DNA of 61,092 bases, the filler included. It is 5 parts of 5 records of this genome, joined end to end, with 100 filler letters (N's around TTAATTAATTAA, not from the genome) between each part and the next. Parts side by side here need not be neighbours in the genome. Positions count along the whole stretch, not along the records: positions 53,707 to 61,092 come from SRR2962707_1702; 4 more parts are not named here. One strand, given 5' to 3'. The notes beneath the pieces were generated by a model. That model had not been told where the DNA came from. It saw only the letters and a program-made list of their open reading frames with translations, and searched no databases. Made by a program: the position numbers and the translations under genes. This document shows, piece after piece, positions 1 to 61,092 of the stretch (positions are counted from its first letter, which is position 1; every line of letters starts with the position of its first letter).

Positions 1-66
1 TGAGTGACTGGCTGGCTGGCTGGCTGGCTGTGTAGCTGGCTGTGTAGCTGGCTGGCTGGCTGGCTC
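1..66. repeat. (GGCT)n microsatellite at the contig edge, probably intronic
   Basis: Tandem ggct units interrupted by gtgta. Confidence 0.8.
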
Positions 67-204
67 AGTGAATGAGCAACTGTATTTTCGAAATGCCGGT
101 ACCGCGTACTGACTTGCTATGCCGATCCTGACTGACTTGTCTGCTCTGTCTTCTGTCGTCGTCGTCGTTGTTGTTGTTGAAAAAAACTGTTCACCATCGC
201 GTAG

Positions 205-640
205 GGGAGTGATCACAATTGTTCTAATCTCATTCATTATGTGCACGTTGCGCATTATGGCTTTCGACGAAAAGGTCGAGGTTCAGAAAGAATACCTAGG
301 TGTGTGGCGAACTGTGCAACGTGCTCCGTTTGACTGAGCACCAATGCTCGCCAACTGGTGTCCACCTGTAGTTGGCTTTTTTTGCAAAAGTGGGAACGCT
401 GGTGCTAACAACACACCACGAAACCGTTAACTGATTGTAGGCCATGCGGACATATACTTGAGCGCAATGAAATGGCGCAACGAACGGAATTGGTGGATTG
501 CCCTGTACGCGCTTACGTTGTACATGTTCCTGTACTTGTACAACCACACTCTGAAAGGGCACCTCATGACCGTCGATGGGCTGGCTCGTGCACGAATCAA
601 CGCTGACAACAAGAACGCTGACGACAAGAAAGACAGCTAA
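205..640 (+). CDS. 3' part of a BAP29/BAP31-like ER membrane protein (exons 205-299 and 441-640)
   Basis: GT-AG intron 300-440 joins the TM segment GVITIVLISFIMC in frame to ...MKWRNERNWWIALYALTLYMF. This resembles the BAP31 'RxQRNxYI' TM3 motif. Ends KKDS, an ER-retrieval-like KKxx. Confidence 0.55.
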
Positions 641-868
641 GCATGTGGAATACCCCCCCAGACAACGGTAAAGGCTGAAATCGTGACTATATGTCTGTGA
701 TGCCCAACGACTGTCGAGCGCCCTGTCTTGCGTTTGTTTTTTCACAACATAAAGTTACGGTCACAAGTTCTGGAAGCACGCCAAAAAAAATCGTGCTCGT
801 GTGCCCATGTTCCTCTGGTAGCGCAGCTCGGCTCCCCACTACGAAACAACCTCGGCACGAACACTACT

Positions 869-3800
869 TCAAAAAAAGGGTTCTGCAAGCTCCAGAAAGC
901 GATGCATGGTATACAACTCGTTAGCAGCACTGCGATCCAAATCGTCAACCACGTTGGCCTGCGAGCACACGAAAGCGCAGCGGGTGTATGCAGGTGAGCA
1001 ATCATTGGCACACCAACACTGGGCTAGCATGCGGTTGCCTCAACATCGCAATTTGTGACAATCCCGGGAAAAGTCCACATACCAAAACTGGAAGCGCCAA
1101 CGTCATTCGCAGCAAGGGACGAAGCTGCACAAGCATTTCCGGCGGAACAGGAGCAGCAGCACATTCCGCCTAAGCGCCGCAAGTCACAAAGGCAAAGGAA
1201 ATAATGATACTGGCAGATGGGTAGTCCAGAGTGTCCTGCATTTGCGTCTTTGCCAACGAACCATTCGACCAATGACACCACGAAGTTGTGCAAGGTAAAG
1301 GGCTCCCTCAGGTTCGACTTGTGACAGGTCCTCCAGACTGACCAATTGACTTGCAACATGCGCCTAATTACAATTTTACAGCAATGACAGCTCCAGTGAC
1401 TGCGCAATCAGCTGATTGCAACGCGAACATACATCATACATTGTCATTGTCTCAACACCAACCTTGGCAAACGAGATTGCGGCAGCCTGCGAGGAGATGT
1501 CAGCCAAGGCCGTCGGATTTGGATCGAGACTATGCAGCTTAACGAGGTTGGATATGCGGTCATCTAAGTCCGTTGCTTTTGTAGTTCCGCAGCATGGTAT
1601 TCAATAAATCAGTAATCATGAACATGACATTGATTCCAGGTTGCACAATTTCATGGTGTGTCTCAAGCGGTTGGAATGAGGTTGACTCACCAGCCTCGAC
1701 GGATGACCCGCCAGCGCCATCAATACCCATTGGTTTTAGCGCCGTCAGGGCACTGAGTGCACGACGAAGCAGCGCAAGTGTATTTTCTAGCTCTACAAAC
1801 CCTTGCTCGTCCATCTGAGAAAGGTTCAGTTTGCAGCGTTTACAGAAAAGCGGCCAAATTCGAACACGACATTTTAAGTCAACATTTGGAACCGTGCAAA
1901 CGAACCTCATCCAGGACGTCAATGCGCACAGGGAAAGAGACAAGCAGCTGCAGTGTTGCCAACATTGTTGATGCTTCTGTGGACAGCTGTTCGGTCCGTG
2001 GGACCACAGCTGGCAGCGGCAGGTGTGCCAATTCATCGACCACGCCCCGAAGACGTCTGAGATACTCAGCCTGCCGGATGAATGCAACGTTCCGCAGCAA
2101 CTTACTTGTTAGTCGACATAGGGTAAAGAAAAGTAGCATCAAAATACGAGTGACGATTTCACGCACGCCTTGGGGTTCTACTTCTTCAAGCTTGTCCAGG
2201 TCACGCCGGGCGCCTTGAACCCACAGTTTTGCAGTCGCAACTACTGTGTCCACAGCAGTGGCTGCAGATGAAGTTGCGGGCTCGCTGAGACAACATCACG
2301 ACAAGGTGTGTAAGAAAGATGGGACGGCAAACGAAGAAAAACTAGATCAAAATGCCGAGTTCCCGAACCTATCCAAGGTTGCCAAACGGGCTTGCAATGC
2401 CCGTACTCGATCTGAGACCTGTGAATCGTCCTCAAAATCACCTTCAAATGTGCCCTCGGCAACTTTTGCTGCCCCTTCGCCGCCTTTGGTTTTTACTTGT
2501 TGGCCCAGACGCGAAACACAGTCCTGTTCCATTCGATTCCCGGGCGACCAAAAGCACAAATGCAAAAGCTGGCATTTATTGATGGACGTGGCACATTAAT
2601 GCAGGGCGGAGCGCCAAGTACGTTCCACTACGTACAGAAATTAAAGCGCGTAGGGTTTCAATTTCAGCTTTGCCTGCATCGTCCATGTTGTCCACCATCT
2701 CCTCTCCCACAGGCCACATAACGACCAGAGCCAGTGGTTGAAGAAGCGAAGCTCTTTCATGTTGGTGGAGCGCAAAATGCAGCGTGTCAGTATCAAGAAG
2801 CAAGCAAAACCGAAACAATCTCACATTTGGAAAATAATTCCTATATTTCTGCACGCACCTGTGAGTGTTTGCAGCCATCTCATCGCAATGACCAGAACCA
2901 TCATCACCACGCCACTTGTCACTATCCTGATCGATACTCGAAATGATTGGCAGAAGGGCCCGTAGCCGACGAATATACTCAACACCTTCTGGCTCAATGT
3001 CCTCAAGCTCGGCAAGATTCCGTGCGGTTCGAGCTTCGATTTCGCGAGCTCGTTTCACTATTTCCACGAGCTGGTGATCCGTTGTGAGCAGGCGACGCAA
3101 AGTCCTTGATGCCTACGTGCAATTATCAACAACCAAATCCATCATAGTTCCCTCCTCTGTGCGGCTGCTATTCATTCTAGCCAGAGGACGCACAAACCTG
3201 GATCAAAAGCTGCATTAGCTGCACCAATTCACGTTCTCCCTCCTCATCAAGGTCATCAACCACGTCTGGTCGCACAGGAAAGGCAGTCACTAACCCTATG
3301 CCAGCATAAACAGCGTTCAACTGTTTCATTGACTTGCGGTCGAGAGGTTTCACAGGGATCTCAATATCTGCCAACGAATCACAAAGACTACGAAGCCGTT
3401 GTAGGTACCTGAGGAGGAAAACGGCACACCACGCAAGGGGTCAATCCGAGAACAAAAACAAACACACAAACAAGCCAAACACTCTCAGGAACTGCACTTA
3501 CTCGGCTCCCTCTGGCTCAAATTCGGCCAGTGTTTGCAAATTTCGGCGCCCCCCAGAACGCCATATCTGCGCCGTGGTGACAATTGTATCGATGGACTGC
3601 ACACCCGCCTGCCCAGGAGCACGAAGAAGTGCCCTAAGTTTTTTTAAAATGCGCGCCACTTCCTCGGGCTGCTCATCCCAATCATCAATGTGATCAGCTG
3701 TGTCTTGCTCACCCCTCTCAACGAGGCGAGCAACATCGTTGCCGAGCTGTTTTCCAAGCGTGCTGGCACCTTGAGACCCATCGGGATGGAGATGGCGTCC

Positions 3801-6800
3801 CAAAAGAACAACTGCTTGTGCAATAATTCGCCGAAGATTCTCCATTTCTACTCGCCCTGCCTCATCCATTTGGTCAACCAGATCTGGCGCGACTGGCCAC
3901 AGAACTGACATCGCAAGGGGTTGGTATCTACAAAACATTGACCACAAATCCGGCGTCACAAAGCAATGTAAAATTTTGAACCGCAGAACAGTGTACAAAA
4001 ACGTTGTGCACACAGATGGACAATTCACTCACAGCGACTGTCGAAAGCTCGCGGCGGCACTAGGATCCTGTGTGGTTGCCCCGCTTCCTGAGGTACCATT
4101 CCACATATCACTTTCTTGGTCTACGGATGCTACCACTCCGATCAATTTCCGAAGGCGGCGCAAGTATTCGACACCTTCGGGTTCCACTTCTGCAAGAGTG
4201 TCAAGATTACGTTGAGGGCCTTCGTGCAGATGCTTCGCCTGAGCCACCACCTTGATAAGCTCGTGATCAGTGTCCAAATGATGCTGCAAACTCCGTGATG
4301 CCTTCGTGCAAACAAACGACAAGGCAACGTTATCGTCGACTCCCACACGTTTGCTTCAAAGCATTCGACAATTGCCGAATTGCACTAAAGTATGCACCTG
4401 CTGAAGAAGTTGCATTGATTGCGAGAGCTCTCGCAGGCCCTCATCGTCCATGTCATCCACAACGTCCTCTCGCACCGGAAAAGCAGTCACAAGATTTATT
4501 GACGAAGCTATTTGCTGAAGCTCAACGTCGGTACGACTTCCCACAGGGGTAGAAATCAAAGCAAGACTGTCGATGAGGTTCCGGAGCCTTTGCAGATACC
4601 TGGCCAAAATGCACATTCAGCAAAGTCATGAATCCGATCATATCTCCTACTCAAAGCCATGCACAGCGTGCTGAGTCACGTACTCTGCCCCTTCTGGCTC
4701 AAACTTAGCGAGCTGGTCTAGATCGCGGCGAGCAAAGGAGGTCACAATTCCAGCCGTTTGCACAATTGAGTCGACTGGCACAAGTTTAGGAAGAGCTGAA
4801 GGTACAGCGGCGATCGAAGCAACTGCAGGGTTTGACAAATTATTGGCCTGCGTCGCCGGCGCTTGGGAAAATTTTGCTTCCTGGAACAAGTATAAGTCCA
4901 AAGGATCAACCGTCCCTTCAAAAATACTTCGGAGGACAGAAATTTCCTGCTTGCCAGCAGAATCAAGGTGATCTAGTGCCTGACTTGGAGCGGGCAATGC
5001 CAGTGTCAGTGCAATTTGTGAGCGAAGCTTTCGATCGAAGGGGGCACCCAATTCAGTCAAAAGGCAAAGCAACAGCACAACAACAAAACAAAGAGTCAAC
5101 GCAGCATTATCATGGACCGTAGCGGTCAAAGTAACACAGGAGGGTATCAGTTGACAACTGGGTGTCACGACTCCTGTTACATGCCAGAGTGCAGGTCTGA
5201 GTCAACTTACTTCGTGTAGCACCGGAGAATCGTCGGGATGAAAGTGTATTTGATCAACAGATGACAACTCTTCGGCAATGCGGCGGAGCCGATATATATA
5301 CTCCACTCCCTCCGGCTCAGCTTCAGACAAGTCGTTGCCGTCGTCGTCGACCGCAGCTTCTAAGTTGCGTGCTTCAGATAGTGCCGTTCGCGCTTTTTTT
5401 ATTTGTGTTTGTAGCTTTGAAGAATATCTTTGCAAAAGCTCAAAACAAAACGCCGCCTTGTCCAAAGTCACTGTGGCCTGGGAATGCACATGGTAAGTAA
5501 ATGTTCACACAATAGCCAAGTGCAGTATTAGCCAAGTGCAGTATTAGCCAAGAAGCTTTTTGGTTCCGTTCACACCACACATTGTGAATTGTACGCACCG
5601 CTACAACATCATCAAGCCAGCGCGAGTCCTCTTGCATGCCATCGACAATATCTGCGCGAAGCGGCAGGGCGTTGGCAAGTGCAACAGTTCCAAGCAAAGA
5701 CTCGCTGACATCGCTGAGTTTGGGGTGCTCAACCTTTCCAGCCTCCGTGGCCACTTGCTCGATAACCTGACGGCACTGTTGGAGGTAAGCTGCGCCCTCT
5801 GGTTCAGTTGCTGCCAGCTCATGAAGATCCAACCCACCGCCAGGGGCGCCTGGGCTAACACTGTCCAAATATTTGATGCATTCAGTCGCTAGTCCCGTCG
5901 CAGGCGACAAATGAGAGTTTGCATCGGGGGCGGCTGCTCGCATCGTCTTCCACTGACTTATGGCTTCGTCAACGCGACGTTGGAGAAGACGAGCCAGCTT
6001 ACGAGGCCTCATGGAGTGCGTATCTTGGACACTTGCGCCATCATTCTACGTGCAAAGTTTTCAGTGGAAAGATGTTATTGGCAGTAAATGCAGAAACTGC
6101 TCAAAACAAACTCGTTGCAGAAAGACGCCTTACCTCTGCGCTATCAGACTCTTCATCTGATGAATCTGAAGAGTCCAAGTGGTGGCCAATATTGGCGTTC
6201 TCATGAACCGTCTCGCGCGCAGCATCAGGGAACATATATTCACCAAGCACCGCCTCTGCTGCCGCAAGTACCATACGCGAATTGGTGATTTCTTTGATCC
6301 CCTCGTCAGGCATCTCATCCACCTCCGCCTCGCCAACAGGAAGTGCACAGGCCATTGCTGCATCGAGATAGCTGAAAGAACAAGGCCAAAAAAACAAATA
6401 AAAGCAAAGCTCGGTGGAACAGTGAAAGGACACTGTTCGTGAAATTACTGTCCCTATGTGGTAGCGCTTACGTGTTTCTGGCTTGCGAGATATCTTCTCC
6501 CAGGATACACACGCGGTCAACGAGTTTTCGCAGGCGCATCAAGTACTCTGCACCTTCCGGTTCGAACTCAGCAAGCTGTCATTGAAAAGCACACAGGCGC
6601 AAGCAAATACAAAAACCACAACACAATATATCAGGGCCCTTCAGTGACGCAAAGCAGGAAGACTGCACATCTAGAGACCAACAATTGCAGAAAAAAAGGT
6701 GGCACCTCCACTAAATTCACGGCAGGCTGTTCCCGGCGGACAGCCTTTGCGTTGGACACAAGCTGCGCCAATGGACCATTTTTAAAAGCCTCCTCTCTGG

Positions 6801-9508
6801 CCTCAGCAGCTCCTGGCTGAGGTCTACAGAACACGGAGCCAGACCAACGCGCAACCAACAACGCAAGCGACAGCATGTCATGTTGCAACTCAGGTCGTTG
6901 CATCTCACAACACCTGGGATTACTGTACATTATTACGTACCCTCCACAAATTTCCAATGGGTTGTAATGAGAACCAGTGGGAGTGTCTTCGTCTTCACTT
7001 GCATTGATTGTGCGAGTAAAATAATCAAAGCATTCTGCAATGTCGCAAAGCAACATCCGAATTGAATACCTAAGTGCCAGAATAAAAGAAAACTGTCAAA
7101 AAGTCCTTCCTGGACAAATGCGCTCAACAACACAACAAACGCAGTCGCAACAGCCACTCACAGCTCCTTTAATGCTTTTTCGTCGTCTAAGTTCCCATCG
7201 TCGTCAACAAGTGTGTCAACGAATGCATATTGAATCGGACATGCTGCAGCAAACCGAATCGCTGCAAGCGTTCCCTGGGTGTCAGGAAACGAGAAGACGG
7301 TGTCGGGTGTGATACACGCGGCTATTTTTCCAGCGGCATTGGCAAGCGTGCATGTAGTGAAAAGTAAATACACAAAGTGCATTGACGTACTGCACTTGTT
7401 TCGTCGCTGGCCGAGTCCCATGTCGTGACGTCACTAAAACTCGTAACAAGCTGACGCAGTCTCGTCAAGTACCTGATACAAATAGCAAACAACGATAGAT
7501 CAACCGAACGCTGCAAATGTAAGTTCCGGACGTGCCATATCAAAGCATACCAATTCGTTTCAACAATAAGGTCAACAGTGTACATACTCTGCTCCTTCAG
7601 GTTCTTCTACTGCGAGCGTTTTGACATCGACCACAAACTGCAACTCCATTGCACGGTCTTTCAAGACTCCAAGAGCAGTGGATCCTGGTTGAACATCAAC
7701 ATCACCCTCCTCAGAAGCGTCGAAGAGCTCAGAACCGGAAACACGGGTGATAATACGAGGTTCGCCGCCCTCGTGGCCATCATTGATTAAAACGTCGTAA
7801 GTTGGTGCCCAGCGGTCGTCGTGGCGCTGCACAACACGACCTGAGATCAATTCTGATCTGTTTGGGGGCAACACGCTGGAAGCAGCAGGGTTTTGTGAGC
7901 GACTCTGACGTCGCTTGCGAGGAGACGCAGCTGCAGAGCGTGGATTAAAGTAGACGGTGTCGCCCACTGCACGCAAAGGGCCATCAAATTGTGCCCGAGC
8001 GGCGGCACTCGGGGCTTTGGGAAGCGGCGCGCGTACAAGCCCAATTGGTACATGCTCTTGGAGGGTACCTGGGCAAGGCAGAGATATTGTGGGCAATAGA
8101 TATCAGACCATGGCAACCGTGAAGCCCAGATGCGAGCGAGCGCCACAACAACGTGTTGACAAATAGGGGGAGAAAATTGCAAACACCTATCAACGCGTAT
8201 TCAAAATGGAAGTGAGAAAGTCTGGAAAAACTGCGTACCGTCCCAAAGCCGAACCGCAACAGTTTGCCCGCCTGTAGCCATATGAGCGTGAGAAATATAA
8301 CCTCGGCACCACTTCTTCTTCGCCTTAGATCCAGATGGTGTTGCAGGGATTTCGCTGTCCTCGTCGCCGAGCTCATCCTCATCACTTGCATCGGGAAAAG
8401 AGGCAACCTCTACTTTCTGGCCAAACGCAAACCCTGGAGTGTCTAAAGGCGCCGGTGTTTTCTCAATTACTCTGCTGTTCCCTCCGTAAGAACCAAGGGA
8501 CTCGTCTTCACTGCTTGAATCACTGTTGGAATAGTTTTCCTGCGTATCAAAGAAAAAAAGTAGAGCAATTGATGAGAGTTTTCAGAGGTTCAGTTCATGC
8601 ATTTTGTCCGAGTTACCGGCCCTTCACTTGGCGCCTTGAATGCGAAACCGCAATCCCACAAAAACGCAACGCCAGCCCACAAAGCAACGACAGGGTCCAC
8701 TGCGTTTTTTTTTCTCGTGACGACACACCTCATTTGATGGGTCCAACGTGTTCAAGATTCGCGTAAGCGCAGAAAGCCCAGAGGCGTCACGCTTGTTCCG
8801 CGCGCGGTGATTGGCGAGGACTCGTTGCATCCCATCAAAGAAGGCCACGTAGTCCACTTTGTGATCTCCGTCATCCATGCGCTCTGTGCTGAGCTGCGCT
8901 TCACCGGACCCTGTCAACAAAAGTTCGATAAAAGCGTCACTTTCATCATGCGTTGTGGAGGTTGCATCAGTGGCGCTAGTGTCTGGGGCTGAAGTGGGCA
9001 AGCCAGCCGACGTTCTGCGAGCCACATTGGTCGCTACGTCCTGCAGTGTGTAGGCTAATGACATTAGCAGAATCGTCAACTCGCTGCTGGAGATCCACGC
9101 GCGATTGTTGAAGTCCATGAAGTTGAAAACAGCAGATATTTTCGAGTTGATCGGTGCATTGGACAACAGATAGTACGTGACAACGAGGCCGACGGCGTCG
9201 ATCACATCCGTTTCGCTCGCAGGCTTTGGTCTTGCTGAAGCGTCAGGACCGTTGTTCCGCGCGCAGTGAAACGTCCTCCACACTGCATCAAGATTGTGCT
9301 CGTCGTGGCTTCCAGTGCTGCTGAACAGCGTCGCAAATTCGTCGCGAGTGATGCCAAAACCCATGCCGTGAATGCTCCACTGCGCCTCCATCTTCTTGGG
9401 AACTATAATGTCGCAGCTCCACGGCCCAGCGCGGCCCAGTCCCAGCTGTTGCCCATTCTCGAGGGCATCAGCAGACGTGGTGAGCAGCTGAGCCCACTGC
9501 TGACCCAT
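869..9508 (-). CDS. Large multi-exon eukaryotic gene: MG- start (possible myristoylation), EF-hand, two Tudor/Agenet-like modules, 10 helical repeats
   Basis: ATG 9508 (MGQQWA); EF loop DFNNRAWISSSE; FGQKVEV...WCRGYI...VAVRLWDG and GDTVYF...GRVVQRH...TYDVLINDG. The GT-AG junctions I traced keep the frame and the last exon ends ...LAEPFF TGA at 869. Not every exon boundary was resolved. Confidence 0.65.
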
Positions 9509-9845
9509 CCTACAAGAATCACCTTGTTGTGTATGCTGTTGCTGCTGCTGCAGTTGGTAAACTGTCACACCGACCGAAGTGAGCAAAAAAATACGCAAGT
9601 GTGGACACAACAAGTCCGGCAATAAGGTCACAAGAAAACAACCAGAAAATCAAGGAACAAAGAACACGAAGCGGATAAGAGAAACACTCCCGAGCTCACG
9701 GGTTCTGCGCGGGAGTGGGTGAGTCTTTGAGAGTGTGAGGTCTCGCATGGATGAGTCCGTGAGTGAGCGAGTTCGCGAGCGTGAGTCTTTGTTTTTGATT
9801 TTGCGAAGAGTGTTTGCGAGTCTTCGTGAGTGAGTGAGTCGTGGT

Positions 9846-9945
9846 NNNNNNNNNNNNNNNNNNNNNNNNNNNNNNNNNNNNNNNNNNNNTTAATTAATTA
9901 ANNNNNNNNNNNNNNNNNNNNNNNNNNNNNNNNNNNNNNNNNNNN
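9846..9945. other. Artificial contig spacer
   Basis: 44 N + TTAATTAATTAA (stops in all six frames) + 44 N. Confidence 0.98.
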
Positions 9946-9946
9946 C

Positions 9947-10372
9947 GACCCCGAGGAAGAGCATGACTGCTTCTCTGACAATACCCAATGGAGCCATTAC
10001 TACGACGCTCTTGGTGTTCAGCAGGCTTATCTGGGCGAATACACCCGCATCGACGGGACCCAGATGTCAGGCGCGTCCCTGTCCGATCTGGTGGGCGAGG
10101 TGAACGCCGCCGCCGATACCGAACTGCGCCAAGAACTGGCCGCCACGATGACGGAAATGACCCAGATGGTTGATGCTGTGGACGACGGCATGGCCTATGA
10201 CATGATGCTGGCGCGTGGGAATGATGCCGGGGAAGAGCTTGTGATGTCGGCAGTTGACGCGCTTGTCGCGCAGACCCGTTCGATTGAACGGGTGGTGACA
10301 GCGCTCGACCTCGGTGGCATCACGCTCGAAGGCTCAGACAGCCTCGACGATCCGAACGCTGTCTTTCAGTAA
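9947..10372 (+). CDS. Imelysin / iron-regulated protein A family protein, 5'-truncated
   Basis: Frame is open from the contig edge; DPEEEHDCFSDNT signature; lies upstream of a di-haem oxidoreductase. Confidence 0.88.
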   Translation, partial: DPEEEHDCFSDNTQWSHYYDALGVQQAYLGEYTRIDGTQMSGASLSDLVGEVNAAADTELRQELAATMTEMTQMVDAVDDGMAYDMMLARGNDAGEELVMSAVDALVAQTRSIERVVTALDLGGITLEGSDSLDDPNAVFQ

Positions 10373-10491
10373 ACCCGACAGGGTGCGGCGCCGCGTCCCG
10401 TTGAACCGGGGCGCGGGCAGCTGCATGTTGCCGCAAAATTCCCGCCCCGACCGGCATATGTCCGGGTGGGCCTTTCCACGGACGCCTCGCA

Positions 10492-12066
10492 ATGACCCCA
10501 CTCGCACGCTTGCAACTTTCGATGATCGCTGCTTTGGGGATCTGCGCCGGATTTGCACCCTCGGCACGGTCCGACACCCCCGATGCGCTGGCTCTGCCGC
10601 ATTTGGATGCACTGCCCCGGACCACGGTCGAAACCGCCCGCATCCGCGCTTCGGTTCTTGCCACCACGGATTTCAGCGGACCCGAACCGTTCGAGGCGAA
10701 TTCAGGCGGCGCCGCAACCGTTCGCGCCCGCGCAACCGCAGATGCCTTTTCCCAGTCTTCGGGCAACATTCCCTTTGAACGCGAACTGGATTTCAAGGTC
10801 GGTGATGGCCTGTTCCGCAAACTCTGGGTGTCGTCCCCATCCTCGACCCTCGTCTCGGATGGGCTGGGGCCGCTTTACAACGCACGTTCCTGTCAGTCAT
10901 GCCACCTAAAAGATGGGCGTGGTCACCCGCCCGAGGGGTCGGACGATGATGCGGTCTCCATTTTTCTGCGCGTTTCTGTGCCCTCTACTGACGACGCACC
11001 GATGACCAAGATCGAAGCCTTCCTTGCCGGCATCGGAGAAGCAGGCCCGCGCACCCGGCCCGATCCGGTCTATGGCGGGCAGCTGCAGGATTTTGCGACG
11101 CAGGGCCACAAGGCTGAATACCGCTTTGACGTGGCCTATACCGAAAAACCGCTCAGCCTTTCGGGCGGCGAAACCGTGTCGCTACGCGTACCGACATATA
11201 CCGCTGCCGACCTTGGCTATGGTCCGCTTGGCACCGGTGCGATGCTGTCACCGCGCGTCGCGCCGCAGATGATCGGCCTTGGTCTGCTCGAAGCGATTCC
11301 GGCGCAGGATATCATCGCCCTGGCGGACCCCGATGATGCGGATGGGAACGGAATCTCGGGGCGGGTGCAAAAGGTCTGGTCGTTCGAACAGGACCGCCCA
11401 ATGCTGGGCCGTTTCGGGTATAAGGCCGGCGCGCCGACGGTCCGCGAACAATCTGCTGCGGCCTTTGCCGGGGATATCGGCATTTCTTCGCCGATCTTTA
11501 CTGCCGGTTTCGGCGACTGCACGGCAGAGCAGGCAGACTGCCGCACCGCCCCCGATGGCAGCACAGGTAGCCCCGAAGGCACCGAAATCGGGGCCGAGGG
11601 ATTGGATCTTGTGACCTTCTATTCCCGCAATCTGGCGGTCCCGGCCCGGCGCCGCGTTGGGGATGCACAAGTCCTGCGGGGCAAGCAGGTGTTCTATGAA
11701 ACCGGCTGCATCGCGTGCCACCAGCCGAAATTCGTGACCTCCCGCCTCGAAGATCAGCCCGAGCAAAGCTTTCAGCTGATCTGGCCCTACACCGATCTGC
11801 TGCTACATGACATGGGGTCGGGCCTGGCAGACAACCGCCCCGAAGGGCGTGCCACCGGAACAGAATGGCGTACGGCCCCGCTTTGGGGCATCGGCATGAC
11901 CGAAACGGTGAGCGGTCAACAAAACTATCTGCATGATGGCCGCGCGCGCAGCCTGCTCGAGGCCGTGCTTTGGCACGGAGGAGAGGCCGAGAGCCAGAAA
12001 CAGGCGGTCATGGACATGCCCCCCGCCGACCGCGACGCCTTGATCAGCTATTTGGAGAGCCTGTGA
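10492..12066 (+). CDS. Di-haem oxidoreductase family protein (DHOR, putative peroxidase)
   Basis: Signal peptide; CQSCH and CIACH haem motifs; DGLGPLYNARSC, WRTAPLWGIG, YLHDGRAR. Confidence 0.92.
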   Translation: MTPLARLQLSMIAALGICAGFAPSARSDTPDALALPHLDALPRTTVETARIRASVLATTDFSGPEPFEANSGGAATVRARATADAFSQSSGNIPFERELDFKVGDGLFRKLWVSSPSSTLVSDGLGPLYNARSCQSCHLKDGRGHPPEGSDDDAVSIFLRVSVPSTDDAPMTKIEAFLAGIGEAGPRTRPDPVYGGQLQDFATQGHKAEYRFDVAYTEKPLSLSGGETVSLRVPTYTAADLGYGPLGTGAMLSPRVAPQMIGLGLLEAIPAQDIIALADPDDADGNGISGRVQKVWSFEQDRPMLGRFGYKAGAPTVREQSAAAFAGDIGISSPIFTAGFGDCTAEQADCRTAPDGSTGSPEGTEIGAEGLDLVTFYSRNLAVPARRRVGDAQVLRGKQVFYETGCIACHQPKFVTSRLEDQPEQSFQLIWPYTDLLLHDMGSGLADNRPEGRATGTEWRTAPLWGIGMTETVSGQQNYLHDGRARSLLEAVLWHGGEAESQKQAVMDMPPADRDALISYLESL

Positions 12067-13052
12067 GACATTTTCCATCCCTCATTGCCGCGCTGACGCT
12101 GATTGCCGGACCGGCCGCTGCTGATCTAACCAGTGCGATCGACGACCATATCCTGCCGGGCTATGCCGCCTTTGCCCAAACGACGGCGGCGTTGCACGAT
12201 GCCGCCGTAGACAACTGTGCGCCCGATACCCTGCGTACCGATTGGAACGCTGCCTTCGACGCCTGGATGGGCGTCAGCCACCTGCGCTTTGGCCCGATTG
12301 AGGAAAACGGTCGTTCGGTCATCGTCGCCTTTTGGCCGGATGCCAAGGGCATGACACCCAAGGGGCTTGGCCGTCTGATCGCGGACCAAGACCCCATTGT
12401 GCAGGACCCCGAGTCGTTCAAAGATGTCTCGGTTGCTGCACGGGGTCTCTTTGCGCTGGAATTTCTGCTGTATGATCCGCAGTACGACGCGACCGCCCCC
12501 TATACCTGCGATTTGATCCGCGCCGTGACAGGGGATCTGGCTGACATCGCGGGCACGGTCAGCGCCGCCTGGAAAAACGGTTATGCCGACATGTTGCGCA
12601 CCGCCGGCGCGGCCGGAAACGCCACCTATCTGACCGAAAAAGAAGGCCTGCAGGTGCTGTACACCAACCTTCTTGCCGGGCTGGAATTCACTGCGAATGA
12701 TCGTCTTGGCCGCCCGCTTGGCACCTTTGACCGCCCGCGCCCCAACCGGGCCGAAGCGCGCCGTTCGGAGCGGTCCCTGCGCAACGTCGCGCTGTCCATC
12801 AAGGCACTCAAAGATCTGACGGACACGCTGGTCGACGAACCTTTGCCCCAGACCGATGCCGCCTTTGACAACGCTACAGAAACGGCTGCAAATCTCGATG
12901 ACCCGACCTTTGCCAGCGTCATCGACCTCAGCGCCCGGCTCAAGGTCGAAATCCTGCAACAAAAGGTCAAGGCGGTCGAAAATGGCGTGCTCGCCGAAGT
13001 TGGTCCGGCCCTTGGCGTGAGTCAGGGGTTCAACGCGGGCGACGGGGACTGA
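12063..13052 (+). CDS. Imelysin-like periplasmic protein (peptidase M75 family)
   Basis: GTG overlaps the DHOR stop; signal peptide; RFGP, FWPD, GLFALEFLLY, LGVSQGFNAGDGD C-terminus. Confidence 0.85.
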   Translation: MRHFPSLIAALTLIAGPAAADLTSAIDDHILPGYAAFAQTTAALHDAAVDNCAPDTLRTDWNAAFDAWMGVSHLRFGPIEENGRSVIVAFWPDAKGMTPKGLGRLIADQDPIVQDPESFKDVSVAARGLFALEFLLYDPQYDATAPYTCDLIRAVTGDLADIAGTVSAAWKNGYADMLRTAGAAGNATYLTEKEGLQVLYTNLLAGLEFTANDRLGRPLGTFDRPRPNRAEARRSERSLRNVALSIKALKDLTDTLVDEPLPQTDAAFDNATETAANLDDPTFASVIDLSARLKVEILQQKVKAVENGVLAEVGPALGVSQGFNAGDGD

Positions 13053-13053
13053 G

Positions 13054-14133
13054 ATGACCACAAGGCGCGGTTTCCTGGCGTCGCTTTTGGCCGCTTCGGC
13101 GCTGCCGACGCTGTCTTGGGCGGATGCGGGCAGTCCGCGATACCTAGCGGCGGCGCGCGAACCGGACGGCGGTTATGCGTTGTTCGGGTTGGATGCACTT
13201 GGCCAGGATACCTTTCGTGTGGCGCTACCCGCGCGTGGCCACGCGGCGGCAGGACATCCGCACAAACCGCTGGCCGTAGCCTTTGCTCGCCGTCCCGGGA
13301 CCTATGCGCTGGTGATCGACTGCGCCGATGGCCATGTATTACACCGTCTTGCGTTGCCAAAGGGGCGCCGTTTCAACGGGCACGGCACCTTTTCCAGCGG
13401 TGGCGGCGTGCTCTACACCTCTGAAATTGACGCTGCGTCGGGGCAGGGGGTGATCGGACTTTGGGATGCGACACGCGGCTATCTGCGCACCGGCGAATGG
13501 GCATCCCACGGGATCGGCCCGCATGAAATCGCGCGTCTTCCCGGGACGGACGATCTGGTCGTGGCCAATGGCGGCATCCACACCGCGATGGATGACGAAC
13601 GCACCATGCTGAATCTTGATACCATGGCCCCCAACCTCAGCTATTTTAACGCGCAGGGCGATCTTCTGGATCAGGTCACCCTGTCGCTGGACCTGCACCG
13701 CAATTCGATCCGCCACCTGGCGCTGCGATCGGATGGGCTGGTGGCCTTTGCCATGCAATCCGAAGATCCGGAAGGTCAATTTACGCCGCTGTTGGGTCTG
13801 CACAGGCAGGGCGCGGCGCTTGTGCTGGCGTCGGCCCCGGACCCACAGCAGATGCGCATGAAAGGCTATGCCGGCAGCATCGCCTTTAGCGGGAATGGCG
13901 CGCAGGTGGCCCTGACTTCGCCGCATGGTGGGGTGGTCAGCCTGTACAGCGCCGACGGTCAGTTCCAGACCATGCTGACCCGTGCGGATGTCTCTGGTGT
14001 CGGCCCTGCAAAGGGCGGCTTCATGACGACGGATGGGCTTGGTGGTCTGTGCGCTATCACCAAAGAAACCCTAACCCCTGTCACCTCGGCTCCGCGCGCC
14101 TGGGACAATCACCTGGTGACGCTGCCGGTCTAG
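13054..14133 (+). CDS. DUF1513 Tat-exported beta-propeller protein
   Basis: TTRRGFL twin-arginine signal; LPARGH, FARRPG, GIGPHE, ANGGIHT, WDNH motifs. Confidence 0.88.
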   Translation: MTTRRGFLASLLAASALPTLSWADAGSPRYLAAAREPDGGYALFGLDALGQDTFRVALPARGHAAAGHPHKPLAVAFARRPGTYALVIDCADGHVLHRLALPKGRRFNGHGTFSSGGGVLYTSEIDAASGQGVIGLWDATRGYLRTGEWASHGIGPHEIARLPGTDDLVVANGGIHTAMDDERTMLNLDTMAPNLSYFNAQGDLLDQVTLSLDLHRNSIRHLALRSDGLVAFAMQSEDPEGQFTPLLGLHRQGAALVLASAPDPQQMRMKGYAGSIAFSGNGAQVALTSPHGGVVSLYSADGQFQTMLTRADVSGVGPAKGGFMTTDGLGGLCAITKETLTPVTSAPRAWDNHLVTLPV

Positions 14134-14230
14134 GCAAGAGCTGATCGCCTGTTCACACAGGCCCCAGGGCCTAAGCGGTTTCGCGCCCGCCTGATCCGCT
14201 GTAGACGGTTGGAAACAGTTGGGGGCAGGC

Positions 14231-14710
14231 ATGAACAAAACACGGTATCTGGCAGAGGTCAGCGCTTCGCCCTTTCGGCGCGTGGTCGGGTTGGGGATCC
14301 TCTGGTGCCTTGGTGGGTTGCTGATTTACATGGCAATAGGCAAGCCGCTGGCCATCGGTTGGCAGATGCTTTTGGTGCTGATGGGGGCCTGCGCGCTCTG
14401 GCTCGGCTATATGATGATGCGCGCCACGACCCTTTCCCTGCACCTGACGGAACACGATCTGCGCGATAGCGCGGGCACGATACTGGCCCGGATTGAGGAC
14501 GTTGAAAAAATCGACTCCAGTGCCTTTTCACTGAAGCCGTCGAACGGATTCACGCTGATCCTGAAGCAACCGCAAACACGTTGCTGGCGGCCGGGGCTGT
14601 GGTGGCGGTTAGGTCGGCGCGTCGCGGTGGGGGGCGTTACAGCCGGATCGCAGACACGCCCCATGGCCGATATGATTGCCTTGCTGAAGGCCGGTCAAAA
14701 GCCGGACTGA
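14231..14710 (+). CDS. Conserved hypothetical membrane protein (2 TM + soluble domain)
   Basis: Two hydrophobic helices; FSLKPSNGF and WRPGLWWRLGRRVAVGGVT motifs. Confidence 0.7.
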   Translation: MNKTRYLAEVSASPFRRVVGLGILWCLGGLLIYMAIGKPLAIGWQMLLVLMGACALWLGYMMMRATTLSLHLTEHDLRDSAGTILARIEDVEKIDSSAFSLKPSNGFTLILKQPQTRCWRPGLWWRLGRRVAVGGVTAGSQTRPMADMIALLKAGQKPD

Positions 14711-15034
14711 CGCTACGGGCCACGCCCACTGTCATGACACCCTTGCCCGGGTGTTTGACCCATTCGACACCGTTTCGCCGGATGTCGTGACCAAGGTCAC
14801 GCTTTGGGGCCGAAACACACAGGCTTTCAGTAAAATTAGCGGATTATGAAGGTTTCTAGGCCTCTGTCGCCAGAAGCCGCTTTGGCCGGACGTCGGAGCG
14901 AAATGGCCGTTCCGGTGCGCCGCCGGGGTCCGTTGGAAATTGAGGGGCGTCATTCGGTAGGGGCTGGACTAGTGTGAAAGCACGAAAAACAGACGAAACC
15001 GAGTCGTCGACCGTCATCGATTTAGGAGGATTTG

Positions 15035-16471
15035 ATGTCTGCCACACCCACCCAAGAGCCGAGCTTTCGCGAAAGCGTCGATCTCATGTTCACCCGCGCG
15101 GTTGCACTGATGGATCTCAGCCCGGGGCTCGAAGAAAAAATTCGCGTCTGCAACGCCACTTATACGGTGCGCTTTGGTGTCCGGCTGCGCGGCGGCATCC
15201 AAACCTTTACCGGTTATCGGTCGGTCCATTCCGAACATATGGAACCGGTCAAGGGCGGCATTCGCTATGCCCCAAACGTCCATCAAGACGAGGTAGAGGC
15301 GCTTGCCGCGCTAATGACCTACAAATGCGCCCTTGTCGAAGCGCCTTTCGGTGGCTCAAAAGGCGGGCTGCGGATCGATCCACGGGAATACACCGAACAC
15401 GAACTGGAACTGATCACACGTCGGTTTGCCTATGAACTAGCCAAACGTGACCTCATTCACCCGTCGCAGAACGTTCCTGCCCCCGACATGGGCACTGGGG
15501 AACGCGAAATGGCCTGGATCGCGGATCAGTACCGTCGCATGAATACCACCGACATCAATGCAGCCGCCTGCGTTACTGGAAAGCCGTTGAATGCGGGTGG
15601 CATCGCCGGCCGGGTCGAGGCGACGGGCAGGGGCGTGCAATATGCGTTACAGGAATTCTTTCGCCACCCCGAAGACATCGCCAAGGCCGGTCTTTCAGGC
15701 ACGCTCGACGGCAAGACGGTGATCGTTCAGGGACTTGGAAACGTTGGATACCACGCCGCCAAGTTTCTGAGCGAGGAAGACGGCTGCCGCGTAACAGGCG
15801 TGATCGAGCGGGACGGGGCGGTGACCGATCCCGGCGGCATCGACATCGAAGATCTGCATCAATGGATCGTCGCGAACGGCGGCGTTACCGGCTACACCAA
15901 AGGTTCCGTGACCCAGAATGGCGACGCGGTGCTGGAAGAACCCTGCGATATCCTGATTCCGGCCGCGCTTGAGGGGGTCATTAACCTGACCAACGCCCAC
16001 AACATTCAGGCCCCGCTGATCATCGAAGCGGCCAATGGCCCGATCACTGCCGGCGCGGACGAAATTCTGCGCGAAAAGGGCACGGTCATTATCCCCGACA
16101 TGTTTGCCAACGCCGGTGGTGTGACGGTGTCCTACTTTGAATGGGTCAAGAACCTTAGCCACATTCGCTTTGGCCGGATGCAACGCCGACAGGAGGAATC
16201 GCGCCACCAGCTGGTCGTGGATGAGCTGGAACGTATCTCTGAATCGCTGGGCAAGACCTGGTCGCTAAGCCCGGATTTCAAACAGAAATACTTGCGCGGC
16301 GCAGGAGAGCTTGAGCTAGTCCGGTCGGGCCTGGATGACACGATGCGCATCGCCTACCAATCCATGCGCGAGGTTTGGCATGGGCGCGGGGACGTGACGG
16401 ATCTGCGCACGGCGGCCTATCTCGTCTCGATCGGCAAGGTCGCGGCAAGCTATCGCGCCAAGGGGCTGTAG
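15035..16471 (+). CDS. gdhA: Glu/Leu/Phe/Val family glutamate dehydrogenase
   Basis: SD AGGAGG; PVKGGIRY, PFGGSKGG, VPAPDMGT, QGLGNVG, EAANGP, NAGGVTVSYFEW. Confidence 0.95.
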   Translation: MSATPTQEPSFRESVDLMFTRAVALMDLSPGLEEKIRVCNATYTVRFGVRLRGGIQTFTGYRSVHSEHMEPVKGGIRYAPNVHQDEVEALAALMTYKCALVEAPFGGSKGGLRIDPREYTEHELELITRRFAYELAKRDLIHPSQNVPAPDMGTGEREMAWIADQYRRMNTTDINAAACVTGKPLNAGGIAGRVEATGRGVQYALQEFFRHPEDIAKAGLSGTLDGKTVIVQGLGNVGYHAAKFLSEEDGCRVTGVIERDGAVTDPGGIDIEDLHQWIVANGGVTGYTKGSVTQNGDAVLEEPCDILIPAALEGVINLTNAHNIQAPLIIEAANGPITAGADEILREKGTVIIPDMFANAGGVTVSYFEWVKNLSHIRFGRMQRRQEESRHQLVVDELERISESLGKTWSLSPDFKQKYLRGAGELELVRSGLDDTMRIAYQSMREVWHGRGDVTDLRTAAYLVSIGKVAASYRAKGL

Positions 16472-16583
16472 GCCCGGAATACCCGCAGGGCGGGCCGCGC
16501 GGATATTTCGGCGCCCCGCTTCCCTTTGTCCACGCAATCGCGCAGTCTGTGGTTCAGACAGCTGACAATCAGGGGGCGGCGAT

Positions 16584-17174
16584 ATGCAGACCGATCTTGA
16601 ATTTTCCTGCGCTTGCGGCGCGCTCGCGGGTGTTTTACACCACGCCATCCCGCGTGAGGTATGTCATCTGATCTGCTATTGCCGTGACTGTCGCGCCTTT
16701 GCGCGCCATATGGGGGTCGCGGATCAGCTTGAACCTGGCGGCGGCACCCCGCTGATTCAGGTGCTGCCCGCGCGGATCGACATCACTGAAGGGGCGGAAC
16801 ACATCGCCTGTCTGCGCCTGTCGGAAAAGGGTTTGCACCGCTGGTATGCCGCCTGCTGCGGCACGCCGCTGGCCAACACTGTGGGCACGTCTCGCGTGCC
16901 GCTGGCGGGTGTGTGGCGTCCGCTATTTGCGGATGCTGCGCCTTTGGGGCCGGTCGGCACCTATGGCTTTACCAAAATGGCGCTGCCCGGCGCCGGTGCG
17001 CCGGGCAAGGACAAAGGTATTGTCGCGATGCTGGGTGGGTTGCTGCTCAGATCCGCAACTGGTTATCTTTCCGGAATCGCGCGCCAGAGCCCGTTCTTTG
17101 ACGTCCAAGGACAGCCTGTCGCCACGCCAAAGGTGCTAAGCGCGCAGGAACGTACTGCCGCCTATTCCGCATGA
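16584..17174 (+). CDS. DUF6151 / GFA-like Zn-binding protein
   Basis: CACG, CYCRDC, RWYAACCGTP motifs. Confidence 0.8.
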   Translation: MQTDLEFSCACGALAGVLHHAIPREVCHLICYCRDCRAFARHMGVADQLEPGGGTPLIQVLPARIDITEGAEHIACLRLSEKGLHRWYAACCGTPLANTVGTSRVPLAGVWRPLFADAAPLGPVGTYGFTKMALPGAGAPGKDKGIVAMLGGLLLRSATGYLSGIARQSPFFDVQGQPVATPKVLSAQERTAAYSA

Positions 17175-17272
17175 TCCAAGCTGTAATATGGCAGCGACAT
17201 CATGTGTCGCATTCCATCTAGGCCTGGTTGTCGCGCTGTTGCTACTCTGATGCGATCGATCTGGAGACGTTC

Positions 17273-18379
17273 ATGAAATTTTCCGCCCTGCGCATCCTCA
17301 AGGAAGGCCTGACCGGCAATAAAGGCTGGACGCCGCACTGGCGCGACCCCGACCCGAAATCCGAATATGACATCGCGATCATCGGCGGCGGCGGGCATGG
17401 TCTGTCAACGGCCTATTATCTGGCCAAAGAGCATGGGCTGCGCAACATCGCCGTTTTGGAAAAAGGCTATATCGGTGGCGGCAATGTGGGCCGCAACACG
17501 ACCATTGTGCGGGCCAATTATTTTCTGCCCGGCAATTCCGAATTCTATTCCCATTCGCTGAAGCTGTGGGAGGGGTTGGAGGCGGATCTCAACTACAACG
17601 TGATGCATTCCCAGCGCGGGCTGATCAACCTTTTCCATTCTGACGGGCAGCGCGACGCCTTTGCGCGGCGCGGCAATGCGATGATCACCCAAGGCGACGA
17701 TGCGGTGCTGCTGGATCGCAAGGGGGTGGAAAAACATCTACCGTACCTTGATTTCGACAATACCCGTTTCCCGATCTACGGTGGTCTTCTGCACGCGCGG
17801 GGGGGGACGGCCCGCCATGACGCGGTGGCCTGGGGCTATGCCCGCGGCGCGGACCAGCGCGGTGTCGACCTGCTGCAGAATTGTGAGGTTACTGGGATCG
17901 ACATCGAAAACGGTGCGGTAAAGGGCGTCCAGACCACGCGTGGCATCATCCGGGCCAAGAAGGTCGGGATCGTTGTCGCGGGCCGGTCGGGTCAGGTGGC
18001 GGCTATGGCGGGTATGCGGCTGCCGATCGAAAGCCACGTATTGCAGGCCTTTGTGACCGAGGGGTTAAAGCCCTGCATCGACCATGTGGTAAGTTTCGGC
18101 ATGGGGCATTTCTATATTAGCCAGTCCGACAAGGGTGGGCTGGTCTTTGGCGGTGATCTGGATTTTTACGCATCCTATGCGGCGCGGGGCAACCTGCCGA
18201 TGAAAGAACATGTGATGGAGGCGGCGATGACCCTGATGCCGATGATCGGCAAGGCAAAGGTGCTGCGTTCCTGGGGCGGGATCATGGACATGACGCCGGA
18301 CGGATCGCCCATCATTGACCGGACGGGTATCGACGGGCTCTATATTGACTGCGGCTGGTGTTACGGCGGGTTCAAGGCG
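17273..18379 (+). CDS. soxB: Sarcosine oxidase subunit beta, 3'-truncated
   Basis: IIGGGGHG FAD motif, GGNVGRNTTIVR, GGTARHDAVAWGYAR, GWCYGGFKA. Confidence 0.95.
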
Positions 18380-18479
18380 NNNNNNNNNNNNNNNNNNNNN
18401 NNNNNNNNNNNNNNNNNNNNNNNTTAATTAATTAANNNNNNNNNNNNNNNNNNNNNNNNNNNNNNNNNNNNNNNNNNNN
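18380..18479. other. Artificial contig spacer
   Basis: 44 N + TTAATTAATTAA + 44 N. Confidence 0.98.
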
Positions 18480-18534
18480 TATTTCGAGGACAGCGATGAA
18501 CAGGACTGAAATCAAACAACGGTTAGAGGACTGA

Positions 18535-19065
18535 ATGACAGCAACGTGGTATGCAGTAATGACAGGGCCTCAAATGGAGTTCGCCGCAAACACGAATCTC
18601 CAACGCCAAGGATATTGGACATGGTTGCCGCATGAGCGCATCAGGCTAAGACAGAAGATACCCAACCGGGACGCCTACAAGGTTATCGACACCGAGCGGG
18701 CCTATTTCCCGAGGTACCTGTTTGCCGCCTTGCGCAAGCCCAGTGAGAGCATTTACGGCATTAACGAAACTGACGGGGTTTCAACCGTCGTGTACCAGGG
18801 CGGCGAGCCTTATCCGATACCGAATCAAGTGATGGATGAGTTGATGGCTCGTGCCGATGTAACGGGCTTTGTTCGGCAAGTAGATAAGGTCTCGCGCAAG
18901 AGATTCAAAAAAGGCACCAAAGTGAAATTCAAAGATGAGTCCCCGCTGGCCGGCCTTTTAGCTTCGGTGAGTATTGACAAGGGTTCTTCCGTCCGTATAT
19001 TTTTAGAGTTGTTAGGGAAGAGTCGTGAAATATCGGTTGACCCTGACTTACTCGCAGCGGAATAG
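18535..19065 (+). CDS. NusG/RfaH-family transcription antiterminator paralogue
   Basis: NGN domain WYAVMT.PQ.E, YFPRYLF, INETDGVSTVV, PYPIP; KOW-like FKKGTKVKF...PLAG; VRIFLELLG. Confidence 0.88.
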   Translation: MTATWYAVMTGPQMEFAANTNLQRQGYWTWLPHERIRLRQKIPNRDAYKVIDTERAYFPRYLFAALRKPSESIYGINETDGVSTVVYQGGEPYPIPNQVMDELMARADVTGFVRQVDKVSRKRFKKGTKVKFKDESPLAGLLASVSIDKGSSVRIFLELLGKSREISVDPDLLAAE

Positions 19066-19174
19066 CTGCACGCGTCGTTTCGACTGGCCCGAGGCAGGCG
19101 AATAACAAAGCCCCAGGTTCCCGGAAACGGCCCGCCAATTGGCTGAAGACGCCTTGTGCGTCGTTAGAGTTGTC

Positions 19175-19205
19175 CCCGCCCGGTAGCCCCGAGGCGGGTT
19201 TTTCT
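19175..19205 (+). terminator. Intrinsic terminator in the late leader
   Basis: CCCGCC-N12-GGCGGG followed by TTTTTCT. Confidence 0.65.
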
Positions 19206-19216
19206 ATGAGGACATC

Positions 19217-19405
19217 ATGGACGAGCGAGACAAAGCAAACGTTGAAGGGTTGAAGCAGACCCTCGCCGAGGCTGCCGAGAGCAACAGCAACGCTATTGTG
19301 CGCCCGCAAGACGCCAAGGACTATGCTGAATCTATCCAGCGCACTCTTGATCAGGCATTCGACAAGGATGCGCAGCGAAACATGGCGGAGAATAAGGACG
19401 GGTAA
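19217..19405 (+). CDS. Small hypothetical phage protein (62 aa)
   Basis: SD GAGGA; stop overlaps the terS start (TAATG). Confidence 0.7.
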   Translation: MDERDKANVEGLKQTLAEAAESNSNAIVRPQDAKDYAESIQRTLDQAFDKDAQRNMAENKDG

Positions 19406-19863
19406 TGGCGAAGCTGACAGCCAAACAATCCCGCTTCGTCGAGGAATACCTCATCGACCTGAACGCGACCCAGGCTGCGATCCGCGCCGGGTACAGTGAA
19501 AAGACGGCCGGCTCGATGGGCCACGAGAACCTTAAAAAACCCGAAATCGCCGAAGCGATCGCAAGCGTTCGCGGGAAAATCGCTGAAAAGGCCGAAGTCA
19601 CGCGCGAATGGATCATCGACAAGCTGCGCACGAACGTCGAGCAATGCATCGACTCCACGGCGGACAGCTACAACCCGGCCGCCGCGAACAAGGCCCTTGA
19701 ACTGCTCGGTAAGGAACACCGGATGTTCGTAGACCGGCGGTTGCTGGGCGTCCGGCACATCGACGACATGAGCGAGGAGGAGTTGCTTGAATTCCTTGGC
19801 GGCGAACCCGACGCTGAAGAACTCAGCAAGGCGGCAAGCACTACGCAGGTTGGCCACGCTTAG
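19405..19863 (+). CDS. terS: Terminase small subunit
   Basis: LTAKQSRFVEEYLIDLNATQAAIRAGYSEKTA (Terminase_2 HTH); KALELLGK. Confidence 0.95.
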   Translation: MAKLTAKQSRFVEEYLIDLNATQAAIRAGYSEKTAGSMGHENLKKPEIAEAIASVRGKIAEKAEVTREWIIDKLRTNVEQCIDSTADSYNPAAANKALELLGKEHRMFVDRRLLGVRHIDDMSEEELLEFLGGEPDAEELSKAASTTQVGHA

Positions 19864-21340
19864 ACGGATCGGCTCGGTCGTCTGGGCGCCGCACCCCGAT
19901 AACGCGCCGCAATCCACCGCGTTCGAGAGCGAGGCCGACGAGGTTCTATACGGCGGCTCGGCCGGCGGTGGTAAATCCGACCTGCTGCTGGGCACGGCGT
20001 TGACACGGCATCGCAAGGCCATCGTCTTGCGCAAGCAGAAGCAGGACGCCAAGGCTCTGATCGATCGCGCCGGGGAAATCCTCGGGGATTTCGGGCGCTG
20101 GAACGGTCAGGATCGCACGTACATCACGGGCGATGGTCGGGAGTTGGAATTCGGCCATTGCTCAAGGCCCGGCGACGAGGAATCCTTTCAGGGCCGCGCC
20201 AAGGACTTTTACGGGTTCGACGAACTCGCGCATTTCACGCAAGCCGAGTACACGTTCATCACCGGCTGGCTTCGGTCGACCGACCCGAACCAACGGTGCC
20301 GCATCGTGGCCGCCTCAAACCCGCCGCTCACCGCCGAAGGGGCGTGGCTGATAGCCCGCTGGGCGCCGTGGCTCGATAGGAACCACCCGAACCCGGCCGA
20401 ACCGGGCGAATTGCGCTGGTTCGCGACTTTGGACGGCCGGGATACCGAAGTCTCGGGGCCGAAGCCGTTCAAGCATACGGACAAGAGTGGCAAGGTCGAG
20501 ACCGTCTACCCTCGCTCGCGGACGTTCATCCCGGCGAAACTAGACGACAACCCGTATTATGCACGGTCCGGCTACCGCAGCGTTTTGCAGGCCATGCCGG
20601 AACCGCAGCGCACGGCTTTGCTCGAGGGCCGGTTCGACGCGGCTATGCAGGACGACGCCTGGCAGGTCATCCCGACGGCCTGGATCGAGGCGGCGATGGC
20701 GCGGTGGACCCGGCAAAAGCCGGGCGCGATGAGCGCGGCCGGCGTCGACGTGGCGCGCGGCGGACAGGCGCAGACGGTCATCGCGCCCCGCCATGGCAAC
20801 TGGTACGGGGAACTGGTTGCCGTCCCTGGGGTAGACACGCCGACCGGCGTTCATGCCGCGGGCCGGGTGTTGCAGGAACTCCGCGACGGCGCGCCGGCGC
20901 ATGTCGATATCATCGGCGTCGGGGCGGCCTGTTACGAGCATCTCGATTCCATGGGCACGCCCGCCGTTGCGATGGATGCGCGACTCAAGTCTGAAAAGCA
21001 TGATCGATCGGGCAAACTTGGCTTTGCCAACCAACGGGCCGAATGGTGGTGGGGAATGCGCGAGGCGCTGGACCCCGAAACCGGCGACGACATCGCCCTG
21101 CCACCCGATAGCGAGTTAAAGGCCGATCTGACCGCGCCCCGGTACAAGGCGACGCCGCGTGGCGTGCAAGTGGAGCCGAAGGAAGACATCGAGGAACGGC
21201 TCGGGCGCAGCGTCGACAAGGGAGATGCGGCCGTCATGGCGTTGCCGGACATCTTGCCGATCGAGAAGCGCACGCGGCGCAACAGGCCCAAGCCGACCCG
21301 CGCGAACAGCCGGTACAACGCGCAAAGGCCATGGCAATGA
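19787..21340 (+). CDS. terL: Terminase large subunit
   Basis: Walker A YGGSAGGGKS, Walker B FYGFDE, ASNP coupling motif, nuclease GVDVARGG and D.GDA; TTG start is uncertain. Confidence 0.95.
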   Translation: MNSLAANPTLKNSARRQALRRLATLRRIGSVVWAPHPDNAPQSTAFESEADEVLYGGSAGGGKSDLLLGTALTRHRKAIVLRKQKQDAKALIDRAGEILGDFGRWNGQDRTYITGDGRELEFGHCSRPGDEESFQGRAKDFYGFDELAHFTQAEYTFITGWLRSTDPNQRCRIVAASNPPLTAEGAWLIARWAPWLDRNHPNPAEPGELRWFATLDGRDTEVSGPKPFKHTDKSGKVETVYPRSRTFIPAKLDDNPYYARSGYRSVLQAMPEPQRTALLEGRFDAAMQDDAWQVIPTAWIEAAMARWTRQKPGAMSAAGVDVARGGQAQTVIAPRHGNWYGELVAVPGVDTPTGVHAAGRVLQELRDGAPAHVDIIGVGAACYEHLDSMGTPAVAMDARLKSEKHDRSGKLGFANQRAEWWWGMREALDPETGDDIALPPDSELKADLTAPRYKATPRGVQVEPKEDIEERLGRSVDKGDAAVMALPDILPIEKRTRRNRPKPTRANSRYNAQRPWQ

Positions 21341-21507
21341 CCGAATTGACCAAGGAAGACATAAAGAACGGCTGGACCAAGGAATCGCTGGCCCGGTACC
21401 ACAAGGAGCGCGAGGCCGCGGCGAACGAACGCATGGACCCGGCGCAACGCCAGCATCGCCCGACACGGCAAAACAACCGGTATTCGAAACTGAGGTGGCG
21501 GCGGTGA
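21337..21507 (+). CDS. 56-aa protein absent from the ORF track (MTELTKEDIKNGWTKESL...RPTRQNNRYSKLRWRR)
   Basis: ATGA overlap with the terL stop and GTGA overlap with the next start. Confidence 0.75.
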   Translation: MTELTKEDIKNGWTKESLARYHKEREAAANERMDPAQRQHRPTRQNNRYSKLRWRR

Positions 21508-21953
21508 AAATTGGCGACACGCTCGAATCGGCCGCCTGGATGACGGGCGAGGAAGGCCCGGAAGACCTGGCGCTGTGGCGCGCCCGCACCATGGAGGCCA
21601 TCGGCGAGTTGTGCAAGGAAATGGGATACGAGCACGGGCCGATCAGTTTTCACGAGCGCAAGCCCGGGGATGAGCGGGTGCCGGACGTGCCGGACGAAAT
21701 CGCCGGTCCTGACGTGCGCTTGCTGGTCGCGGAGGCCGAGGTCACCGCCAAGGTGCAAATCCAGGTCAACAGCTTCCTCGGTGACCTGGAGCGCAAGGAC
21801 CTACAACGGTTGCGCCGCATCACGCGCCGCGCCTACCGCAAGCAATTCCCACACCGCCCCGCGCTTACCCGCGAACAATGCGATGCCATCATCGAGGAAA
21901 TGGGACCGTCGGCGGCCTATGACGCGGTTCGCCACGCCACCGAGATCAACTAG
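21504..21953 (+). CDS. Hypothetical phage protein (149 aa, MKIGDTLE...)
   Basis: GTG start with SD GAGGTGG; coupled to the upstream ORF. Confidence 0.75.
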   Translation: MKIGDTLESAAWMTGEEGPEDLALWRARTMEAIGELCKEMGYEHGPISFHERKPGDERVPDVPDEIAGPDVRLLVAEAEVTAKVQIQVNSFLGDLERKDLQRLRRITRRAYRKQFPHRPALTREQCDAIIEEMGPSAAYDAVRHATEIN

Positions 21954-21962
21954 GAGCGTTTC

Positions 21963-22244
21963 ATGGCCAATCTGGTAACCATCGGCGAATACGAAGACGC
22001 GGTCGAAACCGCGAAAGGGTTTGTCACCGAACAGCAGGTCGACTTCACGGCCGGCGAAACGGATAGTGCGGCGTTCAACGCAGCCACTCGGCGCATCCGG
22101 GTGGCCTGCGACACCGACTGCCGGTTCCGTCTCGGCGCTGCTGTCGATGCGCAAACGACCAGTCAGTTCCTGTTCGCCAATCAGGTCGAGTATTTCACCG
22201 TCGACAAGGGCGCCGGCTGGGTTCTGTCGGTCCGCGCGGCGTAA
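21963..22244 (+). CDS. Small beta-rich phage protein, possible virion accessory
   Basis: SD AGGAG; alternating beta-strand pattern. Confidence 0.7.
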   Translation: MANLVTIGEYEDAVETAKGFVTEQQVDFTAGETDSAAFNAATRRIRVACDTDCRFRLGAAVDAQTTSQFLFANQVEYFTVDKGAGWVLSVRAA

Positions 22245-22250
22245 TCGTTC

Positions 22251-22652
22251 TTGGCAGGAGACGCGATCGGCGCCTTTGCCGTCTTCGGTCCACACGGCAC
22301 GCATCCGCTGTCGTTTCTTCTCAAGCCCGGCTTCCGGCACTGTTTCGCTGTCGTTCGGTGCGATGACTATTGGGTTGTGATCGACTCCGCCGAGGGGCTC
22401 GCGGAAATTCATGTAACCGGCTTGGACGCCGAGGGGCTCGCGGCTTTCTACCGCGAGGAACGGAGGATCGTCGTCCCCGTGTACGAGCGGCAATCCATCC
22501 GGTCGCCCGTCATGTTGACGAGCTGCGTTACCCTGACGAAAGCGGTCATCGGCATTCGATGCCGCGCATGGACGCCGTGGCAACTCTACAAGCACTTAAC
22601 CAGTAAGGCGAAAGCATATGCGGATAATGCCCGGCTTCGGCCCGTCGACTAA
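22251..22652 (+). CDS. Putative circularly permuted papain-fold (NlpC/P60-like) Cys enzyme
   Basis: His-first GFRHCFAVV, then TSCVTLTK, then C-terminal TPWQLY, the motif order of YiiX/PPPDE/LRAT-type enzymes. Confidence 0.6.
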   Translation: MAGDAIGAFAVFGPHGTHPLSFLLKPGFRHCFAVVRCDDYWVVIDSAEGLAEIHVTGLDAEGLAAFYREERRIVVPVYERQSIRSPVMLTSCVTLTKAVIGIRCRAWTPWQLYKHLTSKAKAYADNARLRPVD

Positions 22653-22908
22653 GAAACCGCCGTTGGCGGGTTTCCGCGAGTCCGTCTTAGCGCTGGCCGC
22701 GGCGGAAAACGCCCGTCGCCAAAGCGCCACAGGTGGCAGCGTGACGCGCGCCCCCGTAGCCTCGCCCGCAAGCCGGCCGGAAACTGCGCCGTCAGGGGAA
22801 ACGCGTCGGGCGCCGCGGGTTTTGGGCGCTGGCGATGAAAACGCAGGTCTTGGGCAAAGCAACGTTCGCCGGCCGCAAGCGCGCACATCACGGCTGTTAG
22901 GAGGTTAA
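22618..22908 (+). CDS. Small low-complexity virion-associated protein, paralogue 1
   Basis: MRIMPGFG ... NVRRPQARTSRLLGG. Confidence 0.75.
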   Translation: MRIMPGFGPSTKKPPLAGFRESVLALAAAENARRQSATGGSVTRAPVASPASRPETAPSGETRRAPRVLGAGDENAGLGQSNVRRPQARTSRLLGG

Positions 22909-22911
22909 CCG

Positions 22912-23154
22912 ATGCGACTCATTCCAGGGTTCGGTGGTGGTTCCCCGTCTCCGCCACCGCCCCCGCCGCCCATTCCGACGGTCGACAGCGCCAAATCCGA
23001 GCGCGAGTTGGCGCGTAAGAAGCTGCGCGAGGCGGAAGCAAGGCGCGCCGGCAGGGCTGCCACCATCCTGACGTCGGGGCAGGGGGTCGAGGACGAAGGG
23101 CTCGGCAACGTGACGCGACCGCAGGCCCGCACGTCCCGGTTGCTCGGGGGTTAA
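22912..23154 (+). CDS. Small pre-portal virion protein (T7 gp6.7/7.3-like position), paralogue 2
   Basis: MRLIPGFGGGSPSPPPP...RRAGRAATILT...NVTRPQARTSRLLGG; abuts the portal ATG. Confidence 0.8.
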   Translation: MRLIPGFGGGSPSPPPPPPPIPTVDSAKSERELARKKLREAEARRAGRAATILTSGQGVEDEGLGNVTRPQARTSRLLGG

Positions 23155-24828
23155 ATGGCCGAACGCGAACGCGTCGAACAATTCATACGGCAATGGCGCA
23201 AGGTCGACAGCCGGAAAGGTCTTTGGCTCGAGCATTGGGAAGACCTGGCGCGCGTCATGGTGCCGCGGCGCGTGGGCTTCACCACGCAGCAGCCGGCGGG
23301 CGACCGCAGGACCGAGGAGATATTCGACGGCACTGCCATGCGCGCCGCGCGGGGCCTTGCGAACGCCGCGGCACAGATGCTCCGGCCCGAAGGCGAACAG
23401 TGGGTCCACATCCGCGCCGCCGAGGACGCGCTGAACGAAGACGACGAGGTGCGGTTCTGGCTGGGCGAGGCCGAGGAAAAGCTGCTTACCGCCATGTTCA
23501 AACCCCGAGCGCGGTTCCGCCAGGCGGTCGGAGAAACGGACCTGGATCTGGTGGTGTTCGGCACGGCGGTGATGTTCATCGGACGCGGGCAGGCGTTGGA
23601 TCATCTCGTCTACCAATCGCTTCATCTCCGGGACGTCGCGGTCAGTTACGACGAGGAAGGGAACCCGGACGGCATTTTCCGGGTGCGGTGGTTCACCATC
23701 CGTCAGGCGCGCGATCGGTTCGGCGAGGAAAATCTGAGCGAGACGCTGCAACAGAAGATCCGCCAGAAGAGCGGACTATCGGGCATGGAGGACAAGGTTC
23801 AATTCCTGCATGTGGTGACCGGGCGGCCGGAAGGTCGAGAAGACGCGTTGTTCGCGAAGAATCTGCCGTTTGCGGATATCTGGATCGAGATCGACCAGAA
23901 GAAGATTGTTTCCGAGGGCGGATTCCACGAGTTCCCGTTCGCGGTGGCGCGGTGGGATACGTCGAGCGGCGAGGACTACGGTCGGTCGCCGGGTATGATC
24001 GCCTTGCCCGACGCTGCGACATCGCAGGCCATGGGCGAGACGATCCTGGTCGCGGGGCAGCGTGCCGCCGATCCGCCGCTGTTCGTGCCCAACGACGGCG
24101 CCCTGGACGCGGCCAACACCTTTCCCGGCGGCTTGTCCTATTACGACGTCGAGACGGCGGTGCAGTTGCGGGGCAACCCGTTCTTCCCGCTGGACACGGG
24201 GACAAACCTGCCGATCACGCGGGATATGCAGCAGGACGTGCGCGAGCAAATCGAGCGGGCGTTCTTCAAGAATCTGTTCAACCTGCCGATTGACGGGCCG
24301 CAGATGACGGCGACCGAGATCATTGAGCGCAAGGAAGAGTTCATCCGGGAAATCGGCCCGGTGTTCGGCCGGCTGGAAACGGATTATCTCGCGCCCATCG
24401 TCGAGCGGTCCTTCGCGATCATGCTTCGCTCGGGATCGTTCGACCCGATACCGGAAATCCTGCAAGGCCAGGACGTGCGGTTCGAATACGAAAGCCCGGT
24501 GAAGCGGATTCGCGAACAAGCCGAGGCGATGGCGGCGCGAGCCTGGGCCGGCGATATGATTGCGCTTGCCGAGGTGCGGCCGGAAGTTCTGGATCGCGTC
24601 AACTTCGATGAGTTGGCGAAATTCTCCGCTGAGGCCGTGAACTTGCCTGAGCGGCTGGTCGTGCCGGATGACATCGTTGAACGGGTCCGGCAGGCGCGGG
24701 CCGAGGCTGAACGCGAAGCGCTGGAGCGTGAGCGCACAGCACAAGATGCGGAAATCGCCAATACGGCAGCGCCCGCCGTCAAAACCGCTGCCGAGTTGAT
24801 CGGCATCAATGGAGGTCAGGCCGCATGA
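23155..24828 (+). CDS. Portal (head-to-tail connector) protein
   Basis: 557 aa; IFDGTA, YGRSPG, QMTATEI..R..E, IGPVFGRL, FEYESP (T7 gp8/BPP-1 type). Confidence 0.95.
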   Translation: MAERERVEQFIRQWRKVDSRKGLWLEHWEDLARVMVPRRVGFTTQQPAGDRRTEEIFDGTAMRAARGLANAAAQMLRPEGEQWVHIRAAEDALNEDDEVRFWLGEAEEKLLTAMFKPRARFRQAVGETDLDLVVFGTAVMFIGRGQALDHLVYQSLHLRDVAVSYDEEGNPDGIFRVRWFTIRQARDRFGEENLSETLQQKIRQKSGLSGMEDKVQFLHVVTGRPEGREDALFAKNLPFADIWIEIDQKKIVSEGGFHEFPFAVARWDTSSGEDYGRSPGMIALPDAATSQAMGETILVAGQRAADPPLFVPNDGALDAANTFPGGLSYYDVETAVQLRGNPFFPLDTGTNLPITRDMQQDVREQIERAFFKNLFNLPIDGPQMTATEIIERKEEFIREIGPVFGRLETDYLAPIVERSFAIMLRSGSFDPIPEILQGQDVRFEYESPVKRIREQAEAMAARAWAGDMIALAEVRPEVLDRVNFDELAKFSAEAVNLPERLVVPDDIVERVRQARAEAEREALERERTAQDAEIANTAAPAVKTAAELIGINGGQAA

Positions 24829-25124
24829 GCTTTGACGACAGCACGCTGATAGATGAAGTCAATTCGTTGAAAGCCAAACTGGCGACGACGAAAGAGGCCT
24901 ACGAACCTGCGATCGAGCGGATCCAGCAGTTCAAGACGAATTTCGGGATTCGCGAGCGCAGCGACGGTAGCATCGTCATCGATTGGACCAAGTTCGTCCC
25001 AATGCTCGGTGCGGAACAGGCGTTGGAACTGCGCCAGGAAATCGACGGCCATTACCGCATTACCGGAGATGCTGGCGAGAAACCGCGAATGAGGGTGCCA
25101 AGTGCCGCGCAAGAAGGAGTCTGA
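24825..25124 (+). CDS. Hypothetical phage protein (99 aa)
   Basis: ATGA overlap with the portal stop; SD GGAGG. Confidence 0.7.
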   Translation: MSFDDSTLIDEVNSLKAKLATTKEAYEPAIERIQQFKTNFGIRERSDGSIVIDWTKFVPMLGAEQALELRQEIDGHYRITGDAGEKPRMRVPSAAQEGV

Positions 25125-25419
25125 TCCCGGCGAAGGGTTGTTCGATGCCCTGAGTAGCCTGCCGCAGGCGGCGAATTATACCGACCAGGACCGGTACCGT
25201 GACTTCCGCAAAGTGTTTACCGGTTCCGACGAGGGCAAGCGCGTGCTGCGCGAGATTCTGTCCTGGGCGCATATGTTTCATTCATCCGCTTCCGGCAACC
25301 CGATCGATCCGTACCGGACGATGCTCTACGAGGGTGAGCGCCGGCTGGCCCTGCGGCTGCTGACCACGGTGCATGTGGAGCCGCCGCAGAAACCGACACA
25401 GACAACGAGGAAATCATGA
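25102..25419 (+). CDS. Bbp19-like protein
   Basis: YRDFRKVF...EGKRVL...DPY...YEGERRLAL; sits between portal and scaffold. Confidence 0.75.
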   Translation: MPRKKESDPGEGLFDALSSLPQAANYTDQDRYRDFRKVFTGSDEGKRVLREILSWAHMFHSSASGNPIDPYRTMLYEGERRLALRLLTTVHVEPPQKPTQTTRKS

Positions 25420-26489
25420 AGTTTCGAACCCATCTCGACGATCTGCTACCTGTTCCATCCGTGCTCCTGAGCTGCTTTGCCGATGAGGGCGCTGACGGAG
25501 GCGAGGGTGGCGGGGCTGGTGGCGATGCGGGGGGAGAGGGCGCAGACGCCGGTAAAGCCGCTGCTGGAGCCGCAGGCGGCGAAGGACAAGCCCCTGAATG
25601 GCTCGGTAGTGTCGAGGACGAGTCCTTGCGCAATGCGCTGACCGGGTTCGAAAGCCGCGACGAGCTGCTGGAGGCCATCGGCTATCAAAGCCCGGATTGG
25701 CGCGACGGTATCGACGACGAGAAGCTGCAAGGCCACGCCAAGCGCTTCAACTCCGTCGCCGACCTCGTTAAGGGTAATGTTGAATACAAAGGCGAACTCG
25801 ACCGCCTGAAGGCCACGGCAATTGTCCCGCCCGGCAAGGATGCGTCGGAAGAGGAAATCGCCGCCTTCCATCAGAAGATTGGCGTGCCGGAGAGCCCAGA
25901 AGGGTACGAATGGCCCGAGCCGCTCGAAGGCGAACAATTGACCGAGCAGGAGCAAGAATCGCGCAAGGCTTGGGGCGAGCGGTTCCACACGCTTGGCGTA
26001 CCCAAGGTCGCGGCCGAAGGCATCGTCGCCGCCTTCCGCGAAGATATGGCGAACGCTTCGGAACAGATCGCCAAACAGGACGAGAAATTCGCCGAGGAAA
26101 GTCAGGCCGCGCTCAAGCGCGAGTGGGGGCAGGACTACGACCGTAATGTCAAGATCGCCAAGGCCGCCGCCGATCAATTGTTCGCCGACGATATCGCGAC
26201 GATTCGCGAGGCCAAGACCAGCGACGACCGCATGTTGATGGACAACCCGATTATGCTGCGGATGCTCGCCAAGGTCGGGCGCGAAATGCAGGAAGGCAGT
26301 CTTGGCGCGATCACTGACGACGAGCGCGGCGGCATCGAGGAAGAAATCCGCACGCTCACGAAACAGATCAGCGAAGCGCAGGCTGAGGGCAACAACAAGC
26401 GGGCCAATGAGCTTTATCAGCGCGAGCAGCAGCTCCGCGCCCGGATGGGCAACCGGCCTATCGTGGGTGCCGAGGGCCGCGCCGCGTAA
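25416..26489 (+). CDS. Capsid assembly scaffolding protein
   Basis: Acidic, Gly-rich N-terminus; IGVPESPEGY, ALKREWGQDYD; directly upstream of the capsid gene. Confidence 0.88.
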   Translation: MKFRTHLDDLLPVPSVLLSCFADEGADGGEGGGAGGDAGGEGADAGKAAAGAAGGEGQAPEWLGSVEDESLRNALTGFESRDELLEAIGYQSPDWRDGIDDEKLQGHAKRFNSVADLVKGNVEYKGELDRLKATAIVPPGKDASEEEIAAFHQKIGVPESPEGYEWPEPLEGEQLTEQEQESRKAWGERFHTLGVPKVAAEGIVAAFREDMANASEQIAKQDEKFAEESQAALKREWGQDYDRNVKIAKAAADQLFADDIATIREAKTSDDRMLMDNPIMLRMLAKVGREMQEGSLGAITDDERGGIEEEIRTLTKQISEAQAEGNNKRANELYQREQQLRARMGNRPIVGAEGRAA

Positions 26490-26675
26490 ACCAATTTCGG
26501 TGGGTTCCCCGTAAGGGCCTCGCCAGCAAGCGCCCCGCCGCTTCATAGCGGGACAGCACATTCCTAAAGCCTCCCGGCAAAGCGCGTCGGCCTCCGACAA
26601 GGGGTTCCCGACGTGCCGCGCTGTGGGTTCCGGAAGGGATGCCGCATTCCATCAAACCAGGAATGAGGACATCTC
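26490..26675 (+). promoter_or_regulatory. Structured 5' leader of the major capsid gene
   Basis: Several hairpins: CCC-GTAA-GGG, GCGCGTCGG..CCGACGTGC, GTTCC-GGAA-GGGAT, and CATTCC..GGAATG abutting the SD GAGGA. Confidence 0.55.
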
Positions 26676-27569
26676 ATGTCAACCTCAATCGATACCGCCT
26701 TCATCACCTCGTTCGAGGAGAAGGTGCACGAGGTCTTTCAGCGCATGGGCAGCTATCTCAAGGATGCTGTCCGGGTGAAGGACAACGTGGTCGGGTCTAC
26801 CGCCGTCTTCCAGAAGATCGGCAAGGGCACGGCCACCACGAAAAGCCGTCACGGCGTCATCACGCCGATGAACCAGGACCACACCGCGCCGAGCGTGACG
26901 TTGCAAGACTTCTACGCCGGCGACTGGGTGGACAAGCTGGACGAGGCCAAGATCAACATCAACGAACGCGATGTGATCGCCTCGGGTGGCGCCATGGCCT
27001 TGGGCCGTAAGTGTGATGACCAAATCACGACGGTCCTCGACACCACGACCCAATCGACCGTGACCATCACCGTCACGTCCATCGCCGCGGTCCGCGCGAC
27101 TGCCGTCGAGTGGACAGAAGCGGCGTGGTCCAATGACGTGCCGAATGATGGCCAAGTCTACGCCGTCGTGACGCCGCGCGCTTGGTCGCAGTTGATGATG
27201 GTCGACCAGTTCAGCCGCGCCGAATTCGTGGGCGCGGACGGCATGACCTTCCGTGAAGGTCCGTCGATCGGGCGTGCCCGGTGGAAGGACTGGATGGGCG
27301 TCAAGTGGAAGATGCAAACGGGTCTTCCGGGCGCTGGCACGGCCACGGCGAAGTGCTTCCTTTGGCATAAGTCGGCGATCGGTTACGCCATCGCCGCTTC
27401 CGCGGGGAACATCGCCGGCAACGAGGCTGTGTCGGCCGACATCACCTGGCACGGCGATCGCGCCGCGCATTTCGTCAACAACATGATGAGCGGTAACGCC
27501 GTCATGATCGATGACACGGGCGTTATTGAGGCGAATCTCAATGACACCACGGCCATCGCAACGAGCTAA
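26676..27569 (+). CDS. Major capsid protein (Bbp17-like, HK97 fold)
   Basis: MSTSIDTAFITSF...VFQRMGS.L, DWVDKLDEAK, AMALGRK.D, C-terminal AVMIDDTGVIE. Confidence 0.92.
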   Translation: MSTSIDTAFITSFEEKVHEVFQRMGSYLKDAVRVKDNVVGSTAVFQKIGKGTATTKSRHGVITPMNQDHTAPSVTLQDFYAGDWVDKLDEAKININERDVIASGGAMALGRKCDDQITTVLDTTTQSTVTITVTSIAAVRATAVEWTEAAWSNDVPNDGQVYAVVTPRAWSQLMMVDQFSRAEFVGADGMTFREGPSIGRARWKDWMGVKWKMQTGLPGAGTATAKCFLWHKSAIGYAIAASAGNIAGNEAVSADITWHGDRAAHFVNNMMSGNAVMIDDTGVIEANLNDTTAIATS

Positions 27570-27581
27570 GGAGGGCTGACC

Positions 27582-27875
27582 ATGGCTTTTGTAGCAGCGA
27601 ACCTTCGCCTGATCGACGGTCCTCCGGGCCGCGCGATCTATCGCTACGACACCACCGACGCCCTTACGGCCGTCGAGGTGCCGGGGTATATCAACAACTC
27701 GGACGACGATCAGAACATCGCCAAGGGCGATATTTTCCACGTCGTCGTCTGGTCGACCGCCGTGTTCACGGGGCTTCCGACCGACGTTGGCTATCACGTC
27801 TGCGTCGACGTCGAGAGCAACGCCGTGAACCTGAGCACCGACCAGTTGGCCGGTACGTTCACGTCGACCGCGTGA
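27582..27875 (+). CDS. Probable capsid decoration/cement protein
   Basis: SD AAGGAGG; YDTTD.LTAV..PGY; small beta protein directly after the capsid gene. Confidence 0.6.
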   Translation: MAFVAANLRLIDGPPGRAIYRYDTTDALTAVEVPGYINNSDDDQNIAKGDIFHVVVWSTAVFTGLPTDVGYHVCVDVESNAVNLSTDQLAGTFTSTA

Positions 27876-28486
27876 TGTGCGATATGGCCGGGGCTTCGGC
27901 TCCTGCCGTACCTCCCTACCCGGAGTCGCATACCGGTACCGTTCTGGTGTGCGGCTTCGGGCCGGGCTTCTACGAAGATTACGAGCGCGCCTGTGCTTTG
28001 CGGCCGGGCGTTCCCGCGATCGCCGTCAACGAATCGGCGAAAGCGGTGCGAGCCTTCGCCTTGTTCTCGCTTCACCCGGAGAAGGGCAAGCGATGGAAGG
28101 CACTCGCAAAGCAGAGCTTCGGGGTTTCGCCGCCGCTGCATTCGGGCGGGCAGTCGTTTCACGTCGAGGGGCGGCAACGGAAATTCCCGGCTGTCGATTA
28201 CTGGTGGCAAGACGCGGCCGGCGGGGGAACGTCGGTGTGGGCCGCGGCGAAGATGGCAAGGATGATGGGGTTTGGGGAAATCATCCTTGTTGGCGCGCCT
28301 CTGGTGCACGGGAACTACGCGGACAGGAGTTTCGCGAAGGGCTTCCGGGAAGGCCACCGGCGGGACGACGGCCGGGAAACCCTGCAAGCGTACCGCGATT
28401 ACATCCTATCCGACACGTTTTGGCATACGGGAGTTTCATCGATGAGCGGTTGGACACGGAAGGTTCTAGGTGGGCCGGCTGCATAG
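27872..28486 (+). CDS. Maf/DUF115-like (sialyltransferase-fold) putative glycosyltransferase
   Basis: VLVCGFGP, IAVN, GGTSVWAA..A..MGFGEIILVGAP match the GxGP / N / S..A..MG...I.LxG pattern of Maf/GT42-like enzymes. Confidence 0.55.
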   Translation: MMCDMAGASAPAVPPYPESHTGTVLVCGFGPGFYEDYERACALRPGVPAIAVNESAKAVRAFALFSLHPEKGKRWKALAKQSFGVSPPLHSGGQSFHVEGRQRKFPAVDYWWQDAAGGGTSVWAAAKMARMMGFGEIILVGAPLVHGNYADRSFAKGFREGHRRDDGRETLQAYRDYILSDTFWHTGVSSMSGWTRKVLGGPAA

Positions 28487-29018
28487 AACGCGCCTGCGGC
28501 GCTGGCAGGTGCTCAAGCACTGCATTCAAGACCAGGGGTGGACGAGGGGAGTCGAACTCGGGGTCTACAAGGGCGATACGTTCCGGTATCTAGTGAAGCA
28601 TTGCCCGCAACTGGATCTGGTCGGGGTCGACCGGTTCGACAGCGCGCATCATGACTCGACGCGCGAGGGCCGTCCGCCGCTGAAAAAACGCCCCGACCTC
28701 GTCGAGTGCGAATGGGCGTTGCGGGCCTGGGTTAAGGACAACGCCCCGGAGCGCGCCTCGCTGATTTGCAGCGACACCGTGGAGGCGGCGCCGTTGTTCG
28801 ATGACGCGTCTTTGGATTTCGTGTTCGTCGACGCGGACCACCGGTACGAGGGCGTTAAGGCCGATATCGAGGCCTGGCTGTCCAAGGTGCGGCCGGGCGG
28901 CTGGATGATGGGGCACGACTACAACCACGGCGACTTTCCGGGTGTGGTTCAGGCGACGGCGGAGATATTCGGCGTCGTGCGGCTGCATCCCTGCGATATC
29001 TGGTCCGCCGCGTGCTGA
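28470..29018 (+). CDS. Class I SAM-dependent methyltransferase (Methyltransf_24-like)
   Basis: GVELGVYKGDT, LDFVFVDADHRYEGV..DI, VRPGG.M.GHDY. Confidence 0.9.
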   Translation: MGRLHRTRLRRWQVLKHCIQDQGWTRGVELGVYKGDTFRYLVKHCPQLDLVGVDRFDSAHHDSTREGRPPLKKRPDLVECEWALRAWVKDNAPERASLICSDTVEAAPLFDDASLDFVFVDADHRYEGVKADIEAWLSKVRPGGWMMGHDYNHGDFPGVVQATAEIFGVVRLHPCDIWSAAC

Positions 29019-29518
29019 TATCCGAGGAATGGCGAGCGCTGAACGCGCAGCTTCACGAGGAATGCGGGGATTTCGGATCGCGGGCACGGGAGAAGCGGTT
29101 CCGGGCCTTGAAAGAGATCATGAAGCGCGCCAAGGCCAAATCGGTTCTCGACTACGGCTGCGGCAAAGCCACGTTGGCGCGGTGTTTCAACGCCGAAATT
29201 CGGTGCTACGACCCGGCGATGAAGGAATACGCGGCGATGCCGGAGCCGGCGGATATCGTCGTCTGCTGGGATGTGCTGGAGCATATCGAGCCGGACTGCC
29301 TGGATGAGGTCCTGGATCATATCCAAGGACTCGCCGTAAAGGCGGTGCACCTGGTCATCGGCACGCGGCCGGACCGAACCAAACTCATGCCGGACGGGCG
29401 CAACCCGCACCTCATTATCGAGCCGGCGGAATGGTGGCTGCCGCGTCTCCGTACACGATGGCCCAAGATTGAGGGACGGTTCACGCCGGGCGAACTGGAA
29501 GTCCGGTGGATCGCCTGA
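29012..29518 (+). CDS. Class I SAM-dependent methyltransferase
   Basis: SVLDYGCGK, YDPA, DIVVCWDVLEHI. Confidence 0.88.
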   Translation: MLISEEWRALNAQLHEECGDFGSRAREKRFRALKEIMKRAKAKSVLDYGCGKATLARCFNAEIRCYDPAMKEYAAMPEPADIVVCWDVLEHIEPDCLDEVLDHIQGLAVKAVHLVIGTRPDRTKLMPDGRNPHLIIEPAEWWLPRLRTRWPKIEGRFTPGELEVRWIA

Positions 29519-30219
29519 TCGTCTGCTGCTTTCTCTGGCGCGACGAGCATTACCGCTGGAACCCGTATTTTCGGTACGGCGCGGAGCATGTGAACCGGTT
29601 GCGCAACATGGTGCGGCGGAATCTGACGCTCGACCATGAGTTCGTCTGCATCACCGATGACGCCGAGGGGATAGACCCGGATATCCGCATCGTGCCGCTC
29701 TGGGACGACCTGCGCGACATGGGCGGCTGCTACACGCGTTTGCGGGCCTTCGCGCCGGACATGGAAGACATCATCGGCCCGCGCTTCGTCTGGATGGACG
29801 TGGATTGCGTGGTGACGGGAAGTCTGGATCCGCTGTTCTCGCGTCCCGAGGATTTCGTGATCTGGAACGCCGGCACGACGCAGACGCCCTACTGCGGTTC
29901 GATGGTGATGATGACCGCCGGCTGCCGCTCAGAAGTCTGGACCGACTTCGACCCGAAGGAATCGCCGCCCAAGGCCAAGGGATACATCGGCACCGATCAG
30001 GCCTGGATATCCGCCCGACTGCCGGGTGAGGCGACCTGGACGGGCGCCGACGGCGTGATCGGGAGACGCCACGCGGGAATCCGCCGGGACGGTGAGAAGC
30101 CCGCGTTGACGCCGGGTCTGCCGGGCAGCGCGCGGGTGGTGTTCTTCCACGGCCCGTTCGATCCGGCGCAACCCGAATTGCAAGCGAAACATCCCTGGAT
30201 ACGGGACCACTGGAAATGA
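29506..30219 (+). CDS. GT-A fold glycosyltransferase (GT8-like)
   Basis: HVNRLRNMVRRNL..HEFVCITD, DxD motif WMDVDCVV, GTDQAWI, VVFFHG. Confidence 0.8.
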   Translation: MDRLIVCCFLWRDEHYRWNPYFRYGAEHVNRLRNMVRRNLTLDHEFVCITDDAEGIDPDIRIVPLWDDLRDMGGCYTRLRAFAPDMEDIIGPRFVWMDVDCVVTGSLDPLFSRPEDFVIWNAGTTQTPYCGSMVMMTAGCRSEVWTDFDPKESPPKAKGYIGTDQAWISARLPGEATWTGADGVIGRRHAGIRRDGEKPALTPGLPGSARVVFFHGPFDPAQPELQAKHPWIRDHWK

Positions 30220-30226
30220 GGAATTC

Positions 30227-30691
30227 ATGATTATCAAACCCACGGTCGTCACGACACCCGACTGCCCGACGGTGATCTTCCGCGAGGCGGCGGAGGCCTT
30301 CGATGTGGAGGACGAAGTCCGCAAGGTGTTGCATCGGCAGGGCTGGGGCCTCGGTACCCGGTTCAACGTCCATTTCGTGAACCACGAGGCGACGGATCTG
30401 CTCAAGACGGCGACCTATCTGGTCACCGGGGAGATCGAGGACTACCAGACCCGCGACGTCGACGGATACACATCAATGTCCAAAACGGTCTATCGGCGCA
30501 AATGCATGCGGCTCGGCGACTGGCTGGAGTTCGCCCAACCGGAGGAATCGGACGCCAACGCCCCGCTGGATGTCAAATGGAACCCCGGCAAGAAGGCCTA
30601 TGAGGTCAAGTCGGGCGACACGGTAATCGCGACCGAGGCAGACAAGGAAAAGGCGCAGGCGATCGCGAATGGCGAGAGGGAAGCCGCGTAA
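30227..30691 (+). CDS. Hypothetical phage protein (154 aa)
   Basis: SD GAGG; fills the gap before tube A. Confidence 0.7.
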   Translation: MIIKPTVVTTPDCPTVIFREAAEAFDVEDEVRKVLHRQGWGLGTRFNVHFVNHEATDLLKTATYLVTGEIEDYQTRDVDGYTSMSKTVYRRKCMRLGDWLEFAQPEESDANAPLDVKWNPGKKAYEVKSGDTVIATEADKEKAQAIANGEREAA

Positions 30692-31309
30692 GTGGTCGCC
30701 GAGACGGATATCGTCAACGCCGCGCTCAACCTGATCGGCGGTTCGCGCATCACGTCGCTGGTCGACGGGTCGAAGAACGCCAACATCGCGAACGATATCT
30801 ACGACGAACTGCGGGACGACTTGCTGCGGTCGCACTCCTGGAACTTCGCGACCAAGCGGGTGCGGTTGGCGCAATCGGCCACGACGCCGGTCTACGGCTT
30901 CGACTACGGCTATCCCCTGCCGTCCGACTGGCTGCGCACCATCGACGTGCATAGCAACGACGCCGGTACGGGAACGGTCTTCCACACGGTCGAGATGATC
31001 GGGACGCAGCGGGCGATCCTGACCGATGTCGATGAATTGTGGCTGCGCTACGTCTCGCGCGTCGAGGATCCGAACCTGATGCCGCCGGACTTCCGACGAG
31101 CCTTGCAAGCGGCTTTGGCACGCGACATGGCGGTTCCTATCGCGTCGAGCAACACCTTGCAGGATAATTTGGAGCGGCAGGCCTCCCGCATTCTCGCGCG
31201 AGCCAGATCGGCGGACGGGCTTGGGGCGTTCCCCGAACGGCGGCCTCGAGGGTCGTGGGCCAATAGCCGGGGGCGGGCCTTACCCTTGGTCGGTGACGCG
31301 GTCGAGTAG
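30692..31309 (+). CDS. Tail tubular protein A (T7 gp11-like adaptor)
   Basis: ETDIVNAALNLIG..I.SL, YDELRD.LL.SH.WNFA.KR, Y.LPSD.LR. Confidence 0.88.
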   Translation: MVAETDIVNAALNLIGGSRITSLVDGSKNANIANDIYDELRDDLLRSHSWNFATKRVRLAQSATTPVYGFDYGYPLPSDWLRTIDVHSNDAGTGTVFHTVEMIGTQRAILTDVDELWLRYVSRVEDPNLMPPDFRRALQAALARDMAVPIASSNTLQDNLERQASRILARARSADGLGAFPERRPRGSWANSRGRALPLVGDAVE

Positions 31310-31311
31310 CG

Positions 31312-33387
31312 ATGCCCAGAATCACGCCCCTGAGCGGGGCCTTCAACGCCGGGGAACTCTCGCCCCGCCTGGCGGCAAGAACGGATTTCCAGAAATACCC
31401 GAACGGCGCCGAGCAGGTTTTGAACCTGATTCCTTTGGCCGAGGGCGGGCTGATGCGCCGGGCGGGCACGCGATACATCGCCGAGGTCGAGAACTCCGCC
31501 GAGAAAGGGCGGTTGAAAGCGTTTCAGTTCTCGACAGAGGACTCGCATATCCTTGAGTTGGCCGACCAAAAGATGCGGTTCTACCGCCATCAAGGGCAGA
31601 TCACCAGCGGCGGCAGTCCGGTTGAAATAGCGACCCCATGGCTCGAGGCCGACCTGCCCGAAGTCGAGGGCGTGCAATCGGCGGACGTGTTCTACCTGTT
31701 CCATCCGAGTTATTCGCCGCGCAAACTGGAACGGAGCTCTCTGACGAGTTGGACCCTGACCGAGGTCGACTGGCAGGACGGGCCATACCTGCGGCAAAAC
31801 ACCACGGCGACCACGCTTACGGCTTCGGGCACGTCGGGGTCGGTCACGGTTACCGCCTCGGCCACGACGGGCATCAACGACGGCGACGGGTTTCAGACGA
31901 CGGACGTGGGGCGTTTGGTCCGCATCGGGCATTCCGGGGCTTGGGGCTGGGGCAAGATCACCGCGCGCGCCTCGACCACATCGGTTACGGTCAGCGTGCA
32001 GAGTGACTTTCAGAACACGACCGCAACAACGACATGGCGCCTCGGGGCGTGGTCGGACACGACGGGTTGGCCGCGGGTCGCGACCTTCTTCGAACAACGC
32101 ATGTTCGCTGCCGCAACAACGAACCAGCCGCAAACCTTCTGGGCCACACAGACAGGCGATTTCGAGAATTTTTCGCCCGACAACATCGAAGGGACCAACG
32201 ACAGCACGGTTGAAGACGATGATTCGCTGGACTTCACGCTGTCGGCCGATACGGTCAACGCCATCCGTTGGCTATCCGCCGGCGACGATACCCTGGCGAT
32301 CGGCACCACCGGGGGAGAATGGGCGCCGTCATCCCAAGGGGCGGTATTGACGCCGACCGATATCGCGGTGCGCCGGCAGACGACACAAGGCAGCGCCACG
32401 GTCCAGCCGATACGCGCCGGGCAAGTGGTGTTGTTCGTCCAAAGGGCAAAACGGAAGGTGCGGGAGTTCGGGTTTTCGTTCCAGACCGACGGATTCGTCG
32501 CGCCGGACATGACGCGCCTTTCCGCGCACATCACCGATACCGGCCTTGTGGAAATGGCGTATGCGCAGGAACCGGATAGTCTAGTCTGGGCGGTTCGCGA
32601 GGATGGGGCCCTGCTCAACATGACGTACCGCCGCGACGAGGATGTGGTCGGCTGGGCGGAACATCAGATCGGAGGGAGTTTCGGCAGCGGCAGTGCCGTC
32701 GTGGAATCCGTGGCCGTCATACCGGGGACCAACGGAGCGGGGCAGGTGCAGTCGTCGCAGGACCGCGACGAGGTGTGGATGATCGTCAAGCGCACGATCA
32801 ACGGCGCGACGAAACGCTATGTCGAGATGCTCGAGCGCGACTTCGAAACCGGGCACGCGCAGGAAGACGCCTATTACGCGGATTCGATCATTACCTATGA
32901 CGGCATCGCAACGGCGACGATTACCGGACTGGATCATCTCGAGGGGGAAACGGCCAAGGTCTGGGGTGATGGTGCAATTCTGCCGGACGCCACGGTGGCG
33001 AGTGGTTCGATAACCTTGGACCGCGAAGTGACGGTTGCGCAGATTGGGCTCAGCTACACGCATCGCCTAAAAACGCTGAAGGTCGAGGGCGGGAATCCCG
33101 CCGGCACGGCTGTGGGGCGGGACAAGCGAATCTACGGCGTGACATTTGTCCTGCTCAATTCACATACGTTCAAATTCGGCCCGGATACGGCCAACCTCGA
33201 AGAACGCGATTTCCGGGTTGTCTCCGACCCGATGGATGCTGCGGCACCGCTTTTTACAGGGGAAAAATTCGCCGAGTTTCCGGGCGACTGGCAAACGGAC
33301 CCGCGCGTTATCGTGGAAAGCGACGACCCGGCGCCGTTCATGCTCCTGGCCATGGTGCCGGAGATCGACGTGCGGCCGCTCAAATAG
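31312..33387 (+). CDS. Tail tubular protein B (T7 gp12-like nozzle)
   Basis: FNAGELSPRL..RTD, GG..RR.GT, QSADV, WP...TFFEQR, YAQEPDS, VVGW. Confidence 0.9.
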   Translation: MPRITPLSGAFNAGELSPRLAARTDFQKYPNGAEQVLNLIPLAEGGLMRRAGTRYIAEVENSAEKGRLKAFQFSTEDSHILELADQKMRFYRHQGQITSGGSPVEIATPWLEADLPEVEGVQSADVFYLFHPSYSPRKLERSSLTSWTLTEVDWQDGPYLRQNTTATTLTASGTSGSVTVTASATTGINDGDGFQTTDVGRLVRIGHSGAWGWGKITARASTTSVTVSVQSDFQNTTATTTWRLGAWSDTTGWPRVATFFEQRMFAAATTNQPQTFWATQTGDFENFSPDNIEGTNDSTVEDDDSLDFTLSADTVNAIRWLSAGDDTLAIGTTGGEWAPSSQGAVLTPTDIAVRRQTTQGSATVQPIRAGQVVLFVQRAKRKVREFGFSFQTDGFVAPDMTRLSAHITDTGLVEMAYAQEPDSLVWAVREDGALLNMTYRRDEDVVGWAEHQIGGSFGSGSAVVESVAVIPGTNGAGQVQSSQDRDEVWMIVKRTINGATKRYVEMLERDFETGHAQEDAYYADSIITYDGIATATITGLDHLEGETAKVWGDGAILPDATVASGSITLDREVTVAQIGLSYTHRLKTLKVEGGNPAGTAVGRDKRIYGVTFVLLNSHTFKFGPDTANLEERDFRVVSDPMDAAAPLFTGEKFAEFPGDWQTDPRVIVESDDPAPFMLLAMVPEIDVRPLK

Positions 33388-33619
33388 GCTTGCAGCGATA
33401 CACGCTCGCGATATGACGAAGTCCGTACCCGGATGCTGCGCTGGTGTCGAAAATGGCCTTCCGCCCGTATTTGGCGCAATGGGCGTTAGCGATGTTGTTG
33501 GCCTCGGGCGAGGCGACGGTTTCGCCGCGGATCACGATGGTATCAGGCGTTTCGGACTGCACGACCGGACCGAGGGCGCAGCCGGCGACAAGCAGCAATA
33601 TCGGAATGAATATTCGCAT
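33380..33619 (-). CDS. Small lipoprotein on the antisense strand
   Basis: MRIFIPILLLVAG-C lipobox; Cys pair (AHCAKYG ... VYRC). Confidence 0.75.
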   Translation of the reverse strand: MRIFIPILLLVAGCALGPVVQSETPDTIVIRGETVASPEANNIANAHCAKYGRKAIFDTSAASGYGLRHIASVYRCKPI

Positions 33620-33634
33620 GGGAGCCTCGAATCA

Positions 33635-34099
33635 ATGGGCGGCCACCTTATCACCCGATCCGCCGATCTTGAAGCCGACGCGCTGGCCATTATGGACGGT
33701 GCGAAGGATTTCGTAAGTCGGATGGATTACACGGACTTCCTTCCCGACACGGAGGAAGGGCTCATTGAATCCGTAGGTTTTATTATCAATCTGCCCGGCT
33801 TCGAATGTTGGCTGGCCGAGAACGCCGGCGACATCGTTGGCGGCATCGGGCTTTTATTTTCACCGCCGCTCTGGAATCGTCGCATCATGGGCATGACGGA
33901 GTTGTTCATCTGGGCCGCGCCGGATGCGCCGAACGCGACGTTCCTGAAATTGCTCAAGCGGGCCGAACAGCGGAAAAGCGAAATGGGTGCGACCTATCGG
34001 GAGTACGTGAAATTGACCTCAAGCCCCGCCGGTATTGAGCGCATCTACCAACGCATGGGGTTGCGCAAAATTCAGGAAAGTTGGGCGGGGACGGACTGA
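33635..34099 (+). CDS. GNAT-fold protein (T7 gp13 position)
   Basis: WLAEN.G.IVG, ELFIW, IYQRMGL; real start probably ATG 33635 rather than 33146. Confidence 0.75.
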   Translation: MGGHLITRSADLEADALAIMDGAKDFVSRMDYTDFLPDTEEGLIESVGFIINLPGFECWLAENAGDIVGGIGLLFSPPLWNRRIMGMTELFIWAAPDAPNATFLKLLKRAEQRKSEMGATYREYVKLTSSPAGIERIYQRMGLRKIQESWAGTD

Positions 34100-34100
34100 C

Positions 34101-34598
34101 ATGGCCATTGCAACAAGCACAGCCTTAGCAATAGCGGCGGTTGCTGCTGTGGCCAGCACCGCCGTTGCCGTCGGCAGCGCTATCCAGCAAGGGCAGGCGG
34201 CGAAGAAACAGGCCAATTTTCAGGCCACCATCCAACGCCAGCAGGCGGACCGGGAACGTCAGATCGCCGCGGCGCAAGAGGAAGACTTCCGGCGCCGTCA
34301 AAGCCGGCTTCTATCGTCGAGCCGCGCCGCAGCGGGCGGGTCCGGACTCGATGCTTCCACCGGGTCGTCCTTGCTGGCAGCCGAGGACTTCGCCGCGGAA
34401 ACGGAGTTGCAGGCCCTTCGCATCCGGTCCGGTGGCGAGACGCAGGCGACACGGTTGGAACAGCAGGCGGCTTTGACGCGCCTATCCGGCCGGAATGCAC
34501 AGCGCGCGAGTTTCATGAAGGCCGGCGGCAGTCTGTTGCAGGGCATTGGGCGTACATCGCTTCTCATGGGCGGTCCGCAGACGGCGGCGATCGCCTGA
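34101..34598 (+). CDS. Internal virion (ejection) protein, gp14-like
   Basis: Hydrophobic Ala-rich N-terminus, GQAAKKQA, GGSGLD..TGS. Confidence 0.8.
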   Translation: MAIATSTALAIAAVAAVASTAVAVGSAIQQGQAAKKQANFQATIQRQQADRERQIAAAQEEDFRRRQSRLLSSSRAAAGGSGLDASTGSSLLAAEDFAAETELQALRIRSGGETQATRLEQQAALTRLSGRNAQRASFMKAGGSLLQGIGRTSLLMGGPQTAAIA

Positions 34599-34599
34599 T

Positions 34600-36777
34600 A
34601 TGGTCACCATACCGTTCCGGGGGGAATCTCGGCCGCAGGCCCAGCCGCGTCGCGGTATACGGTTGGCCGGCGGCGGCGATGTCCCGACCGTCAACCCCGG
34701 CGTGGCGCGAGACCCCGGCCTGCGAACGTCTCCATCGCAGTTCGGTGCGCTTGAGGCGCAGGGCTTGCAGGATACCGCTCAGGCACTCGGCAATGTTAGC
34801 GAGGGCGCGCAACGGCTGGCGATAAAGCAGCAGAAACTCACGGACGCGACATTCGTCAACGAACAGCTTACGGCAATCGACCGTGATCTTTCGGAGCGGT
34901 TCGAACAGCACCGGTCCAGTGCGGACCCTACAGCGTCGGACTTCGTAGCCAAATTCGATGAAATAGCCAATACGATCATCGAAGAGCGGGTGCAAGGGGA
35001 AGGCAGCGCCGCGGTTACGGAGAGTGCGCTGCAATCGCTCCGGCTCCGCGCGGGACGATCGCGGCTCGGCATGTTCGAGCGTGCGGTGCGAGTCTCCCGC
35101 GATGCGAGGAACGACAAGGCCGTCGATGTTCTCGAACAGCGGTCGAACGTCATCTCGAACAGGGTCCGGCGGGATCCGTCGTCTCTGGATGCTGCATTCG
35201 ATGATATCGAAACGACGGTCGACGACTTCGGCAACGCGCTGACGGCAAACGGCCGGCGCGACACGATCACCGCTGCCCGGCAGAGCGCCATCGAAAGCGC
35301 GGTGAGTGGTCTTGCCGAGCAGGGCCGGTTCGCGGAAGCGGAGGCCTTGCTGTCGGACGAGCGGTTCGACGCGGAGCTCCCGCCGGAAGCGCGGGACAGG
35401 CTTCAAGCCGTCGTCAAGCGTGCGCAGGCCTTCGACCGCGCGGAAGTCCGCGGGCTGGTGAACGACCATATCGCGAGCTTGCAAACGACCGGGCAGGGCA
35501 TAGCAGGCTTTCGGGAGCGCGCCCGCACAAGTCTAAACCCGCAGCAGTTCCGGGAATTCGCCAAGAGTGAATCCCTGGCAGTAGATTTCTTCGGGGCATC
35601 GCAGAAGATGCAATTCGCCCCTGTCAACGAGATGGTCGACACACTGGAAGGGTTTCGCCCGAAGCCCGGCACGACGGACTTTGCCGACCGCGCGCGGCTC
35701 TTTGGGCAACTTCAGAGCGAAGCGCGCCGCATTGTGACCGAGCGGCAGAACGACCCTATGGCTGCCGCGATACGCGCCCCGGAAATGGGTGACGCGATGG
35801 AGGCTGCGCAGGGCGGCGACCCAAGAGCATCGCAGCGCTTCGTCCGGGCAGGGCTTGAGTTGCAGTCCCGGATGGGCGTCCCGGCGGTAAATCAACGTGT
35901 ATTAACGCAGGCACAGGCGCAGCAGATGGTGGCGGGCATTCAAGGGGCGTCGGCCGCAAGCCGCCCCGGTGAAATCCTGCGGTTGCGCGAGCAATACGGC
36001 GAATTCTTTCCTAGAGTCCTGCGGGACTTGTCAGACAAGGGGTTCAACGGCATCGGGTTGGACCCGCGCACCGCGACCCTGGCCAGCGTTGCAGGGAATC
36101 CCGCTTTGTCGCAAACCTTGGCGCAAGTCGTCGAGACCGGCAGCAAAGATTTGCGCGATGGGCTTGAAAGAACGGTTGTCGGCGATGTCAGTCGTGCGGT
36201 TTCTGACGCGATGTCGGAATGGGTTAGTGCGGTGGAACTTGGCGACTTCACGGGCGGACGGACGGAACAGGTCAACGGCATCCGCTCGGTGGTAGAAGAC
36301 CTGGCGTTTCAATACGTCCGGCAGGGCGAGAACGCGACGGACGCCGCCGAGCGCGCGGCACGTCAGGTCATCAACGACCGCTTCACGGTGCAGGGCAGCT
36401 ATTACGTTCCGAAAGCTGACCAGAGCGGGCGCTTGTACAACACGGCGCAGATCGACGGGTTCTTGCGGCGTCAACAGAATCAATCTGCGCTTGAGGCCGC
36501 CGGGGTCGTGCCGTTCGGTTCCGTTCCGGGACAAGGGCCGTCGGACCTGGATCGTGAGCGCACGCTGCGCACCGCCGTTAACTCCGGGTTCTGGGTTACC
36601 AACGAGGACGCCACCGGGGCCTTTCTCATGGTGCCGTTCGCCGGCGGGGGCGCCTTGCCGCTCATAACCGATGACGGATCCCGGTACGAGTTTTCCTTCC
36701 GGGCTGCGAACGATGCCGGGGTGCCGCCACTGACGGTTCCTGCTGACGATGCCGGGGTATCGGGGGTCGGCGGGTGA
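34600..36777 (+). CDS. Internal virion (ejection) protein, gp15-like
   Basis: MVTIP start; long helical Ala/Gln/Arg-rich protein in the ejection-gene position. Confidence 0.75.
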   Translation: MVTIPFRGESRPQAQPRRGIRLAGGGDVPTVNPGVARDPGLRTSPSQFGALEAQGLQDTAQALGNVSEGAQRLAIKQQKLTDATFVNEQLTAIDRDLSERFEQHRSSADPTASDFVAKFDEIANTIIEERVQGEGSAAVTESALQSLRLRAGRSRLGMFERAVRVSRDARNDKAVDVLEQRSNVISNRVRRDPSSLDAAFDDIETTVDDFGNALTANGRRDTITAARQSAIESAVSGLAEQGRFAEAEALLSDERFDAELPPEARDRLQAVVKRAQAFDRAEVRGLVNDHIASLQTTGQGIAGFRERARTSLNPQQFREFAKSESLAVDFFGASQKMQFAPVNEMVDTLEGFRPKPGTTDFADRARLFGQLQSEARRIVTERQNDPMAAAIRAPEMGDAMEAAQGGDPRASQRFVRAGLELQSRMGVPAVNQRVLTQAQAQQMVAGIQGASAASRPGEILRLREQYGEFFPRVLRDLSDKGFNGIGLDPRTATLASVAGNPALSQTLAQVVETGSKDLRDGLERTVVGDVSRAVSDAMSEWVSAVELGDFTGGRTEQVNGIRSVVEDLAFQYVRQGENATDAAERAARQVINDRFTVQGSYYVPKADQSGRLYNTAQIDGFLRRQQNQSALEAAGVVPFGSVPGQGPSDLDRERTLRTAVNSGFWVTNEDATGAFLMVPFAGGGALPLITDDGSRYEFSFRAANDAGVPPLTVPADDAGVSGVGG

Positions 36778-38540
36778 CCTTCGTTTTCTCGGACACGCCG
36801 GACAACCGGTTTCTGCGCGCAACCGGCGCGGGAGACTTGCCGGCAACCTTGGGCGAAAGCGTCGAGGCGGCGTTCGATGACCCGCTGTTGCAGCCGACCG
36901 AGCTTATCGAACGTCAGATCGACATTACCGAGACGTCCGGCCGCACGCGCTCGGCCTTCGATATTCTCGCCGAGAACCGCGCACGTCGCGGCGATATCTC
37001 GATCCGGGAGGCGGAGCGTATCGCGCGGACCGGCCAGGAAATTGGTATCGACGATCTGGTGCCGGAACCGGAAGGCGAAATATCGGGGATCGACCTTGAC
37101 CAGATCACGGCAGAAGAAGCGAACAAGGAATACGGCGCCCTCGGCCTGAAATTCGACCGCCCCATCGCCCGCCGGGCGGCGGAGTTGATCGCGCGGGGCA
37201 AGCGTGAGGAAATCGTGCGCCAGGACATCATCCGGCGCGGCCCGCAAGGTGTTTTGCCGACGGCGGCGCGTCTGGGGGCCGGGTTGACGGCGGCGGTGAT
37301 CGACCCGCTCAACGTCGCCTCGGCCTTCATCCCAGTCGTGAACCAGGCCCGGTTCGCAGGGTTGGTTTCAAGGTTCGGCGTGACGCGGGGGAGGCTGGCG
37401 ACAGGAGCGATCGAGGGCGCCGTCGGCAACGCTTTGATCGAACCGGTCGTCGGCGGCCTGGCGGTTGGCCAGCAACTCGACTACGAGATGTCGGACGCGA
37501 TCGTGAATATCGCATTCGGCGGGATTCTCGGCGGTGGCCTGCATGTGGGTGCGGGGCGTATCGGGGATATTCTCGCCGCGCGGACCGCCGAGGCAAGGGA
37601 AAGCGCGCTTAGGGCCGCCGTGGCGCAAACGGCCCGCGGCGACCGCGTCGATATCGACGCTATCTTCCGGCCGGACCGGGCGTTCGCCGACGATGTAAGG
37701 ATCGAACCACCGCCCGTGCGGGAATTCGACATAGGCCCGCCGACCGGGCAGGGGCGGGGCCAGAGATTCGCCGATTACACGCCGGTCGGTCCGCGCGATC
37801 GGGAATTTATCGAGGGATTAGTTGCGGAACTGGATCAGACGGATTCGGGGCAGCGGTTCTTCCGCGAGGCGGACCGCCAAGGGTCTACACCGGACGTCAT
37901 GGGCGTTCGCGCCTCGACGCCGGAATGGTTCCAAAACCACAATCGGGGCGTGGTTGAAGAGCAGCGCCGTCTTAAGAAATTGCGCGAAGTCAATAAGCGG
38001 CTGCCGGTCGACCAGCGCGTTCCCGTTCCATCGTCGCCAGCGATATTGACGCGGGAAAAGGTACGGACCGTCGCCAATAAGATGATCGCGCAGGAGCCAT
38101 TTGGAACGGCCGAGGCGGAGGTGGCCCGGCTGCTTTTCGCGGTTGCCCGTGACCAGCGCCTTGCAAACGCCCGTCAGATTTCGGAGTTTCGGGCGCAGCG
38201 CGACTTTGAACGCGAGCGGGAGATTGACGCCATCGCCGCCCGAGAGTCCGAAGATATCGCGGCAGACCAGGCGAGGCCGGAACGCGATGCCACGGCGGAT
38301 TTCGAGGCTTCGGCCCGTGCCGATCAATCGCTATCGGAACGGCCCGTTGGCCAGGACGCGCAAACCGTGCAAACTGAGGTCGACTTTCTGACCGAACAGT
38401 TCGAGGCGTATCGGAACTTGGGCCTTATTTCCGACCGCGAATTCGAGGAAATCCAGTTGTTCAGCGAACTTGCCGAGAATGCCGAGAGTTACGGACGCGC
38501 CACGCGCGCCGCGGCGCTATGCCTGTCGAGGCTGTCGTGA
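36774..38540 (+). CDS. Internal virion (ejection) protein
   Basis: DPLN and Gly-rich membrane-insertion-like segments (GAIEGAVGN, FGGILGGG). Confidence 0.75.
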   Translation: MTFVFSDTPDNRFLRATGAGDLPATLGESVEAAFDDPLLQPTELIERQIDITETSGRTRSAFDILAENRARRGDISIREAERIARTGQEIGIDDLVPEPEGEISGIDLDQITAEEANKEYGALGLKFDRPIARRAAELIARGKREEIVRQDIIRRGPQGVLPTAARLGAGLTAAVIDPLNVASAFIPVVNQARFAGLVSRFGVTRGRLATGAIEGAVGNALIEPVVGGLAVGQQLDYEMSDAIVNIAFGGILGGGLHVGAGRIGDILAARTAEARESALRAAVAQTARGDRVDIDAIFRPDRAFADDVRIEPPPVREFDIGPPTGQGRGQRFADYTPVGPRDREFIEGLVAELDQTDSGQRFFREADRQGSTPDVMGVRASTPEWFQNHNRGVVEEQRRLKKLREVNKRLPVDQRVPVPSSPAILTREKVRTVANKMIAQEPFGTAEAEVARLLFAVARDQRLANARQISEFRAQRDFEREREIDAIAARESEDIAADQARPERDATADFEASARADQSLSERPVGQDAQTVQTEVDFLTEQFEAYRNLGLISDREFEEIQLFSELAENAESYGRATRAAALCLSRLS

Positions 38541-38752
38541 GATGCGCCCTCGGCATCGTCGTCACCGGCATAGCGGTGCTGGTCTTGTCGGTCGGCTCCG
38601 CGGTTTATCTCGATCGCGTGATCGGTCCTGCGGTTCGCGGGACCGGTTGGGAACTGGTCGGGCTGCCGGCGATCGTGATCATCGCCGTGGGGTCCGCGTT
38701 CGTGTGGGCATGGTTGTTCCCGCGCGTCATGAAACTGCTTGGTGAGAACTGA
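38537..38752 (+). CDS. Small two-TM membrane protein
   Basis: GTGA overlap with the upstream stop and TGATG overlap downstream; two hydrophobic helices. Confidence 0.6.
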   Translation: MRCALGIVVTGIAVLVLSVGSAVYLDRVIGPAVRGTGWELVGLPAIVIIAVGSAFVWAWLFPRVMKLLGEN

Positions 38753-41289
38753 TGTCCGCAGAAGACTGCATCCGGGAGATACGCGAGGCAGCGGGTCGTG
38801 ATTTGTCCGACGATGAACTGGACGAGTTGCTGTCCGACCTGGACAGTCTCCGCCGCGCACGCCGCGCCGAGGGCAAACTGGACAGCCTGGAGGAGGAACT
38901 GCTGGGCCGCGCGCAGGAGTTATCGGACGAAGCGCAATTGGCCGCGCAGATCGAAAAGCGAAACGCGCTGATCAACGCCGTCCGGTTCCAGGACAACATG
39001 GGGTTTGTCGACGAGGCCTTGATGGTGGTCAATGACCCGTCCCTGGCGATCGAGGCGCGGAATGTCGGCGTGAACCAGCCGATCCCCGGGGCCCGATTGT
39101 CGGTCGACGCGCGCGGGAATGCCTTGTTCACCGAATACGCCGGCGGGATGATCGCGGATCTTCGGAAAGCCGATTTGCTGCCGATCTTCAACAGTCGCTC
39201 GCTCGACCGGGATATCGCCCGGGAACTCTGGGAACTGTCCTCGAAATCCGGCACGCCGGGGGCGGCGGGCAGCGATCAGGCGGCGAAGATCGCCGGCATC
39301 ATCGACAAATACCGCAAGGTCTCCGTTAGCAGGCAGAACCGCGCCGGGGCTTTCATCCGCAACTTGGACGGCTACGTGACACGGCAATCGCACGACATGC
39401 ACCGGATGCGGCGGGCGGGATACGAGGAATGGCGAAACTTCATCCTGCCGAAACTCGACGTGGAGCGCACGTTCAAGGGCGCCGATACCGAGAAATTCCT
39501 GCGCAGCACCTATGACGCGCTCATCACCGGACGCCACATGAAGCACAACGGCGGTGAGGAAAACGATCTGTTGCTAGCATTTAAGGGGCCGTCGAATCTC
39601 GCGAAACGGACAAGCGAAAGCCGCGTTCTGCATTTCAAGGGCGCCGACGATTTCATGGATTACAACGACCGTTTTGGTCATCGCTCGCTCGTGGAATCGA
39701 TCATCCAGGACTTCGACCGGGCGGCCCGGAACACGGCGTTGATGGAAGTCTGGGGCACGAATCCTCGCGCGATGTTCGACAAGGTTCTGGACACGCTGAA
39801 AGACAAGCATAGGGGCGACGTGAAGACCTTCGACCGGTTGTCCCGCAACGCCCTGCAAAACCAGTTCGCGGAGGTCTCGGGGGAAACTCGAATCCCGGTC
39901 AACCCGACCAGCGCTCATATCGGCTCGTCCGTCCGGGCCGTGCAGAGCATGGCGAAGCTGGGCGGGGCGGCGTTGTCCGCGATCTCGGACCTGCCGTTCA
40001 AGGCCTCGGAACTGCGGTTCCAGGGGAGGGGCATCGGGCAGTCCTATGTGGACTCGCTGACGTCCTTTATCGATGGCGCCGTGGCGCAGAAAGACCGACG
40101 GGCGCTGTCGGAATTGATCGGCGTGGGGCTTGAGGGCCAAATCGGCGACCTCGCGGCGCGGTTTTCCGCACAGGATGATTTGCCGGGCAAGTTCTCGAAG
40201 GCGCAGCAAATCTTCTTCAAGTTGAACCTGCTGGGGCCGTGGACGGATTCGAATAAGCGGGGGCTGGGGTTAATGATGGCGCGCGACCTCGCAATTCAGT
40301 CGCGGCGCAATTTTGAAAACCTTGACGCACAAACGCGGGGCGTTCTCGGCCTCTACGGAATCGACGATGCGCGTTGGAGGGTCTTACGAAGGGCCGCGCG
40401 GCAGGAAGAGGACGGGCGGCGCTATCTCATGCCGGATGCCATACGGGACTTGCCCGACGACGCGATAACTCCGCTCGTCGAGGGGCGCGTCACAGGCCGC
40501 AAGGTCCAACAGATGCGCGACGAACTCGAAACTGCGCTCCGGTCCTACTATGTCGATCGCGCGGACTTTGCTATTCCTACACCCGGCGCAAGAGAACGAG
40601 CCATTCTGCGACAAGGCACACGCCCCGGCACGCCCTTGGGTGAAGCGATTCGGTATATTGCCCAGTTCAAGGCGTTCCCCGTCACGGTGTTGACTAAGCC
40701 TTTTAGTCGGGAACTCTTCGGCGGCGGCGCACAAACTCTCAAAGACTCGATGCTCAAGGGAGAAGGCGACCTGCTTGGGCTTGCGAACCTCATCGTCGGC
40801 ACCACGGTGATGGGCTATGTGGCGCAGACGGCCAAGGAACTTGCCAAGGGACGCTCGCCGCGGGATCCGGACTCGGCCGCGACCTGGACGGCAGCGATGC
40901 TTCAGGGCGGCGGCTTGGGTATTTACGGCGACTTCATGTTCGGGGAGTTTAACCGGTTCGGCCGGTCTTTCCTCGACACATTAGCCGGGCCGACCTTCGG
41001 GTCAATCAACGATGTCGCCGAATTGTGGGCGCGGTTTAGGAACGGGGAAGACACGGCGGCCGGTGCCGTTCGGTTTGCCCTGGCGAACACGCCCGGCGCG
41101 AATCTGTTTTACACGCGGACGGCGCTCGATTATCTGATTTTCTTCCAATTGCAGGAAACCATCAATCCGGGGTTTCTTCGTCGCATGGAACGAAGGCTCA
41201 AAAAGGAAAATGGCCAGGCCCTCGTCCTGCCGCCCTCAAGCGTCATCCCGCGCGGTGGGGGAGATCAACTATTCGAGGCCCTTCGGTAG
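38752..41289 (+). CDS. Large internal virion protein, gp16-like
   Basis: GT..GEA.R...QFK.FP, GGGLGIYGDF, LAGPT motifs. Confidence 0.82.
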   Translation: MSAEDCIREIREAAGRDLSDDELDELLSDLDSLRRARRAEGKLDSLEEELLGRAQELSDEAQLAAQIEKRNALINAVRFQDNMGFVDEALMVVNDPSLAIEARNVGVNQPIPGARLSVDARGNALFTEYAGGMIADLRKADLLPIFNSRSLDRDIARELWELSSKSGTPGAAGSDQAAKIAGIIDKYRKVSVSRQNRAGAFIRNLDGYVTRQSHDMHRMRRAGYEEWRNFILPKLDVERTFKGADTEKFLRSTYDALITGRHMKHNGGEENDLLLAFKGPSNLAKRTSESRVLHFKGADDFMDYNDRFGHRSLVESIIQDFDRAARNTALMEVWGTNPRAMFDKVLDTLKDKHRGDVKTFDRLSRNALQNQFAEVSGETRIPVNPTSAHIGSSVRAVQSMAKLGGAALSAISDLPFKASELRFQGRGIGQSYVDSLTSFIDGAVAQKDRRALSELIGVGLEGQIGDLAARFSAQDDLPGKFSKAQQIFFKLNLLGPWTDSNKRGLGLMMARDLAIQSRRNFENLDAQTRGVLGLYGIDDARWRVLRRAARQEEDGRRYLMPDAIRDLPDDAITPLVEGRVTGRKVQQMRDELETALRSYYVDRADFAIPTPGARERAILRQGTRPGTPLGEAIRYIAQFKAFPVTVLTKPFSRELFGGGAQTLKDSMLKGEGDLLGLANLIVGTTVMGYVAQTAKELAKGRSPRDPDSAATWTAAMLQGGGLGIYGDFMFGEFNRFGRSFLDTLAGPTFGSINDVAELWARFRNGEDTAAGAVRFALANTPGANLFYTRTALDYLIFFQLQETINPGFLRRMERRLKKENGQALVLPPSSVIPRGGGDQLFEALR

Positions 41290-41344
41290 CCCATAACCCT
41301 TAAGCCCGTCCTGCGCGCCGCAGGCGGTCGTTAAAGCCTTATCC

Positions 41345-41365
41345 AGCCGCCTTCGGGCGGTTTTT
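41345..41365 (+). terminator. Intrinsic terminator with UUCG loop before the tail fibre gene
   Basis: GCCGCC-TTCG-GGCGGT-TTTT. Confidence 0.8.
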
Positions 41366-41393
41366 GCATGTCCAGCCGATAAAGGAGACGCCT

Positions 41394-42812
41394 TTGGCGA
41401 TCACTTCGACGACTGTCGTCGCCTCGTACAACGGCGACGGCTCAACCACATCTTTTGCCATTCCGTTCCTGTTCTTCGAGAACAGTCATGTCAAGGCGAC
41501 CTTGACCGATAGCGGTGGGGCGGATACGGAATGGTCGCTTGGCACGCAGTACACCGTCGCCGGAGCGGGGAATGAGGCTGGTGGCACGTTGACGGTGCTG
41601 ACCAGCCCAACAGATTACACGCCGGCATCCGGCGAAACCCTGACCGTTGAACGCGTCTCTCCACAGACACAAGAGATATCGTTACCGTTGGGTGGAGAAC
41701 TGCCGTCAACCAGCCTGGAGCGTATGGTTGATCAGGCGGTCATGAACATCCAGGAGGTCACTCAGTCGATAAGCCGAAAGCTTGGCTTTCCTGTCTCGGA
41801 TTCGGTTACGCTATCGGCGGAAATTCCAAACGCGTCATCGCGTGCAAGCAAGTTTCTCGCCTTCGACGCCTCTGGCGAACCCATCGCCTCCACGGGGCCG
41901 ACCGGCGACAGCTCGATCCCGGTTTCCTCGTTTATCGAGACGCTATTGGATGACGCCAATGCGGCTGCGGCTTTGGCAACGCTCGGGGCGCAGGCCGACT
42001 TGGCCGTGCCGTCTCAGGCGGAAGCTGAGGCAGGGACTGCAACAGACGAACGTGTTTGGACCGCCGAGCGAGTATCGCAGGCGATTGCGGCACTTTCCGG
42101 TTTGCCGCGCAGTTATCTCGCCGGGCTCACGCTATCAAACGGCACGGATACGGACCACGACATTGATATCGCCGTCGGCGAATGCCGGGACAGTACGAAC
42201 GCCTTCGACCTGAGTTTGGCATCGGGACTTACGAAGGAGATCGATTCAGCTTGGGCGGTGGGAACGGGGAACGGGGGGTTATTCTCTGGAACGGTCGCGA
42301 ACAGTACGACCTACCATGTTTTCTTGATCCGAAAGGACAGCGACGGAACGCTTGACGCCGGGTTCGATACCAGTGCTTCGGCGGCAAACATCCCGGCGGG
42401 GTATACGGCGTTCCGTCGGCTCGGCTCGGTCATGACGGACGGGTCTGCAAACATCATCGCCTTTTCCCAACTTGGCGATGAGTTCTTGTGGGATGTCATT
42501 GCCGAGACCACCAATTCGGTTTCGACCACCGCATCCCTAATAACCGTGCAGGCGCCTCTAGGCATCCAGACCCATTGGCGCGGTTTCATCCAGACACCGG
42601 CATCCGCCCTTACGCTTGTTACGCCGACTGATGCCAGCGATGAAGTTCCCAGCGGATCCAAGAACCAAAACATCGCTGACACGAGCATAGCGACGGATAC
42701 AGTTCGAACCAACACGAGTTCGCAGGTCCGCGTTGTCACCAATACTGGCGGCGGCACAAACGTCACGCTTGGGACCAGAGGCTATATCGACCGCCGCGGG
42801 CGGGACGACTAA
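41394..42812 (+). CDS. Tail fibre/adaptor protein with a T7 gp17-like N-terminal domain
   Basis: SD AAGGAG + TTG; YNGDGSTTSFAIPF, YTV.G.G...GG, LERMVDQ. Confidence 0.85.
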   Translation: MAITSTTVVASYNGDGSTTSFAIPFLFFENSHVKATLTDSGGADTEWSLGTQYTVAGAGNEAGGTLTVLTSPTDYTPASGETLTVERVSPQTQEISLPLGGELPSTSLERMVDQAVMNIQEVTQSISRKLGFPVSDSVTLSAEIPNASSRASKFLAFDASGEPIASTGPTGDSSIPVSSFIETLLDDANAAAALATLGAQADLAVPSQAEAEAGTATDERVWTAERVSQAIAALSGLPRSYLAGLTLSNGTDTDHDIDIAVGECRDSTNAFDLSLASGLTKEIDSAWAVGTGNGGLFSGTVANSTTYHVFLIRKDSDGTLDAGFDTSASAANIPAGYTAFRRLGSVMTDGSANIIAFSQLGDEFLWDVIAETTNSVSTTASLITVQAPLGIQTHWRGFIQTPASALTLVTPTDASDEVPSGSKNQNIADTSIATDTVRTNTSSQVRVVTNTGGGTNVTLGTRGYIDRRGRDD

Positions 42813-42937
42813 TGCGAAGAATTCGGTTTATCCGCCGCCCGGGCCTTGTTGGTCGGATCGGGCGCATTGGCCTGCTGCTTGGTCGCGCCTCGGCACCCTC
42901 AGGCGGCGGGGGAGGTGGTGACACACGCGTTACGTCC
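42812..42937 (+). CDS. Start of the next gene, truncated (MRRIRFIRRPGLVGRIGRIGLLLGR..GGGGGG)
   Basis: TAATG overlap; open to the contig end. Confidence 0.55.
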
Positions 42938-43037
42938 NNNNNNNNNNNNNNNNNNNNNNNNNNNNNNNNNNNNNNNNNNNNTTAATTAATTAANNNNNNN
43001 NNNNNNNNNNNNNNNNNNNNNNNNNNNNNNNNNNNNN
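42938..43037. other. Artificial contig spacer
   Basis: 44 N + TTAATTAATTAA + 44 N. Confidence 0.98.
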
Positions 43038-43125
43038 CGGCGCGAAGCGACGGGTGAGGGGGCCTTTTTACCCTTGCCCGAGGCGAGGAAAGGGTCGATG
43101 GGCCGACAGGCCAATAGATGTCCAT

Positions 43126-44907
43126 CTAGTGGTTGTCTCGCGGCAGACCTTTGGATTGGGCGATACGTTGATAGTTCACTGCGGGTTTGAGGACGGCGCC
43201 GTCGCCGAGCTGGTCGACCAGTCCGCGCTGGATTTCCTGCCAGGGGGTCTGGTGGTCGGGGAAGGGGTAGCCGCCCTTGGCGTCGAGTTCGGCGCGGCGC
43301 CGGGCCAGTTCGTCATCGCTGACCAGCATGTCGGCGATGCCCAACTTAAGATCGATGCGCACGCGGTCTCCGGTGCGGATCAGGGCCAGGCCGCCGCCGG
43401 CCGCGGCTTCGGGGGAGGCGTTGAGGATCGAGGGAGAGCCGGACGTTCCCGACTGACGGCCATCGCCGATGCAGGGGAGGGCGTGGATGCCGCGTTTGAT
43501 GAGGTAGGCGGGCGGGCGCATGTTGACGACTTCGGCGGCGCCCGGATAGCCGATGGGGCCGGCGCCGCGCATGAAGAGCAGGGTGAATTCGTCGATTTCG
43601 AGGGCCGGGTCGTCGATGCGGTGGTGGTAGTCCTCGGGTCCATCGAACACCACAGCCTTGCCTTCGAAGGCTTCGGGGTCGTCGGGGTTGGAGAGGTAGC
43701 GCTGGCGGAACTCGGGGGAGATGACCGAGGTCTTCATGATGGCGTTGTCGAACAGATTGCCCGACAGGACGATAAAGCCCGCGTCCTTGGTTAAAGGGGT
43801 CTCGAAGGGGCGGATGACTTCGGGATCGAGGATGGGCGTTGCGCGGCAGTTTTCGCCGATCGCTTGTCCGTTGACGGTGGGGGCGTTCTCATAGATCAGC
43901 CCCTTTTTCATCAGCTCATTGACGACGGCGGGGACGCCGCCGGCGCGATGGAAATCCTCGCCCAGATACTCACCGGCCGGCTGGAGGTTGACCAGCAGGG
44001 GAATGTGATGCCCGTGGGTTTGCCAGTCCTTTATCGTGAGGTCGACCCCGATATGGCGGGCGATGGCGTTGATGTGGACCGGCGCGTTGGTCGAGCCGCC
44101 GATGGCCGAATTGACGGCGATGGCGTTGAGGAAATTGTCGCGGGTGAGGATGTCGGAGGGTTTTAGATCCTCGTGGACCATATCGACGATGCGCTTGCCG
44201 GTGCGCCAGGCAATCGCCGCGCGATCCTTGTGCGGAGCGGGAATGGCGGCCGAGCCGGGCAATTGCATGCCCAGCGCTTCGGCGAGCGAATTCATGGTGG
44301 TGGCCGTGCCCATGGTGTTGCAATAGCCGACCGAAGGCGCCGATGAGGCAACGAGTTCGATAAATTCCTCATAGCCGATTTCGCCGGCGGCCATCATCTC
44401 GCGGGCCTTCCAGATGATGGTGCCCGAGCCGGTGCGCTGGCCCTTGAACCAGCCATTGAGCATGGGGCCGACCGAGAGCGCGATGGCCGGGATATCGACA
44501 GTGGCGGCGCCCATGAGCATGGCGGGTGTGGTCTTGTCGCAGCCGATGGTGAGGACCACGCCATCGAGCGGATAGCCATAGAGCACTTCGACGAGGCCGA
44601 GATAGGCGAGGTTGCGATCAAGGCCGGCGGTTGGGCGTTTGCCGGTTTCCTGAATGGGGTGGACTGGAAATTCGAACGCGATGCCGCCGGCCTCGCGGAT
44701 GCCTTCGCGAACGCGCTGGGCTAGGACCATATGGTGGCGATTGCAGGGGGAGAGGTCCGAGCCCGTCTGGGCGATGCCGATGATCGGTTTGCCGGACTGG
44801 AGCTCTTCGCGGGTGATGCCGTAGTTCATATAGCGCTCGAGATAGAGCGCGGTCATATCGGGATTGTCCGGGTTGTCGAACCAGGCGCGGGAGCGCAGCT
44901 TTTTCAT
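43126..44907 (-). CDS. IlvD/Edd family sugar-acid (pentonate-type) dehydratase
   Basis: [46 protein letters not shown]. Confidence 0.92.
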
Positions 44908-45833
44908 AGGGTTTCTCCAGTGCCGCTTGTGGACGGCGCGGGGGCTGTGGCGCGCCTCGTCCTTTGTTCGCGGAGGTAAATGATGAAGCTCGAGGTGATG
45001 ATGATGGCGGCGCCGGCAAGGGTTAGGGCGCGTGGAAGTTCGTCAAAGAACAGATAGCCGAAAATGATGGCCCAGGGCAGGAGCGTATATTGCAGCGGTG
45101 CGACGGCGGCGGCATCGGCGAGCTTCACGGCGCGGTTGACGCACATATGGGCGAGCATGGCGACCACCCCGAGCGTGCCGAGCAGCAGGAAATCGGGGAG
45201 CGTCGGGGTGACCCAACCGAAGGGTGTGAGGAGCAGACCAGCGACGAGAGCGCCGGTGATCTGGAAGAACACCAGCGTCTTGTCGGGCGTGCCGCGCAGG
45301 GTGCGGCCGGTGATGACCATGAGCGCAAAGGCCAGTGTGCCGACGACGGAAACGAGAATTGCCAGGGGATTGATCTCGCCCGAGGGTGTCAGGGCGACAA
45401 GGACACCGACAAAGCCCAGGCCGATGGCGGCCCAGCGGATGGGGCCGACTTTTTCCTTCAAGAGAAACGGCGACATGGCGGCGACATAAATGGGCGCGGC
45501 GAGCCAATAGGTCATGACGTCGGCCAGCGGCAGGAAATAAACAGCCCAGTAAAAGCAGAACACTTCGGCGGTGGAGAACACCACACGGGCGAACTGGAGA
45601 AGGGGGCGCTCGGCGGACAGGATGGGTTTGAGGCCCGATTTCCAGAGGAACGGCAGCAGGATGACCAAAGCGACCGCGGAGCGCAGCAGGAGGACCTGGC
45701 CGACCGAATAGGTTGAGACCAGCCATTTGCCCATGGCGTCGTTGAGTGAAAACAGGAACATGGCCAGCAGCATGATGAGCACGCCCATCCGGGCCGGTGA
45801 CATCGGGGCCGGGATTGCCTTGACGCTGCTCAT
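44904..45833 (-). CDS. DMT/EamA family transporter
   Basis: About 10 TM helices, LLKEKVG..RW, APLQYT. Confidence 0.9.
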
Positions 45834-47045
45834 CTAGAGTTCTCCATCGGCATTGGAGCGCCGATGGGTGGCATCGGGGCGGGTAAAGAGTTCAGGCAGA
45901 AGTTCGATGCCGAGACCCGGTGTATCGGGGAGTGTGATCTGGCCGTTTTTGACGATGGGCAGGGCATCGACAACTTCTGTGTACCAGCCGGTATAAAGCG
46001 CGCGCACCGATTCCTGAATGAGGGCGTTGCGGGCGTGGAGCGAGAACTGGCAGGAGGCCATGAAAACCACCGGGCCGGTGCAATCGTGCGGCGCCACGGG
46101 GATCTGCTGGGCCTCGGCCAGGGCCGCGATCTTGCGTGCTTCGGACAGGCCCCCGCACCAGGAGAGATCGAGCATGGCGACACCTGCTACGCCGGTCGCG
46201 AGATAATCGCGGAAGGCGTGGGGGTAGGCGAGGGTTTCGGACGCGCAGATCATGGCGTCGGTGTGGGGGGCGTAGGCCTTGAGGGTATCGAGGCTGTCCA
46301 TGCGCACGGGGTCTTCGTGCCAATAGGTATCGTAGGGTTTGAGCGCCCGCGCGATGCGCTGGGCGGCGGGAAGGCGCCAGAGCGAATGGAACTCGACCAT
46401 GATGTCTATCTTGTCGCCGACGGCCTTGCGGATTTTCTCGAACGGTTCGAGGGCAGTCGTCAGTTCGGCGGCGGAGATGTCGAGGCCATGAGTGCGCTCG
46501 GCGGCGATATCGAACGGCCAGATCTTCATGCCGGTTATCCCCTCATCGAGAAGGGAAAGCGCGAGTTCGTCGGCGCGGTTCAAAAAGGCGTCGAGGTCTT
46601 CGTATGGGCCGATGGGCTTGGCATCGAGGCCCCAGTTGTCGACCGACTGGGCGCGGCTGTCACGGATATAGGAATAACCCGCGCAGGTGTTGTAGGTGCG
46701 GATCGTGTCGCGGGACTTTCCGCCCAAAGCGACCGAAACAGGGACGCCGAGCGCCTTGCCGAAAATATCCCAGAGGGCGATGTCGATGGCCGAATTGCCG
46801 CGGGTTTCGACCCCGGCGCCACGCCAGCCCAGATAGCCGATCAAATCGCGGTTGATCGCTTCGATCTGGAGGGGATCGCGGCCGACGAGTTTTGGAGCGA
46901 CTGTTTCGTGGATATAGGCTTCGACCGCAGCGGAGCCGAGGAAGGTTTCGCCAAGGCCGGTGATGTTTTCATCGGTGCGGATAAGAACCCAGACGACGTT
47001 GCCGAACTGGCCAAGGCGCAGAGTTTCGACTTCTGTGATCTTCAT
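45834..47045 (-). CDS. Mandelate racemase/enolase superfamily dehydratase
   Basis: SAIDIALWDI.GK, MKIWP, VEFH, WHEDP, ASE, APHDCTGP. Confidence 0.9.
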   Translation of the reverse strand: MKITEVETLRLGQFGNVVWVLIRTDENITGLGETFLGSAAVEAYIHETVAPKLVGRDPLQIEAINRDLIGYLGWRGAGVETRGNSAIDIALWDIFGKALGVPVSVALGGKSRDTIRTYNTCAGYSYIRDSRAQSVDNWGLDAKPIGPYEDLDAFLNRADELALSLLDEGITGMKIWPFDIAAERTHGLDISAAELTTALEPFEKIRKAVGDKIDIMVEFHSLWRLPAAQRIARALKPYDTYWHEDPVRMDSLDTLKAYAPHTDAMICASETLAYPHAFRDYLATGVAGVAMLDLSWCGGLSEARKIAALAEAQQIPVAPHDCTGPVVFMASCQFSLHARNALIQESVRALYTGWYTEVVDALPIVKNGQITLPDTPGLGIELLPELFTRPDATHRRSNADGEL

Positions 47046-47070
47046 TGGGTCTATCCGCGAGAGAGGCGTG

Positions 47071-47095
47071 AAAGGGCGGAGCCATGGCCCCGCCC
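47071..47095 (-). terminator. Hairpin after dctP (weak terminator or mRNA stabiliser)
   Basis: GGGCGGGGCC-AT-GGCTCCGCCC-TTT on the minus strand. Confidence 0.45.
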
Positions 47096-47117
47096 ATCAG
47101 CGTCGGGAGGGCGACGC

Positions 47118-48125
47118 CTACTGGCCGCGAATGGCGGCGAGTTCGGTGTTGACCCGTTCGATCACATCGGCACCGATGGAGTCGGCGCTGCGATCGTAAA
47201 CGCCGGCAACAGCTTCGCGGATTTCGGCCATTGATTCGTCGGAGATGTCGTTGACTTCGATACCGGCGTCGATGATGCGCTGGAGCGATTCATCGGACAG
47301 GGCACGGCTGGCGGACCGTTGGGCATCGCGGCCCACGATGGCGCAGTCGACAAGGATCTGCTGCTCTTCTGCCGAATAGGTATCGAAGATCGGCTTGGAG
47401 AACAGAACCATGAACGGGGTGTAGGCGTGACGGGTGTTGGAGACGTAATCCTGCACTTCGTAAAAGCGCGAGGTGTCGATCGTCACATACGGGTTTTCCT
47501 GGGCGTCGATGGCCCCGGTTTCCAGCGCCGTGAACACTTCACCGAACGCCATGGGCGTTGCGTTGGTGCCAAGGGTCTGGAAGGTGTCGAGGAAGATGTT
47601 GTTCTGCATGACGCGGACGCGCATGCCGTCAAAATCGGCAAGGTTTTCCACCGGGCGTACCGAGTTGGAAAGGTTGCGGAACCCGTTCTCCCAATAGGCG
47701 AGATTGACCAGATTGTGCTCGGGCATCATGTCGGCCATGTACGTGCCGAATTCGCCGTCGAGCAGGGCGTCGGCTTCCTGTTCGCTGGAGAGCAGGAAGG
47801 GCAGATCGAAAACGCCAAGGGCCGGTTCGATGGCAACCAGCGGCGAGGTCGAGGAAATGACCATTTCGAGCGTGCCCGAACGTAGGGATTGAGCCGACTG
47901 CAGATCGTCGCCGAGTGACGAGGACCAGAACGCATTGATTGTCCATGCGCCGCCGGTGGCGTCATCGATGCATTGGGTCATGGCGTCCACGCCGTCGCCC
48001 ACCGGGTGATCTTCGGCAACGCCATTGGCGATGCGGATGGTACGCTCGGAAATCTGGGCGCTGGCCGGCAGGGCCACGCTCATGGCCAGAACGGCAGCCA
48101 GCGAGGTCGTGATGATGGTTTTCAT
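47118..48125 (-). CDS. dctP: TRAP transporter substrate-binding protein
   Basis: Signal peptide; FDLPF, WENGFR, RVM carboxylate-binding Arg, DAQENP. Confidence 0.93.
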   Translation of the reverse strand: MKTIITTSLAAVLAMSVALPASAQISERTIRIANGVAEDHPVGDGVDAMTQCIDDATGGAWTINAFWSSSLGDDLQSAQSLRSGTLEMVISSTSPLVAIEPALGVFDLPFLLSSEQEADALLDGEFGTYMADMMPEHNLVNLAYWENGFRNLSNSVRPVENLADFDGMRVRVMQNNIFLDTFQTLGTNATPMAFGEVFTALETGAIDAQENPYVTIDTSRFYEVQDYVSNTRHAYTPFMVLFSKPIFDTYSAEEQQILVDCAIVGRDAQRSASRALSDESLQRIIDAGIEVNDISDESMAEIREAVAGVYDRSADSIGADVIERVNTELAAIRGQ

Positions 48126-48165
48126 TTTCAGTTACTCCTCCATTGGTTTTCTGGTGAGACCGGGA

Positions 48166-49443
48166 TCAGCGCAGCCAGCTAAGCGGCGTGAGCACGATTT
48201 CGGGGAACATAACGAGCAGGGCCAGCACGATGATTTGGGACAGGATGAACGGCAGGACGCCATACACCACCTTGCCCATGGGTACGCGCGAGACCCCGCT
48301 GACCACGTTGAGCACGACGCCAACCGGCGGAGTGATCAGCGAGATGCAGGTCGTCATCACAAAGATGATGCCGAAATAGATGGGATCGATGTCTGCCGCC
48401 CGGATCATTGGCATGAGCACCGGGGCAAAAATCAGGATGGTCGGGGCCAGATCGAGCACCATGCCCACGACAAGCAGCAGCAGAACGATGCACAGCATCA
48501 AGAGCTTTGGATTGTCGATGAAGGGCTGGACGAGGCTGACGAGCTGGTTGGGAATATTGGCCGAAGTGATGAGCCAGGACGTGACCAGCGCTGCGGCGAC
48601 CAGGAACATGACGATCGAGGTGGTCTTGGCGGCATTGACGAACACCCGATAAAGGCTGGCCCAGGTCAGCTCGCGATAAACGACGCCGCCGACGAACAGT
48701 GCATAAACGGCAGCGGTCACCGCCGCTTCGGTCGGGGTGAAGACCCCGAACCGGATGCCGGCCAGGATGATGACGGGCATGAACAGCGCCCAAACGGCGG
48801 CGCCGGCGGCCTTGAAGCGCTCCTTGCCCGAGCTTTTGGGCAGGGCGGCAACCTTTTCCTTGCGAGCAACGAAGCCCCACATGGCAGCGAGGGCCAGCGC
48901 CATCATCAGGCCCGGCACGATGCCGCCCAGAAACAGGCCGGTGATCGAGACGTTGGCGGCAACGCCGAAGATGATGTAGGCGAGCGAGGGCGGGATGACC
49001 GGGGCCACAATGCCGCCCGATGCCATGAGGCCGGCGGCGCGCGGCACATTGTAACCGGCGTCGCGCATCATGGGCACGAGAATGGCGGCAAGCGCTGCGG
49101 AATCGGCGGCGGCGGACCCCGACATCGACGCCATGATGACGGCGGCCATGACGGCCACGAAGCCCAGACCGCCTCTTATGTGCCCCACGCAGGTGACGGC
49201 GAAATGGACGATGCGGCGCGACAGCCCGCCCGCGTTCATCAACTCGCCGGCCAGAAGGAAAAAGGGGATGGCCAGAAGGGTGAACGTGTTGGCGCCGGTG
49301 ATCATTTGCTGGGCAATGATCTGGGTGTTGAAGATGCCCATGTAGGACATCAGAACGATGCCGGTGGTCAGAAGCGCAAATGCGACCGGCAGGCCGATGG
49401 CGAGGGTGCCGAACAGCGAGCCGAGGAAGACCAGAATGATCAT
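48166..49443 (-). CDS. dctM: TRAP transporter large permease
   Basis: LAIPFF..AGELM, SGSAAAD, IPPS, TPTEA, TPPVG. Confidence 0.95.
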   Translation of the reverse strand: MIILVFLGSLFGTLAIGLPVAFALLTTGIVLMSYMGIFNTQIIAQQMITGANTFTLLAIPFFLLAGELMNAGGLSRRIVHFAVTCVGHIRGGLGFVAVMAAVIMASMSGSAAADSAALAAILVPMMRDAGYNVPRAAGLMASGGIVAPVIPPSLAYIIFGVAANVSITGLFLGGIVPGLMMALALAAMWGFVARKEKVAALPKSSGKERFKAAGAAVWALFMPVIILAGIRFGVFTPTEAAVTAAVYALFVGGVVYRELTWASLYRVFVNAAKTTSIVMFLVAAALVTSWLITSANIPNQLVSLVQPFIDNPKLLMLCIVLLLLVVGMVLDLAPTILIFAPVLMPMIRAADIDPIYFGIIFVMTTCISLITPPVGVVLNVVSGVSRVPMGKVVYGVLPFILSQIIVLALLVMFPEIVLTPLSWLR

Positions 49444-49973
49444 ATGGCGCGCTCCACCGGCTGGTTTTCTTCATACTCGCCAGCAAAGCGGGCGATGTCG
49501 GCGTCGGTGACGCGACCGGTGACGATTTCGAAGATGCGGAACAGGGCGATCAGACCGATGCCCAGCGATGTGAAATAGCCAACGCCGTAGACCCAGATCA
49601 TCGACATGCCGACCACAGCGGCGGTCATCGAGGCGTTGATGGGGTGCTGAACCCAGGTGCCGTGGAAAAACACCACTGCGGTCATCAGGATGATGATGTT
49701 GGTGATCAGCATGCAGGCAACCCGCCCGCGGCGGCCGAACAGCCGCACTATGGTTTCCACCCCGATATGGCCATGGTCCTTGAAGGCCAGCACCGCGCCG
49801 ATGAAGGTGAGCCAGACAAAGAAATAGCGGCTCATTTCCTCAGAGAAATTGAGGCCGCTGTTAAAGCCGTACCGGAGCACGACGTTGGTCGCGACCATGA
49901 TGACCATGCCCAGCAGGAGCCCGGCCAAAACGAACTCGATCACTTTGACAATGATGCTGATGGCCCTAGTCAT
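49440..49973 (-). CDS. dctQ: TRAP transporter small permease
   Basis: NVVLRY, SEEMSRY.FVW.TFIGA, HIGV; 4 TM; alternative in-frame ATG at 50009. Confidence 0.92.
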   Translation of the reverse strand: MTRAISIIVKVIEFVLAGLLLGMVIMVATNVVLRYGFNSGLNFSEEMSRYFFVWLTFIGAVLAFKDHGHIGVETIVRLFGRRGRVACMLITNIIILMTAVVFFHGTWVQHPINASMTAAVVGMSMIWVYGVGYFTSLGIGLIALFRIFEIVTGRVTDADIARFAGEYEENQPVERAI

Positions 49974-50182
49974 GAGCGGGTGTCCCCGCCCATGCCCAAA
50001 ATTGCGCATTGCGCATGTTCAGGTCTCCTCCCATAGCGCACTCGATGGAGGCGCTGTAATAGCCGTCGGCGGGGCGGCAGTTTTTGGTGCCGTTCACGAG
50101 CCGTCTGGACAAAGGCTTAAATGATAGCGTATGTCATTGTCAACGGCGTGCCGCACTGCAATGAGCGCGCTGGAGGGAGATA

Positions 50183-51208
50183 GTGGGTAAAAAAGATAAT
50201 ATTTACAGAGCTGTAACGCTAAAAGATGTTGCCGCTGCAGCCGATGTCAGCGTTATCACAGCTTCGCGGGCACTGCGCACGCCGGATATTGTTTCCGGCA
50301 AGGTACGCGAACGCGTTCAAGAGGCTGTTGATGCGCTCGGATACGCGCCAAACCAGGCGGCGCGGGCGCTCGCTTCAGCCACCACATCGACAATCGGCGT
50401 GCTGATCCCTTCGGTGACCAATCTGGTTTTTTCCGACGTGATGCGCGGGATCTACGATGCCGTTGAAGGCACACCCTATCAGGTGCAGCTGGGCAATACG
50501 CGCTACACCAATCGCAAGGAAGAAGAGTTGCTCAGGGTGTTTGCCGCCCAGCGGCCGGCGGGCTTGATCGTTTCAGGGATCGACCAGTCGCAGACGGCGC
50601 GGGCCCTTTTGGAAAGTTTTGGCTGTCCGGTGGTCCAGATCATGGATATCGGGCCCGACCCCATCGACATGATGATCGGGTTCGATCACCGCGAGGGCGG
50701 ACGGGCGGCGGTGCGTCATCTCATTGCAAACGGATACCGCCGTATCGGGTTTATCGGGGCGCGCATGGACCCGAGGGCGCAACGGCGGCTCGACGGCTAC
50801 AGCGAAGTGCTGCATGCCGAAGGGCTTTATGACGAACGCCTGATCCTGACCTCGCCGCAAGCGTCCTCGGTGGTGCGGGGGAGCGAGATGTTTGCCGATT
50901 TCCTCGGGCTAGTGCCCGACGCGGACGCTGTGTTCTGCAACAATGACGACATGGCGCTGGGTGCGCTGTTCGAGTGCCAGAGGCGGCATATCCGCGTGCC
51001 GACCCAGTTCGGGATCATGGGGTATAACGACCTCGATTATACGGCGGTGAGCAACCCGACGGTCTCATCGATCCGTACCCTGCGCTACGACATGGGTTAT
51101 CGGGCCATCGAGATGATTATCGCTGCGTCCAAGGGCGAGCGGCCCGATCCGGCGGTTGTCGATGTGGGGTACGAGCTCAAGGCCCGTCAGAGTACGGACC
51201 GCAGATAA
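50183..51208 (+). CDS. LacI-family regulator (GntR/IdnR-like)
   Basis: TLKDVAAAADVS.ITASRAL, LGYAPN..AR.L, VFCNNDD.A.G. Confidence 0.92.
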   Translation: MGKKDNIYRAVTLKDVAAAADVSVITASRALRTPDIVSGKVRERVQEAVDALGYAPNQAARALASATTSTIGVLIPSVTNLVFSDVMRGIYDAVEGTPYQVQLGNTRYTNRKEEELLRVFAAQRPAGLIVSGIDQSQTARALLESFGCPVVQIMDIGPDPIDMMIGFDHREGGRAAVRHLIANGYRRIGFIGARMDPRAQRRLDGYSEVLHAEGLYDERLILTSPQASSVVRGSEMFADFLGLVPDADAVFCNNDDMALGALFECQRRHIRVPTQFGIMGYNDLDYTAVSNPTVSSIRTLRYDMGYRAIEMIIAASKGERPDPAVVDVGYELKARQSTDRR

Positions 51209-51239
51209 AAACCGAGATTCCGGGAGGACAGATCAAACA

Positions 51240-52229
51240 ATGAATATCCTGATTATCGGGGCCGCCGGCATGGTCGGACGCAAGCTTACGGACGCGCTTG
51301 CCACATCGGGCACATTGGCGGGCAAGCCGATCGAGGCGCTAACGCTGGTCGATGTGATCGAGCCCGAAATGCCGCAGATGGACGGTGTGGACCTCACCAC
51401 GCGGGCTATCGACATTGCCGATCCAAGCGCGGCCGAAACGCTGATCGCCGAGCGGCCCGATGTGATCTTTCATCTCGCTGCGATTGTTTCGGGCGAGGCC
51501 GAGCTCGATTTCGAAAAGGGCTACGCCATCAATCTCGATGGCACGCGGTATCTGTTCGAGGCGATCCGGCAGGCGGGGAAGAACGAACCCTATTGTCCAC
51601 GTTTTGTGTTTACCTCCTCGATTGCAGTGTTCGGTGCGCCGTTTCCCGACAAGATCGGGGACGAGTTTTTCCTGACGCCGCGCACCAGTTATGGGACGCA
51701 GAAGGCGATCGGGGAATTGCTGCTGGCCGACTATTCGCGGCGCGGGATTCTCGATGGGGTGGGCATCAGGCTGCCGACCATCTGTATCCGTCCGGGCAAG
51801 CCCAACAAGGCGGCCTCGGGGTTCTTTTCTTCAATCCTGCGCGAGCCGCTGGTGGGGCTCGAGGCCGTGTTGCCGGTCAGCGAGGATGCGCGGCATTGGC
51901 ACGCCAGCCCACGGGCTGCCGTGAGGTTTTTGATCCATGCGGCGGAGTTGGATACCGCGGTGCTCGGGGCGCGGCGGAGTTTGAACATGCCGGGGCTATC
52001 GGCGACGGTGGGTGAGCAGATCGAGGCGCTGCGACGTGTGGCCGGAGACGAGGCGGTCAAGCTGATCCGGCGCGAACCCGATGCCATGACCGCCGAGATG
52101 GTCGAAGGCTGGGCCAAGGATTTCGACGCCTCGCGGGCGCTCTCGCTTGGGTTTGTGGCCGAAGCCTCGTTCGATGAAATCATTGCCATCCATATCGAGG
52201 ACGAACTGGGCGGGGAGCTGCCGAAATGA
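51240..52229 (+). CDS. denD: D-erythronate dehydrogenase-like extended SDR
   Basis: [42 protein letters not shown]. Confidence 0.8.
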
Positions 52230-52972
52230 AAATTGCAATCGTGACCGGTGGCGGCACCGGGGTGGGCAAGGCGATTGCCAAAGCGCTTTACGCAGATGGA
52301 TTTGCCGTCGCGCTGTTCGGGCGGCGGCAGGAGGTGCTTGAGGCGACGGCCGCAGAGATCGATGCGGGCGGCGAAAAGGTTCAGGCGGTGTCTGTGGACA
52401 TTGGCGACCGGGCCGCAGTCGGGGCGGCGTTCGAGACTGTGATCGCCCGATGGGGGCGGCTCGATCTGCTGGTCAACAATGCGGGGATGAACGCGCCTTC
52501 GGTTGCGTTGGAGGACGTTTCGGCAGCGCAATGGGACCAGGTGGTGGGCGCGAATCTGTCGGGGGCGTTTTTCTGCACGCAGTTCGCATTCCGCCAGTTC
52601 AAGGCGCAGAGCCCGCAGGGTGGGCGGATCATCAACAACGGTTCGATTTCGGCCACAACGCCGCGTCCGCAATCGGCGCCCTATGCGGCGACCAAGCACG
52701 CAATCACGGGGCTTACCAAGGCGTCGGCGCTCGACGGGCGGCCTTTCAACATTGCGGTGGGGCAGATCGACATCGGCAATGCGTCCACGGACATGACGAC
52801 GCGGATGTCTTCGGGCGTGTTGCAGGCCGATGGGTCGATGGCGGTGGAGCCGACGATCGATGCGGATCATATCGCTAGGGCTGTGAGCTATATGGCGGGA
52901 CTGCCGTTGGAGGCCAATACTTTGACCATGACGGTGATGGCGACCCAGATGCCGTTTGTCGGCCGGGGGTAG
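52226..52972 (+). CDS. Short-chain dehydrogenase/reductase
   Basis: [30 protein letters not shown]. Confidence 0.92.
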
Positions 52973-53114
52973 GATGCGCCGATCTTCAGGCCATGAAGGG
53001 CTGCGAAGGGCGATTTGCTGCGCTTCCGGTACTCACGTACTGCAAGTACGCTCCGTTCCGGTTCTTGCAAACCACCCTTCTCGCTCCATCCTGACCTGAA
53101 CCTCGGCACATCCT
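52971..53114. mobile_element. About 144-bp palindromic interspersed element (RPE-1-like / MITE-like)
   Basis: Imperfect ~47-bp terminal inverted repeats (AGGATGCGCCGATCTTCAGG.. / ..CCTGAACCTCGGCACATCCT) around a central CGTACTGCAAGTACG hairpin. Confidence 0.7.
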
Positions 53115-53139
53115 GGGAGCAAGAGAACTGGAGATGGCA

Positions 53140-53606
53140 ATGGGCATTTTTGACGAAGGCGTATTTCTGGGCCGCGTGCGGCTGGATGGCGGAGGGTATC
53201 CGCGCGTTGTGACGGTGCGGGAGGGCAAGGTTGTCGACATCACGGCCAGGGCTGCGCCGACGGTGCGGGACATCTGCGAGATGGACGATCCGGCTGGTTA
53301 TGTGAAGGCGGCGCCGGGTGCGGCGGTTGCAGATATTGATGCACTGATCGCGGGCAGAGCGGACGGGGTGACGCTGCTTTCGCCGGTCGATCTGCAGGCG
53401 GTGAAAGCATCGGGGGTGACGTTTGTGGTCAGCCTGCTCGAACGGGTGATCGAGGAACAGGCCAAGGGCGATGCAGGGCGGGCCGATGCGCTTCGGGGGG
53501 AAATTCTCGCGCTGATCGGGGAGGATCTGTCGCAATTGGTGCCGGGTTCGGACGCGGCAATGGCGGTCAAGGCCAAGCTGATCGAAAAGGGCGTGTGGAG
53601 CCAGTA
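53140..53606 (+). CDS. Fumarylacetoacetate hydrolase family protein, 3'-truncated
   Basis: LLSPVDLQAVKASGVTF..SLLERVIEE, G.WSQ. Confidence 0.85.
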
Positions 53607-53706
53607 NNNNNNNNNNNNNNNNNNNNNNNNNNNNNNNNNNNNNNNNNNNNTTAATTAATTAANNNNNNNNNNNNNNNNNNNNNNNNNNNNNNNNNNNNNN
53701 NNNNNN
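53607..53706. other. Artificial contig spacer
   Basis: 44 N + TTAATTAATTAA + 44 N. Confidence 0.98.
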
Positions 53707-53732
53707 TTGTTGTTGTTGTTGTTGTTGTTGTT
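53707..53732. repeat. (TTG)n microsatellite at the contig edge
   Basis: Tandem ttg. Confidence 0.85.
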
Positions 53733-53885
53733 CGGTAGCGTTTCTGACGGCAGCTCCACAGCGTTGTCGGTAGCAGCAATTGCAGCAGCAATAGCAGCAG
53801 AAATTGCAGCGACAACGGCAACAGCGGCTGCCCGGCCCCAAAAAGTCAGCAGCAATTCTGACGGGTTCTAGACTCTTCACTCAGT

Positions 53886-56800
53886 ATGAGGAGGGCGTGG
53901 GGACCCCAGATAATAATAGGGCGCGCAACTGCGCTGTTAGGGGTGCTGCTTGTTGCAGTTTGGGCCCCCGCAGCACGGGCGAGCCTGAAGCACCCGGTGC
54001 ACGGCCGCAACCAGTACTCACGCCCAGTGGATGTGAAGGACAGTATGTACCACCAACTGGACAACACGGACTTCTTCAAAGACAACGTTGAGCCAGTTAC
54101 CTACCGCAAGAGCCTTGCGCAAAAGAAGAAGGAGCAGGAGCAGCAGCAGCAGCAGTCGGGGCAGAAAGTCAACAGTGGAGCCAAGGATACCCTCGGGGAT
54201 ATTTTTGGCACATGGGACAACGTCAATGATGCACAAAGTGCAGGTTCTCCCCAAATGAACGACAGTGCCGTTGGCCGCAATCTGATGCTCAACGATTGGC
54301 TGACGTGGGAGGAGGCAGCCGACGATGGAGAGCTGGGCCCTCTTCGAATCACCTATGTGACAGAGTTCTGGGATCAAGGTGAGCAACAGCTGGAGGCGAC
54401 GGAGCACTGCGCTCGGGAAGGCCAGTTTGTGCGGCCGAGCGAAATGACAGCCACGACAGTCGGCGGGTCTGGCTCAATCGTGTGCACAGAAGATGATATT
54501 GTCACCAACGTAACCGTCGGAATTGTCAATCTACGTCTGGATTGGGTGAAAGAGTACGTAGCAGCTCAAAAGCCTTTCGGTGCAGCAGAACGTGTGCTTG
54601 TCCACCTAGCGCGCGCGCGGTGTCAAACCTTGTTGTTACCAAGGCGAAATGAACTACTTTTTATTGCGTTCCGTCCAGGTACGTGGCAGAGACCTTCACC
54701 GTCAAACAAGTGCAACCTGGTGAAGGCGTGACGATCAATAGCAATGCACAAGAAAACTACCCGTTCTCACAGACGACTTTTACGGACACCGACTTGGTGA
54801 TTGTGGTCACGTTGCACCCAATTTCTGCCGGAGGCATTGCCGGCTATGCTTTTTGTGCCCAGTACGACCAATTTGGTCGGTGCACAGTCGGTTACTTCAA
54901 TTGGGTCCCCGACGGCCTTTCAGTGGCATCCACCTTTTACTATCCCAACGTTGCAATGGCGGAGCGCTCTACCGCTTTGCACGAGGTCCTTCACGTGGTT
55001 GGTTGCTGCAAAGACACCAACCTGTTCCGCCACCCCGACGATGGGTCGCCGTTTGCAGATGAGGAAAAATGGATTGTTGAATCAGAGTCGACTTTCATTG
55101 ACAAACAAATTACGAAGTGGATCACGCCAGGCGTTTTGGCGGCTGCGCGTGAGCAGTTTAATTGCACGTCCATCACGGTACGGCAAATCTTGCCTTGTAG
55201 TTGTCCTAAATTGTGTGCTGCAGTGCTTGTCATTACGTGATGGTTATTCCGAACCTCTGTATGAGAATCTCACACCACTTCAAATTTCCAACATGTGTCC
55301 ATGGGTTACAATTAACGGTGCAGGGTGTCCCGCTTGAAGACGTCCCGCTTGGTCAAAACGCGCATTGGGAAGCCCGGCTGTTGGGCCCTGATGTGATGAG
55401 CTATGGGATTGGCTCAGGCGAAAGCTACGTTTCATCCCTCACACTGAAGTTTTTCAACGACACAAATCAGTGCGTTTCGTAGGAGTTGCCGAATCATGGG
55501 TTTTTCGAGTTCGTGGCATTTTTTCATTCTGCTTTGTTCTGCTGCCGTAGGTATATTGTGAACATGACTGCTGGGGCTCAGCGCATCTACCCCGCCTCTG
55601 GTGATGACCATGACCTCGCCTTGAGTGCTTTTGCAGATATTTTTGCGTCGACCGAGTCTGGAGATGCTGTTATGCTGCAAGAAAGAACCTGGTCGCCTGG
55701 GTATCTTCGCTGGGGACGCAATGCCGGCTGCCCATTCGTTCAGGTAGGTGTTTGTAACTGAATGTCGTGTGTGTGACCCTTCCATCGACTGCTGTTTTGG
55801 TGCACTCGCCGCGCGCGAAGAATATCTGGATGGACGATGATGCTTAACCCCGTGGTGGTGTGTTTTTCGCTGTGTGCAATACGTCTGCTGTCCGATACAG
55901 CAACCTCCAGGTCCAGAAAACTGGGGAGATCGATATTTTTGTACTTCCAACAACAAACGGCAATGTACTGGGGACAGGCGGATGTCAGCTGCTTGCTATT
56001 TATTGGAGTACAGCTCCGCTGCCAATGACGCTGGCGATGTCTATTATACGCGCAGCGATACATCACCTTCAGACACTTCTGAAGTGGCGAATGTGAATGC
56101 TCCATATCTTCCAAATGAGTGCGTGCATGTCGGATGCCTTCAGCCTCCTGCGTTAGCTTCAGATGACACGGGCACGCATTTTGCTTCTGATAATGAAAAT
56201 GGTTGTGGTGTTTTTTAATGTTGCTGCTCCTCTCCCAGGTACCAGTATCTAGTTGAGTTCGATCTGGCGAATTGGGGGGGATATAGCAGCTCAATGGACT
56301 TTGCACCCGTGGCGTATGGAATCTGGAATTGCCAGGCAAGCTGAGTTGGTTTCGAGTTGCCAACCACGAACCAGCTCCACTTTATCATTTCCCCTCATTG
56401 TGCAGTTTTTCTTTTTCTCGCAGGACCAAGAACCATCATTGGATGACGTGATCGCGATGGAAGGCGTTGAATTTGTCGATGCTGGTGATCTGTTCAGCAG
56501 TACAGCGAGTGATGTTGCACAATTTGGAGGCCAAGTATTCTCGGCTCATTCTCGTTGCTTCGATTCATCGCTGTTGCAGTACGTGTTTCTGGCATCCACA
56601 AATTTTATTGCCCGTATTGATGTTCGAGCATGACATGCGGTTCGTCGTTTGTACTCTCCAACCTGTTCGTTGTTGCGCGTGGGCTTCCAGGTACACAGAA
56701 GTGCAGTACCTTACCGCCGACTTCCAGTCTTTTGGATTGTGCTACTTGAGCAACTGCTACACAGACAATTACCTCCAAATTGGCCTCAAGACTTCATTAG

Positions 56801-58981
56801 GTGGCATCAAGTGGTTTCGCTGCCAAGAGGCTGGCGACGTTTACGTTTCCGGGTTTATCGGAACGTTTACCTGTCCAGATCCTGCTGACTTCTGCGCGTG
56901 AGTGTCTCTTTCTGTGTTTTGAACTTGACGTCGTTGGACTCTTGCGGTCGGCAACGTTGGCTGAACATCTACTGCTTGCTGCACTCTAGGTATGAAGATG
57001 TTTCCGGAGTCAAGTACACGGAAAATAACGAAACACTTGAGTGGATTTTTTGGGGAGTACTTCTAGGTCTCATCCTGATTCTCTTCATTGTTTTCTGTTG
57101 CTGCCGCAAGGTGCGGCAGTGCGTCGCACTAAAACTGAAGCAAATGATGAACTTCGACCTTACGCACAAGTACCTTCCGAAGGAGCACAGGTCCCCAGGG
57201 TTTTGGGTTCTCACAATTATTTGTGTGATCTGGGATATCGTGGGTGCTGCGCTCATCGTCATCGGTGTCATTGCTATCATCGACACAACTGGCGAATTGT
57301 TATGGGAGACAGCATCACGCCAGGTCTACCACTTCATTGGGCTTGGAATCTTCATCGTTATCCTCTCAAGCTTGGGAACAATGTCGGCCAAGGCCGACCA
57401 TCCAACCCTCAAGGCTGCAATGTTCGTTCCTGCTAACTGCGCAACAGTTCTTGCATCCATGCCTTCTGATTGCTTGCATGAAAGCCAAATTTGCAAGCCT
57501 GTCTGCCTTGTATTTTGCAGCAGCACGCCGTGTTGGCGAGCTTCGGCTCATTCTTTGTCTTGAAGTGCGGGCTTTGTTGAATCTATGGTTGTGTTGTCGT
57601 GGCTTGGCCTTGCAGATACTTCTACAGTGTCTTGTTTTTGCTGATCGCCGCAGTATTTCTTGCCATCATCGTTTTTGCGGTGCCCGCGTGGCTGCAAGTC
57701 ATCGTGGAGTTGACATGGGATACACTCCACGCACAGTTCCCGGACAGTTGGCAGCTGTACACGGCACAACAGGCTTGGGATGAAATGATGGTTATTTTCA
57801 ATGAAAACTCTGCATACATTTACCTGGGAGTTGGCTGGTCTGCACTTTCGATGCTGAGTGGCCTTGTCATCACCTTCATCATGCTCGAGTTCAAGAATGT
57901 TATTGGGACAATGCTGTTCTGGATGAACGTGGTAATCCTGGTTGCTGGTATCATCTTCATTTGGGCATGTTCCGCATTAGCCGAGGTGCTACCGCAAGCT
58001 ACTTTGGTTGGCCTTTTGGTGCCAGGGTGCATAATTGTCATCGTGGGCATTGTTGGAGTCGCAACCTGTCGCAATACGGATGTCTTAGTAGCGTAAGTGC
58101 CACCGATACATGGTGGTGTTTTTTTAGTCGTGTTTCATTGAATATATGTCATGTATGTATGGACATGTTGCTGGAATGCGAGATGACCTTGCATTCGCCC
58201 CTTGCGCGCGCGCAATTTGGCACGTCTCAGGTATCTTATCGTAACGGGGCTCGGTTTTATTGCCATGCTGGCAGCGGGTATCTGGCTTTTGGGTTCGGTT
58301 GAGGAGAACTCTGCAATCGTTAATAATTTGACAGTGTCCCAGTTGGGCGACTTGGTTCAAAAACTTGAGTTTTTTGCTTCCGAATGGACGGAGGCAGAGA
58401 TTCGCGCCTGGTTGGACGCGAATCTGCAGGCTGCTGGCATTGCTGCAATCATCCTCAGCTTTGTTGTCCTTGGTACCATTGGTGCCGCAGTCATTGTTCT
58501 CCGCAGTTCGCAGGTATGTGCGCGCACAGTGGAAAACCAATTTGCCACTGAAAGTGTTCGCCGTCCGGCGAGCGGTTGTGCGCTGTGTTCCATTTGCTTG
58601 TTTGTTGTCTGTAGCTGCAGTTGCGGGATACATCTGACATGCGCGGTTTGGTCCTGTTGCCAGGTCATCAAGAAAAAACTCGAATTGGAGCAAGCATCGA
58701 AGCGCATGGACGTGAGCGGCGCCCGGGTAAGTCAAACATTGATGGCTGTGCTCCAAACGCGACGGCAAGCTGTGCGCCACAAAGAATAACGCTTGTATGA
58801 TGTCTATGTGCTGTGGTCACTGTCTGTCATCCAGGAGTGGGAACATAGTGCGTCGACAGGATTCTCATCTACAGAAGAATCTGGTCTTGAAATGGGTGAA
58901 ATCCGTTTTGCCGAGCCGGTTGAAGAGGTTCGGTATGCTGAGGACAACGAATACGTTAGTCGTAGCGGAGGGCGTGTGTGA
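53886..58981 (+). CDS. 13-exon gene: signal peptide + leishmanolysin (M8) metallopeptidase + TM + two tetraspanin-like 4-TM modules
   Basis: HEVLH (54980-54994), VPLED..AHWEAR...DVMS, WGRNAGCPF, SRCFDSSL, CPDPADFC. Twelve introns keep the frame: 54554-54678, 55178-55323, 55470-55550, 55744-55900, 56119-56238, 56336-56423 (GC-AG), 56579-56690, 56898-56989, 57422-57615, 58093-58230, 58514-58663, 58727-58834. Confidence 0.8.
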
Positions 58982-59075
58982 CTTGTTCCGAGAGCGATAT
59001 TTCTAAGCATTTCAAAGGTTTTTCGTAGCATCTCTCAGTGCAACAACACCCATTTTTGTTTTGCAATGAGCCAAG

Positions 59076-60949
59076 TTAAAAACTCAAAGCCTCCTCGCCC
59101 GCATCAGCTTCAATAGCGCCTGCGCCCATGGATACGTCGCCCTCACTCGCGTGATCAGCCCCCTCTTCCGCGCCGTAATTCATCATGAGTGTCTCCAAAA
59201 TAGCGTCACCATCCGCCAAATCAGATCCTGTCGGAGTTGTGGCACTCTCCTCGTCTATGTGAGGGGCAGGACTAACGTCCACCCCCATCCGCGCGAGCGC
59301 ACGCGGCGAAGCAGCTGCTTGTGTTTGGACTCCCTCCAAATTCTTATTTTTTGGTTTCGGAGGTGGTGACAAGTCTCTGCCACTTGTTTGAGAAGAGTGT
59401 GCGTTCGCAACACCATCTTTTGACGGAGTTGCTTCGCTCTCATGGGTGTGATCGATATTGTTCGAGTCCGGTGCGTCCTGGCCACCTGCTGATTCAACAT
59501 GCTGCTCCTGACTTTGTGTTTGCGGTTGTGGCAACTGCGTGGCTTCCTGGACGGGATTTTCCTGCGTAGAAGTCGTTGTCGAAGTGGTGTCTGGCGCCGC
59601 CCCCTGCGAAACGGGGGCTTTGGATTCGGCTTTTACCTGAGCGGCTTTCCGAACTGCGCTGAGCCCCTTCTTGCCTCGGGCCGCAGATGGTGCACCCCGC
59701 GGTTTTCCACTGCTGCCAATCCGTGCGCTTTTTGTTCCCGATAACCCAGGGCCAGATTTTTTGCGAGCACCATTACCATTCGTACCTGCAGATCGACGCT
59801 GCCGCGAAGTGGATGCAGAGTCTGGTGGCGGTGGTGTCGACGAAGATGACAATCCGATATTCTGGCGAAGCCTGCTGCCCCCTGTTGGCGTTGGCCGACG
59901 GCGTGTGCCATTGCTGGCAGCGTTTGAACCGGCTCCACGTTGCAAGAACCCCGTGGATCGCCGACGATCTGCCGCGGCTGCAGCAGTCGGAGACGACCCT
60001 GCAGTTCGCCCCAATGACCCTTTTGACTTGCTGGTAATACGGCCTGTGGACGACCGCCGACCTAGGCTCCCGCCGGGAACAAGTCCACGCTCGTTCTTGG
60101 CCTTGCGCTGCGCATCATTTTTGTTTTTCCACGTGTTCAGCAGCACCTAATGGCAAACAAGTCAACAAAAGGCAAGTCAACACCACACAGCTCTTGCAAC
60201 GAAATCACAGCCACGACGACTGCGCGTGTGTGTCGGAGTGGAGGTTGCCCCGGAATTCATCAAGCGCGCAAACGAACCTTATTTCGCTGCTGTGCTTCTC
60301 GTTTGAGTTTGTCCAGCGACGACGAAGATGCGGGAGCGGTTGGCGACAGCAGTGGGGCGTTTGTCAGTTGAATGACTTCGTGCACTTTGGAGGCTGCTGC
60401 AGCCGACGAGGTTCCACTGCGAGTGCTTGAACTGGGTGGCACCGCGGCACTGGTGCTGCCAGCTGCCACCGGAGCTTGCTGCTGCAGTTGCGACGCGTGG
60501 CCAGCTTGGCGCGTGGTGAGGGCACGGACATGTTTGCGCAGCTTCGTCAAACTTTCCTCCAGCGCCTGGAGGCGGGCCTGGGTGGCAGCCTCTGTGCTCG
60601 CCCCAGACGTTGCGCCCGCAGTCGCTGCCGCTGCCGCAGCGTCCGCCTCAGGTCCAGCAGTGAGCGAGCTAGACCGTGAGTCTTCACTAGCACCAACTGC
60701 ACTGACAGCACTGACAGCACTAGCAGCACTATCACTATCACTAGCACCAGCACGTGTTTGTGTCTGTGTTTGTGCTTGGGAAAGACGACGCACAAGTTCT
60801 CGCTGGGCGAGCAGCGGCAGGTTAGGGTCAGCCAGCCACAGCAGGCTTCCAACGTCTGCGACGCTGCTGAGGTAGGCGACGAGAGCCTTATGGTGCTCCG
60901 CAGGGGTGGACCACCCAGGGGCTGGTAGCGGTGGCAAGGTGAGCGGCAT
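59076..60949 (-). CDS. Two-exon low-complexity protein with a short coiled coil, function unknown
   Basis: ATG 60949 (MPLTLPP); GT-AG intron 60147-60277 in frame; stop at 59076, convergent with the M8 gene. Confidence 0.6.
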
Positions 60950-61092
60950 GACGACGAACAACAACGACAACAACAACCAATCCGCTTTCCTGCTTTTGGT
61001 TTTTCGGTTTGCGTTTGTTGTTTCCTCAAATAATAAGCAACAGCCACGCGCACACGCACACACGCACAAAGCACACAAAGCACACAAAGCAC

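Follow-up and report, generated by a model that had tools for sequence, protein, structure and literature searches.

Phase-2 introns one base ahead of tyrosine codons in two unrelated genes of a marine protist: a TA-specific pattern of intron positions

Insertion-derived introns in other lineages

Tc1/mariner transposons duplicate the dinucleotide TA at their target. Among elements that become introns on insertion, the introner-like elements of classes 4 and 5 in Symbiodinium and Polarella glacialis carry the 3' AG within the insert and obtain the donor from a 4-nt GHNN duplication (bioRxiv 10.1101/2020.10.14.339549; PMC9860276 Fig. 2B). The introner elements of Micromonas pusilla show a 3-nt duplication and inverted termini (review PMC11282704), and Roy and co-workers have described insertion-site requirements as a driver of intron phase bias (bioRxiv 10.1101/2020.10.14.339549, PMC9860276). 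Introners shorter than 200 nt that lack transposon features have also been discussed as possibly mobilised by the spliceosome (bioRxiv 10.1101/2024.03.26.586863).

Our window, meaning the whole stretch of 61,092 nucleotides that was analysed, contains three eukaryotic genes with 31 introns, three of which lie in paralogous repeats, and 14 of these 31, or about half, sit directly ahead of N-T-A-Y in the downstream exon. These introns, which we call the TAY class, resemble the Symbiodinium and Polarella elements in that intron and downstream exon start with the same letters and in that the insertion-site motif appears to set the intron phase. However, the elements described for Symbiodinium and Polarella form recognisable families and have inverted termini, neither of which was seen in the TAY class, and their duplication varies by locus, whereas the exon motif here is fixed as N-T-A-Y and no locus-specific duplication was seen. 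Their donors include GC and GA, whereas TAY-class donors are GT, and they are mostly in phase 0, in contrast to the phase-2 excess bound to one amino acid that we describe. With Micromonas pusilla the TAY class would share short (~100-200 nt) non-coding inserts that were turned into introns by means of one target-derived splice site, but in the Micromonas account the element brings the donor and the duplication provides the acceptor AG, unlike the geometry proposed below, and there are thousands of similar copies, whereas none were seen among the introns here. As in the cases of Roy and co-workers, intron phase can be predicted from the frames in which coding DNA contains the target motif (GTAY sites in the M8 coding sequence number 3/7/18 by phase), although the cases presented there have a phase-0 excess and the excess here is in phase 2. 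We found no report in the literature tying phase-2 introns, or a phase-2 excess, to tyrosine codons; nor did we find literature on the nuclear introns of the presumed source organism, which is absent from the searched parts of the introner survey supplements (PMC12130899, PMC9860276).

Tyrosine codons behind phase-2 introns

The leishmanolysin-like (M8) gene runs from an ATG at 53886 to a stop at 58981, and its product has a protease part followed by a C-terminal multi-transmembrane part. Pfam Peptidase_M8 (PF01457) matches exon 2 (E 5.2e-8, 32.5 bits, gathering cut-off 21), and the translation contains HEVLH, an HExxH zinc site. All 12 introns are bridged by a single 5592-nt contig of run X2, a transcript-like contig from a run classed as RNA by automatic guess only; the DNA-type run X1 has none of these splice joints, but the window may itself derive from X1, which is hence not independent of its sequence. 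The transcriptome-derived protein P0001 (728 aa) is identical to residues 1-728 of the spliced model, and its isoform keeps intron M8, which leads at once to an in-frame TGA. Another X2 contig contains a joint from 55880 to 60391 (AC..GG, side 21), which we took to be an assembly artefact. The features of this gene are as follows, with a slash at each splice site.

53886..58981, plus strand: M8 (leishmanolysin-like) coding sequence, 13 exons, 1194 aa, open frame once spliced
54554..54678, plus strand: intron M1, phase 2, GA/GTACGT...CAG/GTACGT, Glu/Tyr, TAY class; X2 joint
55178..55323, plus strand: intron M2, phase 0, ACG/GTACGG...CAG/GGTG, ordinary class; absent in L003
55470..55550, plus strand: intron M3, phase 2, CA/GTGCGT...TAG/GTAT, Gln/Tyr, TAY class; X2 joint
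55744..55900, plus strand: intron M4, phase 0, CAG/GTAGGT...CAG/CAAC; position equals L003 intron 2309-2388
56119..56238, plus strand: intron M5, phase 2, GA/GTGCGT...CAG/GTAC, Glu/Tyr, TAY class; X2 joint
56336..56423, plus strand: intron M6, phase 0, GC-AG, CAG/GCAAGC...CAG/GACC; position equals L003 intron 2796-2877
56579..56690, plus strand: intron M7, phase 2, CA/GTACGT...CAG/GTAC, Gln/Tyr, TAY class; X2 joint
56898..56989, plus strand: intron M8, phase 2, GC/GTGAGT...TAG/GTAT, Ala/Tyr, TAY class; X2 joint
57422..57615, plus strand: intron M9, phase 2, AT/GTTCGT...CAG/ATAC, Ile/Tyr, TAY class; X2 joint, position unambiguous
58093..58230, plus strand: intron M10, phase 2, GC/GTAAGT...CAG/GTAT, Ala/Tyr, TAY class; X2 joint
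58514..58663, plus strand: intron M11, phase 0, CAG/GTATGT...CAG/GTCA; position equals L003 intron 5175-5246
58727..58834, plus strand: intron M12, phase 0, CGG/GTAAGT...CAG/GAGT; position equals L003 intron 5310-5377

The original prediction had counted seven phase-2, five phase-0 and no phase-1 introns in this gene, and the spliced model gives the same 12. Its further observations, that each of the seven phase-2 introns is followed by N-TAY (GTAC, GTAT, GTAC, GTAC, GTAT, ATAC and GTAT in order) and that GTACGT starts both intron 1 and exon 2, were borne out as well. Introns M11 and M12 lie just beyond the interval that it considered (54554..58230).

The link recurs in a gene on contig A that is unrelated to the M8 gene, where tyrosine follows six of the eight phase-2 introns (the others being nine in phase 0 and one in phase 1). 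The spliced model of this gene reproduces the transcriptome-derived protein P0008 exactly, which supports all 18 introns. The relevant features of this gene and of the converging gene are listed below.

2350..9508, minus strand: contig-A gene, repeat protein (1686 aa, EPEG..Y repeats), 18 introns
8069..8238, minus strand: intron A2, phase 1, ACG/GTACGC...CAG/GTACCC; the organism's sole NTAY-flanked intron outside phase 2 (n=31)
7473..7587, minus strand: intron A3, phase 2, GA/GTATGT...CAG/GTAC, Glu/Tyr, TAY class, inside an EPEGAE/Y repeat
7070..7161, minus strand: intron A5, phase 2, CT/GTGAGT...TAG/GTAT, Leu/Tyr, TAY class
6824..6940, minus strand: intron A6, phase 2, GG/GTACGT...TAG/ACCT, an exception in which Pro follows instead of Tyr
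6372..6471, minus strand: intron A8, phase 2, AC/GTAAGC...CAG/CTAT, Thr/Tyr, TAY class, the sole one with C at +1
4600..4683, minus strand: intron A12, phase 2, GA/GTACGT...CAG/GTAT, Glu/Tyr, TAY class, inside an EPEGAE/Y repeat
3928..4032, minus strand: intron A14, phase 2, CT/GTGAGT...TAG/ATAC, Leu/Tyr, TAY class
3409..3501, minus strand: intron A15, phase 2, GA/GTAAGT...CAG/GTAC, Glu/Tyr, TAY class, inside an EPEGAE/Y repeat
2754..2858, minus strand: intron A17, phase 2, AG/GTGCGT...AAG/AGCT, an exception with a classical AG/R site, followed by Ala
60147..60277, minus strand: intron of the converging gene, phase 0, AAG/GTTCGT...TAG/GTGC, ordinary class; X2 joint

Across the M8 and contig-A genes together, 13 of 15 phase-2 introns lie exactly one base ahead of a tyrosine codon. 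Introns occupy 13 of the 73 phase-2 sites at which TA comes next, compared with 2 of 2804 for all other phase-2 sites in the two genes (Fisher p = 6e-20). Because tyrosine makes up only 44 of the 1194 codons of the M8 gene and occupancy differs to this extent, chance is excluded as the source of the link. As the original prediction had anticipated, the enrichment exceeds that for other codons starting with T, since none of the 418 phase-2 sites with TC, TG or TT in the two genes is occupied. Among sites starting with G, introns fill 10 of 26 G-TA sites, compared with 0 of 26 for G-TG, 0 of 35 for G-TC and 0 of 50 for G-TT. The association is thus specific to TA, and neither donor-like GTG nor T-starting codons as such account for it; GTG donors are used today by 5 of the 14 TAY-class introns, despite the empty G-TG sites.

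The distribution of the motif over reading frames accounts for most, but not all, of the phase bias. Judged against the availability of NTAY, phase 2 is found in 7 of 7 cases in the M8 gene where 51% would be expected, and in 6 of 7 on contig A where the expectation is 37% (4 of 5 with the three repeat copies collapsed). Phase 2 therefore lies somewhat above the NTAY prediction in both genes.

Relatives and the search for element traces

None of the seven TAY-class introns of the M8 gene is shared with the closest relative found, L003, compared with four of the five phase-0 introns (p = 0.010). The homologous intron-less sites in L003 read GTAC, GTAC, GTAT, GTTC, GTAT, ATAT and GTAC, that is GTAY at five, ATAT at one and GTTC at one, and at each of the seven sites at least one intron-less homologue has tyrosine. 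No TAY-class M8 intron was seen in L001a, L005 or L006 at the sites covered, and the M1 site is uninterrupted in L003, L001a, L004, L005 and L006; L004, which is 60% identical and runs unbroken through the entire gene, is a possible cDNA and served only as a source of site sequences, with no weight given to its lack of introns. These alignments show that the tyrosine codons are older than the introns that precede them and that the presence of the introns is specific to the lineage; they support introns that are not ancestral, in agreement with what the original prediction required of their positions.

The relatives have private phase-2 introns ahead of TAC at other sites: one in L003 at 4186-4251, one in L006 at 2521-2730, and a probable second one in L003 at 5485-5559 (intron 16), the acceptor of which is uncertain (5559 scores 32, 5577 scores 23). 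This suggests a recurrent process and makes the single old wave that had been proposed doubtful. P0005 belongs to a paralogue clade further removed from the M8 gene; its C-terminus ...SNQ/CV... resembles read-through into a GTGCGT donor at the M3 site, which hints at an intron there in another lineage.

We also looked for traces of an element. The 47 introns compared, 31 of the window organism and 16 of L003, contained no family and no meaningful pair, only chance matches of 9-15 nt, in keeping with the lack of visible mutual similarity noted at the outset. End-to-end complementarity that could represent terminal inverted repeats reached p<=0.05 in 1 of 17 TAY-class introns and 1 of 30 others. 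The first two to four letters are common to intron start and downstream exon and are identical throughout the TAY class; over positions 5-14, an intron agrees with its own downstream exon at 3.06 of 10 letters and with the exons of other introns at 2.76 of 10, so that no locus-specific duplication emerged. The start of intron M1 (GTACGTAGCAG) and that of exon 2 (GTACGTGGCAG) are identical at 10 of 11 positions, and L003 intron 16 has a comparable start repeat with one indel. A duplication of 9-11 nt was nevertheless dropped, as both repeats fall within the range of cross-pairings (maximum 7 of 10), and an origin of the introns by tandem duplication of flanking exon had no support (best z = 3.2 in 56 tests).

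As in a Tc1/mariner target, the letters of the exon motif that never vary are TA, with the right TA found in 14 of 14 TAY-class introns. Neither element termini nor a transposase could be demonstrated, and the left TA copy that such a duplication had been predicted to leave is no commoner than elsewhere (A at intron +3 in 8 of 14 TAY-class and 10 of 17 other introns). The M9 site in L003 reads ATA TAT, so this target may have offered no G for the donor. Of the introner footprint suggested originally, then, the part that stands is TA specificity, pre-existing tyrosines and lineage-specific presence of the introns, while the transposon finds no counterpart in a family, inverted termini or a demonstrable duplication. 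The observations support a footprint of TA-specific intron gain; a mobile element as its agent, a target duplication as donor source and any particular duplication size would be further steps, as would membership of the putative agent in Tc1/mariner.

Possible origins and their implications

The likeliest reading, which we consider about an even call, is that the TAY-class introns are a separate class, gained in this lineage at pre-existing tyrosine codons through a TA-centred insertion of DNA. Each insert would land right ahead of (G or A)-T-A-(C or T) in what becomes the downstream exon, the target being TA-centred and possibly the palindrome RTAY. The insert would supply the 3' AG, whereas the target or its duplicated copy would yield the G-T of the donor, as in introner-like elements. 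Because TAA and TAG are stops, the motif in its commonest coding frame can only be a wobble base plus tyrosine, and from this constraint both the phase-2 excess and the tyrosine link would follow.

A survival filter could leave a similar pattern if introns arise at sites of many kinds but, in this clade, those with a base other than G at exon -1 splice well, and hence persist, only ahead of RTAY. The base at exon -1 is indeed not G in 13 of 14 TAY-class introns and is G in 14 of 17 others, and the TAY-class donors are strong, with GT at +5/+6 in 12 of 14; as the tyrosine sites pre-exist, a filter and an insertion preference would look the same in sequence. We nonetheless regard such a filter as unlikely, given that phase-0 and phase-1 introns lack TA at exon +2/+3 except in A2 and L003 intron 4, and that the missing G at -1 is mostly a by-product of the second codon position. 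To our knowledge, the spliceosome makes no contact that recognises T-A-Y at exon positions +2 to +4. Ancestral tyrosine-linked introns, lost differentially in the relatives while the relatives' private introns were lost here, would make sense of the P0005 end at exactly the M3 site, and loss does occur in this family, with a first exon of ~1.45 kb free of introns in L003 and a gene without any intron in L001a. However, the ancestor would have had to carry at least 25 introns, of which each lineage lost a complementary set, and the TA/Tyr link would be left unexplained, and the P0005 hint fits parallel gain at a hot site too (two gains against at least four losses), so that we judge common ancestry quite improbable.

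Site-specific gain might also have proceeded without a transposon, either by reverse splicing into transcripts or single-stranded DNA or by filler-DNA repair of TA breaks. The short TAY-class introns (81-194 nt) and the lack of inverted termini, family and demonstrable duplication among the introns compared fit these routes, as do the possibly spliceosome-mobilised introners below 200 nt mentioned above, but old, eroded transposon copies would equally lack all three. Reverse splicing copies existing introns, and no similarity was found among the 47; for neither reverse splicing nor break repair is there a known reason for the tie to TA, and we see this group of routes as rather unlikely. A bolder reading of the pattern is conceivable, although we lean somewhat against it: a new, highly site-specific intron-creating process in a marine heterotrophic protist clade, driven by a TA- or RTAY-targeting element or linked to the spliceosome. 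Such a process would have filled about one third of the sites with a codon ending in G plus tyrosine, brought phase 2 level with phase 0 in frequency, and acted in at least three lineages independently, at some sites twice.

The origin of introns and their preference for codon phases are long-standing questions, and here intron position is tied to the codons of a single amino acid by a simple rule, namely a target that includes TA while TAA and TAG are stops. The occupancy of G-TAY sites is high in the two genes, and if it holds genome-wide, the organism would offer a natural experiment for studying insertion specificity, for dating gains against intron-less relatives and for finding the agent. 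If the pattern is true of the whole genome, it would also mean that insertion-site rules can yield an excess of phase-2 introns, contrary to the bias towards phase 0 that is usually seen.

Gene models and transcript support

The 61 kb window consists of five contigs, with spacers of the form N44-TTAATTAATTAA-N44 between them.

Make-up of the window
1-9845: contig A, ~50% GC
9946-53606: contigs B-D, 60-65% GC, long uninterrupted ORFs
53707-61092: contig E
9846-9945, 18380-18479, 42938-43037 and 53607-53706: spacers

Judging by their GC content and long ORFs, contigs B-D look bacterial, as would be expected of prey or contaminants in a protist culture. Translations near 51117-52972 are epimerase-like and short-chain-dehydrogenase-like. 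All of our results are based on contigs A and E, public sequencing runs mapped to E, and related metagenome loci.

The M8 gene on contig E is a single open frame of 1194 codons (+ strand, ATG 53886 to TGA 58981) with 12 introns, M1 to M12, under a GT/GC-AG model, and its exon 2 matches Pfam Peptidase_M8 above the curated cut-off. One 5592-nt contig of run X2, taken as RNA from the tool's guess of run kind, bridges all 12 introns at the modelled coordinates, and none of the 12 joints is present in the DNA-type run X1. Residues 1-728 of the model are identical to the transcriptome-derived protein P0001, which ends ...DFCA at the retained intron M8 (56898-56989), where GC/G TGA gives an immediate in-frame stop (slashes mark intron boundaries). 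Retention of either phase-2 intron M8 (GTGAGT donor) or M10 (GTAAGT donor) leads to an immediate translation stop. The original prediction described these introns correctly in every detail: seven are phase 2, five phase 0 and none phase 1, the exons after the phase-2 introns begin GTAC, GTAT, GTAC, GTAC, GTAT, ATAC and GTAT, and GTACGT opens both intron 1 and exon 2.

Exons 9-13 (56990-58981) encode a C-terminal fusion partner of the protease, ~470 aa long and rich in transmembrane stretches, with weak, below-cut-off Tetraspanin Pfam matches; the combined architecture is also kept in the homologues P0004, P0006 and P0007. A converging minus-strand gene, whose single intron is phase 0 and of the ordinary class, is joined to the M8 gene in one X2 contig (58982-59080), which means that the two genes touch or overlap at their 3' ends. 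Another X2 contig has an odd joint (55880->60391), probably an assembly artefact. Alternating (GC)n runs occur in five introns (54554-54678, 55744-55900, 58093-58230, 58514-58663 and 60147-60277), with GCGCGC found 9 times in 3774 intron bases vs 6 times in 8644 exon bases.

Introns and tyrosine codons in two genes

Contig A carries a second gene, unrelated to the M8 gene (2350-9508, - strand), and its 18-intron model reproduces the transcriptome-derived protein P0008 (1686 aa) exactly. Nine of its introns are phase 0, one is phase 1 and eight are phase 2. TAY, a Tyr codon, comes next after six of these eight, with Tyr accounting for 29 of the 1686 codons; the other two lie at classical G-ended sites (GG/A CCT and AG/A GCT). 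Three introns of the TAY class, meaning those directly before N-T-A-Y of the downstream exon, lie in paralogous EPEGAE/Y repeats and may not be independent, and collapsing them leaves the picture unchanged. The common 3' end TTGCACG[AT]AG of introns A9, A13 and A16 indicates that some introns were copied together with repeats. The protein has eight EPEG[AV][EA]Y repeats, with an intron in three of the five copies reading GAG TAY; the GAA TAC and GCT TAC copies are without one.

Across the 31 introns of the organism that we examined (phases 0:1:2 as 15:1:15), 13 of the 15 phase-2 introns precede Tyr, a residue that makes up 44 of the 1194 codons of the M8 gene. This confirms the initial observation and generalises it beyond that gene.

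Intron occupancy across all potential phase-2 sites of both coding sequences
Followed by TA: 73 sites, 13 with intron
All other phase-2 sites: 2804 sites, 2 with intron
Followed by T[CGT]: 418 sites, 0 with intron
G/TA: 26 sites, 10 with intron
G/TG: 26 sites, 0 with intron
G/TC: 35 sites, 0 with intron
G/TT: 50 sites, 0 with intron

In these two genes, occupancy differs strongly between TA and all other phase-2 sites (Fisher p = 6e-20), and also between G/TA and G/TG (p = 7e-4). The enrichment is therefore specific to Tyr, extending neither to other T-starting codons nor to the donor-like GTG.

Presence and absence in relatives

A search with exon 2 returned full-length homologues of ~1200 aa (P0004, P0006 and P0007) and the partial P0002, which is 77% identical, and an alignment of the M8 homologues, used as query, led to six metagenome loci. 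The closest relative found is encoded by L003 and by the second gene on L001, and its first 493 residues show 63% identity. On L001, a seawater metagenome contig, two tandem paralogues (5941-9510 and 11751-15378) differ in that one is wholly intron-less and the other has a ~1.45 kb first exon and 16 short introns.

Spliced alignment gives the L003 gene 16 introns, all downstream of a ~1.45 kb first exon. Four of these, all phase 0, lie at the exact positions of M4, M6, M11 and M12; neither M2 nor any of the seven Tyr-linked introns is found there. Sharing is thus 0/7 for the TAY class vs 4/5 for the other M8-gene introns (p = 0.010). The shared intron M6 (56336-56423) is GC-AG here vs GT-AG in L003 (2796-2877). 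The gene is intron-less in L001a and L002 (P0004), uninterrupted across the M1-M7 sites in L005 and across the M1 site in L006, and contiguous in L004, though the latter may be cDNA. At the seven homologous uninterrupted sites L003 reads GTAC, GTAC, GTAT, GTTC, GTAT, ATAT and GTAC, and all seven have Tyr in at least one intron-less homologue, which indicates that the TAY sites are older than the introns. The Tyr-linked introns are unlikely to be an ancestrally shared set.

The relatives have private introns of this type too, likewise in phase 2 and before TAC.

Private introns of relatives
L003 4186-4251: CT/GTAAGT...CAG/ATAC
L003 5485-5559: GA/GTACGT...TAG/GTACGT (less certain)
L006 2521-2730: GG/GTGCGT...CAG/ATAC

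P0005, from yet another lineage, ends ...SNQ/CV..., a hint that an intron with a GTGCGT donor may have been read through there at the site of intron M3.

Origin of the TAY-class introns

TAY-class introns occur only before N-T-A-Y, at earlier Tyr codons, and are private to lineages. Their most likely source is an insertion process with a TA-containing target, and an insertion would be a viable intron when the target letters supply a donor (G-T...) and the insert itself has AG at its end. In M8 coding DNA, 18 of 28 GTAY sites are a wobble G plus TAY, and because TAR in that frame is a stop, this would yield both the link to Tyr and the excess of phase 2, which is somewhat commoner than motif availability predicts. 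The target may be the 2-bp TA of the original prediction, combined with this stop-codon argument, or alternatively a 4-bp palindrome, since the consensus R-T-A-Y reads identically on both strands and a fourth-letter Y is also present in both non-phase-2 cases (A2, GTAC; L003 intron 4, ATAT). A pure filter for any good donor is excluded, because 0/26 G/TG sites are occupied while 5/14 TAY-class introns of the organism use GTG donors today.

Signals of a mobile element were sought in the introns themselves. As had been noted, they are not visibly similar, and an all-vs-all comparison of 47 introns gave only 9-15-nt chance matches. We found no terminal inverted repeats and no sign of copying from the flanking exon. 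Past the four invariant opening letters, intron starts did not match exon starts in a locus-specific way. The 10/11 match of intron 1 to exon 2 is inside the range of cross-pairings, and with A at +3 in 8/14 TAY-class introns vs 10/17 others, the left TA copy is kept no better than the general donor consensus.

Reverse splicing or the repair of TA-biased breaks, routes of gain that involve no transposon, would be a rather unlikely source of these introns, and it is unlikely that splicing itself requires TAY where exon position -1 is not G. Differential loss of ancestral introns is quite improbable. None of the three explains the TA specificity better than insertion at a TA target does.

The closest described systems are the introner-like elements of Symbiodinium/Polarella, which have a 4-nt duplication that supplies the donor and a phase set by the insertion-site motif (bioRxiv 10.1101/2020.10.14.339549; PMC9860276), and the Micromonas elements, with a 3-nt duplication (review PMC11282704). 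The TAY class resembles both in geometry but differs in its fixed TA motif, phase-2 excess and one-amino-acid signature, and in having no family similarity, inverted termini or locus-specific duplication that we could see. Our literature search found no report of a phase-2 excess with a one-amino-acid (Tyr) signature. The original prediction is partly supported: a footprint of TA-specific, lineage-specific gain is seen, whereas its attribution to a transposon, to Tc1/mariner or to a single old wave goes beyond these data. If the pattern seen in the 31 introns examined so far holds genome-wide, it would be of high interest to specialists in intron evolution.
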